64,000 nucleotides of DNA from Gammaproteobacteria bacterium (GTDB lineage Bacteria > Pseudomonadota > Gammaproteobacteria > JAUZRS01). The notes beneath the pieces are model-generated. The model saw nothing but the letters and a program-made list of their open reading frames with translations, was not told the origin of the DNA and did not search any database. The position numbers were made by a program, and so were the translations under genes. Below, piece by piece: positions 1 through 64,000 of this stretch; within the stretch, counting starts at the first letter, position 1; the number at the start of each line of letters is the position of its first letter. The stretch is taken from the NCBI GenBank assembly GCA_030949385.1, contig JAUZSP010000002.1, positions 200,534 through 264,533 on the forward strand. The letters run 5' to 3'.

Positions 1-797
1 CTCAACTCATTCACTGCCGCCAACATCTCGCCATCGTCGGTGAGGGCTTGGGCGATGGCGCTGGAGCAGGCGGTGACGGGGTTGATGCCGTCAACGATTA
101 ATTTTCCGGTGTGAACCAACAGGCGAGTACTGGCACCTTCGTCTAGGCCACTGCCTTTCAGATTGCGGGTCATCTGAGCAAACTTGACCAACTGGCGGGC
201 GGTCTGTTGATCAACCCCGGTCTCTTTCTCGACGATCTTTTGTTCCAGTGCGCTGCTGGGGTAATCAAACTCCAAGGCCACAAATCGCTGCCGGGTGCTC
301 TGCTTTAGATCTTTGAGCACACTTTGATAACCCGGATTGTAGGAGATCGCCATGCAAAAATCGTCAGGCGCTTCCAGTAACTCACCCAGTTTTTCCATCG
401 GCAGATTGCGCCGATCATCGGTCAGAGGGTGGATCACCACGGTGGTGTCTTTACGCGCTTCGACAATTTCATCCAGATAACAGATGGCTCCGGCTTTCAC
501 TGAGGCGGCCAGCGGGCCATCCATCCAGACCGTTTCACCGCCACTGATTAAATAACGCCCGACCAGATCGGAGGCGGTCAGATCGTCGTGGCAGGAGACG
601 GTGATCAGGGGGCGTTTGAGTCGCCACGCCATGTACTCCATAAAACGGGTTTTGCCGCAGCCAGTAGGGCCTTTGAGCAGCACCGGCAGTTGGTTGCGAT
701 AGGCTGCCTCAAAGATGGCAATTTCCTCGCCAATCGCTTCGTAATAGGGTTCATTTTTAACGTAGTGCTGTTCGGGTTTGATGCTGCGCGCCTTCAT
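1..797 (-). CDS. MoxR-type AAA+ ATPase of the CbbQ/NorQ/NirQ family (nearly full length; last C-terminal residues run off the window edge)
   Basis: Minus-strand translation from ATG at 797..795, preceded by a GAGAGGAG Shine-Dalgarno. Walker [13 protein letters not shown] and conserved [17 protein letters not shown] and [12 protein letters not shown] blocks align closely with CbbQ/NorQ over about 265 aa. CbbQ versus NorQ cannot be decided because no cbbO, RuBisCO or nor gene is in the window. Confidence 0.75.
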
Positions 798-1079
798 AAC
801 GGCTCCTCTCTGCCAATAAGTGATCTGGAGTCGAACGCTAACGTGAAGCGAGGGATTAAACAACCGTAGAATATACAGGGTTACTGGCACTCTATTGGGT
901 CTGTTTATCACTGCATCGGAATTATCTATAGGATATTTGCTGCGAACCGGAGTATCTTTGCAGGTTGTATTTATGGGGCTGCGCAATCGTATTGATGTGA
1001 TCAGCCACCTTTTCATCGAGTCTACGGCACCGTTTTTGGTGTCTGAGCCGTTTATTTGATCCTTTATGGAGGAGCGTAA

Positions 1080-2375
1080 ATGACGGAAGTAATCGCAACC
1101 AACCAGACGATTCTGGTGGTCGGTGGTGGAGTGAGCGGTATGACCGCTGCTCTGGAAGCCGCTGAAATGGGTAAAAAGGTCGTTTTAGTTGAAAAACGGG
1201 CTTTTATTGGTGGTCGAATCACACAGTTGTATAAATATTTCCCTAAGCTGTGTCATCCAACCTGTGGTCTGGAGATCAATCAGCGCCGCGCTAAAATGAA
1301 TCCGAATTTAACCATTCTGACTCTGGCGCAGGTGACGGATTTGACCGGTTCCGAGGGCAATTACAGCGCTAAGGTGACCATCAGTCCACGTTACGTTAAT
1401 GAAAATTGCACCGCGTGTGGCGATTGTGCCAAGGCGGTGGATGCGGAGTTCGACAACGAATTTAATTACGGTCTTGGAGCGATGAAAAAGCGCAAAGGCG
1501 CTTATTTGCCGTACAACATGGCGCATCCGCAAACCTACGTTTTGGATCCGGCGATGATCGGCACCGAAGACGCAGAGAAAGCCAAAGCGGCCTGTAAATA
1601 CAACGCCATCGACTTGGATATGCAAGAAGAGGTCTTGGAGCTGAACATCGGCGCGGTGATCTGGGCGACCGGTTGGCGGCCTTACGATGCGGCTAAAATT
1701 CAGCCTTACGGCTATGACCGCATCGCCAATGTCATTACCAGCGTTGAGTTTGAACGCATGATGGACGCTTCAGGCCCTACTGGGGGCAAGTTGATTCGTC
1801 CTTCTGATGGCAAAGAAGCCAAAGACGTGGCGTTTATCCAGTGTGCTGGTTCGCGGGATAGCAATCATCTTAAACACTGCTCGCGCATCTGTTGCATGGC
1901 TTCATTGAAACAGTCCACCTACGTCAGTGAGCAGTTTGCCGACAGTGGTAAATCCACCATTTATTACATCGACATTCGTGCCATTGACCGTTTTGAAGAT
2001 TTTTACAAAAAGGTGCAGGCGAATAAAAACGTCTCCTTTGTGAAATCCAAAGTGGCCAACATCATTGAAGATAAAGCCACTGGCAATCCGATTTTGCGCG
2101 GTGTGGATACGGAAGGCTATCACCGTTATGAACAACCTCATGATCTGGTGGTGCTGGCGATTGGTATGGAGCCAAGCCTCAATGAAGCGGGTTTCCCAGG
2201 TGATGTGGTCATTAACGAACACGGCTTTATCGAACGTGATGAAAGCAACGGCGCGATTTTCGCCGCCGGTTGTGCGGCGGATGCGCTGGACGTGAACCGT
2301 GCGGTGCAAAGTGCAACGGCGGCTTCATTGCGAGCGATCCAAGTGGTGAATCGCGTTGCCAGAGCGGAGGGCTAA
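1080..2375 (+). CDS. qmoA: HdrA-like FAD flavoprotein (QmoA-type)
   Basis: N-terminal dinucleotide-binding [17 protein letters not shown] Cys cluster [11 protein letters not shown]. HdrA/thioredoxin-reductase-like FAD domain. GGAGGAGCG RBS before the ATG. First gene of a tightly spaced four-gene cluster. Confidence 0.7.
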
Positions 2376-2379
2376 GACG

Positions 2380-4371
2380 ATGGCAGACGAAAAGAAAGTA
2401 GGTGCTTATATTTGTTCTGGTTGTGGCATTGGTGATCGCCTGAACATGGGGCAGTTGGAGATGACCGCCACCCGCGACGGCAAAGCGAAAGTCTGTAAAA
2501 CCCATGACTTCCTCTGTTCCAAAGCCGGTGTGCAGATGATTCAAGACGACATCGACAACGAAGGTGTTAATCAGTTGGCCATTGCGGCCTGTTCGCGCCG
2601 CGCTAAAGTTGAAGCGTTCAACTTCAGTGGTGTATCACAGACTCGCGTTAATTTGCGTGAAGGGGTGATCTGGGCGCGTCCTGAAGGCGACGAGCACACA
2701 GAAACCACTCAAGAGATGGCTGACGATTACGTCCGTATGGGTTGTCATGAGGTCAAAGCCATGAACGTTCCCACCGGCTCTGAAGAGCAGCCGTTGGTGA
2801 AAAGTGTGCTGGTGGTGGGGGGCGGGATTACCGGCCTGACCGCCGCGATTGAAAGTTTCAAAACCGGTTACTCCGTGACCTTGGTGGAAAAAAGCGGTGC
2901 TCTGGGTGGCATGGCGGGCGATCTGTACAAACGAGTGCCGACTCGTGCGCCGTACGCTGAGCCAGAAGAGACGGGGGTTGCTGAGTTGATTGAAGCGGTG
3001 AACGCCGCCGATGGCATCAGCGTACATCTGAACACCACCGTGACCAAAACCGCCGGTGCGCCTGGTCGGTTTGAGATTGATCTGAGCACCGAAAGCGGCA
3101 GCACGGAGACCGCCACGGTGGGTGCCATTGTGCAAGCGAGCGGCATGAAAGCTTACGATGCCAATCAGCTGCCGGAATTTGCGTATGGAAAACATGCCGA
3201 TGTGGTGACCAACGTCGAGTTGGAAGCGTTGGCTAAAGCCGCCAACGGCGGGCCGATGAAACGGCCTTCCGATGGCAAAGAGATTAAAAGCGTTACCTTT
3301 ATTCAGTGTGCCGGTCAGCGTTCTGAGAAAGAAGGTCATCTCTCTTACTGTTCGGGGTTCTGCTGCAATACATCCATCAAGCAGGCGATGTATTTCAAAG
3401 AGAGCAACCCCAATGCGGATACCACGATCCTGTTTACCGATCTGCGTACCCCAGGTGCGGGTGGCGAAGATTTCTATCGCTCTGGGCAGAAAAAAGGCAT
3501 TCTTTTTTCTAAAGGCGAGGTCTCCGAAGTGGTGCCTTCTGCTGAGGGTCTGGAAGTCAAATTTAACGATCTGATTCTGGGCGAAGAGACCTCCATGCAG
3601 GCGGATTTGGTGGTGTTGGCCACCGGTCAAGTGCCGAATTCTGGCCCTGATCCTTACGCCGTTGCTCCAAGCAAAGAAGAGCAGGAAGCGGCTGAAGCAT
3701 CGAACACCGTTGAGATCAGTGTTGAATCCATTCTGAACTTGGATTACCGTCAAGGTACCGATCTGCCGCATCTCTCCAACGGTTTTACCGATTCGCATTT
3801 CATTTGTTTCCCTTATGAAACCCGTCGTACGGGGATCTATTCAGCAGGGCCGGTACGTCGTCCGATGGACACCTTGCAGGCGCAAGACGATGCCATGGGC
3901 GCGGCGCTGAAAGCGATTCAATCCGCTGAAAATGCCGGTCAAGGTCGTGCCGCACATCCGCGTTCGGGGGATCTCTCTTATCCGCTGTTTAGCAAAGAAG
4001 GCTGTACGCAGTGCAAACGCTGTACAGTGGAGTGTCCCTTTGGTGCCATCGACGAAGACGAACGTGGCTTTCCGAAGTTCAATGAGTCCCGTTGTCGCCG
4101 TTGCGGTACCTGCATGGGGGCCTGTCCTGTACGGGTGATTTCCTTTGATAACTACTCCGTTGATACCGTGGGCAATCAGATCAAAAACGTCGATATTCCC
4201 GATGAGTTTGATGAAAAACCACGGATCTTGGTGCTGGCTTGTGAAAACGACGCTTATCCTGCACTGGATATGGGGGCTCAAAACGGCTACCACTACAGCC
4301 AGTGGGCACGGGTGATTCCGGTCCGCTGTTTAGGCTCGGTCAACACCGTTTGGTTAACCGATGCGCTTTGA
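2380..4371 (+). CDS. qmoB: HdrA-like FAD/FeS protein with 2x[4Fe-4S] ferredoxin domain (QmoB-type); reading frame broken at its 3' end
   Basis: N-terminal Cys-rich region (CSGCGIGD, CKTHDFLC). FAD motif VLVVGGGITGLTAAIE. Two CxxCxxCxxxCP motifs (CTQCKRCTVECP, CRRCGTCMGACP). The stop TGA at 4369-4371 falls in the middle of an MvhD-like domain that continues in another frame (see 4302..4625). Confidence 0.7.
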   Translation: MADEKKVGAYICSGCGIGDRLNMGQLEMTATRDGKAKVCKTHDFLCSKAGVQMIQDDIDNEGVNQLAIAACSRRAKVEAFNFSGVSQTRVNLREGVIWARPEGDEHTETTQEMADDYVRMGCHEVKAMNVPTGSEEQPLVKSVLVVGGGITGLTAAIESFKTGYSVTLVEKSGALGGMAGDLYKRVPTRAPYAEPEETGVAELIEAVNAADGISVHLNTTVTKTAGAPGRFEIDLSTESGSTETATVGAIVQASGMKAYDANQLPEFAYGKHADVVTNVELEALAKAANGGPMKRPSDGKEIKSVTFIQCAGQRSEKEGHLSYCSGFCCNTSIKQAMYFKESNPNADTTILFTDLRTPGAGGEDFYRSGQKKGILFSKGEVSEVVPSAEGLEVKFNDLILGEETSMQADLVVLATGQVPNSGPDPYAVAPSKEEQEAAEASNTVEISVESILNLDYRQGTDLPHLSNGFTDSHFICFPYETRRTGIYSAGPVRRPMDTLQAQDDAMGAALKAIQSAENAGQGRAAHPRSGDLSYPLFSKEGCTQCKRCTVECPFGAIDEDERGFPKFNESRCRRCGTCMGACPVRVISFDNYSVDTVGNQIKNVDIPDEFDEKPRILVLACENDAYPALDMGAQNGYHYSQWARVIPVRCLGSVNTVWLTDAL

Positions 4372-4625
4372 GTGAAGGTTACGATGGTGTGGTCTTGATG
4401 GGCTGTCAAAAAGGGGATGACTATCAGTGTCATTTTGTCAAAGGATCTGAGGTGGCCAGCATGCGTATGGGTAAAATTGCCGATACGTTGCAGCAGTTGA
4501 GTCTGGAAGCGGAGCGGGTCTCGACTTATGAAGTGGCCATTACTGACATCCAACGTGCGCCGCAGTTGATCAACGATATGGCCGACACCATTGAGAAGAT
4601 CGGTATGAGCCCCTTCAAATTCTAG
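4302..4625 (+). CDS. MvhD-like (methyl-viologen-reducing hydrogenase delta) domain, out-of-frame continuation of qmoB
   Basis: GYDGVVLMGCQKGDDYQCHFVKGSEVASMRMGKIADTLQQLSL matches the MvhD consensus (GADGVLVxGCHxGDCHYxxGNxKAxxR). Joined to the VIPVRCLGSVNTVWLTDAL end of the upstream ORF it gives a continuous MvhD domain. The frames switch in the TTT run at 4367-4369. Confidence 0.65.
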   Translation: MGTGDSGPLFRLGQHRLVNRCALSEGYDGVVLMGCQKGDDYQCHFVKGSEVASMRMGKIADTLQQLSLEAERVSTYEVAITDIQRAPQLINDMADTIEKIGMSPFKF

Positions 4626-4634
4626 GAGATCAAG

Positions 4635-5264
4635 ATGAGCGAACTTAACACTGCGATGGTGGAAAAATATCGCAACAGTTTCCTCCATGAAGTGGAGGCC
4701 AACGTCGAACAGGGCGATTGGGTCAAGATGTGTATGCAGTGTGGGGTCTGTTCGGGTTCTTGCCCGCTCGGCTCGCACTGGGAACATTCACCCCAAAAGC
4801 TCTTTATGATGATTCGTGCCGGTAAGCGTGAAGAGGTGCTTAGCTCCGACTCCATGTGGATGTGTACCTCGTGTTACAACTGTGTGGTGCGTTGTCCGCG
4901 TGAAGTGCCGATCACCCACATCATGCACGGTTTGGCCAGTTACGCGAAGCGTTTGGGGCTGGTGCCTAAAGGGCAACAGACGGCCAAATTTGCCCAGCAT
5001 TTCTGGGACAACCTGGTCAAAAAAGGTCGGGTTAACGAGCTGAAGTTGGGCTTGAACCTCTACTTTATGAACGGTTTTGCCGAGGGTGTTAAAACCTCGC
5101 TGAAGATGAAAGACATCGGTTTGGGCATGATGAGAACCAAGCGCATGAACCCGATGGAGATCTTCGGTGGCCATAAAGTGAAAGACCTTGACGGCTTCCA
5201 AGCGATGGTGAAAAAAGCCCAAGAGATCGAAACGTCCCGCATTGAAAAGAACATGAACGCCTAA
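4635..5264 (+). CDS. hdrC: HdrC-like iron-sulfur subunit (two CX2CX2CX3CP ferredoxin motifs)
   Basis: CMQCGVCSGSCP and CTSCYNCVVRCP motifs. GGAG RBS. 9 bp after the MvhD fragment. Confidence 0.7.
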   Translation: MSELNTAMVEKYRNSFLHEVEANVEQGDWVKMCMQCGVCSGSCPLGSHWEHSPQKLFMMIRAGKREEVLSSDSMWMCTSCYNCVVRCPREVPITHIMHGLASYAKRLGLVPKGQQTAKFAQHFWDNLVKKGRVNELKLGLNLYFMNGFAEGVKTSLKMKDIGLGMMRTKRMNPMEIFGGHKVKDLDGFQAMVKKAQEIETSRIEKNMNA

Positions 5265-5275
5265 GGAGCTGAACG

Positions 5276-6175
5276 ATGGCGACTAAAGAATATTCGTTTT
5301 ACCCAGGTTGCTCTTCGCAGAAGGGAGCCTCATCGTCCAACTACCTCATCTCGGTGAATTCGATGTGTGAGGAGTTGGACATTAAGCTGAATCACATTCC
5401 AGATTGGAACTGTTGTTCAGCGTCGATTGGTTACGCCAGTGGTGGCGAACTGCCGCGCATGGCGCTGTCGGCGCGCAACATTGCGCTGTCGGAAGAGCAC
5501 AACCCGGGTCAAGAGATTGTGGCCACCTGTGCGGCCTGTTGGTTGGCGACCCGCGAAACTTCAGAGCGTTTGAAAGACAACAGCGACCTGATGGCGGAGA
5601 CCAACGAAGCCTTGGCGATGGCGGGGTTGAAGTTGAAAAACGAAACCCCAATCAAGCACATGGTCGAGGTTTTGATTGAAGACTTTGGTTACGATGCCAT
5701 TGGCGCGAAGGTGAAAAAACCACTGGAAGGGATCAAGATTGCCGGTTATGTCGGCTGTCAGACCAACCGTCCGTTTGGTATTGAGGGCGAATCTTTCGAG
5801 AACCCAAAATACTTGGACAAGTTGGTTGAGACCTTGGGCGCAGAGCCAATTGATAACTACGACAAAAAAGTTCAATGTTGTGGTGGTGCGCTGGCCTTCT
5901 CTGAGCCAGAGAAATCCCAAGCGATGATTAAAGACATCATTGAAGCGGCTTACGATGGCGGTGCCGAGATGATCGTCACCCCGTGTCCGGTCTGCCAGAT
6001 GAACGTTGAGGTTTATCAAGATCAGATTAACGCCAAATACGGCACCAAGTTTAATATGCCAGTGACCTACTACTCCACTCTGATGAGTGTGGCGTACGGT
6101 CGTTCGGCAAAAGACTCGGCGCTGGATGGTCAGATCATTCGTGCGACTCGACTGGAAGAGATTGCCGCTAAATAA
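5276..6175 (+). CDS. hdrB: HdrB-like subunit with CCG (Cys-rich) domains
   Basis: CCG-type motifs (DWNCCSAS, VQCCGGALA, CPVCQMN) typical of HdrB/GlpC/succinate-dehydrogenase subunit C family. 11 bp after hdrC. Confidence 0.7.
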   Translation: MATKEYSFYPGCSSQKGASSSNYLISVNSMCEELDIKLNHIPDWNCCSASIGYASGGELPRMALSARNIALSEEHNPGQEIVATCAACWLATRETSERLKDNSDLMAETNEALAMAGLKLKNETPIKHMVEVLIEDFGYDAIGAKVKKPLEGIKIAGYVGCQTNRPFGIEGESFENPKYLDKLVETLGAEPIDNYDKKVQCCGGALAFSEPEKSQAMIKDIIEAAYDGGAEMIVTPCPVCQMNVEVYQDQINAKYGTKFNMPVTYYSTLMSVAYGRSAKDSALDGQIIRATRLEEIAAK

Positions 6176-6198
6176 GCCGTAATTTTTGATGGTTGAAA

Positions 6199-6237
6199 AA
6201 AGCCCCGCTGAGGTTTCTTGGCGGGGCTTTTTTTGTG
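6199..6237 (+). terminator. Rho-independent terminator after the hdrB-like gene
   Basis: AGCCCCGC ... GCGGGGCT stem followed by a run of 7 T. Confidence 0.6.
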
Positions 6238-6322
6238 CTTGGAAGTTGCACCTTACGGCGGTAGGTGGAAAAATTTCCACCCTTGTTTTGATTCGGGCGA
6301 ATATGGAATTTGCCCCTACAGC

Positions 6323-6931
6323 CTACCCTGTACCAAACAGTGATTTTAAATCCAACGTTATAGCAGGCAAAGCCTCAAGGCTGATCTCCCCCAAGGTTTC
6401 GAGCCGGTGTTGCTGTTGATAGGTTCCATCAATCGGCTGCCGATAAATCTCCAGTGCCTTGCCCTCCACATTGACAATCCAGATCTCAGGAATTTCCGCT
6501 TGCGCGTAGAGCGGCAGTTTGACCGTGCGGTCGTAACGCAGGGTGCTGTCGGCTACTTCAATAATCAGATAAATTTCTTCGGCTCTGGGGTGAGCGGAGC
6601 TGTAAAAATCATCACGGTAGTGCAACAGCGCAATGTCGGGTTGAGGTTCGGATAAGTCGCTGAGGATGACCGGGTCTTGGACTGAAATAATGGCTGCATG
6701 AGCCGCTGCTTGGTTACAAAGATGGCTGAGTTTTTTCACAATTCCGGCGTGTTGGCTGCCAATGGGTGCCATATCAATGACTTCTCCGGTAATGAGTTCA
6801 ACATGATCTTGTGCAGATAAAATACCACTCTCCACCATGCGGTGATAATCGGCGATGCTGAAGCCGTGAGGGTGTGGCTCAAAGGGGGCGGCTGTGGCCA
6901 TCGTGTTCTCCAATATGGGGAAAGTTGGCAT
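6323..6931 (-). CDS. Uma2-family (DUF820) restriction-endonuclease-like protein
   Basis: About 200 aa. Conserved acidic/His residues and a C-terminal EIPEIWIVNVEGKALEIYRQP-like segment characteristic of Uma2 proteins. Isolated gene between a terminator and murA. Confidence 0.5.
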   Translation of the reverse strand: MPTFPILENTMATAAPFEPHPHGFSIADYHRMVESGILSAQDHVELITGEVIDMAPIGSQHAGIVKKLSHLCNQAAAHAAIISVQDPVILSDLSEPQPDIALLHYRDDFYSSAHPRAEEIYLIIEVADSTLRYDRTVKLPLYAQAEIPEIWIVNVEGKALEIYRQPIDGTYQQQHRLETLGEISLEALPAITLDLKSLFGTG

Positions 6932-7080
6932 TGGACGGATATTGGGCAGATATTGGGCGGAAAATATTCCGCCCCTACAGCAAGGTTAATCAAAATAGAG
7001 CGTAATGACCACCGTGATTGGCGATTTCTCTCATGACCGCTGTTTTGTCCGGTTTCTCTGCTCGTCGTTTTTCTATATGA

Positions 7081-8385
<1,305 letters not shown>

Positions 8386-8390
8386 ATTTC

Positions 8391-9041
8391 ATGAGTACAA
8401 CAATGAAACATGGATTAACCATTGCCCTCTCTAAAGGGCGGATTTACAAAGAGACCTTGCCTCTGTTGGCCGCTGCCGGTATCGAGCCGTTGGATGACCC
8501 TGAAAAGAGCCGAAAGCTGATTTTGGATACCAATCATGATGATGTGAAGTTGGTCATTATTCGTGCCTCCGATGTGCCAACCTACGTTCAGTACGGTGCA
8601 GCGGATGTGGGTGTGGCGGGCAAAGATGTTTTGATGGAGCACGGTGGCGAGGGCTTGTATGAGCCGCTGGATCTGAAAATCGCCCGTTGCAAATTGATGA
8701 CCGCAGGTCCCGTTGGTTTTGTGGAGCCAAAACAGGGACGGCTGCGCATTGCGACCAAGTTTGTCAACTGCGCGCAACGTTATTTTGCTGAGCAAGGGCG
8801 ACAAGTGGAGGTGATCAAGCTCTACGGTTCGATGGAGTTGGGGCCGATTGTGGGGCTGTCCGATCTGATCGTGGATGTGGTGGACACGGGCAACACCTTG
8901 CGCGCCAACGGCTTGGAGCCGATGGATCACATTGCTGACATCAGCTCCCGCTTGGTGGTCAATAAAGCGTCGATGAAAATGAAACACGCCCGAGTGCAGC
9001 AGCTGATTGAACGCTTTGCCGCTGCGGTTGAGTCTGAGTAA
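8391..9041 (+). CDS. hisG: ATP phosphoribosyltransferase, short form
   Basis: About 215 aa HisG(S)-type sequence ([18 protein letters not shown]...). Likely start at MKHGL (8403). Confidence 0.9.
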
Positions 9042-9051
9042 GGAAAGAGCG

Positions 9052-10128
9052 ATGAAATATCAAACCGACGATTTGCGCATTGTTGAGATTAAAAAACTGC
9101 TGAAACCCCGCGAGCTGCACGCCCAGCACCCGCTCAGTGAGGCGGCAGCCAAGACGGTGTTTGAAGCGCGCCAAGGTATTGGCGATATTTTGCATAACCG
9201 TGATGATCGTTTGCTGGTGATTGTTGGCCCCTGTTCCATTCATGACCCAAAAGCGGCGCGTGATTATGCGAGTAAATTACAGGCGGTCAGCCAAGAACTG
9301 AAAAAAGAGCTGCTGATTGTGATGCGGGTTTATTTTGAAAAACCACGCACCACCGTCGGCTGGAAAGGGCTGATTAATGACCCCGATCTGGATGGCAGTT
9401 TTGAGATCAACAAAGGTTTGGGGCTGGCGCGCCACCTGCTGTCAGACATTGCCGAAATGGGTTTGCCTGCCGGTACCGAATATCTGGATCTGATCAGCCC
9501 GCAGTACGTTGCCGATCTGGTCTCTTGGGGGGCGATTGGCGCGCGCACCACCGAAAGCCAAGCGCACCGTGAATTGGCCTCGGGTTTGTCTTGTCCGGTG
9601 GGCTTTAAAAACGGCACCGACGGTGGCTTGCAGGTGGCGGTGGATGCCATCGGTTCGGCTTCGCGGCCACATAATTTTCTCTCGGTGACCAAGGGCGGCA
9701 ATTCGGCTATTTTTGCCACCAGTGGCAACCCCGATTGCCATGTGATTCTGCGCGGCGGCAAGCAGCCCAATTACGATGCCGCCAGTGTTGATGATGCCTC
9801 CGGTTTGTTGAGCAAAGCCAGCCTGCTGCCGCGTTTGATGGTGGATTGCAGCCACGCCAACAGCCGTAAAATGCCCGAACGGCAGGGGGACGTGTGCCGC
9901 GATGTGGCGCATCAAGTGGCCAACGGCGATGAGCGTATTTTTGGTTTGATGTTGGAGAGCCATCTGGTGGCGGGACGGCAGGATGTCATTGACGTGGATG
10001 ATTTGGTTTACGGTCAGAGCATCACCGATGCCTGCATTGATTGGCAGAGCACGGTGCCGTTGCTGCATGAATTGGCCGCAGCGGTGCGTGAACGGCGCAG
10101 CTTGAAACAGACTGAGGAGGCGCTGTGA
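9052..10128 (+). CDS. aroG: Class I (AroG/F/H-type) 3-deoxy-7-phosphoheptulonate (DAHP) synthase
   Basis: [17 protein letters not shown]...[10 protein letters not shown]...[20 protein letters not shown]... Colinear with E. coli AroG over the full length. Sits between hisG and hisD. Confidence 0.9.
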
Positions 10129-11429
10129 TGGCGATGATAAAACGCTTAAATTCAGCAGAGAACGAATTTCAGAGTGATTTGGAGTCGTTGTTGGCGTGGG
10201 AGAGTGGCTCTGATGAGGCGATTCAAGCGCGGGTGGCGGAGATTTTGGCGGCAGTTAAAACGCAAGGCGATGCCGCACTGCTGGAGTACACCGCTCGTTT
10301 TGATGCCCTGAGTGTGGATTCGATGGCCGAGTTGGAGATTCCGCAAGCGCGTCTGCGTCAAGCGTTGGAGAGCATTCCAAAAGTGCAACGTGAAGCCCTG
10401 CGTCTCTCGGTGCAACGTCTGCAAGCCTACGCTGAACATCAAAAGATGAGTTCGTGGAGTTTCACCGAAGACGACGGCACGGTTTTGGGTCAGCAGGTAA
10501 CGCCGCTGGATCGAGTCGGTTTGTATGTGCCGGGCGGCAAGGCGGCTTATCCTTCCTCGGTGTTGATGAACGCCATCCCCGCTAAAGTGGCGGGGGTGGC
10601 GGAGTTGATTATGGTGGTGCCCACTCCCGGCGGTGAGGTCAATGAATTGGTCTTGGCTGCGGCCTGTTTGGCGGAGGTGGATCGCGTTTTCACCGTCGGT
10701 GGCGCGCAAGCGGTGGCGGCTTTGGCTTACGGCACAGAAACGGTGCCACCGGTGGATAAGATCGTCGGCCCTGGCAATATTTACGTCGCCAGTGCCAAAC
10801 GCATGGTGTTTGGCACCGTGGGCATCGACATGATTGCTGGGCCGTCAGAGATTTTGATCATCTGTGATGGCAAAACCGATCCCGATTGGATTGCGATGGA
10901 TCTGTTTTCACAAGCGGAACATGACGAAGACGCGCAGTCTATTTTGCTCTGCCCCGATGCGGCGTATCTGGATCAAGTGGAGGCGAGTATTGAGCGGCTG
11001 ATGGATGAGATGCCACGGCGGCAGATCATCGAAACCTCCCTCAGTGAGCGTGGGGCGTTGATTCAGGTCAAGGATTTGGATGAGGCGGTGCGTATTGCCA
11101 ACTTTATCGCGCCAGAACATCTGGAGCTGTCGGTGGAGAACGCCGAGGATATGGCTAAGGAAATTCGTCACGCGGGCGCGATCTTTATGGGGCGTTTCAC
11201 CGCTGAGGCGTTGGGTGATTATTGCGCCGGTCCGAATCATGTGCTGCCCACTTCGCGTACGGCGCGTTTCTCGTCGCCGTTGGGGGTGTACGATTTTCAA
11301 AAACGCTCCAGCTTGATCGGCTGCTCTGCTGAGGGCGGTTCAACGCTGGGGCGCACCGCGTCTATTTTGGCGCACGGTGAGGGCTTGGTGGCTCATGCAC
11401 GTTCGGCTGAGTATCGGATTAAGTCGTAG
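10125..11429 (+). CDS. hisD: Histidinol dehydrogenase
   Basis: 434 aa. Conserved HisD blocks ([38 protein letters not shown]). 4-bp overlap with the preceding gene. Confidence 0.95.
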
Positions 11430-11535
11430 CGTGTTTTTGTGGAGACAAGCGTCTGTTAATTGAGACTTGTGGTGGTAAATGAGAGGTGGTATCTACGAGG
11501 TGGGTCTTTATGAACGATAACCAGTATGTGGTTGG

Positions 11536-12632
11536 TTGAGCGCCTTGAAGAAAAAGCCGCCTTTACAGAATCCAAATCAGCTTTATCAGCAGATACAAAG
11601 CTGGGCAGCGGAGCTGGGTTTTCAGCAACTGGAAGTCACCGACACCGACCTGAACCACATCGAAGCCTATTTTGAGTCGTGGCTGGCGCGCGGTTTTATG
11701 GGTTCCATGAGCTACATGGCGCGCCACGGCAGCAAACGCACCCGCCCGGCGGAGCTGGAGCCAGGCACCTTACGGGTGATTTCGGTGCGGATGAATTATC
11801 ACTCCACCGGAGGCCGACGACACCGATTCAGGTGCTGCAAGACCCCAGTTTAGCCTACCTCTCTCGTTACGCCTTGGGGCGTGATTACCACAAAGTGATG
11901 CGGAAAAAATTGCAAAAGCTGGCGGACAAAATGGCCGCTGAGGTGGGTGAGTTTGGTTATCGGGTGTTTGTGGACAGCGCGCCGGTAATGGAAAAACCGC
12001 TGGCAGAAAAGGCCGGTCTCGGCTGGATCGGTAAACACACCAACTTAATCAATAAAAAAGCCGGTTCGTGGTTTTTTCTCGGTGAGATCTACACCGATCT
12101 GCCCTTGCCGGTTACGCCATCGGGTTTGAATCAGAGCCATTGTGGTAACTGTTCGGCCTGCATGACGGTCTGTCCAACGCAGGCGATTATCGCCCCTTAC
12201 GAGCTGGATGCGCGGCTCTGTATCTCTTATCTCACCATTGAATATGACGGTTTTATTGCCGATCCGCTGGCCTCTCAACTGGGCAACCGCATCTACGGTT
12301 GTGATGATTGCCAATTGGTCTGCCCGTGGAATCGCTTCTCAAAAATCAGTGAGGAGGCGGATTTTGCTGTGCGTCACGGTCTGGATCGAGCGGCGTTGCT
12401 GGATCTTTATCAGTGGAGTGAGGCGCAGTTTTTAGAACGGTTTCAAGGCTCACCGGTACGCCGCATCGGTTATCAACGTTGGTTGCGTAATTTGACCATT
12501 GGCTTGGCTAATGGTGAAGCGTCGGTTGCGGTGCAAGCGGCGTTGCAGGTTCGTTTGGCTGAGTCTGAGGGGGTGTTGAAAGAGCAGATTGGCTGGGCTT
12601 TGGCGAAGCTAAGGCGACAAGATCCTGTTTAA
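11536..12632 (+). CDS. queG: Epoxyqueuosine reductase QueG, reading frame interrupted (frameshift near 11795-11830)
   Basis: The N-terminal part (11536..) and the C-terminal part (frame of 11679..12632) each match QueG: YALGRDYHK, 4Fe-4S motif CGNCSACMTVCP, C-terminal HEAT-like region. Joining them requires a 1-nt frame change around 11800-11825. Confidence 0.8.
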
Positions 12633-14233
12633 TCCAAGCCTCTTAAGTGCGTCTCAACGTGGTTGGCGAAACCGTCTCCGGCTTCGGTGTAGATATTGAA
12701 CACCGTGGTGGCACCGGCTTCTTTGAGCTGCTCCACCTCGTCGGGGAAGTGCGCCACAGACGCAATGTACCCGCCAAAGGCAGTGGCGTTCAGCTCCTGT
12801 AGAGCAGCCAAATTGGCGTGCAGATTAGGCAGTGCTAATAAGACGTGTTTGATGGCGTGGTTCTCCTCTACTTTTTCCCAAAAATCGGTGTCGCAGGGGT
12901 CGCCGTGCAGCACGTTGCGTTTCAGTTTTTGATGTTTTATGACCCGCTCTTCGTCAAAGTCGATGCCCACCACTGTCTCACCGTGCAGTGAGCGCATGGT
13001 GTCGTACGCGCCGCTGCCGACGCGCCCCATGCCAAATACGGCTACGCTGGCACCGAAGGTGTTGAGCACACGGTCGTCTTCCAAGCGTTCGGGGTGCTGA
13101 AAGGTGAGCCAGAATGAGCGAAAACGGTTGTAAAGTCGGTCATCGTAGCTGTTTAAGGGGGCTGAAATGACAAAGGATAGCGCCAGTGTCACGGCCATGA
13201 TTACCAGCCAATCGCTGCTTAGCCAGCCATTACTCACCGCTAATGCAATGACGATCAGGCCAAATTCGCTGTGGTTGGTGAGGTTCAAAGAGGCGAGCAG
13301 TGAGGTGCGAGAGCGCAGTTGAAAACGAGTCATCAGGGCAAAAAAGAGGGTGGATTTGATGAAAATTAATGGCACCAACAGCGCACCGATGAGCAGGGCT
13401 TCGATGGTCAGTTGCCCTGATAGGCCAATGGAGAGAAAAAAACCGACTAAAAAAAGCTCCTTAAAGGTGAGGATGCTGTTGGCCAGCTCTTTGGCTTTAG
13501 GGTGGCTGGAGATCAATACGCCCATCATCAAAGCTCCCAGATCGCCTTTTATGCCGACCGCTGCAAACAGTTCGGCTCCACCAAAGGTCAATAGCAGGGC
13601 GTAGAGCATCAACAATTCGCCGTGTCCGACTCGTTGCAACAGCGCTTGCAAGAGGGGGCGTAGCGGAATCAGCAACAGCAGTAACAGCGCCCAAGGTGAG
13701 GGGACTTTACCGGTGGAGGCGGCCAAGAAGAGCACTGCCACCAGATCTTGTATCACCAAGATACCGATGGCGATTTGGCCTCGCAGTGATCCCATTTCAC
13801 CGATTTCTGAGAGGGCTTTGACCACAAAGACGGTGCTGGAAAAGCTGAGGGAGAAAGCGATTAACAACATCATTTTGAGATCAAGGGTGGCGAACAACGG
13901 CAGTTGAAGCATAACGAGAATAAAAATCAATAAGGCAACGAGGGCGCTGATAACGGCCATGTGCAGCAACGTTACTGCCCACACTTGGGGGCGGATCAGT
14001 ACTTTGATGTTTAATTTGAGGCCGACAGTGAAGAGCAATAGGGTGATGCCAAGATCGGCCAGTTGTTGCAGTGTGTCGCCGCTTTCGACTCCCCATGCGC
14101 TGAGCAGAAAGCCGGTGACCAGAAAGCCAACTAAGGGCGGTAAGGTCATTGTTTTGGCCAGTAAGCCCAAACCAAGAGCGAGGGCGATCCAGATGATTTC
14201 TGTTGAGACTAAGCTGATTGATTCTAATTCCAT
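12629..14233 (-). CDS. CPA2-family monovalent cation:proton antiporter with C-terminal TrkA-N/RCK domain (KefB/YbaL-like)
   Basis: About 12 predicted TM helices in the N-terminal 380 aa. C-terminal Rossmann VAVFGMGRVGSGAYD typical of RCK/TrkA-N domains. Confidence 0.75.
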   Translation of the reverse strand: MELESISLVSTEIIWIALALGLGLLAKTMTLPPLVGFLVTGFLLSAWGVESGDTLQQLADLGITLLLFTVGLKLNIKVLIRPQVWAVTLLHMAVISALVALLIFILVMLQLPLFATLDLKMMLLIAFSLSFSSTVFVVKALSEIGEMGSLRGQIAIGILVIQDLVAVLFLAASTGKVPSPWALLLLLLIPLRPLLQALLQRVGHGELLMLYALLLTFGGAELFAAVGIKGDLGALMMGVLISSHPKAKELANSILTFKELFLVGFFLSIGLSGQLTIEALLIGALLVPLIFIKSTLFFALMTRFQLRSRTSLLASLNLTNHSEFGLIVIALAVSNGWLSSDWLVIMAVTLALSFVISAPLNSYDDRLYNRFRSFWLTFQHPERLEDDRVLNTFGASVAVFGMGRVGSGAYDTMRSLHGETVVGIDFDEERVIKHQKLKRNVLHGDPCDTDFWEKVEENHAIKHVLLALPNLHANLAALQELNATAFGGYIASVAHFPDEVEQLKEAGATTVFNIYTEAGDGFANHVETHLRGLD

Positions 14234-14375
14234 CTATGTTCCGAATGTTGGGGTTAGTGCATTGAAAAAAGAGGGGCTAATACTACTGGTTTTTGACATG
14301 TTTAGTCTTGTATTGCAATGTCGGTAATGTATGTGATGTCTTTGGCCTTTCATTAAGTTGGTTCGTCTGGGCTGA

Positions 14376-16313
<1,938 letters not shown>

Positions 16314-16318
16314 GGATT

Positions 16319-16507
16319 ATGAGTTTGCTAAAAACGTTTCATCTTGAAGAGAGGAAGGTGGAGATTTTTCACCGTGGTGAGGAAGTGGTTCTACGTCCGA
16401 AAAGAGGAGGTTTAGCGGCAGCCTTGTTACATTTGAGGCCACTGCCCGATGATTTTTTTTCTGAGCCAAGAGATCTGCCTGCTGAGATACGAAAGGTGTT
16501 GTTATGA
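16319..16507 (+). CDS. Small AbrB/SpoVT/VapB-like (antitoxin-type) protein, no cognate toxin adjacent
   Basis: 62 aa. VEIFHRGEEVVLRPK core and a C-terminal PDDFFSEPRDLPAE tail resemble swapped-hairpin AbrB-type antitoxins. AAGGA RBS 6 bp after the parE stop. Confidence 0.4.
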   Translation: MSLLKTFHLEERKVEIFHRGEEVVLRPKRGGLAAALLHLRPLPDDFFSEPRDLPAEIRKVLL

Positions 16508-16537
16508 ACGTGTGTGAAAGCACAAAAAGGTAACGCT

Positions 16538-17464
16538 ATGAGTCAGCATCTGTTTGCACAAAACACCATCGCTATGGTTTGGGATTTTGATAAAACCTTG
16601 ATCTCTGGCTACATGCAGGAGCCGCTGTTTGATGAGTACGGCGTGGATAAAAAACGTTTTTGGGCGGAGGTGGCAGCTCTGCCAGAGGAGTATAAAAAAC
16701 GCGGGGTGCAGATGATCTCCAGTGAGATTGTTTATCTAAACCACATTCTCTCCTACGCGCGCGCGGGTACCTTTGCCGGTTTGAACAATCGCAAACTGAA
16801 AAAACTCGGTGAACGACTGAATTTTTTCCCTGGATTGCCAGACGTGTTCAAAAACTTACAGCAGCGTTTGATGCAATGTGCTGAGTATCAGCGCCATGAA
16901 ATCACCTTAGAACATTACATTGTCAGCAGCGGTTTGCGCCAGATGATCGTTGGCAGTGAGATTGCACCCTTTGTGGACGGTGTGTGGGGCTGCGAATTAC
17001 TGGAGGGAATGGCCGCCGATTCGGTGGTCTGTCAGTTGGGTTATGTGTTGGACAATACCAGCAAAACCCGGGCGTTGTTTGAGATTAATAAAGGCAGTAA
17101 CAAACATCCAGAGATTGATGTGAACGGCCAGATGAACGCCGAAGATCGGCGTATTCCGTTTCAAAATATGATCTACATTGCCGACGGTCCCAGTGATGTG
17201 CCGGTGTTTTCGCTGTTGAATTCTCACGGCGGTAAAACCTTTGCCGTCTACGCCAAAGGTTCCGAGGCGCAGTTCAAGCAGGTGAACGCATTGCAGCAGC
17301 AGGGTAGAGTGAACTCGTTTGGTGAGGCGGATTATCGTCAAGGCTCACAAACCTGCATGTGGTTGCAAAACGCGCTGGAGGAGATCGCCTCACGGATGGT
17401 CAAGGGCCGTGAACGGGTCTTGGGTGAAAAGGTGGGTGATGCGCCGCAACATCTGTCGGAGTGA
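16538..17464 (+). CDS. HAD-superfamily hydrolase
   Basis: Motif I WDFDKTL (DxDxT) near the N-terminus. Possible alternative start at 16514. Confidence 0.6.
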   Translation: MSQHLFAQNTIAMVWDFDKTLISGYMQEPLFDEYGVDKKRFWAEVAALPEEYKKRGVQMISSEIVYLNHILSYARAGTFAGLNNRKLKKLGERLNFFPGLPDVFKNLQQRLMQCAEYQRHEITLEHYIVSSGLRQMIVGSEIAPFVDGVWGCELLEGMAADSVVCQLGYVLDNTSKTRALFEINKGSNKHPEIDVNGQMNAEDRRIPFQNMIYIADGPSDVPVFSLLNSHGGKTFAVYAKGSEAQFKQVNALQQQGRVNSFGEADYRQGSQTCMWLQNALEEIASRMVKGRERVLGEKVGDAPQHLSE

Positions 17465-17574
17465 ATGACAGAATACTTAGCCGTTATGAGCTCCATTATG
17501 TAGATACAAATTGGGACTTGGTTTTGACTCAAAAAGCCGATTGGCAGTACATCGGAATAAAATATATTTTTTAC

Positions 17575-17603
17575 TTGCCAATGTTAATTTTCGTCCGTAC
17601 AAT
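17575..17603 (+). promoter_or_regulatory. Putative sigma70 promoter for the metY-rimP-nusA-infB operon
   Basis: TTGCCA (17575-17580), 17-nt spacer, TACAAT (17598-17603). A/T-rich UP-like tract immediately upstream. tRNA 5' end 13 nt downstream. Confidence 0.5.
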
Positions 17604-17615
17604 GCGCCTTCCAGA

Positions 17616-17692
<77 letters not shown>

Positions 17693-17707
17693 AATGCAGT
17701 ATCAAAC

Positions 17708-17735
17708 AAGGCTCCTGAGTAAGGGGCCTTTTTTG
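17708..17735 (+). terminator. Rho-independent terminator/attenuator between metY and rimP
   Basis: 8-bp stem (one G-U) AAGGCTCC / GGGGCCTT with 7-nt loop, followed by TTTTTTG. Confidence 0.5.
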
Positions 17736-17766
17736 TAGATGACAATAAAAGGTATTTTTAGCCAAC

Positions 17767-18228
17767 ATGCGTAAAGCGCCAGCAAATATTTGGGATTGTG
17801 TTAATCCCGTCGTAGAAGGCCTAGGTTATGAGCACGTGGGCAGTGAATATCTACGTCGCCATGACGGCAATTTGTTGCGTGTTTACATAGATCGTCCCGA
17901 GGGCATTGGCGTAGAAGATTGCGCCACGGTCAGCCGTCAGTTGGGCGCGGTGTTGGAGGTGGAAGAACCCATTGTGGATGCCTACACTTTGGAGGTCTCT
18001 TCCCCTGGTACAGATCGACCCATTTTTAAGGTCTCTGATTACCAGCGTTTTGTTGGCCAAGAGGTTCGTTTGCGTTTACAGGTGCCGAGCGCTGAGGGTC
18101 GGAAGAAATTTAAAGGTCTGTTGATTGAAGTGACAGATGAGACACTGCTGATTGAAGTGGACGGCCTTGACTATCAATTGGCGCTTGACGATGTGGATGA
18201 AGCTCGTTTGGTTCCCCGTTTTGGGTGA
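17767..18228 (+). CDS. rimP: Ribosome maturation factor RimP
   Basis: 153 aa. Position and sequence as E. coli RimP (yhbC). Confidence 0.85.
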   Translation: MRKAPANIWDCVNPVVEGLGYEHVGSEYLRRHDGNLLRVYIDRPEGIGVEDCATVSRQLGAVLEVEEPIVDAYTLEVSSPGTDRPIFKVSDYQRFVGQEVRLRLQVPSAEGRKKFKGLLIEVTDETLLIEVDGLDYQLALDDVDEARLVPRFG

Positions 18229-18281
18229 GTGTACGTTTTTGAAAGCACAATTTTCTGGACTCTTGTGGAGACGTGTCGGTT

Positions 18282-19796
18282 ATGAATAAAGAGATCCTCT
18301 TGGTTGTTGATGCCGTTTCTAATGAAAAGGGCGTTGATAAGGAAATAATATTCCAGGCGTTGGAAGCGGCTTTGGCCTCTGCTACGCGAAAAAATTACAG
18401 TGCGGACATTGATGTACGAGTAGCGATTGATCGGGAAAGTGGGGCTTACACCACTTATCGTCGCTGGGAAGTGCTTGAGGATGATGAGAAACAAGAGCAT
18501 CCCACGCGCCAGATCTGTCTCACCGTTGCGCAGATGGATGCGCCTGATATTCAGCTTGGTGAGTTCTCTGAAGATGAGGTTGAGTCGGTTAAGTTTGGTC
18601 GCATTGCGGCACAAACCGCCCGCCAAGTGATTGTACAAAAAGTACGTGAAGCGGAACGGGCGCGCGTGGTGGATGCCTATCTTGATCGTGTTGGTGAGTT
18701 GCTGATGGGCGTGGTCAAGCGCGTTGATCGTAACGGCGTTTATCTGGATTTGGGTAATAATGTCGAAGCTTTTGTGGCGCGTGATGAGCTGATTCCTCGT
18801 GAGGCGGTACGCCCTGGGGATCGTTTGCGCGGCTACCTTAAGGAAGTACGCACCGAAAGCCGAGGCCCGCAACTGTTTGTCAGTCGCACCTCACCTGAGT
18901 TTTTGCAGGCGCTGTTTAAATTAGAAGTGCCAGAGGTGGGTCAAGAGATGATCGAAATCATGGGCGCAGCGCGTGATCCTGGCGCACGCGCCAAGATCGC
19001 GGTGCGTTCTAATGATCCGCGCCTTGATCCTGTGGGAGCCTGTGTGGGTATGCGGGGTTCGCGGGTACAGACGGTCTCGAATGAGTTGTCAGGCGAGCGG
19101 GTTGATATTATCCTCTGGGACGAAAATCCAGCGCAGTTTGTCATTAATGCCATGTCTCCGGCTGAAGTCCTCTCCATTGTGGTGGATGAGGACAAACATT
19201 CGATGGACATTGCTGTTGAGGGTGAAAAGCTCTCTTTGGCCATTGGGCGTAACGGCCAAAATGTGCGTTTGGCCAGTGAGTTGACCGGTTGGTCGCTGAA
19301 CGTCATGGATGAAGCGCAGGTGGATGAGAAAAACGAGAATGAAGCTCGTGAGACTCTAAAGCTGTTTGTCGCGCAGCTGGATGTGGATGAAGAGGTGGCT
19401 CTGATTCTGGTTCAGGAAGGGTTCAGCAGCGTCGAAGAGGTGGCTTATGTGCCGACTCAGGAGTTACTGGATATTGAAGAGTTTGATGAAGATACGGTGT
19501 CTGAGTTACGAAATCGTGCTCGTGATGCCTTGTTGATCAAAGCCATTGCAACGGAGGAGAAATTGGAGGGTGATAAACCCGCTGAGGATCTTCTGGCAAT
19601 GGAAGGTATGGATCAAGACACAGCTTATGCCCTAGCGGGTTTGGGTGTGGTGAGTATGGAAGATTTAGCTGAGCAGTCCATTGATGAAATTATGGCAGTG
19701 GATGAAATGGATGAAGAGCGAGCAGCTGAATTAATTATGAAAGCGCGTGAACCGTGGTTTGCGGAAGACACACAACAAGATAAGAGCGTCGATTGA
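18282..19796 (+). CDS. nusA: Transcription termination/antitermination factor NusA
   Basis: [17 protein letters not shown]... Colinear with E. coli NusA (S1, KH1, KH2, AR1/AR2 acidic repeats). Confidence 0.95.
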
Positions 19797-19818
19797 GATC
19801 GACCGGGAGATTTTGCTC

Positions 19819-22376
19819 ATGACGGACGTAACCGTAAAGCAGCTGGCTGAGGTTGTTGGCACCCCGGTCGAGCGTTTAATAGAACAGCTCAATGAAGCCG
19901 GTATTGTAAAACAGAAAGCGGATGATCTGGTTAGCAATAAAGAAAAAATGCAGCTGCTGGATTCGCTGCGCAGCTCGCACGGCAAAGAGGAAGCCGCCGA
20001 TGGCGCGCCGAGTAAGATTACTCTGCGCCGTAAACGCATGAGTACACTTAAGGTGGACTCCGGTGCCGCGCGTGGTAAAAAAACCGTCAATATCGAAGTT
20101 CGTTCCAAACGCACTTACGTCAAACGGACTAACGTTGCTGATGAAGAGGCGAAGAAGCAGGCGTTAGAAGAAGAGCGTCTGCGCCAAGAGCAGCTAGAGA
20201 AAGAGAAAGAAGAACAGCGTTTTCAAGAGGCTGAACGCCTTAAAGTTGAAGAAGAAGCGCGTGTTAAAGCTGAAGCTGACGCGAAATTGGCCGCTGAGCA
20301 GGCGCTTGTTAAAGCAGAAGCTGAGGCGAAAAAAGCCGAAGCAGATGCGAAATCAAAGGCTGAAGCAGCGAAGGCTAAGCCAAAACCGAAAGCTGACCAG
20401 CAAAAGCACCAGCAAAAGTAGATGCACGTAATAAACGTCCCGCTGCTGGGCAAAATAACAAAGGCGCTAAGTCCTCAGGCAGCAATACCCGTTACGGTCG
20501 TAACGAATTGCATGTGGCCAGTGGTCGTGGTGGCAAACGCAATAAAAAAGGCAAAGGTCGTGGTCGTGCGGCACCGGTGACGACAGAGACGCGGCATCGT
20601 TTTGAGAAGCCTGTTGAAGCCGTGGTTCGTGATGTTAAATTGGGTGAAACGATTACCGTTTCAGACTTGGCCAATATCATGTCGGTGAAAGCCACCGAAG
20701 TGATCAAAGAGATGATGAAGATGGGGGTTATGGCCACCATTAATCAAGTCATTGATCAAGAGACTGCCACCTTGGTAGTGGAAGAGATGGGGCATAACGT
20801 CATCCTCTCTTCTGGTGATGCGATGGAAAATTCATTGGCCAACAGCGATGAGGATCGGGGTGAGTTGGTCACCCGTCCACCGGTTGTGACTGTGATGGGT
20901 CATGTTGATCACGGTAAAACGTCTTTACTGGATTACATTCGTACCTCTAAAGTGGCTTCCGCTGAAGCTGGTGGCATTACTCAACATGTGGGTGCGTACC
21001 ACGTTGAAACCGATAAAGGCATGGTCACCTTCCTTGATACGCCAGGACATGCGGCCTTTACCGCCATGCGTGCTCGTGGTGCCAAGAGCACCGATATTGT
21101 TGTCTTGGTTGTTGCCGCCGATGACGGTGTAATGCCACAAACCATCGAAGCGATTCAGCATGCAAAAGCAGCTGAGGTGCCGTTGGTGGTGGCAATCAAT
21201 AAAATTGATAAACCGGATGCCGATCCCGAGCGAGTCAAAAACGAGCTCGGTAACCACAACGTCATTCCCGAAGATTGGGGTGGCGATGTGATGTTTGTTA
21301 ATGTCTCGGCCAAAACCGGTGAAGGCATTGAGGATTTGCTGGATGCGTTGATTTTGCAAGCGGAATTCCTTGAATTAACGGCTTATGAAAAAGGCAGTGC
21401 CACCGGTGTGGTGGTGGAAGCGAGCTTAGATAAAGGTCGCGGTCCGGTTGCTACCATTTTGGTGCAGTCAGGTCTGCTTAAAAAGGGTGACACTCTGTTG
21501 GCCGGTACGGAATACGGTCGGGTGCGAGCGCTGTTTGATGAAGATGGTCTGCCGATTGAATCCGCAGGTCCTTCTATTCCGGTGGTGGTTTTGGGGCTTT
21601 CTGGTACACCGGAGGCCGGTGGCGAAATGATGGTCACCAAAGACGAGCGTAAAGCGCGTGAAGTGGCGCTTTATCGTCAAGGTAAATACCGTGATGTTCG
21701 CCTTGCTGCACGTAAACCAGCCAAGCTGGAAGATGTCTTTGCACAGATTAAAGACGGTGAGTTGCAGGTTCTGAACTTAGTGGTCAAGTGTGATGTGCAG
21801 GGCAGCTACGAAGCACTGCGCGACTCGCTGGAGAAAATTTCCACTGATGAAGTCAGTGTGCGGGTTATTGGTGGCGGTGTCGGTGGGATCAACGAATCAG
21901 ATGTTCAGTTGAGCGTCTCTTCGAAAGCCATTTTGATCGGTTTTAATGTCCGTGCCGATGCTACCGCCCGTCGTTTGATCTCCGAACGTGAGGTGGAACC
22001 GTACTACTACAGCATCATCTACGAAGTCATTGATCAAGTACGCGGTGTGGCGTCTGGCCTGCTGGCTCCTGAAATTCAAGAGCGCATTATCGGTTTGGCT
22101 GAAGTGAAAGATGTGTTTAGTTCGCCTAAGTTTGGTGACATTGCCGGTTGCATGGTGATTGACGGTGCGGTGCGCCGTGCGGAACCGATTCGTGTCCTGC
22201 GTGACAACGTGGTGATTTACGAAGGTGAGCTGGAATCCCTGCGTCGCTTTAAAGACAATGTGGAAGAGGTTCGCATGGGTACTGAATGTGGTATCGGAGT
22301 GAAAAACTACAGTGATGTGCGCCCAGGTGATCAGATCGAAGTCTTTGAACGTAAAGAGGTGGCACGCACCCTTTAA
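19819..22376 (+). CDS. infB: Translation initiation factor IF-2, apparent frameshift at about 20394-20421
   Basis: N-terminal [14 protein letters not shown]... plus the Lys/Glu/Ala-rich region lie in the frame of ORF 19747..20421. The G-domain and C-terminus ([25 protein letters not shown], ...[11 protein letters not shown]) lie in the frame of 20508..22376. The frames change within CAAAAGCACCAGCAAAAG. Confidence 0.9.
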
Positions 22377-22404
22377 TTGGGGGCGTATTTAGGAGCCTTT
22401 TTTT

Positions 22405-22791
22405 ATGGCCAATGATTACCCACGCAGCTTTCGGGTTGCCGATCAGATTCAGCGCGAACTGTCGCAACTGCTGCGCTTTGAGTTGAAAGATCCGCGCATC
22501 AGTGACATGTTGACCGTTTCCGAGGTGGAGGTGAGTCGAGATCTCTCTGTGGCGACGATCTTTGTCACCGTGATGGGGGATGACGACCGTCAAGAAGCGT
22601 TGAAGGGCTTGAACAGCGCCAGTGGTTTTATGCGCAAACAGTTGGCGGCACGCTTAAAGCTGCGCGCCGTGCCAATTTTGCGTTTTCGCTACGATGATTC
22701 TGCTGAGAAAGGCGCTGAATTGGCGGCTTTGATTGAAAAAGCGGTTCGTGATGATCATCCCAACGGCAATGACTCCAACTCCAACGACTGA
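22405..22791 (+). CDS. rbfA: Ribosome-binding factor A
   Basis: RVADQIQRELSQLL...DPRI...VSEVEVSRDLSVATIFV matches RbfA. Confidence 0.9.
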   Translation: MANDYPRSFRVADQIQRELSQLLRFELKDPRISDMLTVSEVEVSRDLSVATIFVTVMGDDDRQEALKGLNSASGFMRKQLAARLKLRAVPILRFRYDDSAEKGAELAALIEKAVRDDHPNGNDSNSND

Positions 22792-22877
22792 TTAAAATTG
22801 TAGATCTCGATAGGATCGTTATAATGACCCCCTTTTTTGCCCCTGCGGTGAGTCTGGGGGTTTGGCGTTTTTAAACT

Positions 22878-23795
22878 ATGGCACGTAGAAGAGACAAAGG
22901 TCGTGCGGTTAACGGCATTATTTTGCTGGATAAACCGCAAGGCATCACCTCCAATAAAGTGTTGCAGAAGGTGAAGCAGTTGTTTGGTGCCAATAAAGCC
23001 GGTCATACGGGTAGCCTTGACCCTTTGGCTACCGGCATGTTGCCGCTCTGTTTTGGTGAAGGGACTAAGGTGTCGGCCTTTCTGTTGGATGCGAATAAGG
23101 AATATCACCTGATTGCTAAATTGGGTGAGAACACCACTACGGGTGATTCAGAGGGGGAGGTTCTTGATACCTTTTCTACTGCTGAATTGACCCTTGAGCG
23201 GGTACGTGAAGTGGTGGAGTCTTATCTGGGTGAGATTGATCAAGTGCCGCCGATGTTTTCGGCCATTAAACACGAAGGTCAACCGCTTTATAAGTTGGCT
23301 CGCCAAGGCATTATAGTAGAACGTAAGTCCCGTCGAATCACGATTTACGACTTAGAGCTGGTGAGTTTTATAGATGACCGTTTGGAGTTGAAAGTACGCT
23401 GCTCCAAAGGCACGTATGTAAGAACGTTAGTAGAAGACATTGGCCGCGACCTGAAGTGTGGTGGCCATGTGGTGATGCTGCGGCGTACCGCAGTGACACC
23501 GTATGAAGAAATGCCGATGGTGACACTGGAGACTCTGCAACAGACAGCGGAGCAAGGCGGTTTTGCGGCCTTAGATCAGTGTTTGCACGCGGTGGACACG
23601 GCGCTCGTTGCTTGGCCGTCGGTCTCTCTCAACGATGATATGGCGTATTACCTGAAAATGGGTCAAGCGGTGCAGGTGTCCAATGCACCGACTCAGGGGT
23701 TGTTGCGTCTCTATCAAAATGGAGAGCAGTTTATAGGCATGGGGTGCGTCGATGAAGATGGCAAAGTTGCACCCAAACGCCTGATCGTTGTGTAA
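22878..23795 (+). CDS. truB: tRNA pseudouridine(55) synthase
   Basis: GHTGSLDPLATGMLPLCFGEGTK catalytic-Asp motif. PUA-like C-terminus. Confidence 0.9.
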   Translation: MARRRDKGRAVNGIILLDKPQGITSNKVLQKVKQLFGANKAGHTGSLDPLATGMLPLCFGEGTKVSAFLLDANKEYHLIAKLGENTTTGDSEGEVLDTFSTAELTLERVREVVESYLGEIDQVPPMFSAIKHEGQPLYKLARQGIIVERKSRRITIYDLELVSFIDDRLELKVRCSKGTYVRTLVEDIGRDLKCGGHVVMLRRTAVTPYEEMPMVTLETLQQTAEQGGFAALDQCLHAVDTALVAWPSVSLNDDMAYYLKMGQAVQVSNAPTQGLLRLYQNGEQFIGMGCVDEDGKVAPKRLIVV

Positions 23796-23844
23796 GCAGC
23801 GTGGTTGATTTTGTCTGTTGCCGTCTATTTTTAGGAGTTATTTG

Positions 23845-24117
23845 ATGTCTTGTTTAAATGCTGAAGAGAAAGCCGCCGTTGTTAAAGAGTACCAACAAGC
23901 GGAAGGTGATACCGGTTCCCCAGAAGTGCAAGTGGCACTGCTGACCGCACAGATCGTGCGTTTGAGTGACCATTTTGCCGATCACAAACACGATCACCAT
24001 TCACGTCGTGGTCTGCTGCGGATGGTCAACCAACGTCGTAAATTATTGGATTACCTGAAAGGCAAAAACGTCAGCCGTTATCAGGATCTGATCAAAGGTC
24101 TTGGTCTGCGTCGTTAA
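23845..24117 (+). CDS. rpsO: 30S ribosomal protein S15
   Basis: [45 protein letters not shown] matches S15. AGGAG RBS. Start at ATG 23845. Confidence 0.9.
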
Positions 24118-24148
24118 TTAACCGCTCTCTCATTGCAAGGAAATTATC

Positions 24149-26230
24149 GTGACTGCCTACAGTAAAAAGTTTCAGTTTGGTGACCATGAAGTCACTTTAG
24201 AGACCGGTGAAATTGCCCGTCAAGCGTCGGGTGCCGTGTTGGTAAAAATGCTGGACACCGAGGTGCTGGTGACGGTTGTGGGGCAAAAAGAGAGTGCCCC
24301 AGGGCGTGACTTTTTCCCCATGACGGTGAATTACCAAGAGCGTGCTTACGCTGCGGGTCGTATTCCAGGTGGTTTTTTTAAGCGTGAAGGTCGCTCCACT
24401 GAGACCGAAACTCTGGTTTGTCGTTTGATTGATCGTCCGCTGCGTCCGTTGTTTCCAAAAGGCTACACCAATGAAGTGCAGATCATCGCCACGGTGATGT
24501 CCGCTGATGAAGGCATCAACCCCGATGTCCTCTCTATCATTGGTGCTTCGGCGGCGCTGGCCATTTCTGGCTTGCCCTTTGATGGTCCTGTAGGCGCGGC
24601 GCGGGTCGGTTATAAAAACGGCCAATTTTCGCTGAATCCGACTTTTTCTGAGCTGGAAGAGTCAGATCTGGATCTGGTGGTTGCGGGTACCGACAAAGCG
24701 GTCTTGATGGTGGAGTCGGAAGCCAATTTGCTCTCGGAAGAGGTGATGTTGGATGCGGTGATGTACGGTCACGAACAGCTGCAAGTGGCGATCAAAGCGA
24801 TTAGCGAACTGGCAGCGGAAGTGAACAAACCCGTGCAAGAGTGGCAGGCACCTGAAGCAGATGTGGCATTGGCACAAGCCGTTGCGGCAGCCTGTGAAAG
24901 TGATTTGGCTGCGGCTTACGCGGTGGCAGAAAAACTGCAACGTCAGGATCTGGTTAAAGCGGCGCGTAATTTGGCGGTTGCCACCGTTGCTTCTGACGAC
25001 GGTTGGAGCAGCGATGAGGTTTCCGCTGCGTTTAGCGCATTGGAAAAAACCCTTGTCCGTAGTCGTGTGTTGGCTGGTGAAAAACGCATTGATGGCCGTG
25101 ATTTGGTTACGGTACGTCCGATTTCGGTGCGTACCGGTGTCTTGGCGCGTACTCATGGCTCAGCCTTGTTTACTCGCGGTGAAACCCAAGCCTTGGTGGT
25201 TACCACCTTGGGTACCGGTCGTGATGCGCAGATCATTGATGCATTGGAAGGCGAACGGCGTGAAAACTTTATTTTTCACTACAATTTCCCTCCCTATTCT
25301 GTAGCGGAAACCGGTCGGGTTGGCTCTCCAGGGCGACGTGAGATCGGTCACGGTCGGCTGGCCAAACGCGGTGTGCAGGCGGTGATGCCGAACGAAGAAG
25401 ATTTCCCCTACACCTTGCGGGTGGTCTCTGAAATCACCGAGTCTAACGGTTCCAGTTCAATGGCCAGTGTCTGTGGTTCCAGCCTGTCGATGATGGATGC
25501 CGGTGTGCCGTTAAAAGCACCTGTCGCCGGTATTGCTATGGGTTTGATCAAAGAGGGTGAATCCTTTGCGATTTTGAGCGACATCATCGGTGATGAAGAT
25601 CACTTAGGTGATATGGACTTTAAGGTGGCCGGTTCTAAAGACGGTGTGACCGCTCTGCAGATGGACATCAAAATCGGCGGCATCACTCGTGAAATCATGC
25701 AGATTGCATTGACTCAAGCGAAAGAAGGTCGTCTGTTTATCTTGGAGGCGATGAGCGGTGAATTGACCTCTGCACGTCAAGACATGTCGGAATTTGCGCC
25801 GCGTTTCATTACGGTTAAAATTGATCCTGAGAAGATCTCTTCGGTGATCGGTAAAGGCGGTTCAGTGATTCGAGCCTTGACCGAAGAGACCGGCGCTAAC
25901 ATTGAGATCGGTGATGACGGTTTGATTAAAATCGCTTCCGCAGATCGCAAGGCCGGTGAAGAAGCCAAACGTCGCATTGAGCAGATTACCGCCGATGTGG
26001 AAGTGGGCAGTATTTACGAAGGCAAAGTGTCCAAGATTATGGACTTTGGTGCCTTTGTGAATATTTTGCCGGGTAAAGACGGTCTGGTACACATTTCACA
26101 AATCTCCGATGAGCGGGTTCAGAACGTCAGTGATGAACTTAAGGAAGGTGAAATGGTCAAGGTGAAGGTGCTCGAAATTGATAAGCAGGGTCGCATTCGT
26201 TTGAGTATGAAGGCGGTTAATGCGGGTTAA
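24149..26230 (+). CDS. pnp: Polyribonucleotide nucleotidyltransferase (PNPase)
   Basis: Colinear with E. coli PNPase including the KH and S1 C-terminal domains. GTG start. Confidence 0.95.
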
Positions 26231-26255
26231 GTTTAAACCTTGGGTTGGATGTTTA

Positions 26256-26283
26256 AAGAGGGAGCTTTAAGCTCCCTTTTTTT

Positions 26284-26284
<1 letters not shown>
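26256..26284 (+). terminator. Rho-independent terminator after pnp
   Basis: AGAGGGAGC tttaa GCTCCCT followed by TTTTTTT. Confidence 0.65.
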
Positions 26285-27658
<1,374 letters not shown>

Positions 27659-27744
27659 TTGAGGTTTGACTCTTGTCGCAGCAATTGTTGCCGGTTAAGA
27701 TAAAAGTTCTATTCGCATTTTTTGAATAAAAAGGAAGCTAAAAA

Positions 27745-28170
27745 ATGAAGTACGTTATTGCGTTGTTAGGGTGTGTTGTTTCTCTGTTTGCGGTGAGCGT
27801 TCAAGCGGGGGATATGATGCGTTCTGCTTCTCCTGCAGGTGCGATGCTCTACATTATCTCACCTGTTGATGGAGCCGTGGTCTCTTCTGAGATGACGGTG
27901 AAATTTGGTCTGAAGGGAATGGGCGTTGCTCCTGCTGGAGTGGAGAAAAAGAACACCGGCCATCATCATCTGTTGGTGGACGGTAAAATGCTGCCTGCAT
28001 TTGATAAACCGATGGGTGGCGAGGTGAAGCATTTTGGTGGTGGTCAGACTGAAACAATGATCACGTTGAGCAAAGGCATGCATACCTTGCAGCTGGTGTT
28101 GGGAGATCGTTTTCATGTGCCACACAGCCCAGCGGTGGTGTCGAAGAAAATTACCGTGACGGTTAAATAA
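27745..28170 (+). CDS. Secreted protein, DUF4399-like
   Basis: Signal peptide (MKYVIALLGCVVSLFAVSVQA), His-rich GHHHLLVDG segment. Family assignment from memory only. Confidence 0.35.
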   Translation: MKYVIALLGCVVSLFAVSVQAGDMMRSASPAGAMLYIISPVDGAVVSSEMTVKFGLKGMGVAPAGVEKKNTGHHHLLVDGKMLPAFDKPMGGEVKHFGGGQTETMITLSKGMHTLQLVLGDRFHVPHSPAVVSKKITVTVK

Positions 28171-29026
28171 CCGGGCTTTCTAAGCAGGCTGTCAGTCCTT
28201 CTTTTAGGCTGGGGTACTTTAGTTCAACGCCGAGGTGCTCCCGTAACAGTCGGTTGTCGATCCGTTTTGATTCGGCCAGATAGGAGCGCATTCCTAGACT
28301 TAATTGGCTCTCCATCTCTTCTTTAGTGATGACCTTCGGTCGGGGCAATTGCAGCGCATCGGCAACTTGGAAAAAGTAGTCGCTCATGGTGCTGGGGTGG
28401 CCATCGGCAACATTATAAAGTGGTTTTGGTTCGGGGTGATGTGCCGCTGCCACGCAGGCTTGGGTCAGGTCTTCAATTTGGATTCGGTTGCTGTAAGGTG
28501 AGGCTTCCGGTGCCAAAACCGGTTGGCCGCTGAGCAGCCGTTTACGCGGTAATTTTCCTGTGCCGTAGATTCCTGGCACTCTTAAGACGACAATCTTTAC
28601 CCCGTTTGTTTCTCCCCATTGCATTAATCTTTGTTCCGCCGACCAACGTCGATGGGCGCGATCCGCTTGTGGGTTGGAGGGGCGAGTCTCATTGATCCAC
28701 TCTCCATTGCAGTTACCGTAGACTCCGGTGGTACTGATTAACACGACCCTTTTTGGTCTCTGTTTGCCGATGGCAGTGAGAAAGTTATGTATGCGTGGAT
28801 CATGCTGGCCTTGACTGGGAGGGGGGGCGCAGTAATAGACGATTTTTTGCTCTACTTCTAATTCGGTGAGGCTGTCTGTGTCGTCTAGGTTGGCGGTCAC
28901 AGAGACAATCTGTGGATGTTCAAATTTAGAACGGCAGAGAGCTTCAATCTGCTTGCCTACCTGTATTTCAGCCTTGGCTAAATAACGCCCCAGATAGCCG
29001 TAACCAACGATGAGGACTTTGTTCAT
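28163..29026 (-). CDS. NAD-dependent epimerase/dehydratase (SDR-family) protein
   Basis: N-terminal Rossmann LIVGYGYLGRYLA. About 285 aa. 4-bp overlap with the upstream NUDIX gene. Confidence 0.55.
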   Translation of the reverse strand: MNKVLIVGYGYLGRYLAKAEIQVGKQIEALCRSKFEHPQIVSVTANLDDTDSLTELEVEQKIVYYCAPPPSQGQHDPRIHNFLTAIGKQRPKRVVLISTTGVYGNCNGEWINETRPSNPQADRAHRRWSAEQRLMQWGETNGVKIVVLRVPGIYGTGKLPRKRLLSGQPVLAPEASPYSNRIQIEDLTQACVAAAHHPEPKPLYNVADGHPSTMSDYFFQVADALQLPRPKVITKEEMESQLSLGMRSYLAESKRIDNRLLREHLGVELKYPSLKEGLTACLESPVI

Positions 29027-29961
29027 GCTTCTGGATGACTCACTTTAGGAAAGGGGTGATGCAGGCCATTGATAATGGTCAGATAATCGGGATGATCGGG
29101 TTTGATGTAACCGACTCGAATCAGAAAGTCGATAATGACCAAGTTGCAGTTGAGTTTGAACTCGTCGCTGTTTTGCACGATGTCGGCAATCTCATCAAGA
29201 CCGTAGAGTTGAAACGACTCCGTTTCACCGTCACTGCCGTGGGGAGTAAAATCAGTGGGTAATTCCAGATCGTAGCAGTAGAGTAGATCTTGTTTGAGGC
29301 CTTCTTTGCTTTCGCGACAATAACTGATGGCACCGACGGATTGGGCTTGCTGTGCTAATTCACGGCTTAGGGTGGCTTCTTCAGCGCACTCTTTGGCCAA
29401 ATTGTCTTCTAGGCTGATGTTGATGGGCAGACCACCGGCGACCATGTTATCCAGCTTTCCGGGTGCGTGCCAGCGATCCAGTGCGCGTCTGCCAAGCCAA
29501 AGTTTGATCTCCCCGTGCTGTTTGACGTAACCGTTGAGGTGTTGGCCAAAAGCACGAATGCCAAAGTAGGGTGCGGCAGAACGATCCAGTTGGCAGAGTG
29601 CCTGTGAGCGCTCGTTGGCCGTAATGGGGTAGAGTTCGCCGTGCAGATTGTGAATCAGTTCTTGCTGGTGCAGGGCCTGTGTGACTTCTTGCAGTGCTGA
29701 GCTTCGTTTTGCAAAGGTGTTGAGTTGGTGGTTGAGGTGAATGCCGCTGCGCTCTTGCTGAAACCAGTTTGGCCATTGATCTAGGAGTCGGCGGGCAAAC
29801 TCAGGGCGTAACCAGCCCACCAATGTTTGTTGGATAAAAAAGGCCAAAAAGCGATCTATTTGATGGCGGTTGCAGCGTTGAATGGGATCAAGGTAACTCA
29901 CTCTGTGCACCTCTGTGAATAAAATAAAGTTCATTGTGGCGTGCCGCGAGGAGGATGCCAA
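29023..29961 (-). CDS. NUDIX-family hydrolase with N-terminal extension
   Basis: Nudix-box-like GGLPINISLEDNLAKECAEEATL about 150 aa into the protein. Confidence 0.5.
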   Translation of the reverse strand: MASSSRHATMNFILFTEVHRVSYLDPIQRCNRHQIDRFLAFFIQQTLVGWLRPEFARRLLDQWPNWFQQERSGIHLNHQLNTFAKRSSALQEVTQALHQQELIHNLHGELYPITANERSQALCQLDRSAAPYFGIRAFGQHLNGYVKQHGEIKLWLGRRALDRWHAPGKLDNMVAGGLPINISLEDNLAKECAEEATLSRELAQQAQSVGAISYCRESKEGLKQDLLYCYDLELPTDFTPHGSDGETESFQLYGLDEIADIVQNSDEFKLNCNLVIIDFLIRVGYIKPDHPDYLTIINGLHHPFPKVSHPEA

Positions 29962-30106
29962 GTTGTGATTGTGGCTTAATTATGGAACGACGTGCTCAGG
30001 TTTTCCTTGTTGGCTTAAATAGCTGTGTTTTGCATTGACTCTTGGGGATGATTCACCACAATGTGGTCTTAGGGTTTAAGAAAACAGTCATAAAAGGAGT
30101 GGACTG

Positions 30107-30623
30107 ATGAAGAGTGTATTGATTGCGACTGTGGTCGGTTTTGCGGTTATTGTATTGCAGAGTTGTTCGCCAGATACCTCATCACAAAATGCTCGACAAG
30201 GGTTTAACAGCGGTATAAAACCGAATGTTGTGGCCATTCCAGAAAACAGTCCTGAAACACCCCCCCGCTCCAGTTGTTACAACTGAAGTCGTTTCTCTTT
30301 TGGTAGAAAAACCTGCTGTAGCGGGGTCTATGCAAACAGAACCTTCGCAGGATAAGGTGGTTTCATTGCAAAAAATTCGAGCTACCGCCTGGCCAGCGGT
30401 ACCCACTACTACGGAATTGGAAGCGTCAGCCAGTCGTTATTTGGTCTCTTTGGAGATGTACCGGCGAGCCTTGGAGACAAAACGTGAGTCGCTGGAGTTG
30501 GCGCGCCAAGAAGGTGTAATGCAGTCGTCAGAGTATGCGGCGATGATTGATCGTTATCGACAAGGCATTCGAGCGTATCGTTTGGGTTACGCGCGTTATA
30601 AACAGCGCCAAGAAAAGCGGTGA
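30107..30623 (+). CDS. Lipoprotein (Pro/Thr-rich linker plus helical C-terminal domain), frame interrupted at a C7 tract
   Basis: AAGGAG RBS, signal peptide MKSVLIATVVGFAVIVLQSC with lipobox Cys. The frame of 30107 stops at 30283. The frame of 30225..30623 continues the Pro-rich sequence. The two are joined by a 1-nt change in CCCCCCC at 30260-30266. Confidence 0.5.
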
Positions 30624-30624
30624 A

Positions 30625-31146
30625 TTATGAGCTCTCTTTATTGGCTTTTTCCGAGAAGCGTTTTGCGGTGCTGCGTACATTGATTAACAGTTTTTGCAGG
30701 GAACGTTTGGGAAACAGATTGCGCAGTGGTTTTGGAATGCAGCTGGCAATTTTGTCGCTGCCGTTGATGAGCGCTGGACGACTTTGTTCCCACCACGTTT
30801 CTGGGCGTTTGAGTAGACGAGTTTCCAGCTGTTGCAGCTCGTGATACACCCGTTTGCGTTTAATCTGAAAAACATCAAGACCTTCCTGAGAAAAATTCCC
30901 ATTTTGATGCCAATGTTTGACGTCATCGCCGACTTTTTCGGTAATGGCACGGATTTTTTGGTACTGTCTGCTGCTCAGTAGTTCTTCACTGTCGTAACGA
31001 TGAGAGCGAAAAATCACACCCTGTGTTTCCGTTGCCTTTCTGCGCAACTCCTCCATTTCTCCTGAGACATGGTGAAATTTGCGTTTGAACAGAGCTTGAT
31101 ATTCGCGTCGTTGTTGTTTCATTGTCAGTGAGCCGTTGCATTTCAT
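30625..31146 (-). CDS. Hypothetical basic, helical protein
   Basis: 173-aa ORF convergent with the lipoprotein gene. No family recognised. Confidence 0.3.
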   Translation of the reverse strand: MKCNGSLTMKQQRREYQALFKRKFHHVSGEMEELRRKATETQGVIFRSHRYDSEELLSSRQYQKIRAITEKVGDDVKHWHQNGNFSQEGLDVFQIKRKRVYHELQQLETRLLKRPETWWEQSRPALINGSDKIASCIPKPLRNLFPKRSLQKLLINVRSTAKRFSEKANKESS

Positions 31147-31321
31147 CGTTACGTTTGTCCTCGTAAATGTAACAAATTCATTTGGTGGGGTGGAGATTAA
31201 GCTGAGTTAATTTGAGATAAGTGAAAAAATATCAGAAAAAGTTCTTTTAATGGGAATTTTTTGGCCATTAGAATCTGCTAATATCATTTTTTTAGATTAA
31301 ATATGAGTGAATGAGTTTTTT

Positions 31322-32014
31322 ATGGATAAAAAGATGTTTTTGTTTCTGTTGGTTTTATCGAGTTCATTGCAGGCCGAGGGCTGGCAAGGTGAGGGTGAGT
31401 TGGGTGTTACTTTGACATCAGGCAACAGTGAAACCCAGAGTTGGAATGGCCGTATTGATCTAAAACACGACAGTGAACAGTGGCGTAACAGCCTTGGTTT
31501 GCAGAGTTTGAAAGCCTCAAACGAAGCGGTGGTGACGGCGGAGCGTTATGTGGCCGCGCTGAAATCCGATTATAAGTTCAAGCGTAATTACGCATTTTTG
31601 GCGTTTCGTTACGAAGATGATCGTTTCAGTGGTTACGATTATCAAACCTCGTTAACACTGGGTTTGGGGCGACGTTTTTGGGACAGCGAAGGGAAATTAT
31701 TGGATCTCTCCATCGGTTTGGGTAACAAGCGTTCCAGTGACAGCGTGACTGCTTTGGTTTCAAGCGAGGCGATTTTGCGGGGTGGGTTGTTATTCAGTTA
31801 CCCGTTGAATAAGCAGGTCAGTTTGAGTGAAGAGCTGTTGCTGGAGTCGGGACAAGCGTTGGTGCAAACCCAATCGGTGACGGCGTTGGCGGTCAATATG
31901 AGCCAGAATTTAGCGGCAAAATTTTCTCTGACCGCAACCCACAATTCACAGGTGCCGGTGGGCAGTGAGAAGACCGATACGATTACCGCCGTGTCACTGC
32001 TCTACCGATTGTGA
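31322..32014 (+). CDS. DUF481 (YdiY-like) outer-membrane beta-barrel protein
   Basis: Signal peptide MDKKMFLFLLVLSSSLQA. Alternating-hydrophobic strands and an aromatic C-terminus (LLYRL). Confidence 0.5.
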   Translation: MDKKMFLFLLVLSSSLQAEGWQGEGELGVTLTSGNSETQSWNGRIDLKHDSEQWRNSLGLQSLKASNEAVVTAERYVAALKSDYKFKRNYAFLAFRYEDDRFSGYDYQTSLTLGLGRRFWDSEGKLLDLSIGLGNKRSSDSVTALVSSEAILRGGLLFSYPLNKQVSLSEELLLESGQALVQTQSVTALAVNMSQNLAAKFSLTATHNSQVPVGSEKTDTITAVSLLYRL

Positions 32015-32022
32015 TGGGGTTT

Positions 32023-32295
32023 TTAGCCGAGGCGATAGTGTTTGTTGACCTCTTCTAAAATTTGCCAATGGCAGGCTAATCCGGCGGGAAAGGTGATGTA
32101 GTCACCGGCAAAAAACTCCATTGGCTCGCCGTCTTTTGGGGTGACGATGATGTGGCCATCAAGCAGATAACAGGCTTCGTCTACTTTGTAGAGCCACTCA
32201 AATTCTGAGATGCCCTTGTTCCACAGCGGCCAGTCATAAACACCCCAGACTTCCAGTTTGCCAGGGGCGGGGTTGCGTTCAAATAAGATGTGCAT
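32023..32295 (-). CDS. Small cupin-domain protein
   Basis: 90 aa with a cupin-like G-x5-pxG...H core. Confidence 0.45.
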   Translation of the reverse strand: MHILFERNPAPGKLEVWGVYDWPLWNKGISEFEWLYKVDEACYLLDGHIIVTPKDGEPMEFFAGDYITFPAGLACHWQILEEVNKHYRLG

Positions 32296-32313
32296 TGAAA
32301 AAATACCTTGTTG

Positions 32314-32652
32314 TTAGCGAGTGGGGCTGTTCCAGTCGTCCAGATTGGCGGGGCAGAGCACGCCACGCATGGTGTTGATCAGGGTGAGGATTTGATCGTT
32401 ACGGATGCGGTAATAGATTCGGTTGGCTTCTTTGCGTGAGACCAGAATGTTTTTATTGCGCAGCTGATCCAGGTGTTGGGAGATATTGCTCTGCGTGGTG
32501 CCGACTTTTTCCATGATTTCACGCACCGACAATTCGGTGCCGCCCAAGGAACAGATGATTTTCCAGCGCAGCGGATGAGCCATCGCTTTGAGGGCGTTGG
32601 CGGTCAGCTCGGTATCTTCTTCCGGTTCGTTGGGCAAATTGGGGGTCGTCAT
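32314..32652 (-). CDS. ArsR/SmtB-family transcriptional regulator
   Basis: Winged-helix HTH LSVREIMEKVGTTQSNISQHLDQLRNKNIL. Confidence 0.8.
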   Translation of the reverse strand: MTTPNLPNEPEEDTELTANALKAMAHPLRWKIICSLGGTELSVREIMEKVGTTQSNISQHLDQLRNKNILVSRKEANRIYYRIRNDQILTLINTMRGVLCPANLDDWNSPTR

Positions 32653-32716
32653 GCTAAAGCTCCGTGGCAGGTGAATCCATCAGTGAGCACTGTACTGGAT
32701 TGGGCAGAGAGTTTCA

Positions 32717-33583
32717 TTAAGTCACTGCTTCTGGGTTTGTGAGACGGCTGTAACCGCTCATGTTTTTCGCAATGCAGATGATGTCACTGATCTCTTGGTG
32801 TTCATTGTGTAGCGCCGTGCGCGAGAAGAGAATCGGTACGCGGCTGTTGTCTTGGGCGATAAAACGCGCTTCGATGTCTCGAATCGCGCCGGTACGAATC
32901 AGCGCTTCCAGCCAGATGCCCATAAAGGCTTTGGCCTGAACCTGATCCTCTTCTTCAAAGACATCGCCAATGGCCATGCTAACCAACTCTTTTTCTGTGT
33001 AACCGAGCATCTGGCAGGCGGCGGGGTTGACGGATTTTATTTTGCCCTCGGGGTCGAGAATCAACAGTGCTTCACCCATCGTTTGTAAAATACTCTGCAG
33101 ATAATTATTGGCCTGTTTCAGCTCGGCGGTGCGCTGTGCGACCTGCTCTTCCAGCCGCTGGTTTAGTTCTCGCTCTTTTTCGATGAGGCGAAAGTAGGTG
33201 CTGATTTTATTCAGCAGTTGGTGGTCATCAATGGGTTTGAGTAGGTAGTCGGCAGCTCCCAGTGCGTAGCCTTTTTTCTGAAACTCATCGCTTTTAAACG
33301 CAGCGGTGAGGAAGATAATCGGAATGTCGCGGGTTTTTTTGCGAATCTTCAACATCGAAGCGGTTTCAAAACCGTCCATCTCGGGCATCTGCACATCAAG
33401 AATAATTAGGTCGATGTTACTGATGCTGAGCGCCAGCTCAATGGCTTTTTTACCGCTGTCGGCCTGTAAAATCTCCAGATCCATTTGGCTGTTGAGCAGG
33501 CTCTGCAAGCTGAAGAGGTTGTTGGGATTGTCATCGACAATCAGTACTTTAAAGCCGTTGTAGCGCGTCATGGGACTCTCCAA
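32717..33583 (-). CDS. Response regulator: receiver (REC) domain fused to a PAS domain
   Basis: KVLIVDD...DLIILDVQMPEMDGFE...K receiver motifs, then a coiled-coil and a PAS-like domain. Overlaps the upstream kinase gene. Confidence 0.8.
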   Translation of the reverse strand: MESPMTRYNGFKVLIVDDNPNNLFSLQSLLNSQMDLEILQADSGKKAIELALSISNIDLIILDVQMPEMDGFETASMLKIRKKTRDIPIIFLTAAFKSDEFQKKGYALGAADYLLKPIDDHQLLNKISTYFRLIEKERELNQRLEEQVAQRTAELKQANNYLQSILQTMGEALLILDPEGKIKSVNPAACQMLGYTEKELVSMAIGDVFEEEDQVQAKAFMGIWLEALIRTGAIRDIEARFIAQDNSRVPILFSRTALHNEHQEISDIICIAKNMSGYSRLTNPEAVT

Positions 33584-35930
33584 GGGAGGGTGAGAGGTAT
33601 TGGTTTAGGGTTTTCAATAGGGCGGGATGCTCAAGTGGTTTGTTTAGGCTGTCTGTGGCTCCGATAGCCAAACAGCGTATTTGATCTGTGTTTTGATCAC
33701 GCTCAATGAGAGAAATAACGGTCAGTTTCTGGAAGCGCGTCTGTTGGCGTAGGTTCTCCAGTGTTGCAAAGCCATCCATCTCTGGCATTCGCATATCCAA
33801 TAAGACCAAATCAAAATCGGGTTCATCTTGTAGGGTTTCTAAGGCTTCTTGGCCATCACCGGCAGCGGTGACGTGCAGATTCCAGCTCTCCAACAGCGGC
33901 GTTAAGCTGAGTAGGACGTTTAAATCGTTTTCCACCAGCAGCAGGCGTTGTTGTTTGAAGTTCGCTTCCAGCAGAGGCGGTGCGATTGAGTGGCTTGCGT
34001 GTGGAGCAGGAGAGGCGGCGTTTTCTTGATGGGTAATAATAACGTGCTGCTCATCAATTCGGTCTGTATCGACCTCCAGCGGCAAATGGAGGCTGAAGGT
34101 TGAGCCGTGATTGGCTTGGCTCTCTAAGTGTATCTCGGCTCCAAGCAGATGTGCCAATTCGCGGCTGATGCTGAGCCCCAGCCCAGTGCCACCAAAACGA
34201 CGGTTGGTGGAGCCGTCGGCTTGCCGAAAGGCCTCAAAGATCAACTGCTGCTTCTCTTTTGCAATGCCAATGCCGCTGTCGTGAACGCTGATCTGGATCG
34301 GGTGTGAGTGCTGGTTTTCAGCTGGGTTGTTCTGTAGCCGAATCTCAACGCCGCCCTGTTGGGTGAATTTGACCGCATTGGAGAGGAAGTTTTTAATGAT
34401 TTGGCGCAATTTTTCACGGTCGCTGGTGATCTGCGTCTGTGCCAGCGGCTCAATATGCAGGCTGAGGCTGAGGTGTTTAGCCGCAAACTGAGGTTGCAGC
34501 AGCTCCAGCAATTCGTGCAGCAGGGGGGTGAGGTTAACGGGTTCCAGATGAATGTTGCACTTGCGGGCTTCGATTTGTGACAGATCCAAAATATTGTCGA
34601 TCAGTGATTTCAGGTCTGAACCGGCGTTGTGAATCACTTGGGCTTGTTGGCGGTTTTCCGCATTTAATGTGTCCTGTTGGCTGAGCAACTTGGAGAGCAG
34701 CAAGATGGAGTTCAGTGGGGTGCGCAGTTCGTGACTGACATTGGCTAAAAATTCCGATTTATAACGGTTCGATTCTTCCAGCTCTTTGGCGTGATGACGC
34801 AGCTTTTGGCTGTGTTGGCTGTGGCTTTTAGACAGTTGGCTCAGTTCGTCGCTCAGTTGTTTGACTTCTTGTGGGCCAGACCAGTGAAAGCGGACTTCGC
34901 CATCGCCTTTGAGGACTTGGCTGATGCCCATAAGCAGTTCACGGCCAAAGGTGGAGAGGCGCTTGGCGATCCAGTGGGCGATCAGTAACACCAGCACAAA
35001 TAGAATGGCCATCACCAGCAGGGTGCGGTTTTCGAGTCGATTGCTAAAAGTCTCCATCGGCGAGGGATCAACGCGCCTGCCAACCCACAGTGAGCCGTTT
35101 TTTTCCGTAGCAAACAGCGGTACCCAGATCACTTGAGCTTGATCTGCTTGTTTCCAGAGGGCGAAGGTGCCCTTGGCAAACAGTTCTTTTAGGCCAGGAT
35201 AATCTGTGAAGGCCTGAGCGTTATCGTTGACCGCTTCGCCGTATTTTAGGTAGCTGCCGTTGTTATAAACCCAGTAGGTGTCTTGGTAGGCTTTGGCCAG
35301 TCCGCCAATGTCCAGATGCACAACCACCGCTCCCAGATGGGGTGTATTGGTGTCCGTTGAGATTGGGCTAATTAGGCTGAGGTTCATAAAATGACGTGGG
35401 TTAACGCGCCCTGCTGCGGGGTTAAACCGAATCGCTCCGACCAGCACCACACCTGCGGGGCTGTTGAGGCTGGTGTGAAACAGGCGGGTGTTTACCGGTG
35501 TGCTTGTTTGCTGGCAAGCAGAAAAATTAAGGGTTTGCGGGTCGCGTTCCAGACAAAATTGGATGGCGGCCATTGGATCTAAAAACAGCACTTGGGTGAT
35601 GTCTTGTTGATCTTTGAGGATGTGATTCAGCCAGTCGGTGTAACGAATGCGCTCTTTTTCCAGATCAATTTGAAAACCCTTAGGCGGCGGCGTGTGTTTG
35701 AGCTGGATGCCGGGTTCAGGAAATTTGGTCAGCAGGCGCACCATTTCGTGACGGGTGGCGAGGTGCTGTTCCACATCACGAAAGTCATCGCGCAAACTTT
35801 GCAGATAGGCTTTGTGATAGAGCATCTCCAGCTGGTTGAACATCAGCGGGGCATTGATGCTGATGGCAACCAGCAGAGGCGCGGTGCCAAAAAAAAGCAG
35901 AAAAATAAGAATTTGGCTGCGAAGTTTCAT
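33549..35930 (-). CDS. Hybrid sensor histidine kinase (periplasmic sensor, HisKA, HATPase_c, two receiver domains)
   Basis: N-terminal TM, about 270-aa periplasmic domain, second TM. H-box FLANVSHELRTPLNSI. G1/G2 boxes (DSGIGI, GGTGLGLSI). Two D-containing receiver domains (LLVENDL..., DLVLLDMRMPEMDGF). Confidence 0.85.
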   Translation of the reverse strand: MKLRSQILIFLLFFGTAPLLVAISINAPLMFNQLEMLYHKAYLQSLRDDFRDVEQHLATRHEMVRLLTKFPEPGIQLKHTPPPKGFQIDLEKERIRYTDWLNHILKDQQDITQVLFLDPMAAIQFCLERDPQTLNFSACQQTSTPVNTRLFHTSLNSPAGVVLVGAIRFNPAAGRVNPRHFMNLSLISPISTDTNTPHLGAVVVHLDIGGLAKAYQDTYWVYNNGSYLKYGEAVNDNAQAFTDYPGLKELFAKGTFALWKQADQAQVIWVPLFATEKNGSLWVGRRVDPSPMETFSNRLENRTLLVMAILFVLVLLIAHWIAKRLSTFGRELLMGISQVLKGDGEVRFHWSGPQEVKQLSDELSQLSKSHSQHSQKLRHHAKELEESNRYKSEFLANVSHELRTPLNSILLLSKLLSQQDTLNAENRQQAQVIHNAGSDLKSLIDNILDLSQIEARKCNIHLEPVNLTPLLHELLELLQPQFAAKHLSLSLHIEPLAQTQITSDREKLRQIIKNFLSNAVKFTQQGGVEIRLQNNPAENQHSHPIQISVHDSGIGIAKEKQQLIFEAFRQADGSTNRRFGGTGLGLSISRELAHLLGAEIHLESQANHGSTFSLHLPLEVDTDRIDEQHVIITHQENAASPAPHASHSIAPPLLEANFKQQRLLLVENDLNVLLSLTPLLESWNLHVTAAGDGQEALETLQDEPDFDLVLLDMRMPEMDGFATLENLRQQTRFQKLTVISLIERDQNTDQIRCLAIGATDSLNKPLEHPALLKTLNQYLSPSLGESHDALQRL

Positions 35931-35931
35931 C

Positions 35932-36008
<77 letters not shown>

Positions 36009-36031
36009 GAAAGGGTGCCGATTATAACCTG

Positions 36032-37855
36032 TTAATCTTGGTCAAGGAAACTGCGCAATTGCTCCGACCGAGTGGGGTGACGCAGTTTGCGCAGTGCTTT
36101 GGCTTCGATTTGACGAATGCGCTCACGAGTCACATCAAACTGTTTGCCCACTTCTTCCAAGGTGTGGTCGGTGTTCATGCCAATACCGAAGCGCATCCGC
36201 AGCACTTTAGCTTCACGAGGGGTGAGGCTGGTGAGCACGTCTTGAGTGGTTTCGCCCAACCCTTGGATGGTGGCTGACTCCACAGGAGACATAACCGCAC
36301 CATCTTCAATAAAGTCTCCCAAATGAGAATCTTCATCATCGCCAATGGGGGTTTCCATTGAGATCGGTTCTTTGGCGATTTTGAGTACTTTACGAATTTT
36401 GTCTTCTGGCATCTCCATTCGTTCCGACAGCTCCTCTGGGGTGGCATCGCGCCCCATCTCTTGCAGCATTTGGCGCGAGATACGATTGAGCTTGTTGATC
36501 GTTTCGATCATGTGTACTGGAATACGAATGGTGCGTGCCTGATCGGCAATGGAGCGGGTGATGGCTTGACGAATCCACCAAGTAGCGTAGGTGGAGAACT
36601 TGTAACCACGACGGTATTCAAATTTATCCACCGCTTTCATCAAACCGATGTTGCCTTCTTGGATCAGATCCAAGAATTGCAGACCTCGGTTGGTGTATTT
36701 TTTCGCAATGGAGATCACCAAACGCAGGTTGGCTTCCACCATTTCTTTCTTGGCGCGGCGGGCTTTGGCTTCACCCAAGGACATGCGACGGTTGATCTCT
36801 TTCAAATCGCTGATGGAGAGACGCGATGCTTTTTCGATGTTTTCCAAGCGCTGTTGTAGGCGCAGGATTTCACCTTTGTTGTTTTTCAGTGTGTCTGAGT
36901 AGCTCTGATTGGCTTCAATGTGGGCATCGAGCCAATCCATATTGCTTTCATTGCCAGGGAAAGAACTGATAAAGGTCTTGCGTGGCATGTGTGAGTATTT
37001 GATGCACAGGTCGCGAATCAGGCGCTCGTACTCACGGATTTGAGAAATGATCGCAATGGCTTTTTTGCCTAAAAAGTCAACAAAGATCGGGGTCAGTTTG
37101 ATCTCCATCAGGCAAACAGGCATGGCATTTCGGGCTTTGCTGATCGCCGTAGGATTGGCATTTTCCAAAGCTTCCAGAGTGGCATCGTAAAGTTTACGCA
37201 GCCGTGCCATATGAGCCTTGACCTCTTCGGGGTCTGGGCCGGTATCGACGGGCTCTTCGCTGGCCTCGTTGTTTTCCTCGGCGGCCTTTTTCTCTGCTCG
37301 ACTTTTCGCTACTTCACTGGGAGTAGGGATCTTGTCATCTGCATCAGGGTCGATAAACGCAACCATTAAATCGCTGAGGCGGGTTTCGCCAGCGACGACT
37401 TTTTCGTGCCGCTCTAAGATGCCCGCAATGGTGGTGGGATCGGTGGCCAGTGCTTGCAGGGATTGTTTTAAACCCTCTTCGATGCGTTTGGCAATCTCGA
37501 TTTCGCCTTCGCGAGTCAATAGCTCAACGGTGCCCATTTCGCGCATGTACATACGCACGGGGTCGGTGGTGCGACCAAATTCACTGTCTACCGTCGCCAG
37601 CGCGGCGGCGGCTTCGTCAGCGGCGTCGTCGTCGGTGCCGATGGCGTTGTCAGAGAGAATAAGGCTGTCACGATCAGGCGCTACTTCATGGACAGAGATG
37701 CCCATGTCATTGATCATGCCGATGATCTCTTCAACCTGATCCGCTTCTACGATACCTTCGGGCAGGTGATCGTTGACTTCCGCGTAGGTGAGATAACCCT
37801 GTTCTTTGCCTTTGGCGATGAGTTGCTTTAAGCGAGATTGTTGTTCTTGATCCAT
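36032..37855 (-). CDS. rpoD: RNA polymerase sigma factor RpoD (sigma70)
   Basis: 607 aa. Regions 1.1-4.2 with the acidic insertion. Region 2.4/4.2 motifs conserved. Confidence 0.95.
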
Positions 37856-38024
37856 AGGGGATAAATAATAACTTTTGTGGGCAAACGCCCATTATGGTTG
37901 AGTTTTATAATTTTGTCCATCTAGAGAGATAAATAGGCTTTTTAGGTATTTATTCTTTGGATATTTAAAAAACCCTCTGTAAACAGTCAGAGGGTTTTAG
38001 TTTCATCAGGAGTTGCGCTGGGGC

Positions 38025-38339
38025 TTATTTTCCAGCAGGCAAACCTGAGAAGTGAGCAGCCAAGTTGGCCATATCAGAATCGCTCAAAGGTTTGGCCATA
38101 TTGCCCATGATGGGGTCTTTACGCGTACCGCTTTTGAAGGCTTTCAGTTGTTTAACGAGGTAGCCTTCTTTTTGGCCTGCCAAGTTGGGGAACAGAGGGC
38201 CTATGCTGATACCAGCAGAGCCATGACAACCGGCACAAACGGCTGATTTTGATTTGCCAGCAGCTGCATCGCCGCCCGCCAAAGTTGCTCCACTAACAGC
38301 CATAAAGGTTGCGGCGACGATAAATGCTATTTTTTTCAT
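38025..38339 (-). CDS. Class I monoheme cytochrome c (c552/c553-like), periplasmic
   Basis: Signal peptide, single CAGCHG heme-binding motif, distal Met region. Confidence 0.8.
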
Positions 38340-38864
38340 ACTCTACTTCTCCATTGGCTCCGATCAGGAGCGATTAAAATTCAAATTGTTCATTGTTCTC
38401 AGTTTTTTGAGATGAACGGCTTGGCAGTGATTGTTTCAAATTACCCCAGGCGGTGTAAACAATATTGCGGTGACTAAAGTGGGTCACTTATTAGTATGTG
38501 CATAGAATATCAGAATTTTTTTATAATTTTTAGAGCTTTATCGCACTTTTTGCCCATTTGCCTGAAAATAAGCCCGATTGGTCGCTGGTTTTATTGTTCG
38601 ATTTGTGGCTGGAGAGAAGTTCGTTAGAGGTTAACAATTATTACGCCATCAATAGAGAGGTTGTTCGCTTTTATTTTCTGTGCTTGTGAGGCAGATGAGG
38701 GGAGCTTGTTCGGTGCGAACTCCTTTGCGCCTATTAATATGTGTAAAAATGGCTAAAAATCTGATTTTTTATGACCTTTTGATCGGTAGGGTCATTGTTT
38801 TTAGGTTCAAAAAGGAGTAGATTGCCCGCACTTAATATTAGCAAACTCTAATTAAGGTGTTTTG

Positions 38865-40664
38865 ATGGATTCGAAAGCAGTTGATCCCCGTTGGCTCTGG
38901 TTATTTCCTTTTATGAGTTGGTTGCCTTCGGTAACCAAACGCGATGTGCGTGCCGATGTGATGGCGGCGATTACCGGCGCTATTGTGGTGTTGCCGCAAG
39001 GGGTGGCGTTTGCCACCATCGCCGGTATGCCGCCGGAATACGGTCTCTATGCGGGCATGATTCCGGCTATTATTGCCGCGCTGTACGGTTCATCAAAACA
39101 TCTGGTCTCGGGGCCAACCACGGCAGCGTCCATCGTCTTGTTTTCGGCTCTGTCGGTGTACGCTGAACCAGGTTCAATGGATTACGTTGCCTTGGCCTTG
39201 ACCTTGACCTTTATGGTGGGGGTATTTCAGATTGTTTTAGGCTGGGCACGAATGGGGGTGTTGGTTAACTTTATCTCTCATTCGGTGATCATTGGTTTCA
39301 CCGCCGGTGCGGCGTTGTTGATCGCCGCCAAGCAGTTGACGTATTTTTTTGGGATCGAAATTGAGCGCGGCGGTCATATGCACGAAATTTTGATTCAATT
39401 TTTTCAGCAGTTGGGTGACATTAACCCTTATGTGACCTTGGTGGCGATGGTGACGCTGTTGTCGGGCATTGCGATTAAACGCTGGATGCCACGAGTGCCG
39501 TACATGGTGATGGCGATGTTGATTGGCAGTATTGTTGCGGCGATTATCAACACTTTATTAGGTGGAGAAGCCGTGACCGGTGTGGTGACAGTGGGAGCAT
39601 TGCCTGCCAGTTTGCCACCCTTGTCGGCTCCCTCCTTAACACTGGAAAACATCAAAAACTTAGCGCCTGTGGCCTTGGCGGTGACTCTGTTCGCCTTGAC
39701 CGAAGCGGTCTCTATTGGCCGTTCTTTGGCCGCTAAGGGCGGTTATCGCATTGATGGTAATCAGGAGTTTATTGGCCAAGGCCTCTCTAATGTGGCAGGT
39801 TCATTTTTCTCCGGTTATGTGGCAACGGGATCGTTTAATCGCAGTGGTTTGAACTTCCAGTCCGGTGCGCGTACCCCGATTGCGGCCATGTTGGCGGGTC
39901 TGTTGCTGATGCTGATTGTTTTGCTGGTGGCTCCTTGGGCGGCTTACTTGCCCAAAGCGGCGATGGCGGGCATTCTCTTTCTGGTGGCTTGGGGGTTGAT
40001 CGATTTTCATGAGATTGGCCATATTTTGAAAGCCTCTAAGCGAGAAACGACCATTTTGTTGGTGACTTTCTTGAGCGCGCTCTTTTTGGAATTGGAGTTT
40101 GCTATTTTTGCTGGTGTGTTGCTCTCTTTGGTGCTTTATCTGGAGCGCGTTTCTAAGCCACGTACCGTGACTCGCACCCCTGATCCTCGTTTGCCTAAAC
40201 AGGCTTTCTCCAGTGATCCGAGTTTGACCCAGTGTCCACAGCTGCGTTTTGTGCGCGTGGATGGTTCGCTCTTTTTTGGCTCGGTCAGTCATGTGCAGGA
40301 CTTTTTCGACAAAATACGCAGTGAGTTTCCTGAGCAGACGCATCTGGCGCTCTTTACTCAAGGGATTAATTTTGTTGACCCTCAAGGGGGGGATGCGCTG
40401 GTGGAAGAGGCCAAACGGCGACGTGAAATGGGTGGCGCACTCTATTTGATCAACGTCAAGCAGGGCTTGTGGGATTCATTGGAGCGATGTGGCTGTTTGG
40501 ATGAGATTGATCCTCGGCATGTGTTCCAGTCAAAAACCGCCGCCATTCACGCCCTTTATCAGAAATTGAATCGTGATAAGTGTAACGTGTGTGATGCGCG
40601 TATTTTCCATGAGTGTGGTAAAAAAGTCGAAACTGAGAGGGAGGTAACGTTAAATAAGGTTTGA
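38865..40664 (+). CDS. SulP-family anion transporter with C-terminal STAS domain
   Basis: SulP signature region (LVSGPTTAASIVLF...), about 11 TM helices. STAS domain (LRFVRVDGSLFFGSVSH...). Extra C-terminal CNVCDARIFHEC segment. Confidence 0.85.
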   Translation: MDSKAVDPRWLWLFPFMSWLPSVTKRDVRADVMAAITGAIVVLPQGVAFATIAGMPPEYGLYAGMIPAIIAALYGSSKHLVSGPTTAASIVLFSALSVYAEPGSMDYVALALTLTFMVGVFQIVLGWARMGVLVNFISHSVIIGFTAGAALLIAAKQLTYFFGIEIERGGHMHEILIQFFQQLGDINPYVTLVAMVTLLSGIAIKRWMPRVPYMVMAMLIGSIVAAIINTLLGGEAVTGVVTVGALPASLPPLSAPSLTLENIKNLAPVALAVTLFALTEAVSIGRSLAAKGGYRIDGNQEFIGQGLSNVAGSFFSGYVATGSFNRSGLNFQSGARTPIAAMLAGLLLMLIVLLVAPWAAYLPKAAMAGILFLVAWGLIDFHEIGHILKASKRETTILLVTFLSALFLELEFAIFAGVLLSLVLYLERVSKPRTVTRTPDPRLPKQAFSSDPSLTQCPQLRFVRVDGSLFFGSVSHVQDFFDKIRSEFPEQTHLALFTQGINFVDPQGGDALVEEAKRRREMGGALYLINVKQGLWDSLERCGCLDEIDPRHVFQSKTAAIHALYQKLNRDKCNVCDARIFHECGKKVETEREVTLNKV

Positions 40665-40755
40665 AGCGAGTATATATACATTGGCTGTACTTGGAGCAAA
40701 TGAATTGTTCGATTTTTTTGAATGTAGTAATTAAGTGGAGATTTGGAACGTGAAA

Positions 40756-41049
40756 ATGCAAGCTGTATCTGCGGTTTTTTTGATGTTGGGTCTATGGAAT
40801 GTAGCTCAAGCAGGGGATGTGGTTGCGGGCAAAAAAGCCTCTGCGATGTGTGCCGGATGTCATGGGGCGGCAGGTGTGAGCGCCATCGGTCAAAACCCTA
40901 ATCTTGCAGGTCAGAATGAAGCCTACTTCATCAATACCTTGAAAGCTTATCGTGATGGGAAGCGCAAACACTCGATGATGGGCATGGTCTCAAAAGGATT
41001 GAGTGATGCGGATATGGCCAATCTTGCTGCCTATTATAAAAGCCTTTAA
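40756..41049 (+). CDS. Class I monoheme cytochrome c, paralog of 38025..38339
   Basis: Signal peptide, CAGCHG motif. About 50% identical to the other cytochrome. Confidence 0.8.
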   Translation: MQAVSAVFLMLGLWNVAQAGDVVAGKKASAMCAGCHGAAGVSAIGQNPNLAGQNEAYFINTLKAYRDGKRKHSMMGMVSKGLSDADMANLAAYYKSL

Positions 41050-41055
41050 ATTGCA

Positions 41056-41640
41056 TTAAGGGTTTTGGGTTTGTCGTAAGTCATCCGTTGTGTTGAGGTT
41101 ACGAAAGGCCTTTGTTTGATCAGAAAAGTCGCTTACAGCGACTTTTTCTGTTTCTAGCCAGCGATGAACGGCCAAACCATCTTGTTGGAGATAAGCGTCT
41201 AGAGAAACCTGCCGATTTTGTTTCAAGAGCATAAAGAGCGGTTGCTGGCGTTGACCATCAAAGGCGATGCTGATGTCGGCGTGTTCTTGTTGCAATGTTT
41301 TGTAGAGCCGTTCTGCCAGATCCAAGGGCAGGTGCGGGCTGTCACAGGGAGCGATGAGCAGATAAGGGCTACGGGTGTTGTGCAGTGCGCTGCTGATACC
41401 GGCCAGTGGACCCTGAAAATCACTCAATTGATCGCTAAAAACAGCGTACCCATATTTTTTATAGCGTTCTAAATTACGGTTGGCGTTAATAGCGAGTGTG
41501 TCCACTTGCGGTCTGAGGCGTGCTAAAACGTGTTCGATCAGAGGTTTCTGCTGATAGTGAATCAGACCTTTGTCCTCTCCTCCCATGCGGCGTGCTCGGC
41601 CTCCGGCGAGAATCACGGCGCTGATCTTGTGTTTGTGCAT
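41056..41640 (-). CDS. mobA: Molybdenum cofactor guanylyltransferase
   Basis: ILAGGRARRMGG.DKGL N-terminal motif. 194 aa. Confidence 0.85.
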   Translation of the reverse strand: MHKHKISAVILAGGRARRMGGEDKGLIHYQQKPLIEHVLARLRPQVDTLAINANRNLERYKKYGYAVFSDQLSDFQGPLAGISSALHNTRSPYLLIAPCDSPHLPLDLAERLYKTLQQEHADISIAFDGQRQQPLFMLLKQNRQVSLDAYLQQDGLAVHRWLETEKVAVSDFSDQTKAFRNLNTTDDLRQTQNP

Positions 41641-41733
41641 TGTTCGTTGCCTCTGAAAAAGAGGCTCAGATGCTAGCCTAATCGGAGTGATTCTGTAACA
41701 CTTGGCAGCCCTTTTTTTGTCGATTTATTTGGG

Positions 41734-43134
41734 ATGTTGCCTGTGTCTCGTTGTGATTCGCTGCCCTATTTTCATGACAGTGCGCTGTTGTTTGAGCGCT
41801 TAGCGGATCTGCCGTGGGCGCTGTTTCTCGACAGTGGTCGTCCTGCGGGTACTTTGGGGCGTTTTGATATTTTGTCCGCTGAGCCTTTTGTGACGCTGGT
41901 AACACGGGAAGGCGTGACCACAGTGACGACCGAAGAGGCCTGTTGGGACTCTCAAGAAGATCCGTTTCAGCTGTTGCGTGAACAGCTCTCGCCTTGGCAA
42001 GAGCCTGTGGGAGAGCTGCCGTTTTATGGTGGCGCAATGGGCTATTTTTCCTATGATTTGGCGCGTTTGCTGGAGTCGTTGCCGGAGTGGGCGGCAGAGA
42101 AAGAGCCGTTGCCGCAGATGGCGGTGGGCATTTACGACTGGGCGGTGGTGGTGGATCACCAGTTGCAGCAGAGCTGGTTGGTGTCGGCGGGGCGTGATCT
42201 CAAGACGACTCAGATATGGCCGCAATTGTTGGCGTGGTTTGAAAATCCAGAAGAGGCAAAGCAGCGGCGCGCTTTTCGAGTGGAGTCGGAGCTGAGTGCT
42301 TCGGAGACCGAGTGCAGCTATCGTCAGGCTGTGGCGCGGATTCACGATTACATTCGAGCGGGGGACTGTTATCAGGTTAATTTTGCTCAGCGATTTGATG
42401 TTGAGGTGAAAGGGGACAGTTGGCAAGGCTACCGTTCATTGCGTCACTCTAATCCAGCTCCTTATGGTGCTTATTTTTCTACCCCTTTTGCGACGCTGTT
42501 GAGCAGCTCCCCCGAATGTTTTTTACAGCATAAAAAAGGGCGGGTGATTACTCAACCGATCAAAGGCACTCGGCCTCGTTTTGATAACCGTGAGGAGGAT
42601 AAAAGGTCGGCTGATGAATTGATTCACAGTGTGAAGGATCGCGCTGAAAATGTGATGATTGTGGATCTGTTGCGTAACGATTTGAGCAAACACGCGCGAC
42701 CGGCTTCGGTTAAGGCGGTGAAACTGTGTGAATTACAGAGTTTTCCAAGAGTGCATCATTTGGTCAGCCGCATTGAGGCGGAGTTAAAAGAGGGTGTGGA
42801 TGCCGTGCAGCTGTTGGCGGACTGTTTTCCAGGTGGCTCCATTACCGGTGCGCCTAAAATTCGTGCGATGCAGATCATTGAAGAGCTGGAGGCCTGTCGT
42901 CGAGGGGTTTACTGCGGCAGCGTGGCTTACATCGGTTTTGATGGCAGCATGGACAGCAGCATCACCATTCGCACCATGGTTAGAGTAAATGAACATCTTC
43001 ATTTCTGGGCGGGAGGTGGTATTGTGGCCGATTCTCAGTGGCAGGCGGAATATCAGGAGAGTTTTGACAAGGCAGCGGCTTTTTTAGATTTTTTGATTGG
43101 CAGTGGATTCTGGAAGGAGACGGCTCATGAATGA
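41734..43134 (+). CDS. pabB: Aminodeoxychorismate synthase component I
   Basis: Colinear with E. coli PabB (PWALFLDSG, GDCYQVNFAQRF, FPGGSITGAPKIRAMQIIEELE, SITIRT). Confidence 0.85.
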   Translation: MLPVSRCDSLPYFHDSALLFERLADLPWALFLDSGRPAGTLGRFDILSAEPFVTLVTREGVTTVTTEEACWDSQEDPFQLLREQLSPWQEPVGELPFYGGAMGYFSYDLARLLESLPEWAAEKEPLPQMAVGIYDWAVVVDHQLQQSWLVSAGRDLKTTQIWPQLLAWFENPEEAKQRRAFRVESELSASETECSYRQAVARIHDYIRAGDCYQVNFAQRFDVEVKGDSWQGYRSLRHSNPAPYGAYFSTPFATLLSSSPECFLQHKKGRVITQPIKGTRPRFDNREEDKRSADELIHSVKDRAENVMIVDLLRNDLSKHARPASVKAVKLCELQSFPRVHHLVSRIEAELKEGVDAVQLLADCFPGGSITGAPKIRAMQIIEELEACRRGVYCGSVAYIGFDGSMDSSITIRTMVRVNEHLHFWAGGGIVADSQWQAEYQESFDKAAAFLDFLIGSGFWKETAHE

Positions 43135-43471
43135 ACGAAGAGGTGCGAAGCGCACGCATTTGATGTTTCACATCACGGTACTGGACTGTGATACAGATGA
43201 AAACTTGGGTTACTTGGTGGATCTGACCACCGAGGGTTTGTTATTAATAAGTGAAGAACCACCTGAATTAAATAAAGTGTTTAAGCTTTGTTTGCATCTG
43301 CCTGTGGACGTTTTTGGTATGAGTGAGTTGAATTTGGTGGCCGAGAGTCGCTGGTGCAAAAAAGACCTTAATCCTGAATTTTATGACACCGGTTTTCGCA
43401 TGATTGAGGTTGCTCAAGAGCAGGTGGAGAAGATCAACTGCATGATTGAAGAGTACGGCTTCACTGATTGA
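43127..43471 (+). CDS. PilZ-domain (c-di-GMP-binding) protein
   Basis: RRGAKR (RxxxR) and DLTTEGLLL (D/NxSxxG) motifs. Overlaps the pabB 3' end by 8 nt. Confidence 0.7.
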   Translation: MNERRGAKRTHLMFHITVLDCDTDENLGYLVDLTTEGLLLISEEPPELNKVFKLCLHLPVDVFGMSELNLVAESRWCKKDLNPEFYDTGFRMIEVAQEQVEKINCMIEEYGFTD

Positions 43472-43645
43472 TCCATAAGGCGTAAATGTGTTTTTCATTA
43501 AGCCTGTTCAGGCCGATGTCAGAGGGGCTTGTTATTCTCGCGCTGGCTGAAAAGTTTTCTTAAAAAAGCTTTTTCTGGTTGGGCGGTGTGTCATAATCGC
43601 CCCACTTTTTTAACTGCTTTTTCTTCCTTTCGTAGGAGTGTAACT

Positions 43646-44323
43646 ATGTCATCCAGTTATCTAACCGGTATTTTTGCCGCCTCTCCAGTAGAACCAATGC
43701 AGAGCCATATGGATAAGGTGTTCGCCTGTGTCTCGGAGCTGATTCCTTTTGTTGAGGCGGTGTTGGCAGAAGACGACGAATTGGCGTTAACGCTGAAAAA
43801 GAAAATTTCTCGCCTAGAGCGTGAAGCGGACAAGCTGAAAAAGTCCTTGCGGATGCAGCTGCCCAAGTCGCTGTTTATGCCGGTGTCACGTCGGGATCTG
43901 TTGGAAGTGTTGACCATGCAAGACAAAGTGGCCAATCGCGCGAAAGACATTTCTGGTTTGATGTCGGGGCGTAAAATGCGTCTGCCTAAGCAGATGGGGG
44001 CGCTCTATTTGGCCTTTACCCAACGCTGTTTGGATGCCTGTGCGCAGGCACGAGAGGCGATTCATGAGCTGGATGAGCTGCTGGAGACCGGCTTTAAAGG
44101 CAATGAGGTGGATCTGGTGGTGAAGATGTTGGGTGAGCTGGATCGAATCGAAGCGGATACGGATCGTCTGCAAGCGGAGTTGCGCGGTGTGTTGTTTGAT
44201 ATTGAGAAAGATCTGCCCCCGATTGATGCGATGTTTCTCTATCAAATGATTGATTGGACCGGTGATGTGGCGGATCGCGCTCAACGGGTCGGCAGTCGTT
44301 TGCAAATTTTGCTGGCGCGTTAG
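43646..44323 (+). CDS. DUF47/PhoU-like putative phosphate-transport regulator
   Basis: All-helical, about 225 aa. Immediately upstream of a PiT transporter, the usual pairing for this family. Confidence 0.7.
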   Translation: MSSSYLTGIFAASPVEPMQSHMDKVFACVSELIPFVEAVLAEDDELALTLKKKISRLEREADKLKKSLRMQLPKSLFMPVSRRDLLEVLTMQDKVANRAKDISGLMSGRKMRLPKQMGALYLAFTQRCLDACAQAREAIHELDELLETGFKGNEVDLVVKMLGELDRIEADTDRLQAELRGVLFDIEKDLPPIDAMFLYQMIDWTGDVADRAQRVGSRLQILLAR

Positions 44324-44332
44324 GAGAGAGTT

Positions 44333-45589
44333 ATGGAATACGCACAAATTTATCTGGGATTGGCTGCCGCTTTTGGGCTGTTTATGGCTTGGGGTATCGG
44401 TGCCAACGACGTGGCCAATGCGATGGCGACGTCGGTCGGTTCCAAGGCGTTGACGATCAAATCTGCGATTATCATTGCGGCTATTTTTGAGTTTGCGGGT
44501 GCCTTTTTGGCGGGTGGCGAGGTAACGGCCACGATTCGCAAAGGCATCATTGATGTCAGTCAGTTGGAGGGCTCGCCTGAGTTGCTGGTGTACGGCATGT
44601 TGGCTTCTCTGTTGGCGGCGGGGTGCTGGTTGCTGATGGCGTCTTCAAGAGGTTGGCCTGTTTCTACGACTCACAGCATCGTCGGAGCCATTGTTGGTTT
44701 TGCCATGGTGGGCATCGGCATGGATGCGGTCAAATGGGATAAAGTCGGCAGCATTGTCATGAGTTGGGTGGTGTCGCCGGTGATGGCGGGTTTATTGGCG
44801 TACATTCTCTTTATGAGTGTGCAGCGCTTGATTTTGAACACCAGTGAGCCGTTGAAAAATGCCAAGCGTTATGTGCCTTATTACATCTTTTTGGTTGGTT
44901 TTATTATCTCCCTTGTTACCTTGTTCAAAGGTCTAAAACATGTGGGAATAGAGTTTTCGCTGGGGCAGGCCTATCTGATTGCGTTTCTTATTGGTGCTGC
45001 GATTGCCCTAATAGGAACGGTATTGATTGCGCGAATTAAAATTGAAGCTTCAGCAGATCGAAATTTTCATTTTGCCAATGTGGAAAAAGTCTTCGGTGTT
45101 TTGATGATCTTTACCGCCTGTGCAATGGCTTTTGCACACGGTTCCAACGATGTGGCGAACGCCGTTGGGCCAGTGGCGGCGATTGTCGGCATTGTGCAGA
45201 GTGGCGGTGAGCTGACCCAGACATCGGTGATGCCGATCTGGATTCTATTGGTTGGTGGGGTTGGCATCGTAGCGGGTCTGGTGATGTACGGTCACAAAGT
45301 GATTGCCACCGTTGGCGATAAAATCACTGAGTTGACCCCCAGCCGTGGTTTTGCCGCCACCTTGGCGGCTGCCACCACGGTGGTGATCGCCTCGGGTACC
45401 GGTTTGCCGATCTCCACCACTCACACCTTGGTGGGGGCGATTTTGGGTGTCGGCATTGCCCGTGGCATTGGCGCTCTGAACCTGCAAGTGGTGCGTAACA
45501 TCTTTATGTCGTGGGTGATCACCTTGCCCGCCGGTGGTTTGCTGGCCATTTTGTTCTTCTTTGCTTTGAAAGGGGCGTTTTCCGCTTAG
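44333..45589 (+). CDS. pit: Inorganic phosphate transporter, PiT family
   Basis: Duplicated GANDVANA motifs (GIGANDVANAMATSVG, HGSNDVANAVGPVAA). Confidence 0.9.
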   Translation: MEYAQIYLGLAAAFGLFMAWGIGANDVANAMATSVGSKALTIKSAIIIAAIFEFAGAFLAGGEVTATIRKGIIDVSQLEGSPELLVYGMLASLLAAGCWLLMASSRGWPVSTTHSIVGAIVGFAMVGIGMDAVKWDKVGSIVMSWVVSPVMAGLLAYILFMSVQRLILNTSEPLKNAKRYVPYYIFLVGFIISLVTLFKGLKHVGIEFSLGQAYLIAFLIGAAIALIGTVLIARIKIEASADRNFHFANVEKVFGVLMIFTACAMAFAHGSNDVANAVGPVAAIVGIVQSGGELTQTSVMPIWILLVGGVGIVAGLVMYGHKVIATVGDKITELTPSRGFAATLAAATTVVIASGTGLPISTTHTLVGAILGVGIARGIGALNLQVVRNIFMSWVITLPAGGLLAILFFFALKGAFSA

Positions 45590-45610
45590 AAAATGGGGCA
45601 GTGATTGTGG

Positions 45611-45642
45611 TCAAAAAAGGCTCCCTTGGGAGCCTTTTTTAG
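45611..45642. terminator. Bidirectional rho-independent terminator between pit (+) and rep (-)
   Basis: AAAAAAGGCTCCC ttgg GGGAGCCTTTTTT: perfect 8-bp GC-rich stem flanked by A-run and T-run. Confidence 0.75.
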
Positions 45643-47654
45643 TGTTTGGCCAACAGTGCTTTGAGGCCGTCGAGGTGGTTTTTGCCCGTTTTCAGGCGCT
45701 GTTCTGGATCGGGGTTTTCTTCTTTGCCCTCCCAATTTAACTCCTCTTCGGGCAGCTCAAACAGAAAGCGGCTCGGTTCACAACGGCTCTCTTCGCCGTA
45801 ACGTCTGCGCCGCTTGGCGTAGCTGAAGGTAAGGTTTTGTTGTGCGCGGGTGATGGCGACGTAGGCCAAACGGCGCTCCTCTTCTAAGTTATCTTCTTCG
45901 ATGCTGGTGCGGTGCGGCATCAGCTCCTCCTCCATGCCGATCACATAGACATAGGGAAACTCCAGGCCTTTGGCGGCGTGAACGGTCATCATTTGCACTT
46001 GGTTGTCACTGCTGTCGTCGCTGTCACGATCGAGAATGTTCATTAGAGTGATGCGATTGACGATGTCGGCCAGATCACGTTGCTGGCCGTTGTCGGTTTT
46101 TTTTGCCAGTTGTTCGACCCATTCCAGCAGTTCGGTGACGTTGTTCAGCCGTCGTTCTGCGCCTTTGGGGTCGCTGGCTTGGTCGCGCAGCCAGCTTTCG
46201 TAGTGAATTTCCTCTAGCAGTTGCTTGACTAACGGCAGCGGTTCTTCGTGGCGTGCGCGTTCGGCGGTCTGTGTTAACCAGCTGGAAAACTGTTCCAGAC
46301 GCTGTGCGGCACGTTCCGAGAGGCGAGATTTCAGCCCCCACTCCAAGCTGGAGATCAACATGCCATTTTCCCGTTCGCGGGCGTAACCGGCCAAGGTTTC
46401 CAAAGTGCTGGCACCGATCTCTCGTCGTGGGGTGTTGATGATGCGCAGAAAAGCGGTGTCGTCGTTGGGGTTGACCAGCAGGCGCAGATAGGCCATCACG
46501 TCTTTGACTTCGCTGCGTTCAAAAAAGGAGGTGCCACCGCTGACTTTATAGGGGATGTTGCGCAGCCGTAGGGAGCGTTCGAAGAGCCGAGATTGAAAAT
46601 TGCCTCGGTAGAGAATGGCGTAGTCGCTGTAGTTTTTTCCGCTGCGAAAGTGATGGCTGAGAATCTCTGAAGAGACCCATTCGGCTTCGTCTTCGGCGTT
46701 GCGACAAGGTACGATGCGCAGTGGATCACCGATGCTGAGATCGCTCCAGAGGCGTTTTTCAAACAGGTGGGGGTTTTTGCTGATCAGCTGATTGGCGCAG
46801 CGTAAAATGCGTTTACTGGAGCGGTAGTTTTGTTCCAGCTTGATCACTTTCAGGCGTGGGTAATCTTGCTGTAGTAAGTTGAGGTTCTCAGGGCGTGCGC
46901 CGCGCCACGCGTAGACCGATTGATCGTCATCGCCCACCGCAGTTAGGCCACCGAGTCGTCCCACCAGCAGTTTGACCAGTTCGTATTGAGTGGCGTTGGT
47001 GTCTTGATATTCGTCTACCAGCAGATGGCGGACGCGCTGTTGCCATTTTTCTCGTAGCTCGTCGTGCTCTTGCAACAGGCGCAGCGGCTGGATTATGAGG
47101 TCGTCAAAATCCACCGCATTGTAGGCCAGCAGCAGACGTTGGTAGCGTTGGTAAATTTTCGCGTTGTACTGTTCTTCGTCGTTGCTGGCCTGTTTGAGAG
47201 CTTGCTCGGGGTTGATAAAGTCGTTTTTCCAGCGGCCAATTTGATCTCGCAGAGATTCTTCTTCATTCAAACCACCAGCTCCGCCGTCGCGCAGCAGCTC
47301 TTTCAGAGCTGCCAAGCTGTCGGAAGCGTCCATAATGGTAAAACCGCGCTGAAAGCCGAGGCGATGACCCTCTTCGCGAAAGATCTTTAGACCCAGAGTG
47401 TGAAAGGTGGAGACAGAAAGCCCTTTGGCTTCTTGCTGAGAGAGCAGTTGACCGACGCGGGCTTTCATCTCCTTGGCGGCTTTGTTGGTGAAGGTGACGG
47501 CGTAGATGTGGTGAGCGGCCATACCGCTCTGCATCAGGTGGGCGATTTTTTGCGTAATAACGCGGGTTTTGCCGCTGCCTGCGCCTGCCAGCACCAGCAG
47601 CGGGGTCTCGGTGTGATTGACCGCTGCTTGTTGTTGTGGATTAAGTTGAGCCAT
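45639..47654 (-). CDS. rep: ATP-dependent DNA helicase Rep
   Basis: MAQLNPQQQAAV...LVLAGAGSGKTRVIT... Colinear with E. coli Rep. UvrD/Rep helicase motifs I-VI. Confidence 0.85.
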   Translation of the reverse strand: MAQLNPQQQAAVNHTETPLLVLAGAGSGKTRVITQKIAHLMQSGMAAHHIYAVTFTNKAAKEMKARVGQLLSQQEAKGLSVSTFHTLGLKIFREEGHRLGFQRGFTIMDASDSLAALKELLRDGGAGGLNEEESLRDQIGRWKNDFINPEQALKQASNDEEQYNAKIYQRYQRLLLAYNAVDFDDLIIQPLRLLQEHDELREKWQQRVRHLLVDEYQDTNATQYELVKLLVGRLGGLTAVGDDDQSVYAWRGARPENLNLLQQDYPRLKVIKLEQNYRSSKRILRCANQLISKNPHLFEKRLWSDLSIGDPLRIVPCRNAEDEAEWVSSEILSHHFRSGKNYSDYAILYRGNFQSRLFERSLRLRNIPYKVSGGTSFFERSEVKDVMAYLRLLVNPNDDTAFLRIINTPRREIGASTLETLAGYARERENGMLISSLEWGLKSRLSERAAQRLEQFSSWLTQTAERARHEEPLPLVKQLLEEIHYESWLRDQASDPKGAERRLNNVTELLEWVEQLAKKTDNGQQRDLADIVNRITLMNILDRDSDDSSDNQVQMMTVHAAKGLEFPYVYVIGMEEELMPHRTSIEEDNLEEERRLAYVAITRAQQNLTFSYAKRRRRYGEESRCEPSRFLFELPEEELNWEGKEENPDPEQRLKTGKNHLDGLKALLAKH

Positions 47655-47723
47655 GTTAAGACATTGTTCTATTTTGATAATTCGCGTTAGGATAGCAATT
47701 TTGTTGTGCCGTTGGGAGCTTAG

Positions 47724-48281
47724 GTGAACATTGATGCCCAAGGTTGGTTGTTAGAGGCGCGTTGGCAGCCATCGCCTAATTGTGATGCGCGTCCTGTGGG
47801 TGGGGTGGTGACTCTGCTGGTGGTTCACAACATCAGTTTGCCACCCGGTCAGTTTGGTGGTGATTACATTGATGCGCTGTTTTGCAACCGTTTGAATCCA
47901 GCGGACGATCCTTTTTTTGAGTCGATCAAAGGGCTTCAGGTCTCATCGCATCTGCTGATTCGTCGTGACGGTGAGGTGGTGCAGTACGTACCGTTTCAGC
48001 AGCGGGCGTGGCATGCGGGGGTGTCGAGTTACCAAGGCCGAGAGCGGTGCAATGATTTTTCCATCGGCATTGAGCTGGAGGGGATGGATCATCTGCCGTA
48101 TGAAGAGGATCAGTATCGGCGTTTGGCGGCGGTGATTGTGACTCTGTTGCGTGTGTACCCCAGCTTGAGTCGAGAGGCGTTGGTGGGGCATTGTGATATT
48201 GCTCCTGATCGAAAAACCGATCCTGGAGCGGCCTTTAATTGGGCGCGTTTGAATGCGTTATTGGATGCCGCATTAGGTTAG
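47724..48281 (+). CDS. ampD: 1,6-anhydro-N-acetylmuramyl-L-alanine amidase
   Basis: Amidase_2 motifs (HNISLPPG, AWHAGVSSYQG, GIELEG, GHCDIAPDRKTDPG). Confidence 0.9.
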   Translation: MNIDAQGWLLEARWQPSPNCDARPVGGVVTLLVVHNISLPPGQFGGDYIDALFCNRLNPADDPFFESIKGLQVSSHLLIRRDGEVVQYVPFQQRAWHAGVSSYQGRERCNDFSIGIELEGMDHLPYEEDQYRRLAAVIVTLLRVYPSLSREALVGHCDIAPDRKTDPGAAFNWARLNALLDAALG

Positions 48282-48326
48282 TTTATCAAGGACAGTTACT
48301 GTTACGCGCGTTGCAAGGGTTCTGTT

Positions 48327-49220
48327 ATGACATTGATTACCATTTTGCTGGCTCTGATTTTAGATCGTCTGCTGACCTCACATAAACATTGGCGCAGCCT
48401 CTGTATTTTTAACCGTTATGTTGATGGGTTGATGCCGCGCCTGAAGTTAAAGCCAGAACAGGCGTATTTAGGTATTTTTGCGGTGTTACTGATTCCTATT
48501 TCCCTGCTGTTGTTTGGTCAAACTTTGGTGGCTGGGGTGTGGCTGGATCTCTTTAGCGTGGCTTTGGGTGCGGTGGTGCTGTTGGTCTGTTTGGGGCCAT
48601 TGGATTGGGATTGGGCGGTGGATAAATACTTGAAAGCACGCAAACGAGGTGATGATGAGACGGCGCACAAACGGGCGTACGATGTGATGGGTGAACAGCC
48701 TCCGCAAGATAAAAATGAGCAGATTTTGGCCGTGACTCGTACTTTATTGATTCAATCGGGAGATCAATTATTAGCGGTGTTGTTTTGGTTTGTCATTTTT
48801 GGTCCGGCTGGGGCGATGGCCTATCGTTTCAGTGCGCATTTAGTCAATGATCCACCGCATTGGTTTGCGCATCATCCGCAGGCTCGCCAAGCAGCGCGTT
48901 ATTGGTTGGGCTGGTTTGGTTGGCTGCCGACGCGCATGGTGGCGATTGGTTACGCTTTGACCGGCAGTTTTGAAGATGTGATGCATCGTCTCAAAGAGTT
49001 GCGCCCCTTGGCGCATCCGCTGGACGGCAATCATACCTTGTTGCTGGAAACGGGCTGTGCCGCTCTGCATAAAGAGGTCAATGATCTGTTGCCGCACGGC
49101 TATCCTCATGAGGTGCCTCACCTCTCTTTGGTACGCAGTGCGCGGGCGTTGGCGCTGCGTACCTTGTTGGTGTGGCTGAGTTTGTTGTCGTTGCTGACCT
49201 TGGTGGGTTGGTTTGCATAA
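48327..49220 (+). CDS. ampE: AmpE-like inner-membrane protein
   Basis: About 300 aa, 4-6 TM. Immediately downstream of ampD as in the enterobacterial ampDE operon. Confidence 0.75.
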   Translation: MTLITILLALILDRLLTSHKHWRSLCIFNRYVDGLMPRLKLKPEQAYLGIFAVLLIPISLLLFGQTLVAGVWLDLFSVALGAVVLLVCLGPLDWDWAVDKYLKARKRGDDETAHKRAYDVMGEQPPQDKNEQILAVTRTLLIQSGDQLLAVLFWFVIFGPAGAMAYRFSAHLVNDPPHWFAHHPQARQAARYWLGWFGWLPTRMVAIGYALTGSFEDVMHRLKELRPLAHPLDGNHTLLLETGCAALHKEVNDLLPHGYPHEVPHLSLVRSARALALRTLLVWLSLLSLLTLVGWFA

Positions 49221-49238
49221 AATAGGAGAAGAACGGTC

Positions 49239-49829
49239 GTGTTGATGGATTTTTTGCGTCACGGTGAGCCTGAAGGTGGACGGCGTTATCGAGGTCACGG
49301 TTGTGATGATCCTCTTACAGAAAAAGGCTGGAATCAGATGTGGGGGGCTGTTTCTGGTACTCTGCCGTGGGGTCGGGTTGTGAGTTCGCCGCTGATGCGC
49401 TGCAAGGCTTTTGCAGAGTCGTTCGCGCAACAAGAGGGATTGCCTTGGGAGGTTCGCGAAGATCTAAAAGAGGTGGGGTTTGGTTGCTGGGAGGGGCGTG
49501 ATCGAACGGAGTTGATGGCCGATCCTAAGGCCGGTTTTGAGGCTTTTTATGCTGATCCGGTCAATTGTCGTCCGCAAGGTGCGGAGGATTTGGCGGCTTT
49601 TATCGCTCGTGTGGGTGCGGTGATGGATAATTTGCAGGATGAATATCAAGACGAACACCTGTTGGTGGTGGCACACGCTGGGGTGATTCGAGCGGCGCTT
49701 GCGCATGTGACGGGGCTTTCGGCGGCGGGCATGTATCAAGTGAAAGTAGGCAACGGTGAGTTGAGCCGTTTTGAGCTGCATAAAAAGAAACCAAGTCTGT
49801 TGGTTTTTCACGGTTTAAAGCGGCTGTAG
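49239..49829 (+). CDS. Histidine phosphatase family protein (phosphoglycerate-mutase-like)
   Basis: RHG motif LRHGEPEGG, second His in VVAHAGVIRA. Confidence 0.7.
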   Translation: MLMDFLRHGEPEGGRRYRGHGCDDPLTEKGWNQMWGAVSGTLPWGRVVSSPLMRCKAFAESFAQQEGLPWEVREDLKEVGFGCWEGRDRTELMADPKAGFEAFYADPVNCRPQGAEDLAAFIARVGAVMDNLQDEYQDEHLLVVAHAGVIRAALAHVTGLSAAGMYQVKVGNGELSRFELHKKKPSLLVFHGLKRL

Positions 49830-49845
49830 GATAAGATGATCATGC

Positions 49846-49865
49846 AGGACAGGACAGGACAGGAC
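49846..49865 (+). repeat. (AGGAC)x4 pentanucleotide tandem repeat in the RBS region of the GGDEF gene
   Basis: Four perfect direct copies AGGACAGGACAGGACAGGAC ending 7 nt before the ATG at 49873. Each copy contains an SD-like AGGA. Confidence 0.9.
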
Positions 49866-49872
49866 AAAATTT

Positions 49873-51081
49873 ATGCGTTTGGGTGACTTAACAACACAGA
49901 TTGCCCTGCACGAAGGCGAATTGAGCGCCACGCAGCAAACATTGTTGCTGCAACAGACCGATGTCGATTTGGCTACGCTTTCTTTGGCTTCCGTTCTGTT
50001 GCTCTCTTTGGGAATGCTCTGGTCTTGGAGTGTACTGGAGTTTCCCGCTGCTGAGCGACCTTTGATAAGTCTCTTGATGGGTGGTTTTTTTCTCGGTGCG
50101 CTGTTGCGGGTGTTTGCTTTTATCAGCCTGAAAAAATCGTTTTACCGCACTCATCAGGCACACTGGCGAAGGCTCTTTTTTAGCGGTGTGGTGTTGACGG
50201 CGGCAACTTGGGGGCTGTTTGTTGGTGTGCTGATTGTGCAGTTTGGTTTTGGTTGGCAATCTTGGGTTTATGTGATGGCGAGCGCTGGAGTGGGTGTGGG
50301 CGGTGCGCTGAATTTTTGTATGTGGAAAAAACTGGCGGTTTTTCATGTGTTGCTGGTGTTTACTCCGCTGCTGCTGGTTTATCTCTGGTTGGGTGGTGAT
50401 CCAGGTCACAGCGCCTTGTTGGCCGGTGGCATCTATCTGTTGCTGCTGTTTGTCCATATTGCCTATTGGAACCGCCGTTATTGGGAGTCGATGATTAATG
50501 TGCAGATGCTGAAAAACATTGGCAAAGCGCTGGAAGAGTCCAATGTTCGCCTTTACACCTCGGCCAATACCGACTCCCTGACCGGTTTGGCCAATCGTAT
50601 GCGTTTGGATGAGGTCTTTGCTCATTTGCATAATGTGTATGAACGTTATCAAACTTCGTATGCGGTGGTGATGGTGGATCTGGATCATTTTAAGCAGGTG
50701 AATGATCGTTACGGTCATCATGTCGGCGATGAGGTGCTCTGTTTTGCTGCACAGCAGTTTGAGCAAGGGTTGCGAAAAAGCGATTTAGTTGGGCGCTGGG
50801 GCGGCGAAGAGTTTCTGTTGCTGCTGCCTGAAAGTGATTTGAATGGGGCATACCGTCTGGCCGAAAGCCTGCGTTTGCGTTTGAATCAAGCAGAGCACTC
50901 AGGGGTGGGGCGGATCAGCGCCTGCTTTGGGGTGACGGTTGTGGAAAGGGGAGATACGGTAGACGATTTACTCAAACGAGCGGATCGGGCGCTTTATGTG
51001 GCAAAACAGAGCGGTCGGAACCGTGTCTGTGTGGCCGATGAAAATCCAATGCCGGAAGAGCCACTGCAAAAGCGCGCTTAA
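49873..51081 (+). CDS. Membrane-anchored diguanylate cyclase (GGDEF domain)
   Basis: About 6 N-terminal TM helices. GGEEF active-site motif (RWGGEEFLLLL). RxxD-like inhibitory-site region. Confidence 0.85.
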   Translation: MRLGDLTTQIALHEGELSATQQTLLLQQTDVDLATLSLASVLLLSLGMLWSWSVLEFPAAERPLISLLMGGFFLGALLRVFAFISLKKSFYRTHQAHWRRLFFSGVVLTAATWGLFVGVLIVQFGFGWQSWVYVMASAGVGVGGALNFCMWKKLAVFHVLLVFTPLLLVYLWLGGDPGHSALLAGGIYLLLLFVHIAYWNRRYWESMINVQMLKNIGKALEESNVRLYTSANTDSLTGLANRMRLDEVFAHLHNVYERYQTSYAVVMVDLDHFKQVNDRYGHHVGDEVLCFAAQQFEQGLRKSDLVGRWGGEEFLLLLPESDLNGAYRLAESLRLRLNQAEHSGVGRISACFGVTVVERGDTVDDLLKRADRALYVAKQSGRNRVCVADENPMPEEPLQKRA

Positions 51082-51827
51082 AGTTGAGCAAGGCAGGGCA
51101 GTTCCAGTTTGAACTGCTCTGCTTGTTGACGGGCTCGCGCCAAACGAGCCGGAGCGCTGCGTCCCATGCAGTTGTGTTGCAGATCGCCCTCAAACGCCAG
51201 CAGCATCGCGTCAATCAGGGCTTCGCTTTCCAGTGGTTGATCAACCAATTTTTCCTGAATCGCTAAAATATCCTGAATCAAGTCACGAGCAAAACCTTCG
51301 TGATTCTGCCACAGCTCACCCACGTTGCCGCCGACGTTGAGACCGGCCAAATTGCTGAGCAAAATATAGAGATTTTTGCGTACCAGCTCAAACAGCAGTT
51401 CGGCCTCTGAACCTAAAACTACGCTGGTAATATTGAGTTTGCCCAAGGCGTTGGCCATCAGCGCAGCGTGAGGGCCGTAAACAGGCGAGGCTATGATCAC
51501 TTTGGCTTCGATGGCCGGTTTTTTCTCAAACCAGACGGAAATAACCGTTGGATTGGTGATGCCGTGCTGGATCCAATCTCTGGGCAGCAGTTCGTTTTGC
51601 AGCAGAGCAAGGCGATCTTTCCACACTTTGGGCAGCTGTTTTAAGGTGTCTTGCAGATCCGCTTCGCCAACGGCGAGCAACACCAAAACGGGCTTGATCT
51701 GTTCGGAGAGGTTCTGCATATCTTCGTGCCGTCCAACAGGGTAGATCGGATGACCGCTGCGCAAAAAACCGCGCGCAAAAACGCCGCCCATTTCACCGAT
51801 GCCGATAATCACCACGGGATCTAACAT
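51078..51827 (-). CDS. NAD(P)-binding Rossmann-fold protein (ketopantoate-reductase-like/DUF2520-like)
   Basis: N-terminal VVIIGIGEMGG dinucleotide motif. Convergent with the GGDEF gene, sharing a palindromic TTAA in which both stop codons overlap. Confidence 0.4.
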   Translation of the reverse strand: MLDPVVIIGIGEMGGVFARGFLRSGHPIYPVGRHEDMQNLSEQIKPVLVLLAVGEADLQDTLKQLPKVWKDRLALLQNELLPRDWIQHGITNPTVISVWFEKKPAIEAKVIIASPVYGPHAALMANALGKLNITSVVLGSEAELLFELVRKNLYILLSNLAGLNVGGNVGELWQNHEGFARDLIQDILAIQEKLVDQPLESEALIDAMLLAFEGDLQHNCMGRSAPARLARARQQAEQFKLELPCLAQL

Positions 51828-51947
51828 AATGTACTCCTGATAAAATTGTATTTGGGATTGTAGCAGCAGTTTGGGATTGAAATGAGGCGTTCAAGAATTT
51901 CAAGAGCTGTTAAAATCCCCCCTTTTTTTGTATGAGCATCGAGGAGA

Positions 51948-52736
51948 GTGGTGATGAAAAGCGCGTATTTGAGTAAGGCGATTGAAGCGGCTGAGGCGGC
52001 TCAAGAGGTGATTCGTCACTACTACCGTGGTGATAAACTCAATACCCAACTGAAAGAAGATCAAAGTCCGGTGACGGTGGCGGATGTGGAGACGGAGAAG
52101 GTCATCAAAGAGGTGCTGTTGGGCGCTTTTCCTGAGCACGGTACCTTTGGTGAAGAGACCGGCAAAGACAATCCCGATGCGGAGTTTACTTGGTTAATTG
52201 ATCCCATCGACGGTACGAAAAGTTTTGTTCGCCAGTATCCGCTTTTTTCTACGCAAATCGCGTTGATGCAGGGTGATGAGATCATTTTGGGGGTCTCTAA
52301 CTCGCCCATTTACGAGGAGCTGGCTTACGCTGAAAAGGGCAAGGGTGCCTTTATGAATGATGAGCCCATTCGGGTCAGCGGTGAAACGAGTCTGGCAAAG
52401 TCAATTTTGTCGATGGGTAACATTGAGACTTTGGCAAAGAATGAAACTGCTTGGAAACAGATGGCGAAGATTATCGGTGAAGTGAATCGCACCCGAGGGT
52501 ATGGGGATTATTACCATTATCATCTGCTTGCGGCGGGCAGCATTGATGTTGTGTTGGAGTCTGATGTGAATATTCTCGACATCGCTCCCGCCAGCATTAT
52601 TATTCAAGAGGCCGGTGGGGTCTTTACTGATCTTGCAGGTAAGCCGGTGGGCTTGGATACCACTTCCGTGCTGGCGGCGGCCAGCCCAGAGCTGTACAAG
52701 GCGATTAGTGATCGTTTGATTTGTTGTCGGGGTTAA
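51948..52736 (+). CDS. Inositol-monophosphatase family protein (SuhB/HisN-like)
   Basis: FGEE...WLIDPIDGTKSFV and later WDxAAG-like motifs of the IMPase fold. Confidence 0.8.
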   Translation: MVMKSAYLSKAIEAAEAAQEVIRHYYRGDKLNTQLKEDQSPVTVADVETEKVIKEVLLGAFPEHGTFGEETGKDNPDAEFTWLIDPIDGTKSFVRQYPLFSTQIALMQGDEIILGVSNSPIYEELAYAEKGKGAFMNDEPIRVSGETSLAKSILSMGNIETLAKNETAWKQMAKIIGEVNRTRGYGDYYHYHLLAAGSIDVVLESDVNILDIAPASIIIQEAGGVFTDLAGKPVGLDTTSVLAAASPELYKAISDRLICCRG

Positions 52737-52747
52737 GCTTTTCAGGT

Positions 52748-53806
52748 TTAGCAGATGCGGGGCAACTGCTCACCTACCAACATGTCCACAATGCGTTCAC
52801 CGCCAAAGCTTGTTTTGAGAATGACCCGTTCTGCAGGCGTGGCCAACACGTCTCCGATGATGGCGCTTTTTTGACCGGCGGGGTGTTGTTGCATGGTGGC
52901 CAATACCGCTTCTGCGTGTTTGGCGGGGACGATGGCAATCACTTTGCCCTCGTTGGCCAAGTAGAGCGGATCAAGGCCTAAAATTTCACACATGCCGCGT
53001 ACCTCTTGGCGAATCGGAATGGCGGTTTCATTTAGTCGGATTGCCACTTGGCTGCTGCTGGCAAATTCGTTTAGCACCGTGGCCACTCCGCCTCGGGTGG
53101 CGTCCCGCATACAGCGAATTTCAGGACAGGTCTGCAACATCGCTTCGATGAGGCCATTGAGGGGTTGGCAATCGGATTGAATGTTATTTTCCATCGCCAG
53201 TTCGCCCCGCGCATCGACAATGGCCGCGCCGTGATCACCCAGATAACCGTTGATGATGACCTTGTCGCCCACGTGTGCGTGGTGAGCAGCGAGATTGAGG
53301 TGAGGGGCAATCACGCCAACCCCTGCGGTGTTGATAAACAGCTTGTCCGCCGCGCCGCGTTGCACCACTTTGGTATCGCCGGTGACAATCGCCACTCCGG
53401 CAGCGTCCGCAGCCTGTTTCATTGATGCGACCACACGCCGTAGCGTTGCCACGGGCAGACCCTCTTCGATGATCATGCCGCAGCTCAAATAGAGCGGTTT
53501 GGCGCCGCCAACGGCCAAATCATTGACCGTGCCACAGACCGCCAGCTCACCGATGTCACCCCCAGGAAAAAACAGCGGGTCAACCACATAGGAGTCGGTG
53601 GTCATGGCCAGTTGAGAGCCGTATTGAGCGAGATCCGACAGCTCAAAACGGGCTTGATCTTCCAAGCCTGTGAGGTGCTCATTATCAAAACCACTGACAA
53701 AAACATCGTCGATCAGGTCACGCATGGCTTTGCCACCTGCGCCGTGGGCGAGGGTGATGGTGTCGGCTCTGAGTGTTCGTTTATTTCGAATTGGGGCGGG
53801 TTTCAC
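52748..53806 (-). CDS. hypE: [NiFe]-hydrogenase maturation protein HypE
   Basis: AIR-synthase-related fold. C-terminal ...GEQLPRIC (the PRIC thiocyanate-carrying cysteine motif). Confidence 0.9.
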   Translation of the reverse strand: MKPAPIRNKRTLRADTITLAHGAGGKAMRDLIDDVFVSGFDNEHLTGLEDQARFELSDLAQYGSQLAMTTDSYVVDPLFFPGGDIGELAVCGTVNDLAVGGAKPLYLSCGMIIEEGLPVATLRRVVASMKQAADAAGVAIVTGDTKVVQRGAADKLFINTAGVGVIAPHLNLAAHHAHVGDKVIINGYLGDHGAAIVDARGELAMENNIQSDCQPLNGLIEAMLQTCPEIRCMRDATRGGVATVLNEFASSSQVAIRLNETAIPIRQEVRGMCEILGLDPLYLANEGKVIAIVPAKHAEAVLATMQQHPAGQKSAIIGDVLATPAERVILKTSFGGERIVDMLVGEQLPRIC

Positions 53807-54963
53807 GCAGATTCTCCGTCATTAGAGGTTGATTTACGCTTGGCTAGCAGTTCTGGTAAGTTGCCGAAATTGTAGTAGGCGGCGCAGGCACCTTCAGAGG
53901 AGACCATTAATGCTCCCATTGGGGTTTCAGGGTTACACTGACTGCCAAACACTTTGCATTGCCAAGGGCGAATCGCTCCTTTGAGCACCTCACCGCATTG
54001 ACATGCTTTGGGATCTGCAATTTTTAGGTTGGGAATCTGAAATTTTTTCTCGGCATCAAAATCAACGTATTTCTCGCGCATCTTCACCCCAGAGTGATCA
54101 ATGGAACCGAGGCCGCGCCATTCAAAAAATTCTCGTAATTCAAACACCTCTTGAATGGCGTTGAGCGCCGGAGTATTGCCCTCTTTAGGCACCACGCGCG
54201 CGTATTGGTTTTCCACCGTGCAGCGTTTTTCCGCCAGTTGTTTGAGGGTCATCCAGATGGATTGCAAAATATCCAGAGGTTCAAATCCGGTGATCACCAA
54301 AGGGCGTTGATAGTGCTCAGCGACAAATTCAAAGGGGGTTTCTCCTACGACCATGCAGACATGGCCGGGAGCCAAAAAGGCATCGATGCGCATGTCAGGT
54401 GAGTCGAGAATGGCTTTGATGGTGGGTACGGTGGTGATGTGATTGCAAAACAGAGCAAAGTTTTTAATGCCGTCACGTTCGGCTTGTTGCACCGTCAATG
54501 CGGTGCTGGGCATGGTGGTCTCAAAGCCGAGGGCGAAAAAGATCACCTGTTTTTCAGGGTTTTTACGCGCCAAGTTGAGGGCATCCAGTGGCGAATAGAC
54601 CATGCGGATGTCGGCTCCCTCTGCTTTGGCTTGCAGCAGGCTCTTTTTGGAGCCAGGCACGCGCATGGCATCGCCAAAGGTGGTGAAGATCACATTGGGG
54701 CGTTCGGCTAAGGAGACGCAGTCATCCACTCGTCCCATGGGCAGCACGCAGACGGGGCAGCCGGGCCCATGTACCAGTTCAATCCAATCGGGCAGCATCT
54801 GTTCGATGCCGTAGCGAAAGATGGTGTGGGTGTGTCCACCGCAAAACTCCATTAACTGAAGAGGGCGATGTTTTGTGTCTGGTAGGGCGTTTTTTAGGCC
54901 GTTAATCTGTTTGATCAGTTGTTGCGCCTTGTCAGGATCGCGGAATTCGTCAACGTATTTCAT
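53803..54963 (-). CDS. hypD: [NiFe]-hydrogenase maturation protein HypD
   Basis: Conserved HypD Cys motifs (CGGHTH, GPGCPVC, FEPL..). 386 aa. Confidence 0.9.
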   Translation of the reverse strand: MKYVDEFRDPDKAQQLIKQINGLKNALPDTKHRPLQLMEFCGGHTHTIFRYGIEQMLPDWIELVHGPGCPVCVLPMGRVDDCVSLAERPNVIFTTFGDAMRVPGSKKSLLQAKAEGADIRMVYSPLDALNLARKNPEKQVIFFALGFETTMPSTALTVQQAERDGIKNFALFCNHITTVPTIKAILDSPDMRIDAFLAPGHVCMVVGETPFEFVAEHYQRPLVITGFEPLDILQSIWMTLKQLAEKRCTVENQYARVVPKEGNTPALNAIQEVFELREFFEWRGLGSIDHSGVKMREKYVDFDAEKKFQIPNLKIADPKACQCGEVLKGAIRPWQCKVFGSQCNPETPMGALMVSSEGACAAYYNFGNLPELLAKRKSTSNDGESA

Positions 54964-55646
54964 GTTTTATTTCCCAAGTTGCCACGCTGGTCGGCCAGCA
55001 GGGTGTGGGTCAGATCCCAGAGGATGTGATAACAGGTGAGGTGAATTTCTTGGACTCGATGAATGGAGTCACTTTCCACCACTAAGCAGTGATCCAGCAG
55101 GCCCGAGCGGCGCATTTCGCCACCATCCCCCCCCGTAAAACCAAGGGTTACCATGCCGATCTGTTTGGCTTTTTGGTAGGCTTTCAGCAGATTTTCAGAG
55201 TTGCCGCTGGTAGAAAACCCCACCAGACCGTCACCGGCTTGGCCGTAAGCTTCCAGTTGGCGAGAGAATATCTGTGCCATACCCACGTCGTTGCCCACCG
55301 CAGTCATCATGGCGTTATCGGCGGAGAGGTTGTGAGCGGGCAGTGCCGGTCGTCCTGCGGTGACTGGATGTTGAAACTCCACCGCAAAGTGAGCCGCATC
55401 ACAACTGGAGCCGCCATTGCCCATGCTGTAGAGGCGGTGCTGTTGTTGATAGAGCTTGGCCAAGCTGGTGGCAGCGGCCAGCAGCGCCGCGCCATTTTTG
55501 GCAAAAAAGCGTTTTTTCTCGGCACGACTGTGTTCCGCTTTTTGCTGGATGGAGTCCAGCAGCGCGGCGTTTTGTTGCACGGGTTCTTTTTTCTGACCGT
55601 GCAGAAAAGGGTAGAGGGCGTGCAACGATTCTGTGTTGTCGCTCAT
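54960..55646 (-). CDS. SIS-domain protein, paralog of phosphoheptose isomerase GmhA/DiaA, embedded in the hyp operon
   Basis: GNGGSSCDAAHFAVEF and GNDVGMAQIFSRQLEA...GFSTSGNSENL...TGGDGGEM blocks are colinear with E. coli GmhA. ATGA overlaps with hypC upstream and hypD downstream. Confidence 0.8.
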   Translation of the reverse strand: MSDNTESLHALYPFLHGQKKEPVQQNAALLDSIQQKAEHSRAEKKRFFAKNGAALLAAATSLAKLYQQQHRLYSMGNGGSSCDAAHFAVEFQHPVTAGRPALPAHNLSADNAMMTAVGNDVGMAQIFSRQLEAYGQAGDGLVGFSTSGNSENLLKAYQKAKQIGMVTLGFTGGDGGEMRRSGLLDHCLVVESDSIHRVQEIHLTCYHILWDLTHTLLADQRGNLGNKT

Positions 55647-55924
55647 GAGGGTTCGCTGTTTTTCATGGCGGCCAACTCCTCTTCTACTTCACCCAGCTCG
55701 GTGAGCAGCGCCAAGGTTTTTTCAGCCTCGTCAGCATCAATGCGGCTCATGGCGAACCCCACATGCACCAGCACCCAATCGCCGATGCACTGTTCTGGTG
55801 GGTGTTGTGGGTCAATAATGCAAGCAATGTTAATCGGGCGTTGAATGCCTGCCACATCAACTTTGGCCATGAGTGTGTCGTGGTCGAGAATCTCAATGAT
55901 CTGACCTGGAATGCCAAGGCACAT
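55643..55924 (-). CDS. hypC: [NiFe]-hydrogenase maturation chaperone HypC
   Basis: N-terminal MCLGIPGQI (essential Cys2). About 93 aa. Confidence 0.9.
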   Translation of the reverse strand: MCLGIPGQIIEILDHDTLMAKVDVAGIQRPINIACIIDPQHPPEQCIGDWVLVHVGFAMSRIDADEAEKTLALLTELGEVEEELAAMKNSEPS

Positions 55925-55931
55925 AAGGTGG

Positions 55932-58250
55932 TTACTCCCCTCTTTGTTGAGCTGCGCCAATCAGGGCTTGGCCAAAGGCCAAACCTCCGTCGTTGGCGGG
56001 CAGCATTTGATGGCTGAAGACCGTGAGGCCGTTCTGTTGCAAACCTTCTGTAACGGACTCCAGCAGTGTGCGGTTCTGAAACACGCCGCCGCTGAGGACA
56101 ACCTGTTTCAGTGTTTCTTTTTTCGCCAGTTTGGTGGCCATTTTGACTACGCTGTTCGCCAGCCCTTGATGAAAGCGGTAGGCCACCACGCCGACGGGAA
56201 CGCCTTGCTGAAGCTCTTTGAGCAGAGGCTGCCAGAGAGGGGTGGGATCCAATTGCCACAGCGCTTGATCTGTTTGGATAGCAAAAGGGTAGGCGTGGTT
56301 CCTTGGTTTTTCATCAGAGGTGATGGCGGCTTCCAATGCGCTGGCTGCTTGGCCTTCGTAACTGCATTGGGTTGGAGCCAGTCCCAGTGCGGCGGCCACG
56401 GCATCAAACAGGCGACCCATAGAGCTGGCGTTGGGGCTGTTGAGCTGCTGTTCGATCATGCGTTGAAGAGTGGCCAGTGGTTTTTTGTTCAGCTCTTGTA
56501 AGGCGCTTAGGTCGGCAAATTGTGTGTTTATTTCTGCCCAGCCGACGGCGTGCAGTTGCGCAAAAAGATTGCGCCACGGCTCTCGCATCGCCTGCGCGCC
56601 GCCCAGCAAGGGCATGGTTTTTAGGTGCGCCAGCCGTGTTGCCTGTCGGTAGTTGGCGCGTAGAAATTCCCCGCCCCAAAGCTGTCCATCAGCAGCGTAA
56701 CCCAGACCATCAAAGACAATCCCGAGCAGCGGCGGATGTTGGCGCGGCAAGTGATGTTCGCCCATGCAGGCGGCGATGTGGGCGTGGTGGTGCTGTACTT
56801 CGATCAGCGGCAGTTGCTGCTGTTCTGCCCAGTCACGACCCAATTTACTGCTGAGGTATTCGGGGTGTTGGTCAATGATCAGTTGGCTGGGTTGGTGGGC
56901 GAAGAGCTGTTGATAGAGTTGCAGGTGGTGTTGATAGTCGTCGTAGTGGTGCAGGGACTCTAGATCGCCAATGTGCTGTGAAAGGGTCGCGCTGCCACTC
57001 TGCAACAGGCAAAAAGTGTTTTTTAACTCGCCACCAAAGGCCAGCAGAGGGGGGCTGTGTTCAAAACCGGCGGGCAGTTTTAACTGCTCTGGGGCGTAAC
57101 CGCGCCCGCGCCGCAGCAGACGCACTTTGCCCGCCATAAAACGACCAACCGAATCGTCGATGCGGTTTTCTATATGGCGATTGTGGAGTAAAAATCCCTC
57201 TGCAAGGGGGGCGAGCTGCATTAATGCGGATTCGTTATCAATGCATTGAGGTTCACCGCTGCGGTTGGCTGAGGTGAGCACAATGGGCTGCGTCAGTTTC
57301 GCCATGAGCAGATGGTGCAGTGGTGAGTGGGGCAGCATAACGCCCCACAGGCGCTGCTGCGGTGCGAGGTTGTCGGGCAGGGCGTTGAGCTGTCGAGGAC
57401 GGAGAAGCAGAATCGGTGCGGCACTGCTCTGTAGGCTCTGTCGCTCTGCGGCGTTTAGGTGGCAGTACTGTTCGACTTGTTGGGTATTTTTAGCCATCAT
57501 CGCCAAGGGTTTGTCGGGGCGACCTTTGCGCTGGCGCAGGCGTTCGATGCTCTGCTTATTGTGAGCATCACAGGCGAGGTGAAAGCCGCCAATGCCTTTG
57601 ATGGCAATGATGTTGCCTGCGCGCAGTTCCGCTGCCGTGCGCAGCAGAGCGTGATGTTGCTCGGCTTGCGGTTCGCCGCTGCTGTTGAGGTAGCTCAGTT
57701 GGGGGCCGCAGTCGGGGCAGGCGATGGGTTGAGCGTGAAAACGGCGGTCGGCGGGGGTATCGTACTCCGCTTGGCAGCGTTGGCAGAGGGGGAAGCAGGC
57801 CATGCTGGTCTGTTGTCGATCATAAGGAATGGCTTTTATGATGGAGAAGCGTGGGCCGCAGTGGGTGCAGTTTAAGAAAGGATATTGAAACCGCGCTTCT
57901 TGAGGGTTGTTTAACTCTTGCAGACAGGCTTCACAGGTGGCGGCGTCGGCCACCACACCCGTTTGAATGGTGTGTTGTTGGCTTGGCAAAATGACAAAGC
58001 CACGGTCAATCTCGGTGTGCAGTGGACGGCTCTGTAGCTGGTCGATGCGCGCTAAGGGCGGGCACTGTTCTGTGAGTTGTTGCTGAAAAAGATCGAGGCG
58101 TTTGCGCTCGCCTTCAAGCTGGATTAAGACCCCTTGGCCGTCGTTGCAGACGCTGCCGTTGAGCTGTAGCGCGGTGGCCAAGCGCCAAACCGTGGGGCGA
58201 AAGCCCACCCCTTGTACCCGACCTGAGACCCGTATTTCGATGCTGATCAT
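55932..58250 (-). CDS. hypF: Carbamoyltransferase HypF
   Basis: N-terminal acylphosphatase domain (IRVSGRVQGVGFRP), two CxxC...CxxC zinc-finger pairs, YrdC-like and Kae1-like carbamoyltransferase domains. Confidence 0.9.
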   Translation of the reverse strand: MISIEIRVSGRVQGVGFRPTVWRLATALQLNGSVCNDGQGVLIQLEGERKRLDLFQQQLTEQCPPLARIDQLQSRPLHTEIDRGFVILPSQQHTIQTGVVADAATCEACLQELNNPQEARFQYPFLNCTHCGPRFSIIKAIPYDRQQTSMACFPLCQRCQAEYDTPADRRFHAQPIACPDCGPQLSYLNSSGEPQAEQHHALLRTAAELRAGNIIAIKGIGGFHLACDAHNKQSIERLRQRKGRPDKPLAMMAKNTQQVEQYCHLNAAERQSLQSSAAPILLLRPRQLNALPDNLAPQQRLWGVMLPHSPLHHLLMAKLTQPIVLTSANRSGEPQCIDNESALMQLAPLAEGFLLHNRHIENRIDDSVGRFMAGKVRLLRRGRGYAPEQLKLPAGFEHSPPLLAFGGELKNTFCLLQSGSATLSQHIGDLESLHHYDDYQHHLQLYQQLFAHQPSQLIIDQHPEYLSSKLGRDWAEQQQLPLIEVQHHHAHIAACMGEHHLPRQHPPLLGIVFDGLGYAADGQLWGGEFLRANYRQATRLAHLKTMPLLGGAQAMREPWRNLFAQLHAVGWAEINTQFADLSALQELNKKPLATLQRMIEQQLNSPNASSMGRLFDAVAAALGLAPTQCSYEGQAASALEAAITSDEKPRNHAYPFAIQTDQALWQLDPTPLWQPLLKELQQGVPVGVVAYRFHQGLANSVVKMATKLAKKETLKQVVLSGGVFQNRTLLESVTEGLQQNGLTVFSHQMLPANDGGLAFGQALIGAAQQRGE

Positions 58251-58251
58251 A

Positions 58252-59706
58252 TCAGTGAACCGTGCAGACCATGCAGGGATCAAAAGAGCGCACCACATGT
58301 TGCACCGCTACGGAGGTGCGATTGTCATCACTCAGTGGGGTGCCAACCAGGGCTTGTTCCAGTGCGCCTGGTTGTTCTTTTTCATCTCGGGGAGAGAAGT
58401 TCCAAGTGGTGGGGGCGATGATCTGATAGTTGATAATGTGACCGTGTTTGACTCGAATCCAATGGCCAAGACTGCCCCGAGCGGCTTCCACAAGGCCGTA
58501 GCCTTCTCCTTCGTCAGGCATCTTCGCTTGTTGAATAAAGGCTTCGTCAATGCGGATGTTTTTTGCCCAGCGTTCCATTTCTGGCAGCACCCGCGCCAAT
58601 TCCAGTAGGCGTGCCACCACGCGGTTTTGCACATTGCCACCGCTTTCTTTCACCAAGCCGTTGATCATCGGCTGGCGATCGAGTAGCTGACGAGCGAGGG
58701 CACCGACTTCCATGACGTGACCGTCGTAACGGGGAGCTTTGCACCAACTGTAGGCGTTGGCGGCATCGGCATCGGGTTCGGTGCTGCCTTGATAGGGGTG
58801 TTTTGGGCTGCGTTGGGCGTGCATCCAGCTGTGTTTTATATCTTCGCTGATGGCTTTGCTGTCAAAAGGCTGTGGTTTGCTGTGCCAAACACCGGCTTGA
58901 AACAGGTTGGTTTGTGGGGCTGTTTCATAGGCACCGTAGCTGAGAAAACGGTCGTTGGCGCGTCCCAGTTGCTCAAGGTCTAAGCGTTTGCAGAGCATTA
59001 AAAATTGGCCGAAGTCGCTCTGTGGGTGTTGCTCTGCCCATGCCCAAAGCGCGTCGCTGTTGTGCAATTCGGCGACCTGTTCCAGTGGTGCGCCAAACAG
59101 GGTGTTTTGCAAAAATTGGCGAAAACTGCCCAGCAGAGTGATTAGCTTAATGCGTTCACGAGCGTCGATGGCGCAGGTGGTGCCGCCCGGTTGCAGTGCC
59201 AGTGAGTGTGGCCAGCGTCCGGCCAACAGCCCTGTGAGCTGTAAAAATTGGGAGCGTGCGGGCAGCGCGTCTCGTGAGGCGCTGCCGCGCTGGGCGGCAA
59301 AGCGGCGGTGAATGGTTTCGAACCACGGCTCTTTTTGGTACACCTCACGGGCAAAATCGGGCATAAAAAAGAGATAAAAGTGGGAGAGGTGATCGGCCAT
59401 ATTTTCGCAGGCGAGAATCAAATTGGTGGCCAGTCGCCCGTTGTCGGTGTAACCAACGCCTTGCAGGTCGGCCAGCGCGCGTGAGGCAGCTACGGATTGG
59501 GAGACGGAGCAGATGCCGCAGATGCGTGGGGTGTAGACCAGTGCATCCTGTGGGTTTTTTCCCACGAGCATCTGTTCAAACCCTCGGTAGAGGGGGGAGT
59601 TGACCCAGGCACGGCTGACTCGTCCATCGTGCTCTTCAATTTGTACTTCGAGGTCGCCTTCAACGCGGTTAAAAGGGCCAAAGATGCGGCGGCTGGGCTG
59701 TTTCAT
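58252..59706 (-). CDS. hupV: H2-sensing regulatory [NiFe]-hydrogenase large subunit (HoxC/HupV type)
   Basis: N-terminal RICGICSVSQ (RxCGxC) and C-terminal DPCMVCTVH that ends the protein with no C-terminal extension. About 484 aa. Coupled to a signal-less small subunit and a kinase/regulator pair. Confidence 0.8.
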   Translation of the reverse strand: MKQPSRRIFGPFNRVEGDLEVQIEEHDGRVSRAWVNSPLYRGFEQMLVGKNPQDALVYTPRICGICSVSQSVAASRALADLQGVGYTDNGRLATNLILACENMADHLSHFYLFFMPDFAREVYQKEPWFETIHRRFAAQRGSASRDALPARSQFLQLTGLLAGRWPHSLALQPGGTTCAIDARERIKLITLLGSFRQFLQNTLFGAPLEQVAELHNSDALWAWAEQHPQSDFGQFLMLCKRLDLEQLGRANDRFLSYGAYETAPQTNLFQAGVWHSKPQPFDSKAISEDIKHSWMHAQRSPKHPYQGSTEPDADAANAYSWCKAPRYDGHVMEVGALARQLLDRQPMINGLVKESGGNVQNRVVARLLELARVLPEMERWAKNIRIDEAFIQQAKMPDEGEGYGLVEAARGSLGHWIRVKHGHIINYQIIAPTTWNFSPRDEKEQPGALEQALVGTPLSDDNRTSVAVQHVVRSFDPCMVCTVH

Positions 59707-60713
59707 TGGCTGGGTTCTTTTTTCAAAATGCGTGGCGGAGCAACGATGTGATCGGCCACCGCGTTCTCTTTTAGTCGAGCGGGAGTGGCGGCTTTGGAGA
59801 GTGAGGACAACGCCACAAACCACGCTTTGGGCATGTCGATGGGCAGCCCGATAGGAATACCGGCTATTTTTGGGGTTTGATGGAAGCTGTGGCCAGGTTC
59901 TTCGAACTCCGGCGCGGTGCAGTTGATGCAGGCAAAACCGCCTTTGATGCAGGAGCCTTCGCCGTTCCAAGGGCGACGGTTGCAGTCGGCGTGAGCTTGA
60001 GTGCCGAGGCAGCCTAAATTTTCCATCATGCAGCCTTGATCTGAGGGCTGTTCTGCACTGGCTTTAAATTCGTAAAACTCGTTGCGGTTGCAGCCGTGAT
60101 GCACCAAGTGATTGGTGTAACTGCGAGGGCGGTTCAGCTCGTCTAAGTGACGTTGATCCAGCTCGCCCATGGCCAGTTGGATCAACGTATCTGTGACCCA
60201 GCCCGGATGGGTGGGGCAACCAGCTACATTGATGACGGGCAGTCCAGCTGGGCTGAGCCACGTTTCACCGAGCAGGCCGCCCGGTTCGATGCCGTCGTAT
60301 TGCAGGCCGCAGGCATCGGTGGGGTTACCGCCGCCGCTGGTGATGCCGCCAAAGGCCGCACAACTGCCGATGGCCAAGGTGTAGTGGGCTTTTTCCACCA
60401 GCTCTTGCAGCCAGTGCATCATGGGACGACCGCTGCCCGCGAGCATGTGAAAACGGCCGCTGCCATTGGGGCCGCGCATCACCGAGCCTTCCAAGCAGAG
60501 GGCGTCCAGTGGCTGCTGATCGTTGAGGATGGCGCGCAGCAGGTCGAGAAAATCTTCACAACTGGCTTCGCTCAGAGAGGGGTGCCAGAGCAGCTCGATG
60601 TTGGCCAGTTCGAGGGTGCTGTAGAGATCGGGGTGTTCGGCGTTAAGCAGCGACATGCTACAGCCACCGCAGCCGCCGGACTGCAACCAGAGCAGGCGAA
60701 AGGGGCGGCTCAT
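59703..60713 (-). CDS. hupU: H2-sensing regulatory [NiFe]-hydrogenase small subunit (HoxB/HupU type), no Tat signal
   Basis: Begins MSRPFRLLWLQSGGCGGCSMS, so the proximal FeS cluster motif follows directly with no RRxFxK Tat leader. Further Cys clusters GSCAAFGG, GCPTHP, CxxxxC. Confidence 0.8.
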   Translation of the reverse strand: MSRPFRLLWLQSGGCGGCSMSLLNAEHPDLYSTLELANIELLWHPSLSEASCEDFLDLLRAILNDQQPLDALCLEGSVMRGPNGSGRFHMLAGSGRPMMHWLQELVEKAHYTLAIGSCAAFGGITSGGGNPTDACGLQYDGIEPGGLLGETWLSPAGLPVINVAGCPTHPGWVTDTLIQLAMGELDQRHLDELNRPRSYTNHLVHHGCNRNEFYEFKASAEQPSDQGCMMENLGCLGTQAHADCNRRPWNGEGSCIKGGFACINCTAPEFEEPGHSFHQTPKIAGIPIGLPIDMPKAWFVALSSLSKAATPARLKENAVADHIVAPPRILKKEPSQ

Positions 60714-62086
60714 GGAGCGACCTGCAGAGGCAGGGTGAGACGAAACAGCGCGCCTCCGTTGGGGTGGTTTTCGGCTTGCAGTTGGCCTTGGCACTGTTCT
60801 GTGGCGAGGTTGTAGCTGATGTAGAGACCTAAACCGGTGCCTTGCCCGACCTCTTTGGTGGTGAAAAAGGGGTCGAAGATGCGCAGCAAGTGCGTTTCAG
60901 ATATGCCGTCGCCGTGATCGTGAATTTCAATGACGGCGTGCTCTGCGTGCTGCGTGAGCTGTATGTCGATACGGGGAGTATCGGATTGCTGTACCGCATC
61001 GGTGGCGTTTTGCAGCAGATTGATTAGGACTTGATGTAAATAACCTTTATAGCCGTAGATTTCTACAGTTTCATCGGCATCAATGTTCAGTTGTGGGCTT
61101 TTACGTTGGGCTTTTATGACCCAATCCGCAGTGGTACGAATGACGGCGATGAGATTGAAATACTGGGCTTGTTGTTGATTGGGAGTGGAAAAACGGCGCA
61201 GTTCTTCGACGATCTCTCGTACCCGTTCAGCGCCTTCCAGCGAGCCGTCAATGAGGGAGCCGATGTCGCGCAACAGCGGGTCGATGCGCAGTCGCTCTCG
61301 CAGCTCTTGATGTTGTTGGCAGGTGTTGTTGGCATGAATGGCGGCCAGATATTCGCTGAGGCGCTGTTCGTAACGCCGCAAGGCGTGCATGTTGCCGAAG
61401 ACAAAGCTGATGGGGTTGTTGAGTTCGTGGGCGACCCCTGAAACCAACTGCCCTAAAGAGGCCATTTTTTCTGATTGTACCAGTTGATGCTGGGTGGTGC
61501 GCAGTTGTTTGTGGGTGTTTTTTAGTTCTTGATAGGCGTGCCGTAATTCACCTAATGGGCGACCGGTGATGACCAGACCGGAGAGACGACCTTTCTGTTC
61601 AAAGCGCGGTGTGCAGTTGATCGCAATGGGCACGCCGTGTTGATGTTGGGTGCGCAGTTCGACTTCGCAGTCGGTGACGGTGTGTTCGCGGATGTGCTCG
61701 GCAAAATCTTCCACCTGTTCGGCGTAGTCGGGCATAAACAGGCTGGCCAGTGGTTGACCTTTGAGCTCTTTGGCGCTTTGGCCGATGAGCGATTCGAGTG
61801 AGTGGTTGACCTGTTGTATTTTACCGCGAATGTCGGCCACGATGAGCACGTCACTCATGGAGGAGATGACGCTGCTGATAAAGCGTTGGGCGTTTTCCAG
61901 TGAGGTGTTTTTCTGCTCCAACTCGACTTGGTGATTTACCAGGTCGGCGTAGATCTGATCCATGCGTTGGATCACTTCGATCCATGCGCTTTCGTCGAGG
62001 CTGATGGCGGGGTTGGGGGTTACCTCTGCCTGTGCCATGAGTCCTTTCATATGGTTTTCTGCCTTGTTGTTGAGAACGATTCTCAA
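60710..62086 (-). CDS. hupT: PAS-domain sensor histidine kinase (HoxJ/HupT type)
   Basis: PAS region, H-box VSGVAHELNNPISFV, N/G boxes (LLQNATDA, DHGDGI, GTGLGLYIS). ATGA overlap with hupU. Confidence 0.8.
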   Translation of the reverse strand: MRIVLNNKAENHMKGLMAQAEVTPNPAISLDESAWIEVIQRMDQIYADLVNHQVELEQKNTSLENAQRFISSVISSMSDVLIVADIRGKIQQVNHSLESLIGQSAKELKGQPLASLFMPDYAEQVEDFAEHIREHTVTDCEVELRTQHQHGVPIAINCTPRFEQKGRLSGLVITGRPLGELRHAYQELKNTHKQLRTTQHQLVQSEKMASLGQLVSGVAHELNNPISFVFGNMHALRRYEQRLSEYLAAIHANNTCQQHQELRERLRIDPLLRDIGSLIDGSLEGAERVREIVEELRRFSTPNQQQAQYFNLIAVIRTTADWVIKAQRKSPQLNIDADETVEIYGYKGYLHQVLINLLQNATDAVQQSDTPRIDIQLTQHAEHAVIEIHDHGDGISETHLLRIFDPFFTTKEVGQGTGLGLYISYNLATEQCQGQLQAENHPNGGALFRLTLPLQVAP

Positions 62087-63573
62087 GGATGTTGGCCGTT
62101 GTTTTTGTTTTTGATTTTGTCGATGCCTTCGATCTGTTCGAGTCCGTAGCGTTCAAGTTTGTTGCGCAGACCGACGCGGGAGAGGCCGAGCTCTTCGGCG
62201 GTGTGGGTTTTGTTCCAATGGTGACGAATCAAAGACTCTTTGACGATGCGTGCTTCTAAGGCTTCCATGCGCTGTTTGAGGCTGCCTTCAACCTGTTGTA
62301 GAACGGAAAGGTCTTTTTCTTGTTCGTTGTTGCCGCCGTGCAGAATTTGGGTCGAAATCAGGTCGGCATCCAAGCGGTTCTCTGGGGCTAAGATCAACAT
62401 GCGTTTCAGCTCGTTTTGCAGCTCGCGTACGTTGCCAGGCCAGTGGTAGGTGGTAAGGCAGTCGATGGCCTCTTTGCTGATGCCGCTGATGGGTTTGCCC
62501 AGCTGCGCTTGCAGCTCTTCAAGAATGGAGTGAACCAAGATGGGGATGTCTTCTTTGCGTGCGCGTAGCGACGGAATGGGAATGATAAAGGTAGCCAGTC
62601 GGTAATAGAGGTCTTCACGAAAACGACCGGCTTGAACTTCGGCTTCTAGGTCACGGTTGGTGGCGGCAATGACACGTACATCGACGGTTCGGCGGCGATT
62701 GCTGCCGATAGGACGGATCTCACCCTCTTGCAGTACTCGCAGCAGTTTGACCTGAAAAGCGGGGGAGATTTCACCGATTTCATCGAGAAAAAGAGTGCCG
62801 CCGTCGGCCAGTTCAAACAGCCCTACACGGTCTTCGTAAGCGCCGGTAAAGGCGCCCCGTTTGTAGCCGAACAGCTCACTTTCCAGTAGTTCGTCGTTGA
62901 GTGCGCCGCAGTTTTCCGCCACAAAGGCGCGTTCTTGGCGCAGGCTGTTGTAGTGTAAGGAGCGAGCGCAAAGTTCTTTGCCAGTGCCTGATTCACCACT
63001 GAGAAGCACGTTGACATCAAAGGGGGCTACTCGGCGTACTAGGCGGCAGATTTCGTTCATGCAGCTGGTGTCGCTGCGAATAATGCCTTGATCACCCTTG
63101 AATTTCTGTTGCAATTGTTGGCGTTTGGCGGCGATGTCATCGGCTAGGATTTTGGGGTGCAATTTGAGTTCGCTGGAGAGCACTGAGTTTTGTTGTTGTA
63201 GGTAATACAGCTCGACCGCGTTACGAATTTTCAACAGTAGTTTTTCTGGATGCCAAGGTTTGTTGATGTACTGATATATGGCCGCTTGGTTAATGGCTTC
63301 AATCAGGTCGTTTGAGTCGGTGTAACCGGAGATGATAATGCGGATCACATCGGGCCACTGCTTACGTACTTTACTAAGGCATTCTAACCCCGACATGCCT
63401 GGCATACGTTGGTCGCATAAAATCACCTGCACCCATTCTCGCTCCAGCAAGGCGTGAGCTTCACTGGCGTTGAGGGCGGTCAGTACTTCGAACTCCTCTT
63501 CCAGAGTACGCCGCAGAGTCTCTAGAGAGCGAAGCTCATCATCAACCACCAAAATGGTGGGCAGAGTGCTCAT
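62083..63573 (-). CDS. hupR: Sigma54-dependent (NtrC-family) response regulator (HoxA/HupR type)
   Basis: Receiver domain (ILVVDDE...DQRMPGMSG), AAA+ sigma54-interaction domain ([14 protein letters not shown]), C-terminal HTH. ATGA overlaps on both sides. Confidence 0.8.
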
Positions 63574-64000
63574 AAGGCGTTCTTGGCCTCGGCTGACGTG
63601 ATGTCGTGTTGCAGTGGATGACCGATGAGACGCATGGCACGGTTGGCGCGTAACCAGTCGTACCATTGCGACATGCCTTCACCGCTGCGCGCAGAAAGTT
63701 GCAGTACCTGTAGGCTGGGATTGACCCGTCGTGCGTATTCGATGCACTTTTCCATGTCAAAATCGAGGTAGGGCAGCAGGTCGATTTTATTGATCAGCAT
63801 CAGGTCGGCGGCGTGGAACATGTCGGGGTATTTGATCGGTTTGTCTTCGCCTTCGGTGACGGAGAGAATGGCGACTTTATGCGCTTCTCCTAGATCAAAG
63901 GCCGCTGGACAGACCAAATTTCCGACGTTTTCGATAAACAGCAGTGCGCCTGCCTCGGGGGCGAGGCTCTGTAGTGCGTGGCCAACTTGATGGGCGTCCA
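63570..64000 (-). CDS. hypB: Hydrogenase nickel-incorporation GTPase HypB (C-terminal part; N-terminus beyond the window)
   Basis: [22 protein letters not shown] and C-terminal LSARSGEGM blocks of HypB/UreG-type GTPases. Stop TGA overlaps the hupR ATG. Confidence 0.85.

Follow-up and report, generated by a model that had tools for sequence, protein, structure and literature searches.

A soluble QmoAB-HdrCB operon in an uncultured vent-type gammaproteobacterium, probably serving an APS reductase encoded elsewhere

Introduction

When a Qmo-like module carries separate HdrC and HdrB subunits in place of QmoC and has no APS reductase genes (aprBA) beside it, which enzyme does it serve and where do its electrons go? 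The module considered here lies at the start of a 64-kb stretch of DNA (hereafter the window). The host, an uncultured gammaproteobacterium of the vent type, has Sedimenticola and Candidatus Thiodiazotropha among its relatives. The first-pass annotation regarded the layout as a trait of Gram-positive sulfate reducers, unexpected in a proteobacterium, and presented the partner and acceptor as a question raised by this locus. Neither view could be maintained. QmoAB-HdrBC, often unlinked to aprBA, has been documented in sulfur-oxidising Beta- and Gammaproteobacteria, symbionts among them (PMC4136832, PMC6397845, PMC10504309, PMC10356861, PMC2211403), and the question of partner and acceptor was already standing in the field. 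In Thiolapillus brandeum and Thiobacillus denitrificans, qmoAB-hdrBC is found away from aprAB (PMC4136832), and ‘HdrAACB/QmoABHdrCB’ appears among listed sulfur-oxidation proteins (PMC6397845). Sulfur-oxidising proteobacteria with this module, and with aprBA located apart from it, are thus already known and have been in the literature since at least 2007-2014; the locus matters little as a discovery. We think it likely that the four genes form the soluble QmoAB-HdrCB (‘HdrAACB’) operon that is standard in sulfur-oxidising Gammaproteobacteria, that the complex is the partner of an AprBA encoded elsewhere, and that a break in the qmoB gene is an artefact.

Gene content and operon structure

The features of the locus are as follows.

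1..797, minus strand: cbbQ/norQ-type MoxR AAA+ ATPase, first 265 codons; the 3' end lies off the window start
798..1079, no strand: cbbQ-qmoA divergent spacer of 282 bp, presumed promoter/regulatory region
1080..2375, plus strand: qmoA, 431-aa HdrA-like FAD/[4Fe-4S] flavoprotein
2380..4371, plus strand: qmoB 5' part, 663 codons from the ATG at 2380, ending at a premature TGA
4362..4363, plus strand: 2-nt insertion in qmoB (TG, equivalently a GC duplication), which shifts the frame
4364..4625, plus strand: qmoB 3' part in the -1 frame, last two thirds of the MvhD-like domain with two of its four invariant Cys
4635..5264, plus strand: hdrC, 209-aa 2x[4Fe-4S] subunit, no membrane domain
5276..6175, plus strand: hdrB, 299 aa, two complete CCG-type motifs of five Cys each
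6195..6238, plus strand: intrinsic terminator, 12-bp GC-rich stem, 4-nt loop, U7

As the first-pass annotation had recognised, qmoA, qmoB, hdrC and hdrB are four tightly spaced genes on one strand (+, 1080-6175). The gaps between them measure 4, 9 and 11 nt, and a Shine-Dalgarno-like GGAGG lies ahead of each start codon. Its naming of the products as QmoA, QmoB, HdrC and HdrB, with no QmoC, is borne out by domain and profile matches. QmoA has FAD/Rossmann domains (Pfam) and the Cys cluster CAGSRD...CSRICC. It aligns to residues 141-561 of the 654-aa HdrA 5ODC_A (E = 1e-80) and to the HdrA2 model over positions 136-562, and lacks the ferredoxin domains that HdrA carries at its N- and C-termini. 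The protein is identical to NCBI MDQ7074117.1, and IMG gives the name QmoA to relatives at 73-79% identity. QmoB carries two CxxCxxCxxxC ferredoxin motifs and a FlpD/MvhD domain; its 5' part comprises an N-terminal Cys-rich domain, an HdrA-like FAD domain, the 2x[4Fe-4S] ferredoxin domain and the first third of the MvhD-like domain. The best NCBIfam matches of QmoA and QmoB are HdrA2/HdrA models, far below their cut-offs, and qmoC is the sole Qmo model among the NCBIfam matches of the four proteins.

That qmoC match comes from HdrC and covers only positions 6-91 of the 360-position model, i.e. the N-terminal soluble part. HdrC has two CxxCxxCxxxC motifs, matches Fer4_8/Fer4_17 and TIGR03290 (E = 6e-26) and aligns over its full length with HdrC in the PDB (E = 2.5e-19). 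HdrB contains two Pfam CCG stretches, with the motif cysteines C12, C46, C47, C85, C88 and C161, C201, C202, C237, C240, and likewise gives a full-length match to HdrB in the PDB (E = 1e-39). It fits HdrB models (TIGR03288, E = 2e-50) over GlpC/GlcF-type models (6e-6). All four products are predicted to be soluble, in line with the earlier proposal: a hydropathy scan detects no transmembrane segment, the sole hydrophobic 19-mers being the FAD GxGxxG strands, and the maximum Kyte-Doolittle 19-mer score of HdrC is 0.66. The NCBI names ‘FAD-dependent oxidoreductase’ and ‘CoB-CoM heterodisulfide reductase subunit A family’ would be better replaced by QmoA, QmoB, HdrC and HdrB.

The operon ends at a strong terminator downstream of hdrB, as the first-pass annotation had also noted. 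It was spotted by eye, having been missed by a consensus scan, and was confirmed by folding (dG -29.7 kcal/mol, z = -6.3, with 0 of 200 shuffles folding equally well). An A-run stands 5' of the hairpin, so the terminator could act in both directions.

Integrity of qmoB

Three of the four reading frames proposed earlier, qmoA, hdrC and hdrB, are intact, but the fourth, qmoB, is broken at 4362-4363, which had been overlooked. Translation from the start codon runs into a stop at 4371, within the MvhD-like domain, and covers only Pfam FlpD positions 1-48, while an ORF at 4302-4625 holds profile positions 47-123 (E = 4e-20). In an alignment with the closest relative, locus L006 (94% nucleotide identity), the insertion is the sole frame-breaking indel in 11 kb. 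It is absent from L006, from loci L001, L002 and L004 and from all other homologues. Once the 2 nt are deleted, QmoB is 747 aa long, equal to its length in L001, L002 and L086; the 65 related QmoB ORFs that were recovered intact have 730-800 aa each. A programmed frameshift was considered and rejected, given the absence of the insertion from all relatives; in addition, the CUU-UGA context would need a +1 shift, leading immediately to another stop.

Taken at face value, the deposited sequence could describe a recently inactivated pseudogene cluster, in which QmoB is truncated and Qmo-dependent sulfite oxidation has been or is being lost, with another route, e.g. SoeABC, in its place. The insertion is a dinucleotide and no homopolymer-length error, and it separates two and two the four MvhD-domain cysteines (C621, C650, C675 and C683) that are invariant in 68 of 68 QmoB sequences. 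However, the qmoB codons after the insertion differ from those of L006 by 20 synonymous and 5 non-synonymous changes, hdrC (27:6) and hdrB (36:2) are intact, and none of the roughly 65 recovered relatives shows a break. Within the same 64 kb, queG and the essential gene infB are also broken, with the same net frame change as qmoB, which points to consensus errors. A decaying cluster is therefore unlikely. Given the matching breaks in queG and infB, the restriction of the qmoB break to this assembly and the mostly synonymous change beyond it, the insertion is most likely an assembly or sequencing error rather than biology. If it were real, the QmoAB-HdrCB complex would probably be impaired in this strain. 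Caution is in any case needed with this MAG contig, which has frame-breaking indels in at least three genes (qmoB, queG and infB).

Ancestry of the flavoproteins

In neighbour-joining distance trees (100 bootstraps), with no cultured Desulfovibrio or Chlorobaculum among the references, QmoB joins aprBA-linked QmoB with 100% bootstrap support, while QmoA joins QmoA from aprBA-qmoABC clusters with 48-65%. The nearest QmoA clusters outside the clade, at 52% and 44% identity, lie inside aprB-aprA-qmoA-qmoB-(qmoC)-sat clusters, and the closest outside relatives of QmoB are likewise found in aprBA-qmoABC-sat clusters. A methanogen HdrA (P0250, E = 1e-235 to 8RVV/5ODC) falls outside the Qmo group. 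Judged from these sequences, the ancestry of QmoA and QmoB appears to be Qmo-type and not methanogen-Hdr-type, with methanogen HdrA and sHdr farther away. This agrees with the first-pass annotation, which had placed the proteins with Qmo rather than with methanogen Hdr or GlcF-like proteins.

HdrA-, HdrB- and HdrC-like proteins in a sulfur oxidiser also bring to mind the sHdr system (HdrC1B1A-Hyp-HdrC2B2 with a lipoate-binding protein), in which a protein-bound persulfide is oxidised to sulfite, and QmoA has detectable homology to sHdrA (6TJR; E = 8e-32). QmoA is far nearer to methanogen HdrA (1e-80), though, and the ferredoxin and MvhD domains of QmoB are missing from sHdrA. The operon has two HdrA-like genes followed by one CB pair, and holds no hyp, second hdrCB or lbpA. 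HdrAACB and HdrCBAHypHdrCB are moreover kept as separate systems in the literature (PMC6397845). An sHdr variant is effectively refuted by gene content and carries next to no probability.

Conservation and linkage to aprBA

The order qmoA-qmoB-hdrC-hdrB is identical in all 63 related gammaproteobacterial loci that are long enough to show it, and a QmoC-like gene is found neither in the window operon nor in any of 80 related loci. Of 55 loci, 10 have aprBA no more than 10 kb from the module and 45 do not. The aprB-aprA genes in the relatives' flanks include PF12139 (APS-reductase_C), and the AprA of one relative is 84-89% identical to at least 120 AprA-annotated proteins from many organisms, including, among the matches listed, those of Thiobacillus, Sulfurivermis and Thiothrix. 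No other recognisable redox-enzyme gene set recurs in the flanks of the module.

The earlier statement that aprBA and sat do not follow the cluster also stands. With annotation covering part of the window ORFs, no aprBA, sat, dsr or sox genes were found in the 64-kb window, and tblastn searches with AprA and AprB of relatives gave no match to it. Finding aprBA or qmoC directly beyond the window start would have told against the earlier reading; in the close relatives L001 and L086, neither occurs upstream of cbbQ.

The frequent separation from aprBA (45 of 55 loci) could speak for a complex that works independently of Apr, namely a soluble flavin-based bifurcating Hdr-type complex. For instance, a hydrogenase or formate dehydrogenase bound to the MvhD-like domain could supply electrons that are passed to a disulfide and to ferredoxin or NAD+. 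The full-length homology of HdrB and HdrC to those of bifurcating methanogen HdrABC and the MvhD-like domain itself fit such a complex, as does a [NiFe] hydrogenase and hyp cluster at 52.7-64 kb of the same window. That hydrogenase, however, is about 47 kb from the module. It has a sigma-54 regulator and a histidine kinase as neighbours, and the conserved Cys-containing motif appears to stand at the very start of its small subunit; with these neighbours and this short start, it looks like an H2 sensor. Among the annotated recurring neighbour clusters of related loci there is no hydrogenase or formate dehydrogenase cluster, aprBA being the sole recognisable recurring redox set, and QmoA and QmoB group with Apr-linked Qmo. 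An Apr-independent complex is accordingly considered very unlikely.

The divergent cbbQ gene

The divergent cbbQ/norQ gene reported about 280 bp from the cluster was confirmed. CbbQ/NorQ MoxR ATPases consist of an AAA_5 core and CbbQ_C and act with an adjacent VWA partner (CbbO/NorD). The fragment in the window matches both Pfam domains (AAA_5 1e-30, CbbQ_C 4e-30) and is about equally close to CbbQ 5C3C (E = 2e-104) and NorQ 9QH4 (E = 3e-95) in the PDB. Where its product aligns with the L006 orthologue, over at least half of the 265-residue fragment, the two are 100% identical. A divergent cbbQ(-cbbO) stands beside qmoAB-hdrCB in 30 of 66 loci, across deep branches of the QmoA tree, and the other neighbours vary. 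The VWA partner (CbbO/NorD type) adjoins cbbQ in 23 related loci, but not in the close relatives L001 and L086; the lineage of the window has kept cbbQ with no cbbO-like gene next to it.

The cbbQ-qmoA spacer is more conserved than neutral sites, with an identity of 99.6% to L006 and 85% to L001/L086, compared to 85% and 66-68%, respectively, at the 4-fold degenerate sites of qmoA. A GGAGGAG Shine-Dalgarno sequence precedes qmoA at 1067-1073. A sigma-70 consensus scan gave no match in the spacer, with counts under the shuffle expectation. The idea of a riboswitch or other structured RNA in the spacer was rejected (no Rfam match, fold z = 0.12, no 10-mers in common with more distant relatives).

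Based on the pairing in 30 of 66 loci and the unusually conserved shared intergenic region, it might be proposed that CbbQ serves the Qmo-Hdr (or Apr) complex, e.g. in cofactor insertion or remodelling, or is co-regulated with it, and does not serve RuBisCO or NO reductase. We regard this as a long shot. No description of a cbbQ-qmo linkage was found in the literature, where papers naming both genes treat them separately.

Proposed function

The partnership with AprBA remains the likely reading of the locus. The gene content, cofactor motifs, solubility, gene order, kinship to Apr-linked Qmo and proximity of aprBA in relatives come from the present analysis; from the literature we infer that the complex works with Apr in this organism, which way the electrons run and what accepts them, and no biochemical work on a QmoAB-HdrCB complex came to light there. 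In the cytoplasm, QmoAB-HdrCB would act as redox partner to a dissimilatory APS reductase (AprBA) of lineage II whose genes lie in another part of the genome. Sulfite and AMP would be converted to APS, and two electrons would leave the AprA FAD via the [4Fe-4S] clusters of AprB and enter QmoA. According to work in Desulfovibrio, where the QmoA-AprAB interaction was measured, QmoA is the Apr-contacting subunit (PMC3333476). The electrons might then pass through the flavin, ferredoxin and MvhD-like clusters of QmoB to the two cubane clusters of HdrC and on to the pair of non-cubane clusters in HdrB, which would reduce an acceptor of the disulfide type. A DsrC-like or other protein/thiol disulfide is the leading candidate for this acceptor. 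Through the two flavins, electron bifurcation or confurcation may also couple this reaction to a second donor or acceptor.

Comparison with known systems

The methanogen HdrABC-MvhAGD complexes (5ODC, 8RVV, 7BKB) resemble the module in the window in their homologous flavoprotein core, in the two non-cubane motifs of HdrB, in the two cubane clusters of HdrC and in having an MvhD-type domain. The module in the window differs in that HdrA is both split and duplicated, giving QmoA and QmoB, that MvhD forms part of QmoB as a fusion, that the MvhAG hydrogenase is missing and that the flavoproteins fall outside the methanogen HdrA group.

In canonical QmoABC, the QmoC subunit joins an HdrC-like Fe-S domain to a membrane domain of the di-haem cytochrome b type. 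The membrane-bound QmoABC of sulfate reducers and Chlorobi (Desulfovibrio, Archaeoglobus, Chlorobaculum) has the architecture of QmoA and QmoB in common with the operon in the window, which lacks QmoC and with it the haem-b membrane domain and the quinone site; in their place are a separate HdrC and an HdrB with a disulfide-reductase-type active site.

In Gram-positive sulfate reducers (Desulfotomaculum and relatives), QmoC is likewise replaced by HdrBC, the likeness being one of layout (PMC3333476, PMC10504309). These organisms run the pathway reductively and usually have the genes together with sat-aprBA, whereas the window belongs to a sulfur oxidiser in which the module stands alone.

The closest counterparts are found in the sulfur oxidisers Thiolapillus brandeum Hiromi 1, Thiobacillus denitrificans, Sedimenticola, Ca. 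Thiodiazotropha and Ca. Taurinisymbion, which have the same four genes, order and domains. Their QmoAB-HdrCB is also soluble, has no QmoC and is commonly not beside aprBA, and the window QmoA is 73-79% identical to the Sedimenticola and Thiodiazotropha orthologues. Apart from the 2-nt qmoB frameshift in this assembly and a cbbQ kept with no cbbO-like gene beside it, nothing of substance distinguishes the operon in the window from theirs.

The qmoAB-hdrCB operon

ORF listing and family scans recovered four co-directional genes where the first-pass annotation had placed them. Together with folding, they also bear out the spacing, the divergent cbbQ neighbour and the terminator described there. 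Only qmoB, taken to be intact, did not hold up, as a 2-nt insertion at 4362-4363 ends its frame at 4371.

starting at 797 and running off the window, - strand: CbbQ/NorQ gene (AAA_5 and CbbQ_C domains)
1080-2375, + strand: qmoA, 431 aa, FAD/Rossmann domains
from ATG 2380, + strand: qmoB, HdrA-like FAD domain, two CxxCxxCxxxC ferredoxin motifs and a C-terminal FlpD/MvhD domain
4635-5264, + strand: hdrC, 209 aa, two CxxCxxCxxxC motifs (TIGR03290, 6e-26)
5276-6175, + strand: hdrB, 299 aa, two CCG domains (TIGR03288, 2e-50)
~6195-6238, 3' end of the operon: terminator, strong hairpin followed by U7 (dG -29.7 kcal/mol, z = -6.3)

In methanogen HdrA (5ODC_A), QmoA matches residues 141-561 (E = 1e-80), while HdrB matches the PDB HdrB over its full length (1e-39), with the full five-Cys pattern in each of its two CCG domains. 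The most plausible start of qmoB is the ATG at 2380, 4 nt past the qmoA stop. The intergenic gaps in the operon are 4, 9 and 11 nt, and a GGAGG-like site is found upstream of every start. Since none of the four proteins contains a hydrophobic 19-mer except for the GxGxxG FAD strands, QmoA, QmoB, HdrC and HdrB are all predicted to be soluble. In agreement with the reported lack of aprBA, a tblastn search with AprA and AprB of relatives gave no match in the 64-kb window.

A small variable spot is located between hdrB and murA. Colinearity with the closest relative, L006, breaks down here and nowhere else (6245-6931 versus 6328-7068 in L006): just 175 bp align, at 85%, and the window has a Uma2-family endonuclease gene at 6323-6931 (- strand).

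Frameshifts in qmoB, queG and infB

The frame of qmoB ends past FlpD profile position 48, and profile positions 47-123 are found in the -1 frame (ORF 4302-4625). Alignment to L006, an Arctic Mid-Ocean Ridge MAG that is colinear with the window over 11.4 kb at 94% nucleotide identity, reduces the break to the two inserted bases, ACCGA[TG]CGCTTTGAG, and no other indel in the 11 kb compared breaks a reading frame. Taking them out yields a QmoB of 747 aa. The protein is intact in the related loci L001, L002 and L086 and in Sedimenticola thiotaurini (747-752 aa), as well as in ~65 further relatives. The four cysteines of the MvhD-like domain (C621, C650, C675 and C683), split 2 + 2 by the frameshift, are invariant in 68/68 QmoB sequences. 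Past the shift, 20 synonymous and 5 non-synonymous codon changes separate the window from L006, resembling the remainder of the operon, which argues that the lesion arose very recently or is not real. Two further genes are interrupted, each with a net frame change equal to that in qmoB.

11521-12632, + strand: queG (epoxyqueuosine reductase), frameshifted, ORFs 11521-11853 and 11676-12632
19741-22376, + strand: infB, split, ORFs 19741-20421 and 20397-22376

The N-terminal part of queG, up to '...GTLRVISVRMNY', is read in one frame and the remainder ('...LQDPSLAYLSRYALGRDYHKV...') in another, with 'TPPEADDTD' across the junction in the third frame, suggesting two nearby 1-nt indels. For infB, an N-terminal ORF of 224 aa is followed by a 622-aa ORF in a different frame, which spans the TIGR00487 IF-2 core in full. 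The two ORFs join at ~20,390-20,420, inside a Lys/Ala/Pro-rich repeat. The shared net frame change suggests consensus errors in this contig. As infB is an essential gene, assembly error is considered the likeliest, and indeed a probable, cause of all three breaks.

Relatives and ancestry

The window QmoA is identical to NCBI MDQ7074117.1. Homologues with 73-79% identity, many carrying the IMG name QmoA, stem from Sedimenticola, Candidatus Thiodiazotropha and other thiotrophic symbionts, and from vent/sediment MAGs. Among 80 species-representative loci surveyed, the order and strand of qmoA-qmoB-hdrC-hdrB are the same in all those of sufficient length (63/63), and a QmoC-like gene is present in none (0/80). 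An aprB-aprA pair is found within 10 kb in 10 of the 55 loci with enough flank. The AprB proteins of these relatives contain the diagnostic PF12139 domain, and their AprA proteins are 84-89% identical to AprA-annotated proteins, including those of Thiobacillus, Sulfurivermis and Thiothrix among the matches listed; no match among them was recognisable as the AprA of this organism itself.

After the aprB-aprA pair comes a CxxCxxCC protein. This ~300-aa protein (PF03692, YkgJ-type) regularly stands before or after aprB-aprA (loci L008, L013, L014, L020, L026, L041, L043, L045, L066 and L081) and also beside it in L087 and L089. It is a conserved aprBA companion in these sulfur oxidisers and in the aprBA-qmoABC clusters.

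Among 50%-identity representatives, the nearest QmoA-sized clusters outside the clade show 52% and 44% identity, and both sit in aprB-aprA-qmoA-qmoB-(qmoC)-sat clusters. By bootstrapped NJ, the window QmoB joins the Apr-linked QmoBs with 100% support and QmoA the Apr-linked QmoAs with 48-65%, leaving the methanogen HdrA reference P0250 (E = 1e-235 to 8RVV/5ODC) outside the Qmo grouping. Likewise, HdrB matches HdrB models and not GlpC/GlcF-type models. In close relatives, neither apr nor qmoC occurs upstream of cbbQ, where only small hypothetical genes, an FKBP/SlyD-like gene and housekeeping genes are present. Neither outcome that the first-pass annotation named as refuting the Qmo identity was thus seen: the proteins do not group with methanogen-type HdrABC or GlcF-like proteins, and, judging from close relatives, aprBA or qmoC do not lie directly beyond the window start. 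The sHdr system was also considered and rejected: the match to sHdrA (6TJR) is much weaker than that to methanogen HdrA, and the set of genes is not that of sHdr.

The cbbQ neighbour and the spacer

A divergent cbbQ is found upstream of qmoA in 30 of the 66 loci with enough flank. The distance is at most 1.2 kb in 10 of these 30, and in 23 the gene after cbbQ encodes a CbbO/NorD-type VWA protein of 700 aa. In the QmoA tree, the cbbQ-bearing loci are scattered across deep branches, and the arrangement is missing from two large derived clades. Given this spread, the pairing looks ancestral and often kept. Loci with a divergent cbbQ by qmoAB-hdrCB include L012, L021, L024-L025, L031, L033, L035-L037, L039, L042-L043, L045-L046, L048, L053, L056, L062-L063, L065-L067, L071, L074, L076-L077 and L081. 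These recurring loci usually carry the VWA gene, with no RuBisCO or nor genes in the flanks. In Thiodiazotropha, a REC-PAS-GGDEF-EAL gene lies between cbbQ and qmoAB-hdrCB.

The spacer between cbbQ and qmoA measures 282 bp (798-1079) and is 99.6% identical to that of L006 (1 difference in 283 columns) and 85% to those of L001/L086, with ~94% identity to the latter over the qmoA-proximal 190 nt. At 4-fold degenerate sites of qmoA, identity is 85% to L006 and 66-68% to L001/L086. The higher identity of the spacer indicates that it is under constraint. Searches of the 282 bp for an RNA structure or stable fold, an Rfam family or a promoter consensus gave no hit.

The CbbQ/NorQ protein itself matches the RuBisCO activase CbbQ (5C3C) about as well as NorQ (9QH4), and the literature search brought up no account of a cbbQ-qmo linkage. 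According to a Thiodiazotropha transcriptome study, cbbQ/cbbO go up alongside RuBisCO, and qmoAB do so in another condition (PMC13137333). Provided that these are the same gene copies, this speaks against a functional coupling. A functional link is retained as a low-probability lead.

Other features of the window

17616-17692, + strand: tRNA with CAT anticodon, upstream of rimP-nusA-infB-rbfA-truB-pnp (metY-like)
35932-36008, - strand: tRNA with CAT anticodon, directly downstream of an rpoD-like gene (ileX-like position)
38025-38339, - strand: small mono-haem cytochrome c gene
38862-40664: SulP-family sulfate permease with STAS domain
40735-41049, + strand: small mono-haem cytochrome c gene
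52748-64000, - strand: hydrogenase gene cluster (hypE, hypD, a 228-aa ORF, hypF, then the [NiFe] subunits)
58252-59970, - strand: [NiFe] large subunit
59703-60794, - strand: [NiFe] small subunit

Both tRNAs agree with the gammaproteobacterial synteny noted before. The SulP permease, flanked by the two cytochrome c genes (38025-41049), is possibly a sulfate exporter in a sulfur oxidiser. Past the [NiFe] small subunit, whose likely start (MSRPFRLLWLQSG...) leaves no space for a Tat signal, follow a histidine kinase, a sigma-54 response regulator and hypB, which runs off the window end. This arrangement is like that of an H2-sensing HoxBC/HupUV-HoxJ-HoxA system.

Proposed function and comparison with known systems

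Kinship with Apr-linked Qmo, the operon structure and the recurrence of aprBA near the loci of relatives are direct observations. Cofactor motifs are present for two flavins, for cubane clusters in QmoB and HdrC, for a four-Cys MvhD-type site and for two non-cubane-type sites in HdrB. Working oxidatively, AprBA would turn sulfite and AMP into APS and hand two electrons to QmoA, from where they might pass via QmoB and HdrC to HdrB (PMC3333476, PMC2211403, PMC10504309). The CCG-type site of HdrB implies that the terminal acceptor might be of the disulfide type. As two flavins allow it, a second redox partner may be coupled via bifurcation or confurcation.

Meyer and Kuever proposed that QmoABC/QmoAB(-HdrBC) docks at the loop KGxD/EK/R of lineage-II AprB (PMC2211403); the AprB of L008, a related locus, reads KGQDK at this position. 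No biochemical study of any QmoAB-HdrCB complex turned up in the literature. According to Watanabe et al., 'HdrAACB/QmoABHdrCB' was among the proteins surveyed in 82 Beta-/Gammaproteobacterial sulfur oxidisers (PMC6397845). Hence, while the Qmo identity stands, the premise of the first-pass annotation that this is a layout of Gram-positive sulfate reducers, unexpected in a proteobacterium, is wrong. As the layout is already in the literature for proteobacterial sulfur oxidisers, the locus is a new sequence of a described system, the QmoAB-HdrCB of sulfur-oxidising Beta-/Gammaproteobacteria.

Follow-up and report, generated by a model that had tools for sequence, protein, structure and literature searches.

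A predicted H2-sensing gene module between hypB and hypF in a gammaproteobacterial hup/hyp cluster

Introduction

The H2-sensing system of C. necator (Ralstonia eutropha) H16 is encoded on plasmid pHG1 in the order hypB-hypF-hypC-hypD-hypE-hypX-hoxA-hoxB-hoxC-hoxJ, with the kinase gene last; its hyp set includes hypX and lacks a SIS gene. Its large subunit, HoxC, has no C-terminal extension after the His of the second CxxC motif (PMC10073562, citing Kleihues 2000), and HoxJ of strain H16 has an inactivating Ser in its G2 box (PMC10073562). On pHG1 the genes around hoxC carry the annotations regulatory [NiFe] hydrogenase small subunit, sigma54 regulator and kinase.

In Rhodobacter capsulatus, according to the Vignais and Colbeau literature, hupR lies between hypB and hypC, hupTUV are followed by hypF, and the structural hup genes separate these two pieces. 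HupUV, HupT and HupR of this organism follow the same signalling logic with the same components (PMC5133592). A 2022 study of Bathymodiolus (thermophilus EPR9N), Loripes and Chrysomallon symbionts described a hup/hyp cluster that combines group 2b with group 1d genes (PMC9789115). A related maturation module, hypF-hypC-SIS-hypD-hypE(-hypA)-hypB, is found in the group 1h cluster of C. necator H16 and on pHCG3 of Afipia carboxidovorans OM5; sensor genes are absent from the group 1h set of pHG1 and divergent in pHCG3. Group 1h and 2a operons often contain genes resembling gmhA (PMC11879354; table in PMC12727194; MSMEG_2706 in PMC5445863).

Results

We analysed a window of 64,000 nucleotides from an uncultured MAG. 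Open reading frames, read together with Pfam and NCBIfam profiles, confirmed the gene content and order that an initial annotation had given for the minus strand between 52748 and 64000. The genes, in transcriptional order and followed by the convergent neighbour, are:

hypB, 63570..64000, minus strand, 3' part only, the gene continuing past the window end; nickel-inserting GTPase (NCBIfam TIGR00073)
hupR/hoxA, 62083..63573, minus strand; NtrC-type response regulator with receiver, sigma54 AAA+ and Fis HTH
hupT/hoxJ, 60710..62086 (start TTG 62086 or ATG 62050), minus strand; soluble PAS histidine kinase
hupU/hoxB, 59703..60713, minus strand; regulatory hydrogenase small subunit (Pfam Oxidored_q6 and NiFe_hyd_SSU_C)
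hupV/hoxC, 58252..59706, minus strand; regulatory hydrogenase large subunit, group 2b (Pfam NiFeSe_Hases)
hypF, 55932..58250, minus strand; carbamoyltransferase supplying the CN ligand precursor (NCBIfam TIGR00143)
hypC, 55643..55924, minus strand; Fe(CN)2CO chaperone (Pfam HupF_HypC, NCBIfam TIGR00074)
SIS, 54960..55646, minus strand; GmhA-like SIS-domain protein, a constant component of hyp operons of this lineage (Pfam SIS_2)
hypD, 53803..54963, minus strand; Fe-S scaffold on which the Fe(CN)2CO unit is assembled (NCBIfam TIGR00075)
hypE, 52748..53806, minus strand; carbamoyl dehydratase; starts with GTG and closes the unit (NCBIfam TIGR02124)
inositol-monophosphatase gene, 51948-52736, plus strand; convergent, its stop 11 nt past hypE

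We consider this very probably the promoter-distal part of a hup/hyp uptake-hydrogenase cluster, with a standard H2-sensing module between hypB and hypF. The window ends inside hypB, so that any promoter, hypA and hupSL structural genes would lie outside it. HypB, F, C, D and E all exceed curated NCBIfam cut-offs (equivalog or subfamily). The hypB fragment scores 164.7 bits against a cut-off of 121.2 and covers profile positions 95-214 of 217; hypF scores 842.9 bits (cut-off 466.1), covers positions 1-739 of 741 using ATG 58250 and contains all five expected Pfam domains. HypC scores 84.3 bits (cut-off 48) and 94 bits with Pfam HupF_HypC; it begins MCLGIPGQ, with a GAGGGG Shine-Dalgarno sequence 5' of its start. 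HypD scores 510.6 bits (cut-off 192.8) and 524 bits with the Pfam HypD profile, and HypE 479.2 bits (cut-off 251.6), the match beginning at residue 17.

All four proteins of the pHG1 HoxA-B-C-J set are orthologous to proteins of the window (HupV 53%, HupU 65%, HupR 53% and HupT 41% identity). The two loci share the DPCMVCTVH C-terminus, the lack of a Tat leader, the small-subunit tail, the D55-type receiver and GAFTGA, and the pHG1 sensor module likewise directly follows hyp genes. Unlike pHG1, the window has the order hypB-hupR-hupT-hupU-hupV-hypF-hypC-SIS-hypD-hypE. Both R. capsulatus adjacencies, hypB-hupR and hupV-hypF, are also present, but here the four sensor genes are contiguous. Relative to the module of the H16 group 1h cluster and pHCG3, hupRTUV are inserted between hypB and hypF.

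HupV aligns with pHG1 HoxC over its full length (483 aa, 516 bits by BLASTP), the next class of plasmid matches falling below HoxC at 35% identity or less, and is 54% identical to Bradyrhizobium HupV. Both Ni-Fe ligand motifs, RICGIC (residues 61-66) and DPCMVC (476-481), are present and invariant in the alignment. The first extends to RICGICSVSQ, and EGD (HoxC D15) and HFYLFF also occur. As the initial annotation had noted, the protein ends FDPCMVCTVH-stop, identical to C. necator HoxC, and has no cleavable extension. Buhrke in 2005 and Gebler in 2007 reportedly described the roles of narrow gas channel residues (HoxC Ile62, Phe110) and of Asp15/Gln67 substitutions in sensors. HupV keeps these sensor-type positions (CG-I-C, HFYL-F-F, EG-D-L and SVS-Q, at HoxC Ile62, Phe110, Asp15 and Gln67 respectively); D15 of HoxC is mentioned in PMC10073562.

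HupU, whose pHG1 counterpart HoxB is annotated 'regulatory [NiFe] hydrogenase small subunit', begins MSRPFRLLWLQSGGCGGCSMS and runs straight into GGCGGCSMS, with 14 residues ahead of the first Cys. Its orthologues begin at the same Met. The sole in-frame upstream start, GTG 60794, would add 27 residues (VPRPTASRKPPQRRRAVSSHPASAGRS); this putative extension is hydrophilic, lacks a hydrophobic h-region and falls within the HATPase_c coding sequence of hupT, and the earlier description of a small subunit without a Tat leader therefore stands. The RH-type C-terminal tail is also kept (GLPxDMPKAWFVALxSLSKxATP...ADH). Owing to the identity with HoxC, the C-terminus without extension and the small subunit without Tat leader, assignment of HupUV as a group 2b regulatory [NiFe] hydrogenase is well supported at the level of sequence.

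The best solved structure found for HupV in the PDB is the group 2a enzyme Huc of Mycobacterium smegmatis, and Tat leaders are likewise missing from group 2a small subunits; these points would suit an uptake hydrogenase of group 2a type, cytoplasmic and energy-conserving, that stands beside a two-component system by chance. We regard this as extremely improbable. Huc reaches 260 bits and no group 1 enzyme exceeds 230, against 516 bits and 53% full-length identity for HoxC; HupV has no cleavable extension, the RH-specific tail is present in HupU, no maturation endopeptidase gene accompanies HupUV, and orthologues of HoxJ and HoxA adjoin hupUV.

These orthologues, hupT and hupR, lie directly upstream of hupUV in the same unit. 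HupT contains PAS, HisKA and HATPase_c domains (Pfam), has no hydrophobic segment apparent on reading of its sequence, and is 41-47% identical to HoxJ/HupT proteins across pHG1 and Acidovorax. Its H-box, GVAHELNNPISF, is invariant with HoxJ, and AHELNNP and GTGLGL are conserved. In the G2 box HupT has GLGLY, with Gly where strain H16 HoxJ (GLSLS) has the inactivating Ser. As orthologues vary N-terminal of DESAWIEVIQRMD, the hupT start cannot be fixed between TTG 62086 and ATG 62050. HupR contains Response_reg, Sigma54_activat, AAA_lid_14 and HTH_8 domains (Pfam), is 53-54% identical to its pHG1 and Acidovorax counterparts, and conserves the receiver Asp D54 (HoxA D55) and an invariant GAFTGA motif. 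R. capsulatus HupR has been reported to act with sigma70 polymerase; unlike that organism, the window has a HupR that keeps GAFTGA. With HupUV, HupT and HupR all present between hypB and hypF, as had been claimed, the H2-sensing cascade is apparently complete and intact.

The window's order is also found elsewhere. Thiosocius teredinicola (CP019936.1) has hupH-rubredoxin-HybE-hupK-hypA-hypB-hupR-T-U-V-hypC-SIS-hypD-hypE, differing in the absence of hypF at this position; its proteins are 65-79% identical to those of the window and its junctions are mostly overlaps of 4 nt. In the window's order, hupRTUV and hypC-SIS-hypD occur together in about 16 of 80 surveyed genome loci and, among metagenomes, in 11 loci (L087 plus 10 from a set of 80). 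The symbiont cluster published in 2022 (PMC9789115) is comparable to that of the window. Upstream of hypB, the syntenic loci carry hupG(HyaE)-hupH-rubredoxin-HybE-hupK-hypA, with which a group 1d operon ends. Because these loci lie downstream of such genes (also named hupH-hupI-hupJ-hupK-hypA), an uptake hydrogenase, hupSL, is likely to be encoded beyond 64000. The closest sensor to that of the window organism is 68% identical.

In three contigs from the closest relatives (L004-L006, 77-79% nucleotide identity), hupR and hypB are missing and HupT has lost its N-terminal 245 residues; hypE and hypF are shortened by deletions of about 340 and about 177 nt, respectively. Since the closest relatives carry this eroded copy, the cluster is, judging from these contigs, evolutionarily labile, and the copy in the window might itself be a decaying, non-functional remnant. 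This we think very unlikely: save for hypB, cut by the window end, its genes are full-length reading frames that match their profiles end to end, and the metal ligands, H-box, G2 box, receiver Asp and GAFTGA are intact.

Discussion

The mechanism we propose draws on homology with C. necator HoxBC/HoxJ/HoxA and R. capsulatus HupUV/HupT/HupR (PMC10073562, PMC5133592). HupUV would be a cytoplasmic sensor hydrogenase, neither exported by Tat nor processed at its C-terminus, in complex with the soluble PAS kinase HupT. Without H2, HupT would autophosphorylate and phosphorylate HupR at Asp54, keeping HupR inactive. With H2, HupUV would halt phosphotransfer, and unphosphorylated HupR would then drive sigma54-dependent transcription of the uptake-hydrogenase operon. 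Sensor and energy-conserving enzyme alike would receive their NiFe(CN)2CO cofactor from HypB, F, C, D and E, which would assemble and install it. The gene order is common to many sulfur- and methane-oxidising gammaproteobacteria; the H2-sensing switch is an ordinary one and the system was already known.

The SIS gene between hypC and hypD could be an ordinary GmhA of LPS-heptose synthesis that entered the operon as a hitch-hiker and plays no part in hydrogenase biology. In keeping with this, SIS residues D83, H86, E90, Q199 and H207 correspond to the GmhA catalytic and Zn residues D61, H64, E68, Q175 and H183 (B. pseudomallei numbering) and are invariant in 45 homologues; PDB mutant titles (D61A, H64Q, Q175E) confirm the importance of those GmhA residues. 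The AF2 model (pLDDT 87.7) superposes on the GmhA structures 2XBL and 1TK9 with TM 0.91-0.93 and rmsd 1.4-1.8 Å, and the source annotations of homologues read D-sedoheptulose-7-phosphate isomerase. Against these similarities, SIS scores 154.3 bits with the gmhA model TIGR00441, under the cut-off of 209.45, and is likewise under the cut-offs of the other NCBIfam gmhA models; it also has an extra invariant N-terminal LYPFL motif. Homologues of 58-79% identity have hypC on one side and hypD on the other wherever the contig extends far enough; the 101 loci concerned include C. necator pHG1 and Afipia pHCG3 and span groups 1d/2b and apparent 1h and 2a contexts. The SIS proteins of the H16 group 1h cluster and pHCG3 (59-63% identity) share the hypC-hypD position and the hypD overlap, which is 4 nt in 17 of 19 loci. 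We therefore find the hitch-hiking explanation unlikely. SIS and hypX never occur in one locus, and our literature search found no functional study of a hyp-linked SIS gene.

Of the seven ATGA overlaps claimed initially, five were recovered: hypB/hupR (hypB TGA stop with hupR ATG), hupT/hupU, hupU/hupV, hypC/SIS and SIS/hypD. The hypD/hypE junction is instead GTGA, its GTG being the sole start upstream of the conserved HypE N-terminus, and hupR/hupT is CCTTGA, with a TTG start overlapping the stop, or else has its ATG start 33 nt after the stop. The spacers are 1 nt at hupV/hypF (TGAtATG) and 7 nt at hypF/hypC. This tight spacing, mostly by 4-nt overlap, probably reflects one compact, translationally coupled transcription unit, and we infer a single transcript for the whole of it. 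Promoter-like and terminator-like sites inside the cluster do not exceed shuffled expectation. The coding strand of the window has no sigma54 -24/-12 motif, which is expected if the promoter lies upstream and is thus uninformative.

In a comparison of 19 orthologous clusters, the spacing at most junctions varies from about -32 to +60 nt, the few larger values being deletions or mis-set starts, and only SIS/hypD and hypD/hypE are nearly always -4. This pattern speaks for compaction and coupling rather than for a fixed 1:1 dosage; the stoichiometric co-translation once read into the overlaps does not follow from them. The density of overlaps is real, yet normal for hyp/hox operons. Seven of the nine junctions overlap by 4 nt, against two genuine cases (10126 and 29025) in the remaining 52.7 kb of the window, and in pHG1 hypC/hypD, hypD/hypE and hoxA/hoxB likewise overlap by 4 nt.

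Gene content and setting of the cluster

Between 52700 and 64000 of the window the minus strand carries ten co-directional genes, identified by ORF listing and translation with Pfam and NCBIfam matches. The gene between hypC and hypD encodes a GmhA-like SIS-domain protein (here SIS; GmhA is D-sedoheptulose-7-phosphate isomerase).

Table. Genes of the cluster, in order of transcription, and the genes downstream of it
63570-64000, minus strand, hypB, 3' 142 codons only; TIGR00073, 165 bits (cut-off 121)
62083-63573, minus strand, hupR, regulator with receiver, sigma54 AAA+ and Fis HTH domains
60710-62086, minus strand, hupT, PAS-HisKA-HATPase kinase
59703-60713, minus strand, hupU, hydrogenase small subunit, 336 aa; Oxidored_q6 and NiFe_hyd_SSU_C
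58252-59706, minus strand, hupV, NiFeSe_Hases large subunit, 484 aa
55932-58250, minus strand, hypF; TIGR00143, 843 bits (cut-off 466)
55643-55924, minus strand, hypC; N-terminus MCLGIPGQ
54960-55646, minus strand, SIS, 228 aa; SIS_2 domain; gmhA model 154 bits, below the 209-bit cut-off
53803-54963, minus strand, hypD; TIGR00075, 511 bits (cut-off 193)
52748-53806, minus strand, hypE; TIGR02124, 479 bits (cut-off 252)
51948-52736, plus strand, inositol monophosphatase, convergent with the cluster
51078-51827, minus strand, 249-aa protein without a Pfam match
49873-51081, plus strand, GGDEF diguanylate cyclase, convergent; its 3' end and that of the 249-aa gene overlap by 4 nt

The unit ends with hypE, 11 nt from the stop of the convergent inositol-monophosphatase gene. 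The other 52 kb of the window is housekeeping in character (rpoD, pnp, a UvrD-type helicase, a Pit transporter, anthranilate synthase, a GGDEF protein), and none of the 20 ORFs tested there is a further hydrogenase gene. GC content is 0.56-0.57 in the hypF-to-hupT segment (56000-62000) against about 0.51-0.53 elsewhere, and mean GC3 is 0.62 for the cluster genes against 0.58 (s.d. 0.05) for 17 other genes. The raised GC hints mildly at a foreign origin but is not significant alone.

Longer starts for hupV (TTG 59970), hypF (ATG 58298), hypC (TTG 55960) and hupR (ATG 63666) were dropped: the added stretches would overlap upstream genes, and the shorter starts agree with where orthologues and profile matches begin. 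Plus-strand ORFs within the cluster (for example 55089-55844 and 60147-60815) were regarded as spurious antisense frames arising from GC-rich coding sequence. Sigma70 promoter-like and terminator-like sites in the cluster show no excess over shuffled sequence. A -24/-12 search of the window gave no sigma54 motif on the coding strand; its four one-mismatch matches all lie on the plus strand, and the shuffled mean (8.3) is higher.

HupUV resembles a group 2b sensor

The initial annotation assigned the hydrogenase to the regulatory group 2b. When 72,556 plasmids were searched by tblastn, the best matches to HupV (48-55% identity) were the HoxC/HupV proteins of Azospirillum, Bradyrhizobium, Acidovorax, Cupriavidus necator H16 and Afipia carboxidovorans; the next class of match reached at most 35%. 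The Bradyrhizobium match adjoins a 'HupU protein' gene. The match on the C. necator H16 megaplasmid pHG1 is flanked by a 'regulatory [NiFe] hydrogenase small subunit', a sigma54 regulator and a kinase, the hoxA-hoxB-hoxC-hoxJ set of its H2-sensing system. Among characterised enzymes HupV is nearest to pHG1 HoxC (BLASTP, 516 bits, 53% over 483 residues), ahead of the best solved structure, the group 2a hydrogenase Huc (260 bits), and of group 1 enzymes (at most 230 bits).

Alignment of HupV with HoxC shows an identical C-terminus (DPCMVCTVH) and conservation of the Ile of CGIC and the Phe of HFYLFF; after the first CxxC, Gln replaces the usual His. The Ile and Phe correspond to the I62/F110 gas-channel gate of HoxC. 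The sensor-type Asp15, named for HoxC in PMC10073562, is also conserved. HupU begins with MSRPFRLLWLQSGGCGGC, as do its orthologues, and shares with HoxB the conserved C-terminal tail specific to regulatory hydrogenases. The reported absence of a Tat leader from HupU holds, because the sole upstream in-frame start, GTG 60794, adds 27 hydrophilic residues encoded within the HATPase domain of hupT. With HoxC the nearest characterised enzyme and no Tat leader available, both tests of the assignment therefore favour group 2b. Placing HupUV in group 2b is well supported by these comparisons.

HupT aligns with HoxJ over the PAS domain, the H-box (GVAHELNNPISF) and the G2 box; the last reads GTGLGL in HupT, whereas HoxJ of strain H16 carries an inactivating Ser there (PMC10073562). 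In HupR the receiver Asp (ILCDQRMPG; D55 in HoxA), the GAFTGA motif and the HTH are all conserved. Both signalling partners are thus predicted to be intact. In the characterised systems, the kinase phosphorylates and thereby inactivates the regulator when H2 is absent; when H2 is present the sensor blocks phosphorylation and the unphosphorylated regulator activates sigma54-dependent hydrogenase promoters (PMC10073562, PMC5133592). By orthology, HupT would inactivate HupR by phosphorylation in the absence of H2, and in its presence HupUV would block this step, leaving unphosphorylated HupR to turn on sigma54-dependent hydrogenase promoters. It is probable that the organism, an uncultured gammaproteobacterium, can detect H2 and respond by turning on an uptake hydrogenase; it would be a further lineage with a circuit that is already well understood.

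Gene junctions and translational coupling

Seven ATGA junctions had been claimed. Five are found in the sequence (hypB/hupR, hupT/hupU, hupU/hupV, hypC/SIS and SIS/hypD). The hypD/hypE junction instead reads GTGA, and hupR/hupT reads CCTTGA, where hupT starts either at TTG 62086, which overlaps the hupR stop and has no Shine-Dalgarno sequence, or at ATG 62050, 33 nt past the stop with a distant AAGG. The choice stays ambiguous, because orthologue N-termini upstream of DESAWIEVIQRMD vary too much in length and sequence to decide it. Errors at these two junctions aside, the initial annotation is largely correct.

The hupV/hypF junction is TGAtATG, hypF/hypC has a 7-nt spacer, and 4-nt overlaps of some kind occur at seven of the nine cluster junctions. 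A mechanical scan of the remaining 52.7 kb found only two genuine junctions of this type (10126 and 29025), so the overlap density in the cluster is real. Dense overlaps are typical of such hyp/hox operons; pHG1 likewise has 4-nt overlaps at hypC/hypD, hypD/hypE and hoxA/hoxB. The SIS/hypD and hypD/hypE overlaps each recur in 17 of 19 orthologous clusters and are thus nearly universal. Other spacings there mostly range from about -32 to +60 nt, with start choice biased towards -4 and the few larger values reflecting deletions or mis-set starts. Such a pattern argues for compaction and for probable translational coupling. The stoichiometric co-translation that had been proposed is not supported, because most spacings drift across the 19 clusters, an overlap leaves re-initiation efficiency open, and no 1:1 ratio is needed among regulator, kinase, sensor and catalytic maturases.

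Related loci and the uptake hydrogenase

Scanning a set with a single genome for each species, which did not include the source species, gave 80 loci with a HupV relative (best match 68%), among which tblastn annotation identified three recurrent layouts. That of the window occurs in about 16 of the 80, including MAGs of Sedimenticolaceae, Granulosicoccaceae, Methylomonas, Methylophaga and Methylothermaceae and isolates of Cocleimonas and Exilibacterium. The second layout is hypA-hypB-hypC-hypD-hypE-(hypX)-hupR-hupT-hupU-hupV-hypF, without SIS, and the third is that of pHG1. In Thiosocius teredinicola the order is HyaE-HupH-rubredoxin-HybE-HupK-HypA-HypB-HupR-HupT-HupU-HupV-HypC-SIS-HypD-HypE. 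Mussel, lucinid and snail symbionts carry hupUV, hupT and hupR within a hup/hyp cluster encoding group 1d and group 2b enzymes (2022, PMC9789115). The arrangement is therefore common and described before, and would not surprise a specialist. Its use is ecological, in inferring hydrogenotrophy in sulfur-oxidising or symbiont-like bacteria.

Wherever a locus with the layout of the window extends far enough past hypB, the upstream genes are the last ones of a group 1d hupSLCDFGHIJK operon. The structural hupSL genes, placed past the window end in the initial annotation, are by this synteny therefore likely to lie beyond 64000. An exact 30-mer taken at the window end had no match among metagenome contigs.

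The closest relatives, L004, L005 and L006 (NCBI GCA_964615985.1; JGI 3300023481 and 3300023445), share 77-79% nucleotide identity over window 52748-61314 and keep the same downstream neighbours (49873-52736), and their cluster is eroded. Homology starts inside hupT (61314) and these contigs lack hupR and hypB, all of them ending less than 700 nt from the hupT breakpoint. About 340 nt are deleted in hypE, with loss of the AIRS N-domain, and about 177 nt in hypF. These eroded copies suggest that the trait is gained and lost at strain level.

A GmhA-like protein linked to hypC and hypD

SIS is the sole component of the cluster without an assigned role. It matches Burkholderia pseudomallei GmhA (E = 5e-35), and its AlphaFold model (pLDDT 87.7) superposes on GmhA structures with TM 0.91-0.93. 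GmhA residues D61, H64, E68, Q175 and H183, the first four of which were probed in PDB mutants, correspond to SIS D83, H86, E90, Q199 and H207, invariant in 45 homologues; by residue alignment the metal and catalytic site is complete. SIS scores under the NCBIfam gmhA equivalog cut-off, and its family has an extra invariant N-terminal motif, LYPFL. Sequence and model together identify it as a GmhA paralogue.

At 101 loci (19 genome loci and 82 further loci), SIS homologues (58-79% identity) are flanked by hypC and hypD as far as the contigs extend. There hypC is seen in 93 and hypD in 86, the remainder being short contigs that end first; about 70 lack hupRTUV, and hypX was detected in none of the SIS loci. 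Orthologues occur in the group 1h hyp set of C. necator pHG1 (H16_RS31885, 62.6%) and on Afipia pHCG3 (OCA5_RS17420, 59%). That gmhA-like genes are common in operons of groups 1h and 2a, and in neighbourhood statistics, has been reported (PMC11879354, PMC12727194, PMC5445863, PMC3231954). Literature searches found no functional study of a hyp-linked GmhA-like SIS gene and no paper joining gmhA, hypX and hydrogenase. The residual interest of the cluster is this uncharacterised protein, strictly linked to hypC and hypD; of all the findings, only the conserved hypC-SIS-hypD module could matter more widely.

Other aerobic H2 oxidisers obtain the CO ligand through HypX. Loci with both hypD and hypE divide into 71 with SIS only, 25 with hypX only, nine with neither and none with both. 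HypX is thus encoded in 25 of the 34 SIS-less loci against 0 of 71 with SIS, counts that ignore kinship (two hyp lineages may simply differ) and have a 10-kb horizon, beyond which hypX may lie elsewhere in the genome. Confounded in this way, the exclusion is a lead only. Both genes are present on pHG1, in separate hyp sets.

The absence of any locus with SIS and hypX together, the complete site, the N-terminal motif and the near-universal hypD overlap allow one further reading, which we consider improbable: that SIS serves one hyp lineage specifically as a maturation factor for the [NiFe] cofactor, supplying or processing a sugar-phosphate-derived precursor and covering the CO-ligand step of HypX. 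If true, a role in cofactor assembly would be relevant to the question of where [NiFe] hydrogenases without HypX obtain their CO ligand.

Two single MAGs depart from the common arrangement. L028 ('Proteobacteria bacterium' DX2.bin53) has the window's order without SIS (hupR-T-U-V-hypF-hypC-hypD-hypE), with hypX after hypE, and its HypC, HypD and HypE belong to the other lineage (42-48% identical); this hybrid layout fits the pattern of either SIS or HypX. In L088 (5676-6869) a hyp-linked SIS is fused to a C-terminal DUF559/MTES_1575 (endonuclease-like) domain, within hypF-hypC-SIS-x-hypD-hypE-hypA-hypB-NicO, without sensor genes and beside NifU/Rieske and NHL genes.

Follow-up and report, generated by a model that had tools for sequence, protein, structure and literature searches.

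The HypC-HypD-HypE module assembles one half of the [NiFe] cofactor, Fe(CN)2CO, and hydrogenase maturation is held to be well mapped, with HypA-F, HypX, HupK and a few other proteins. HypX is the aerobic CO synthase, which takes N10-formyl-THF via formyl-CoA to CO. This scheme leaves two gaps: where the CO ligand comes from when HypX does not supply it, and how cells deal with the O2-labile Fe intermediate in air. HupK/HoxV and HupF/HoxL are known as ancillary scaffolds for maturation in air (PMC12134894). That paper, which reviewed the Hyp machinery in 2025, names no SIS protein, in agreement with an earlier note on the DNA analyzed here, which had stated that the current Hyp model contains none. 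The note had also suggested that such a protein may be a novel maturation accessory. The association itself is not new: 'gmhA' in hydrogenase operons is on record for M. smegmatis, M. indicus pranii/R. eutropha, A. ferrooxidans, Acidobacteria and Frankia, has been described as 'often found in group 1h and 2a operons', and also appears in a neighbourhood survey. In the literature searched, we found no knockout or biochemical study of this hyp-linked SIS family, the other mentions being annotations, and no mention of its Cupriavidus necator member, PHG074. As far as this search reached, what is new is the fusion of SIS domains to HypC and the exclusivity of the SIS gene and HypX at the operon level.

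We analyzed a 64,000-nucleotide stretch of gammaproteobacterial DNA (hereafter, the window), in which the SIS gene lies within one long operon in the order hypB-hoxA-hoxJ-hupUV-hypF-hypC-SIS-hypD-hypE (Table 1). The SIS ORF starts with ATG and ends with TGA. An ATGA at 55643-55646 is common to the hypC stop and the SIS start, and a second one at 54960-54963 to the SIS stop and the hypD start; similarly, hypD and hypE have a GTGA in common (53803-53806). The 4-bp overlaps on both sides were thus as the earlier note had described them, and through this arrangement the SIS gene is translationally coupled to hypC and hypD. Its GC3 (0.62) is inside the range of its neighbors (0.57-0.63). Homologues of the ORF number in the thousands, and a 100% identical copy (protein P0001) is present in an NCBI gammaproteobacterial MAG; this is a real conserved gene. 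The regulatory-hydrogenase large-subunit gene is ordered as in Thiosocius teredinicola and O. carboxidovorans. Judging from the Thiosocius arrangement, the cluster is probably coupled to a 1d-type hupGHIJK cluster. HupK occurs together with the SIS protein in Thiosocius-type clusters. The genes adjoining the SIS gene in the ORF list are hyp and hup genes, with no heptose-pathway gene among them; tblastn detected no second gmhA-like gene within the window, and phmmer with C. necator HypX as query detected no HypX homolog there.

Table 1. Genes and sequence motifs of the hyp-linked SIS locus (window coordinates)
Feature	Position	Strand	Evidence and remarks
hypE, 352 aa	52748..53806	-	domain match; GTGA overlap with hypD
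hypD, 386 aa	53803..54963	-	HypD 2.1e-157; TIGR00075 510 bits; start overlaps SIS stop
hyp-associated SIS/GmhA-like protein, 228 aa	54960..55646	-	Pfam/NCBIfam, GmhA alignment, AlphaFold model
S194-I-H196-R-V-Q199-E-I-H-L-T-C-Y-H207	55026..55067	-	alignments
S145-T-S-G-N-S150 phosphate-binding loop	55197..55214	-	98% conserved; equivalent to STSGKS of GmhA
H86-F-A-V-E90-F-Q-H93-P94	55365..55391	-	alignment to 2xbl/5ltz; 98% conserved
G76-N-G-G-S80 SIS signature loop	55407..55421	-	alignments
N-terminal L11-Y12-P13-F14 motif	55605..55616	-	hyp-linked family only; absent in canonical GmhA
hypC, 93 aa, MCLGIPG...	55643..55924	-	HupF_HypC 8.9e-27; stop overlaps SIS start
hypF, 772 aa	55932..58250	-	domain match; 7 nt upstream of hypC
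H2-sensing regulatory hydrogenase large subunit (HupV/HoxC-like)	58252..59706	-	NiFeSe_Hases 4.5e-82
Regulatory hydrogenase small subunit (HupU/HoxB-like)	59703..60713	-	domain match
PAS histidine kinase (HoxJ/HupT-like)	60710..62086	-	translation; PAS/HisKA/HATPase at homologous position in relative loci L001 and L002
Sigma-54 response regulator (HoxA/HupR-like)	62083..63573	-	translation; comparison with relative loci
hypB, 3' part, continues past window end	63570..64000	-	translation; position is that of hypB in relative locus L001

The SIS protein matched the gmhA model TIGR00441 of NCBIfam (2.5e-45) and, in Pfam, only SIS_2 (1.3e-18) and SIS domains; identity with HypX was rejected, as there is no formyltransferase or crotonase domain. 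Its AlphaFold model (pLDDT 88) has a predicted GmhA fold. The top 37 Foldseek matches in the PDB were all GmhA or DiaA (TMt 0.78-0.92), and the comparison with GmhA crystal structures gave a TM of 0.84-0.92 at 38% identity. The protein is colinear with GmhA, as had been noted before, and was aligned to residues 43-193 of the B. pseudomallei enzyme, with an N-terminal extension of ~35-40 aa added. In this alignment, the counterparts of the Zn/catalytic residues His64 and Glu68 are H86 and E90, and those of Gln175 and His183 are Q199 and H207. The metal and catalytic residues of GmhA and its phosphate loop are 97-100% conserved among 187 relatives of the same class (class A). By alignment, the protein has kept both the GmhA-type metal site (His86, Glu90, Gln199, His207) and the sugar-phosphate loop intact.

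Other features set the family apart. Its three motifs, N-terminal LYPF, E-F-x-H-P and S-x-H-R-[VI]-Q-E, are all present in the window protein and absent from 19 canonical GmhA representatives. S194, H196 and H93 are family-specific, the last being Gly in canonical GmhA, and L11, Y12, P13, S194, H196, R197 and E200 are invariant in our alignment A1. The LYPF segment, where AF2 confidence is low, is conserved in ~96% of the 187 class-A relatives and in 88% of the C-domains of double-SIS proteins. In addition, the protein scored below every curated GmhA cut-off, i.e., TIGR00441 (154.3 vs 209.45 bits), NF010546 (134.7 vs 276), NF001628 (125.3 vs 265) and NF010547 (93.3 vs 320), and PGAP names its orthologs only 'SIS domain-containing protein'. 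In a tree of SIS domains, 21 canonical GmhA representatives grouped away from the hyp-type groups, with motif-based labels that are too crude for claiming clean monophyly. A DiaA identity was also rejected. DiaA has kept neither the last His nor the catalytic Glu, whereas the SIS protein has both, and it reached 98.5 bits against the DiaA model NF008138 (cut-off, 352). The alternative raised in the earlier note, a DiaA-like module that only binds other proteins, is weakened by this score and by the conservation of the GmhA residues.

To survey the neighborhood of the family, we used 85 related loci, which were chosen by sequence similarity alone. The SIS gene was beside hypC, hypD or hypE in all 85. 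The full hypC-SIS-hypD order was found in 66 loci, and 9 more that ended at contig edges were consistent with it; the order was hypD-SIS-hypE in 7, and 3 had tandem SIS genes adjoining hypF or hypC. At SIS/hypD junctions, the same 4-bp overlap recurred in 53 of 72 cases. The hosts included Gamma-, Beta- and Alphaproteobacteria, Acidithiobacillus, Pyrinomonadaceae, Nitrospiraceae, Moorena, Myxococcales, Planctomycetota and Actinomycetota; the phyla covered were Proteobacteria, Acidobacteriota, Nitrospirota, Cyanobacteria, Planctomycetota and Actinomycetota. The ortholog on plasmid pHG1 of C. necator H16 (WP_011153996.1, 62.6% identical, PHG074 by locus-tag order) occupies the same slot, and the SIS protein of O. 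carboxidovorans pHCG3 is 59% identical; both plasmids have the order hypF-hypC-SIS-hypD-hypE. The hydrogenases encoded in these clusters are O2-tolerant or aerobic (1d with H2 sensor, 1h and 2a). A link to the origin of CO under anaerobic conditions, as raised in the earlier note, does not fit these settings; the family is instead complementary to the aerobic CO synthase HypX. The recurrent neighbor families were HycI protease, DsbD_2, NicO, DUF5947, YcaO, multicopper oxidase and SDR, together with a 523-aa family that had no Pfam match; no hidden HypX-like or CO-related enzyme was found among those scanned.

In Actinobacteria, the family is represented by two-domain proteins, either split or fused. 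SIS-HypC-SIS fusions formed more than 100 protein clusters, and all five that were scanned scored above the Pfam cut-off for HupF_HypC. The Cys aligned with Cys2 of HypC is kept in the fused HypC-like domain (C-x-T-C in 107 of 114), together with the His of V-H-x-G. SIS-SIS-glutaredoxin fusions also occur. Double-SIS proteins have their metal residues and phosphate loop divided between the two domains, which fits a composite site or, equally, a loss of isomerase chemistry. In GmhA itself, one subunit contributes Glu and His, and the neighboring one Gln (PMC4697000); an assignment of the phosphate loop to a chain was not found in PMC7705670. These data define a distinct GmhA-derived family that resides beside hypC, hypD and hypE and in which fusion to a HypC-like domain is recurrent.

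The distribution of the SIS family was compared with that of HypX. No HypX homolog was present within ~10 kb in any of 87 SIS loci, and none of 80 HypX loci had an SIS ORF, with hypD present in 62 of the latter; the HypX sample was limited to relatives that are 50-65% identical. The same hydrogenase group may have either gene. Among 1h clusters, SIS occurs in C. necator AH and HypX in Kitasatospora and Streptantibioticus; among 1d clusters, SIS occurs in the window, Thiosocius and O. carboxidovorans, and HypX in C. necator MBH and Bradyrhizobium. HypX was also found in a cytochrome-b-linked membrane-bound hydrogenase cluster of Sulfurimonas, which we left without a group. Both genes are present on C. 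necator pHG1 and on Bradyrhizobium plasmids, in separate clusters 56-87 kb apart. However, an NJ tree of HypD placed the 61 proteobacterial sequences of the HypX type in a single clade, and the HypX/SIS distribution required one change, or two with Kitasatospora counted. A repeated functional replacement of HypX by SIS was therefore rejected; the exclusivity could largely mirror two operon lineages, and we regard it as suggestive rather than strong evidence. Moreover, HypX-derived CO is diffusible, and thus the absence of HypX from an operon does not by itself create a need for the SIS protein.

Published observations bear on its importance in both directions. When the M2 hyp set of C. necator (the hyd4 set) was expressed without the gene that lies between PHG073 and PHG075 (PHG074 by tag order), activity reached only ~8% of that with the cognate set (PMC3702609). 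This is circumstantial support for a role of the SIS protein; at the same time, the hyd4 Hyp proteins function to some degree in its absence, which counts against its necessity. Some Frankia 1h/2a clusters also have no gmhA-like gene (PMC11879354), so the protein is not universally required.

Taken together, the best explanation as a whole, with a probability that we put at roughly 0.55, is that the SIS protein is a dedicated accessory of the HypC-HypD-HypE module and not an LPS heptose enzyme. Its parts differ in strength. Considering sequence and gene context, the protein is probably a maturation accessory; that it is catalytically active on a phosphosugar, as its preserved residues suggest, is somewhat favored; and an involvement in CO supply is fairly improbable. 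A GmhA-like oligomer would dock on HypC/HypD, via the fused HypC-like domain in other phyla and, speculatively, via the N-terminal LYPF segment here. It might then bind or isomerize a ketose or aldose phosphate beside the HypC/HypD-bound iron, and cofactor assembly of O2-tolerant hydrogenases would be supported in air. Our most specific guess is a HypX-independent route that supplies or handles the carbonyl ligand or its precursor, because HypX makes CO aerobically and the two proteins were never found in one hyp operon.

Another possibility, which we consider unlikely, is that the protein is a non-catalytic assembly hub of the DiaA kind. A tetramer of the GmhA fold would bind several copies of HypC/HypD (or HypE) and would stabilize or shield the O2-labile Fe intermediate like HupK/HoxV, and the 'active site' would serve only for structural ligand or metal binding. 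DiaA is a precedent for a GmhA fold that became a protein-oligomerization hub (PMC4697000). The HypC-like and glutaredoxin fusions suggest scaffolding or thiol maintenance, the LYPF segment resembles a docking peptide, and neither domain of the double-SIS proteins has the full catalytic set. On the other hand, the class to which the window protein belongs retains the GmhA catalytic, metal and phosphate residues almost without exception, and the DiaA model was matched below its cut-off. The strongest form of the accessory reading is also improbable. Here the protein would act as the central catalyst of an additional aerobic route, independent of HypX, to the carbonyl on the iron: on HypC/HypD, a ketose phosphate would be isomerized to an open-chain aldose phosphate, and decarbonylation, on the scaffold iron, of the C1 aldehyde of this aldose or of a C1 fragment derived from it would yield Fe-CO. 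If true, it would explain the CO ligand in aerobic H2 oxidizers that have SIS and no HypX in their hyp operons.

It is quite improbable that the protein is a metal chaperone, whose His/Glu/Gln/His site, together with His93 and His196, would hold Fe(II) and, under oxic conditions, pass it on to HypC/HypD. In GmhA, exactly the His/Glu/Gln/His residues bind Zn (PMC4697000; PDB mutants H64Q, Q175E, D61A), the two additional family-specific His residues are near the site in sequence, the fused HypC-like domain has kept its Cys/His ligands, and the source of the cofactor iron is still debated (PMC10847431). However, the strictly conserved STSGNS phosphate loop would have no purpose in a pure metal chaperone. 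A metabolic sensor that binds sedoheptulose-7-P or another CBB/pentose-phosphate intermediate and ties maturation to the carbon-fixation status is highly improbable. The host lineages are mostly chemolithoautotrophs, the M. intracellulare cluster adjoins genes for RuBisCO, transketolase and phosphoribulokinase, and the ligand-binding residues are conserved; yet the coupling to hypC and hypD and the HypC fusions indicate a stoichiometric scaffold partner rather than a regulator, and the operon already has its own H2 sensor, kinase and regulator. Finally, an ordinary LPS-heptose GmhA located here by chance is hardly credible: GmhA models are the named families with the best scores, no catalytic residue is lost and the window has no other gmhA, but the curated GmhA cut-offs all lie above the score, the neighbors are hyp/hup rather than heptose-pathway genes, all 85 relatives are hyp-linked across phyla (Actinomycetota and Cyanobacteria included), fusions to HypC occur, and plasmids pHG1 and pHCG3 carry orthologs inside hydrogenase clusters, with C. 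necator strains lacking pHG1 being viable.

The dedicated-paralog interpretation, already proposed in the earlier note, places an SIS family centrally in the Fe(CN)2CO module of many aerobic H2 oxidizers, including atmospheric-H2 scavengers, C. necator and M. smegmatis. If the protein is needed, heterologous production of O2-tolerant hydrogenases relies on a 'minimal' Hyp set that is incomplete; if it is a functional alternative to HypX, it would offer a direct experimental handle on CO-ligand biosynthesis.

Compared with known systems, the SIS protein has in common with GmhA (E. coli 2I2W, B. pseudomallei 2X3Y/2XBL) the fold, the GNGGS loop, the His/Glu/Gln/His positions and the STSGxS loop; it differs in the N-terminal extension with LYPF, in His93 for Gly and His196 for Pro/Ala, and in its hyp neighbors, whereas the context of GmhA would be heptose/LPS genes (gmhB, hldE, waaC/F). 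With the DnaA-binding hubs DiaA and HobA, it has the GmhA fold in common (Foldseek matches 2YVA and 4U6N). Like HupK/HoxV and HupF/HoxL, it would be an extra, lineage-restricted partner of HypC in maturing O2-tolerant hydrogenases, but these proteins descend from the hydrogenase large subunit or HypC and the SIS protein from a sugar-phosphate enzyme. Like HypX, it is an add-on to the hypCDE operons of O2-tolerant hydrogenases, with a complementary operon-level distribution, and a functional analogy between the two may be proposed; however, HypX consists of formyltransferase and crotonase domains, has no sequence or fold kinship with the SIS protein, and its gene follows hypE instead of lying between hypC and hypD. 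The closest relatives, PHG074, MSMEG_2706 of M. smegmatis, the GmhA encoded in the hup operon of A. ferrooxidans and the SIS protein of O. carboxidovorans pHCG3, belong to the same family and occupy the same slot as the window gene. Unlike the 1h/2a examples in the literature, the window copy resides in a gammaproteobacterial cluster with the H2-sensor genes hupUV-hoxJA, and it thereby extends the range of the family beyond these contexts.

The SIS gene is part of a compact minus-strand operon that extends from ~64000 to 52748 in the order hypB (partial)-hoxA/hupR-hoxJ/hupT-hupU-hupV-hypF-hypC-SIS-hypD-hypE. An SIS ORF between hypC and hypD with 4-bp overlaps on both sides had been read from the sequence, and this was confirmed: both junctions are ATGA, and the flanking hypC (HupF_HypC, 8.9e-27) and hypD (HypD, 2.1e-157; TIGR00075, 510 bits) are authentic. 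The expected domain sets were also present in HypE and HypF. The hypD/hypE junction is another 4-bp overlap (GTGA), as are the majority of junctions in the hypB-to-hypE operon, and the GC3 of the SIS gene (0.62) matches that of its neighbors (0.57–0.63). A complete H2-sensing module (hupU/hupV-like regulatory hydrogenase genes, a PAS histidine kinase and a sigma-54 response regulator; 58252–63573) is located between hypB and hypF, in one operon with the maturation genes and with 4-bp overlaps throughout.

Coordinates of the SIS gene and its junctions
Feature	Position	Strand	Detail
SIS gene	54960-55646	minus	ATG to TGA, 228 aa
hypC stop / SIS start junction	55643-55646	minus	shared ATGA
SIS stop / hypD start junction	54960-54963	minus	shared ATGA

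A search of 5.8 billion proteins yielded hundreds of sequences that were 63–79% identical, chiefly from gammaproteobacterial sulfur-oxidiser lineages. Thiosocius teredinicola has hypC-SIS-hypD-hypE downstream of hupGHIJK-type genes, hypAB, hupR/T and hupUV, and the same SIS arrangement was found in a Planctomycetia-labelled MAG and in a group-2a-like cluster that also contains NifU-Rieske, NHL and TPR genes. For a context survey, at least 80 loci were picked by similarity only from one genome per GTDB species and, together with five earlier loci, were annotated by phmmer comparison with the Hyp proteins encoded in the window; ORFs of foreign loci were mechanically called. Among the matches listed and the five earlier loci, the SIS gene was beside hyp genes in 85 of 85, which supports the earlier suggestion of a dedicated hyp-linked paralog. 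Among the same matches, the full hypC-SIS-hypD order occurred in 66 of 85 loci (9 more, cut by contig ends, were consistent with it), hypC-hypD-SIS-hypE in 7 (Planctomycetota, Ignavibacteriales, some Acidobacteriota and one deltaproteobacterium) and two tandem SIS genes in 3, all Actinomycetota; the identical 4-bp start/stop overlap was present at 53 of 72 SIS/hypD junctions.

Taxa among the matches listed included Paraburkholderia, Mesorhizobium, Hyphomicrobium, Methylocystis, Methylocapsa, Acidithiobacillus ferrianus, Pyrinomonadaceae, Nitrospiraceae, the cyanobacterium Moorena and Myxococcales. The plasmid collection yielded an ortholog (62.6% identity) on C. necator H16 pHG1, in the hyd4/AH (group 1h) cluster, where it is flanked by hypC2 (PHG073) and hypD2 (PHG075); by locus-tag order it would be PHG074, a term with no mention in the searchable literature. 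In O. carboxidovorans pHCG3, from the same collection, hypF-hypC-SIS-hypD-hypE adjoins a 1d membrane-bound hydrogenase and the HoxBC sensor. The SIS-bearing clusters are O2-tolerant or aerobic types, and this distribution disfavours the link to the anaerobic CO problem that the earlier note had drawn.

Several other features of these loci were observed. The hypD-SIS-hypE subclass (L076-L078, L080, L081, L083, L085) lacks the N-terminal extension with the LYPF motif; its single representative read, P0144, retains E-F-x-H-P and H-R-I-Q-E motifs. Two close homologs, P0072 (397 aa) and P0117 (365 aa), have DUF559 and MTES_1575 (PF04480/PF18741) annotated before SIS, which may result from faulty gene calling or from a Vsr-like endonuclease module having been inserted. 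In SIS-type hydrogenase clusters, a conserved ~523-aa protein without Pfam match (family U8) is repeatedly encoded upstream of hypF (L051:5061-6632 and 9 other loci) and may correspond to the ~470-aa 'hypothetical protein' of the 1h clusters of C. necator and Kitasatospora. Several Pyrinomonadaceae hydrogenase loci, e.g., L029:3036-7146 of a MAG, encode a YcaO cyclodehydratase homolog and a multicopper oxidase just upstream of hypF. Also recurrent in SIS-type clusters is a DsbD_2/TauE-SafE-like membrane protein (family U5; L012:12883-13596 and 12 other loci; L087:16014-16712) that directly follows hypE or hypB; it could be a nickel or thiol-reductant transporter.

When 1.84 billion cluster representatives were searched exhaustively with HMMER, many of the best-scoring relatives proved to be proteins of 390–480 aa with two SIS domains, some with a HypC-like domain between them that in five scanned proteins exceeds the Pfam HupF_HypC cut-off. 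A follow-up search found SIS-HypC-SIS in over 100 distinct clusters (P0125, P0130, P0150, P0163, P0210, P0271-P0389), e.g., in Solirubrobacterales. In two sampled loci, the slot between hypC and hypD holds such a three-domain fusion (L004:10001-11374, where hypC is free-standing) and a two-domain SIS protein (L005). The fused HypC-like domain retains the V-H-x-G histidine and a Cys aligned to HypC Cys2 (C-x-T-C in 107 of 114); it begins C-[ILV]-T-C, and free HypC begins with N-terminal Met-Cys. In a group-2a (Huc-like) cluster on an M. intracellulare plasmid (NZ_CP012886.2, L177:13294-14657), the order is hypF-hypC-[236 aa, annotated HypC family]-[218-aa SIS]-hypE-hypC-hypD. Judging by gene lengths and annotation, the fusion parts seem to be split over these two genes, the 236-aa protein probably being the SIS N-domain plus HypC, a guess from its length. 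RuBisCO, cbbX, transketolase and phosphoribulokinase genes directly follow this hyp cluster. The SIS-HypC fusions, as 'Rosetta-stone' proteins, argue for a physical partnership of the SIS protein with HypC/HypD. SIS-SIS-glutaredoxin fusions (P0174, P0180) recall acidobacterial group 1h loci in which 'glutaredoxin 3' genes are drawn beside gmhA (PMC5900883); the fusions hint that thiols or redox state are maintained during aerobic maturation.

Under aerobic conditions, the CO ligand is made by HypX (PMC12134894). With C. necator HypX as query, no HypX homolog was detected in the window or in 87 of 87 SIS loci among the matches listed. Reciprocally, in a narrow sample of at least 80 metagenomic HypX loci, 62 of which had hypD, there were 0 SIS-family ORFs, even at profile E <= 1e-3. 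Within group 1h, SIS is found in C. necator AH and HypX in Kitasatospora and Streptantibioticus; within 1d, SIS occurs in the window, Thiosocius and O. carboxidovorans, and HypX in C. necator MBH and Bradyrhizobium. HypX also occurs in a Sulfurimonas cytochrome-b-linked membrane-bound hydrogenase cluster of unassigned group. Replicons with both genes have them in separate clusters, 56–87 kb apart. In a HypD NJ tree, the 61 proteobacterial HypX-type sequences formed one clade, and therefore just one or two SIS/HypX switches are needed. Because of this single clade and the narrow HypX sample, operon-level exclusivity is no more than suggestive of analogous roles. HypX-like genes 36–44% identical to C. 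necator HypX on Nocardia, Acaryochloris and Mycetohabitans plasmids (L091, L092, L093) stand alone, the surrounding 15 kb being free of hydrogenase and hyp genes; roles unrelated to hydrogenase may therefore exist for some HypX homologs.

The association of gmhA with hydrogenase operons is already known. 'gmhA' or 'phosphoheptose isomerase' was recorded in hydrogenase clusters of M. smegmatis (MSMEG_2706; PMC5445863), in M. indicus pranii with best matches in R. eutropha (PMC3505973), in the hup operon of A. ferrooxidans, where it is grouped with 'maturation proteins' (PMC7735108), and in acidobacterial 1h loci (PMC5900883). A 2011 network paper found a GmhA-HypD-HypE link (PMC3231954), and a 2025 neighborhood survey contains an SIS-domain cluster (PMC12727194). 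The papers recording gmhA in hydrogenase operons include no functional test of the gene. The feature is real and of a kind known before, although uncharacterised. In a heterologous-expression study, hypF3C2D2E2A3B3, with the SIS gene omitted, was considered 'a complete set' and gave ~8% of the cognate-set activity (PMC3702609).

The SIS gene is a conserved, co-translated and HypC-fusable member of a GmhA-derived family within the Fe(CN)2CO assembly module. We propose that its product would dock on HypC/HypD, bind or convert a phosphosugar at a metal site beside the scaffold iron and help maturation in air. The most specific reading, and the least certain, is that the carbonyl ligand would be supplied by a route independent of HypX. 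Rival roles are a DiaA-like hub, as the earlier note had also suggested, an iron chaperone or a metabolic sensor. The gene points to a candidate component of a pathway that was supposed to be complete, and it is open to tractable experiments in model organisms.

By alignment, H86, E90, Q199 and H207 of the window protein correspond to the Zn/catalytic His64, Glu68, Gln175 and His183 of B. pseudomallei GmhA (E-Q-H description, PMC4697000; PDB mutant entries H64Q, Q175E and D61A), and the phosphate loop is S145-T-S-G-N-S. In 187 single-domain relatives, the metal/catalytic positions and phosphate loop are 97–100% kept, as are the family-specific L11-Y12-P13-F14 (about 96%), H93 (98%; Gly in canonical GmhA) and S194 and H196 (97%; Pro/Ala). 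In two-domain proteins, H86, E90 and H93 are retained in the N-domain, from which GNGGS and the phosphate loop have been lost; LYPF, GNGGS, STSG, R-x-Q-E and H207 are retained in the C-domain, which has Asp at 86 and 90. Given its conserved metal/catalytic residues and phosphate loop, the window's class resembles a fully competent, metal-dependent enzyme that binds phosphosugars rather than a degenerate module. In the AlphaFold model, confidence is low for the LYPF segment, which would fit a segment ordered only upon partner binding.

A full-length protein colinear with GmhA, as first described, was borne out by Pfam (SIS_2, 1.3e-18), NCBIfam (gmhA TIGR00441, 2.5e-45), a colinear alignment with B. 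pseudomallei GmhA and superposition of the AlphaFold model (pLDDT 88.1) on GmhA crystal structures (TM 0.84–0.92). The NCBI pipeline names the orthologs merely 'SIS domain-containing protein', and tblastn found no second gmhA in the 64-kb window. A housekeeping GmhA is essentially excluded. In comparison with GmhA, the window protein has ~35–40 extra N-terminal residues and falls below all curated GmhA equivalog cut-offs (154 vs 209, 135 vs 276, 125 vs 265 and 93 vs 320 bits), and judged by these profiles it would not be a canonical GmhA; against DiaA, it scores 98 bits, with a cut-off of 352 bits.
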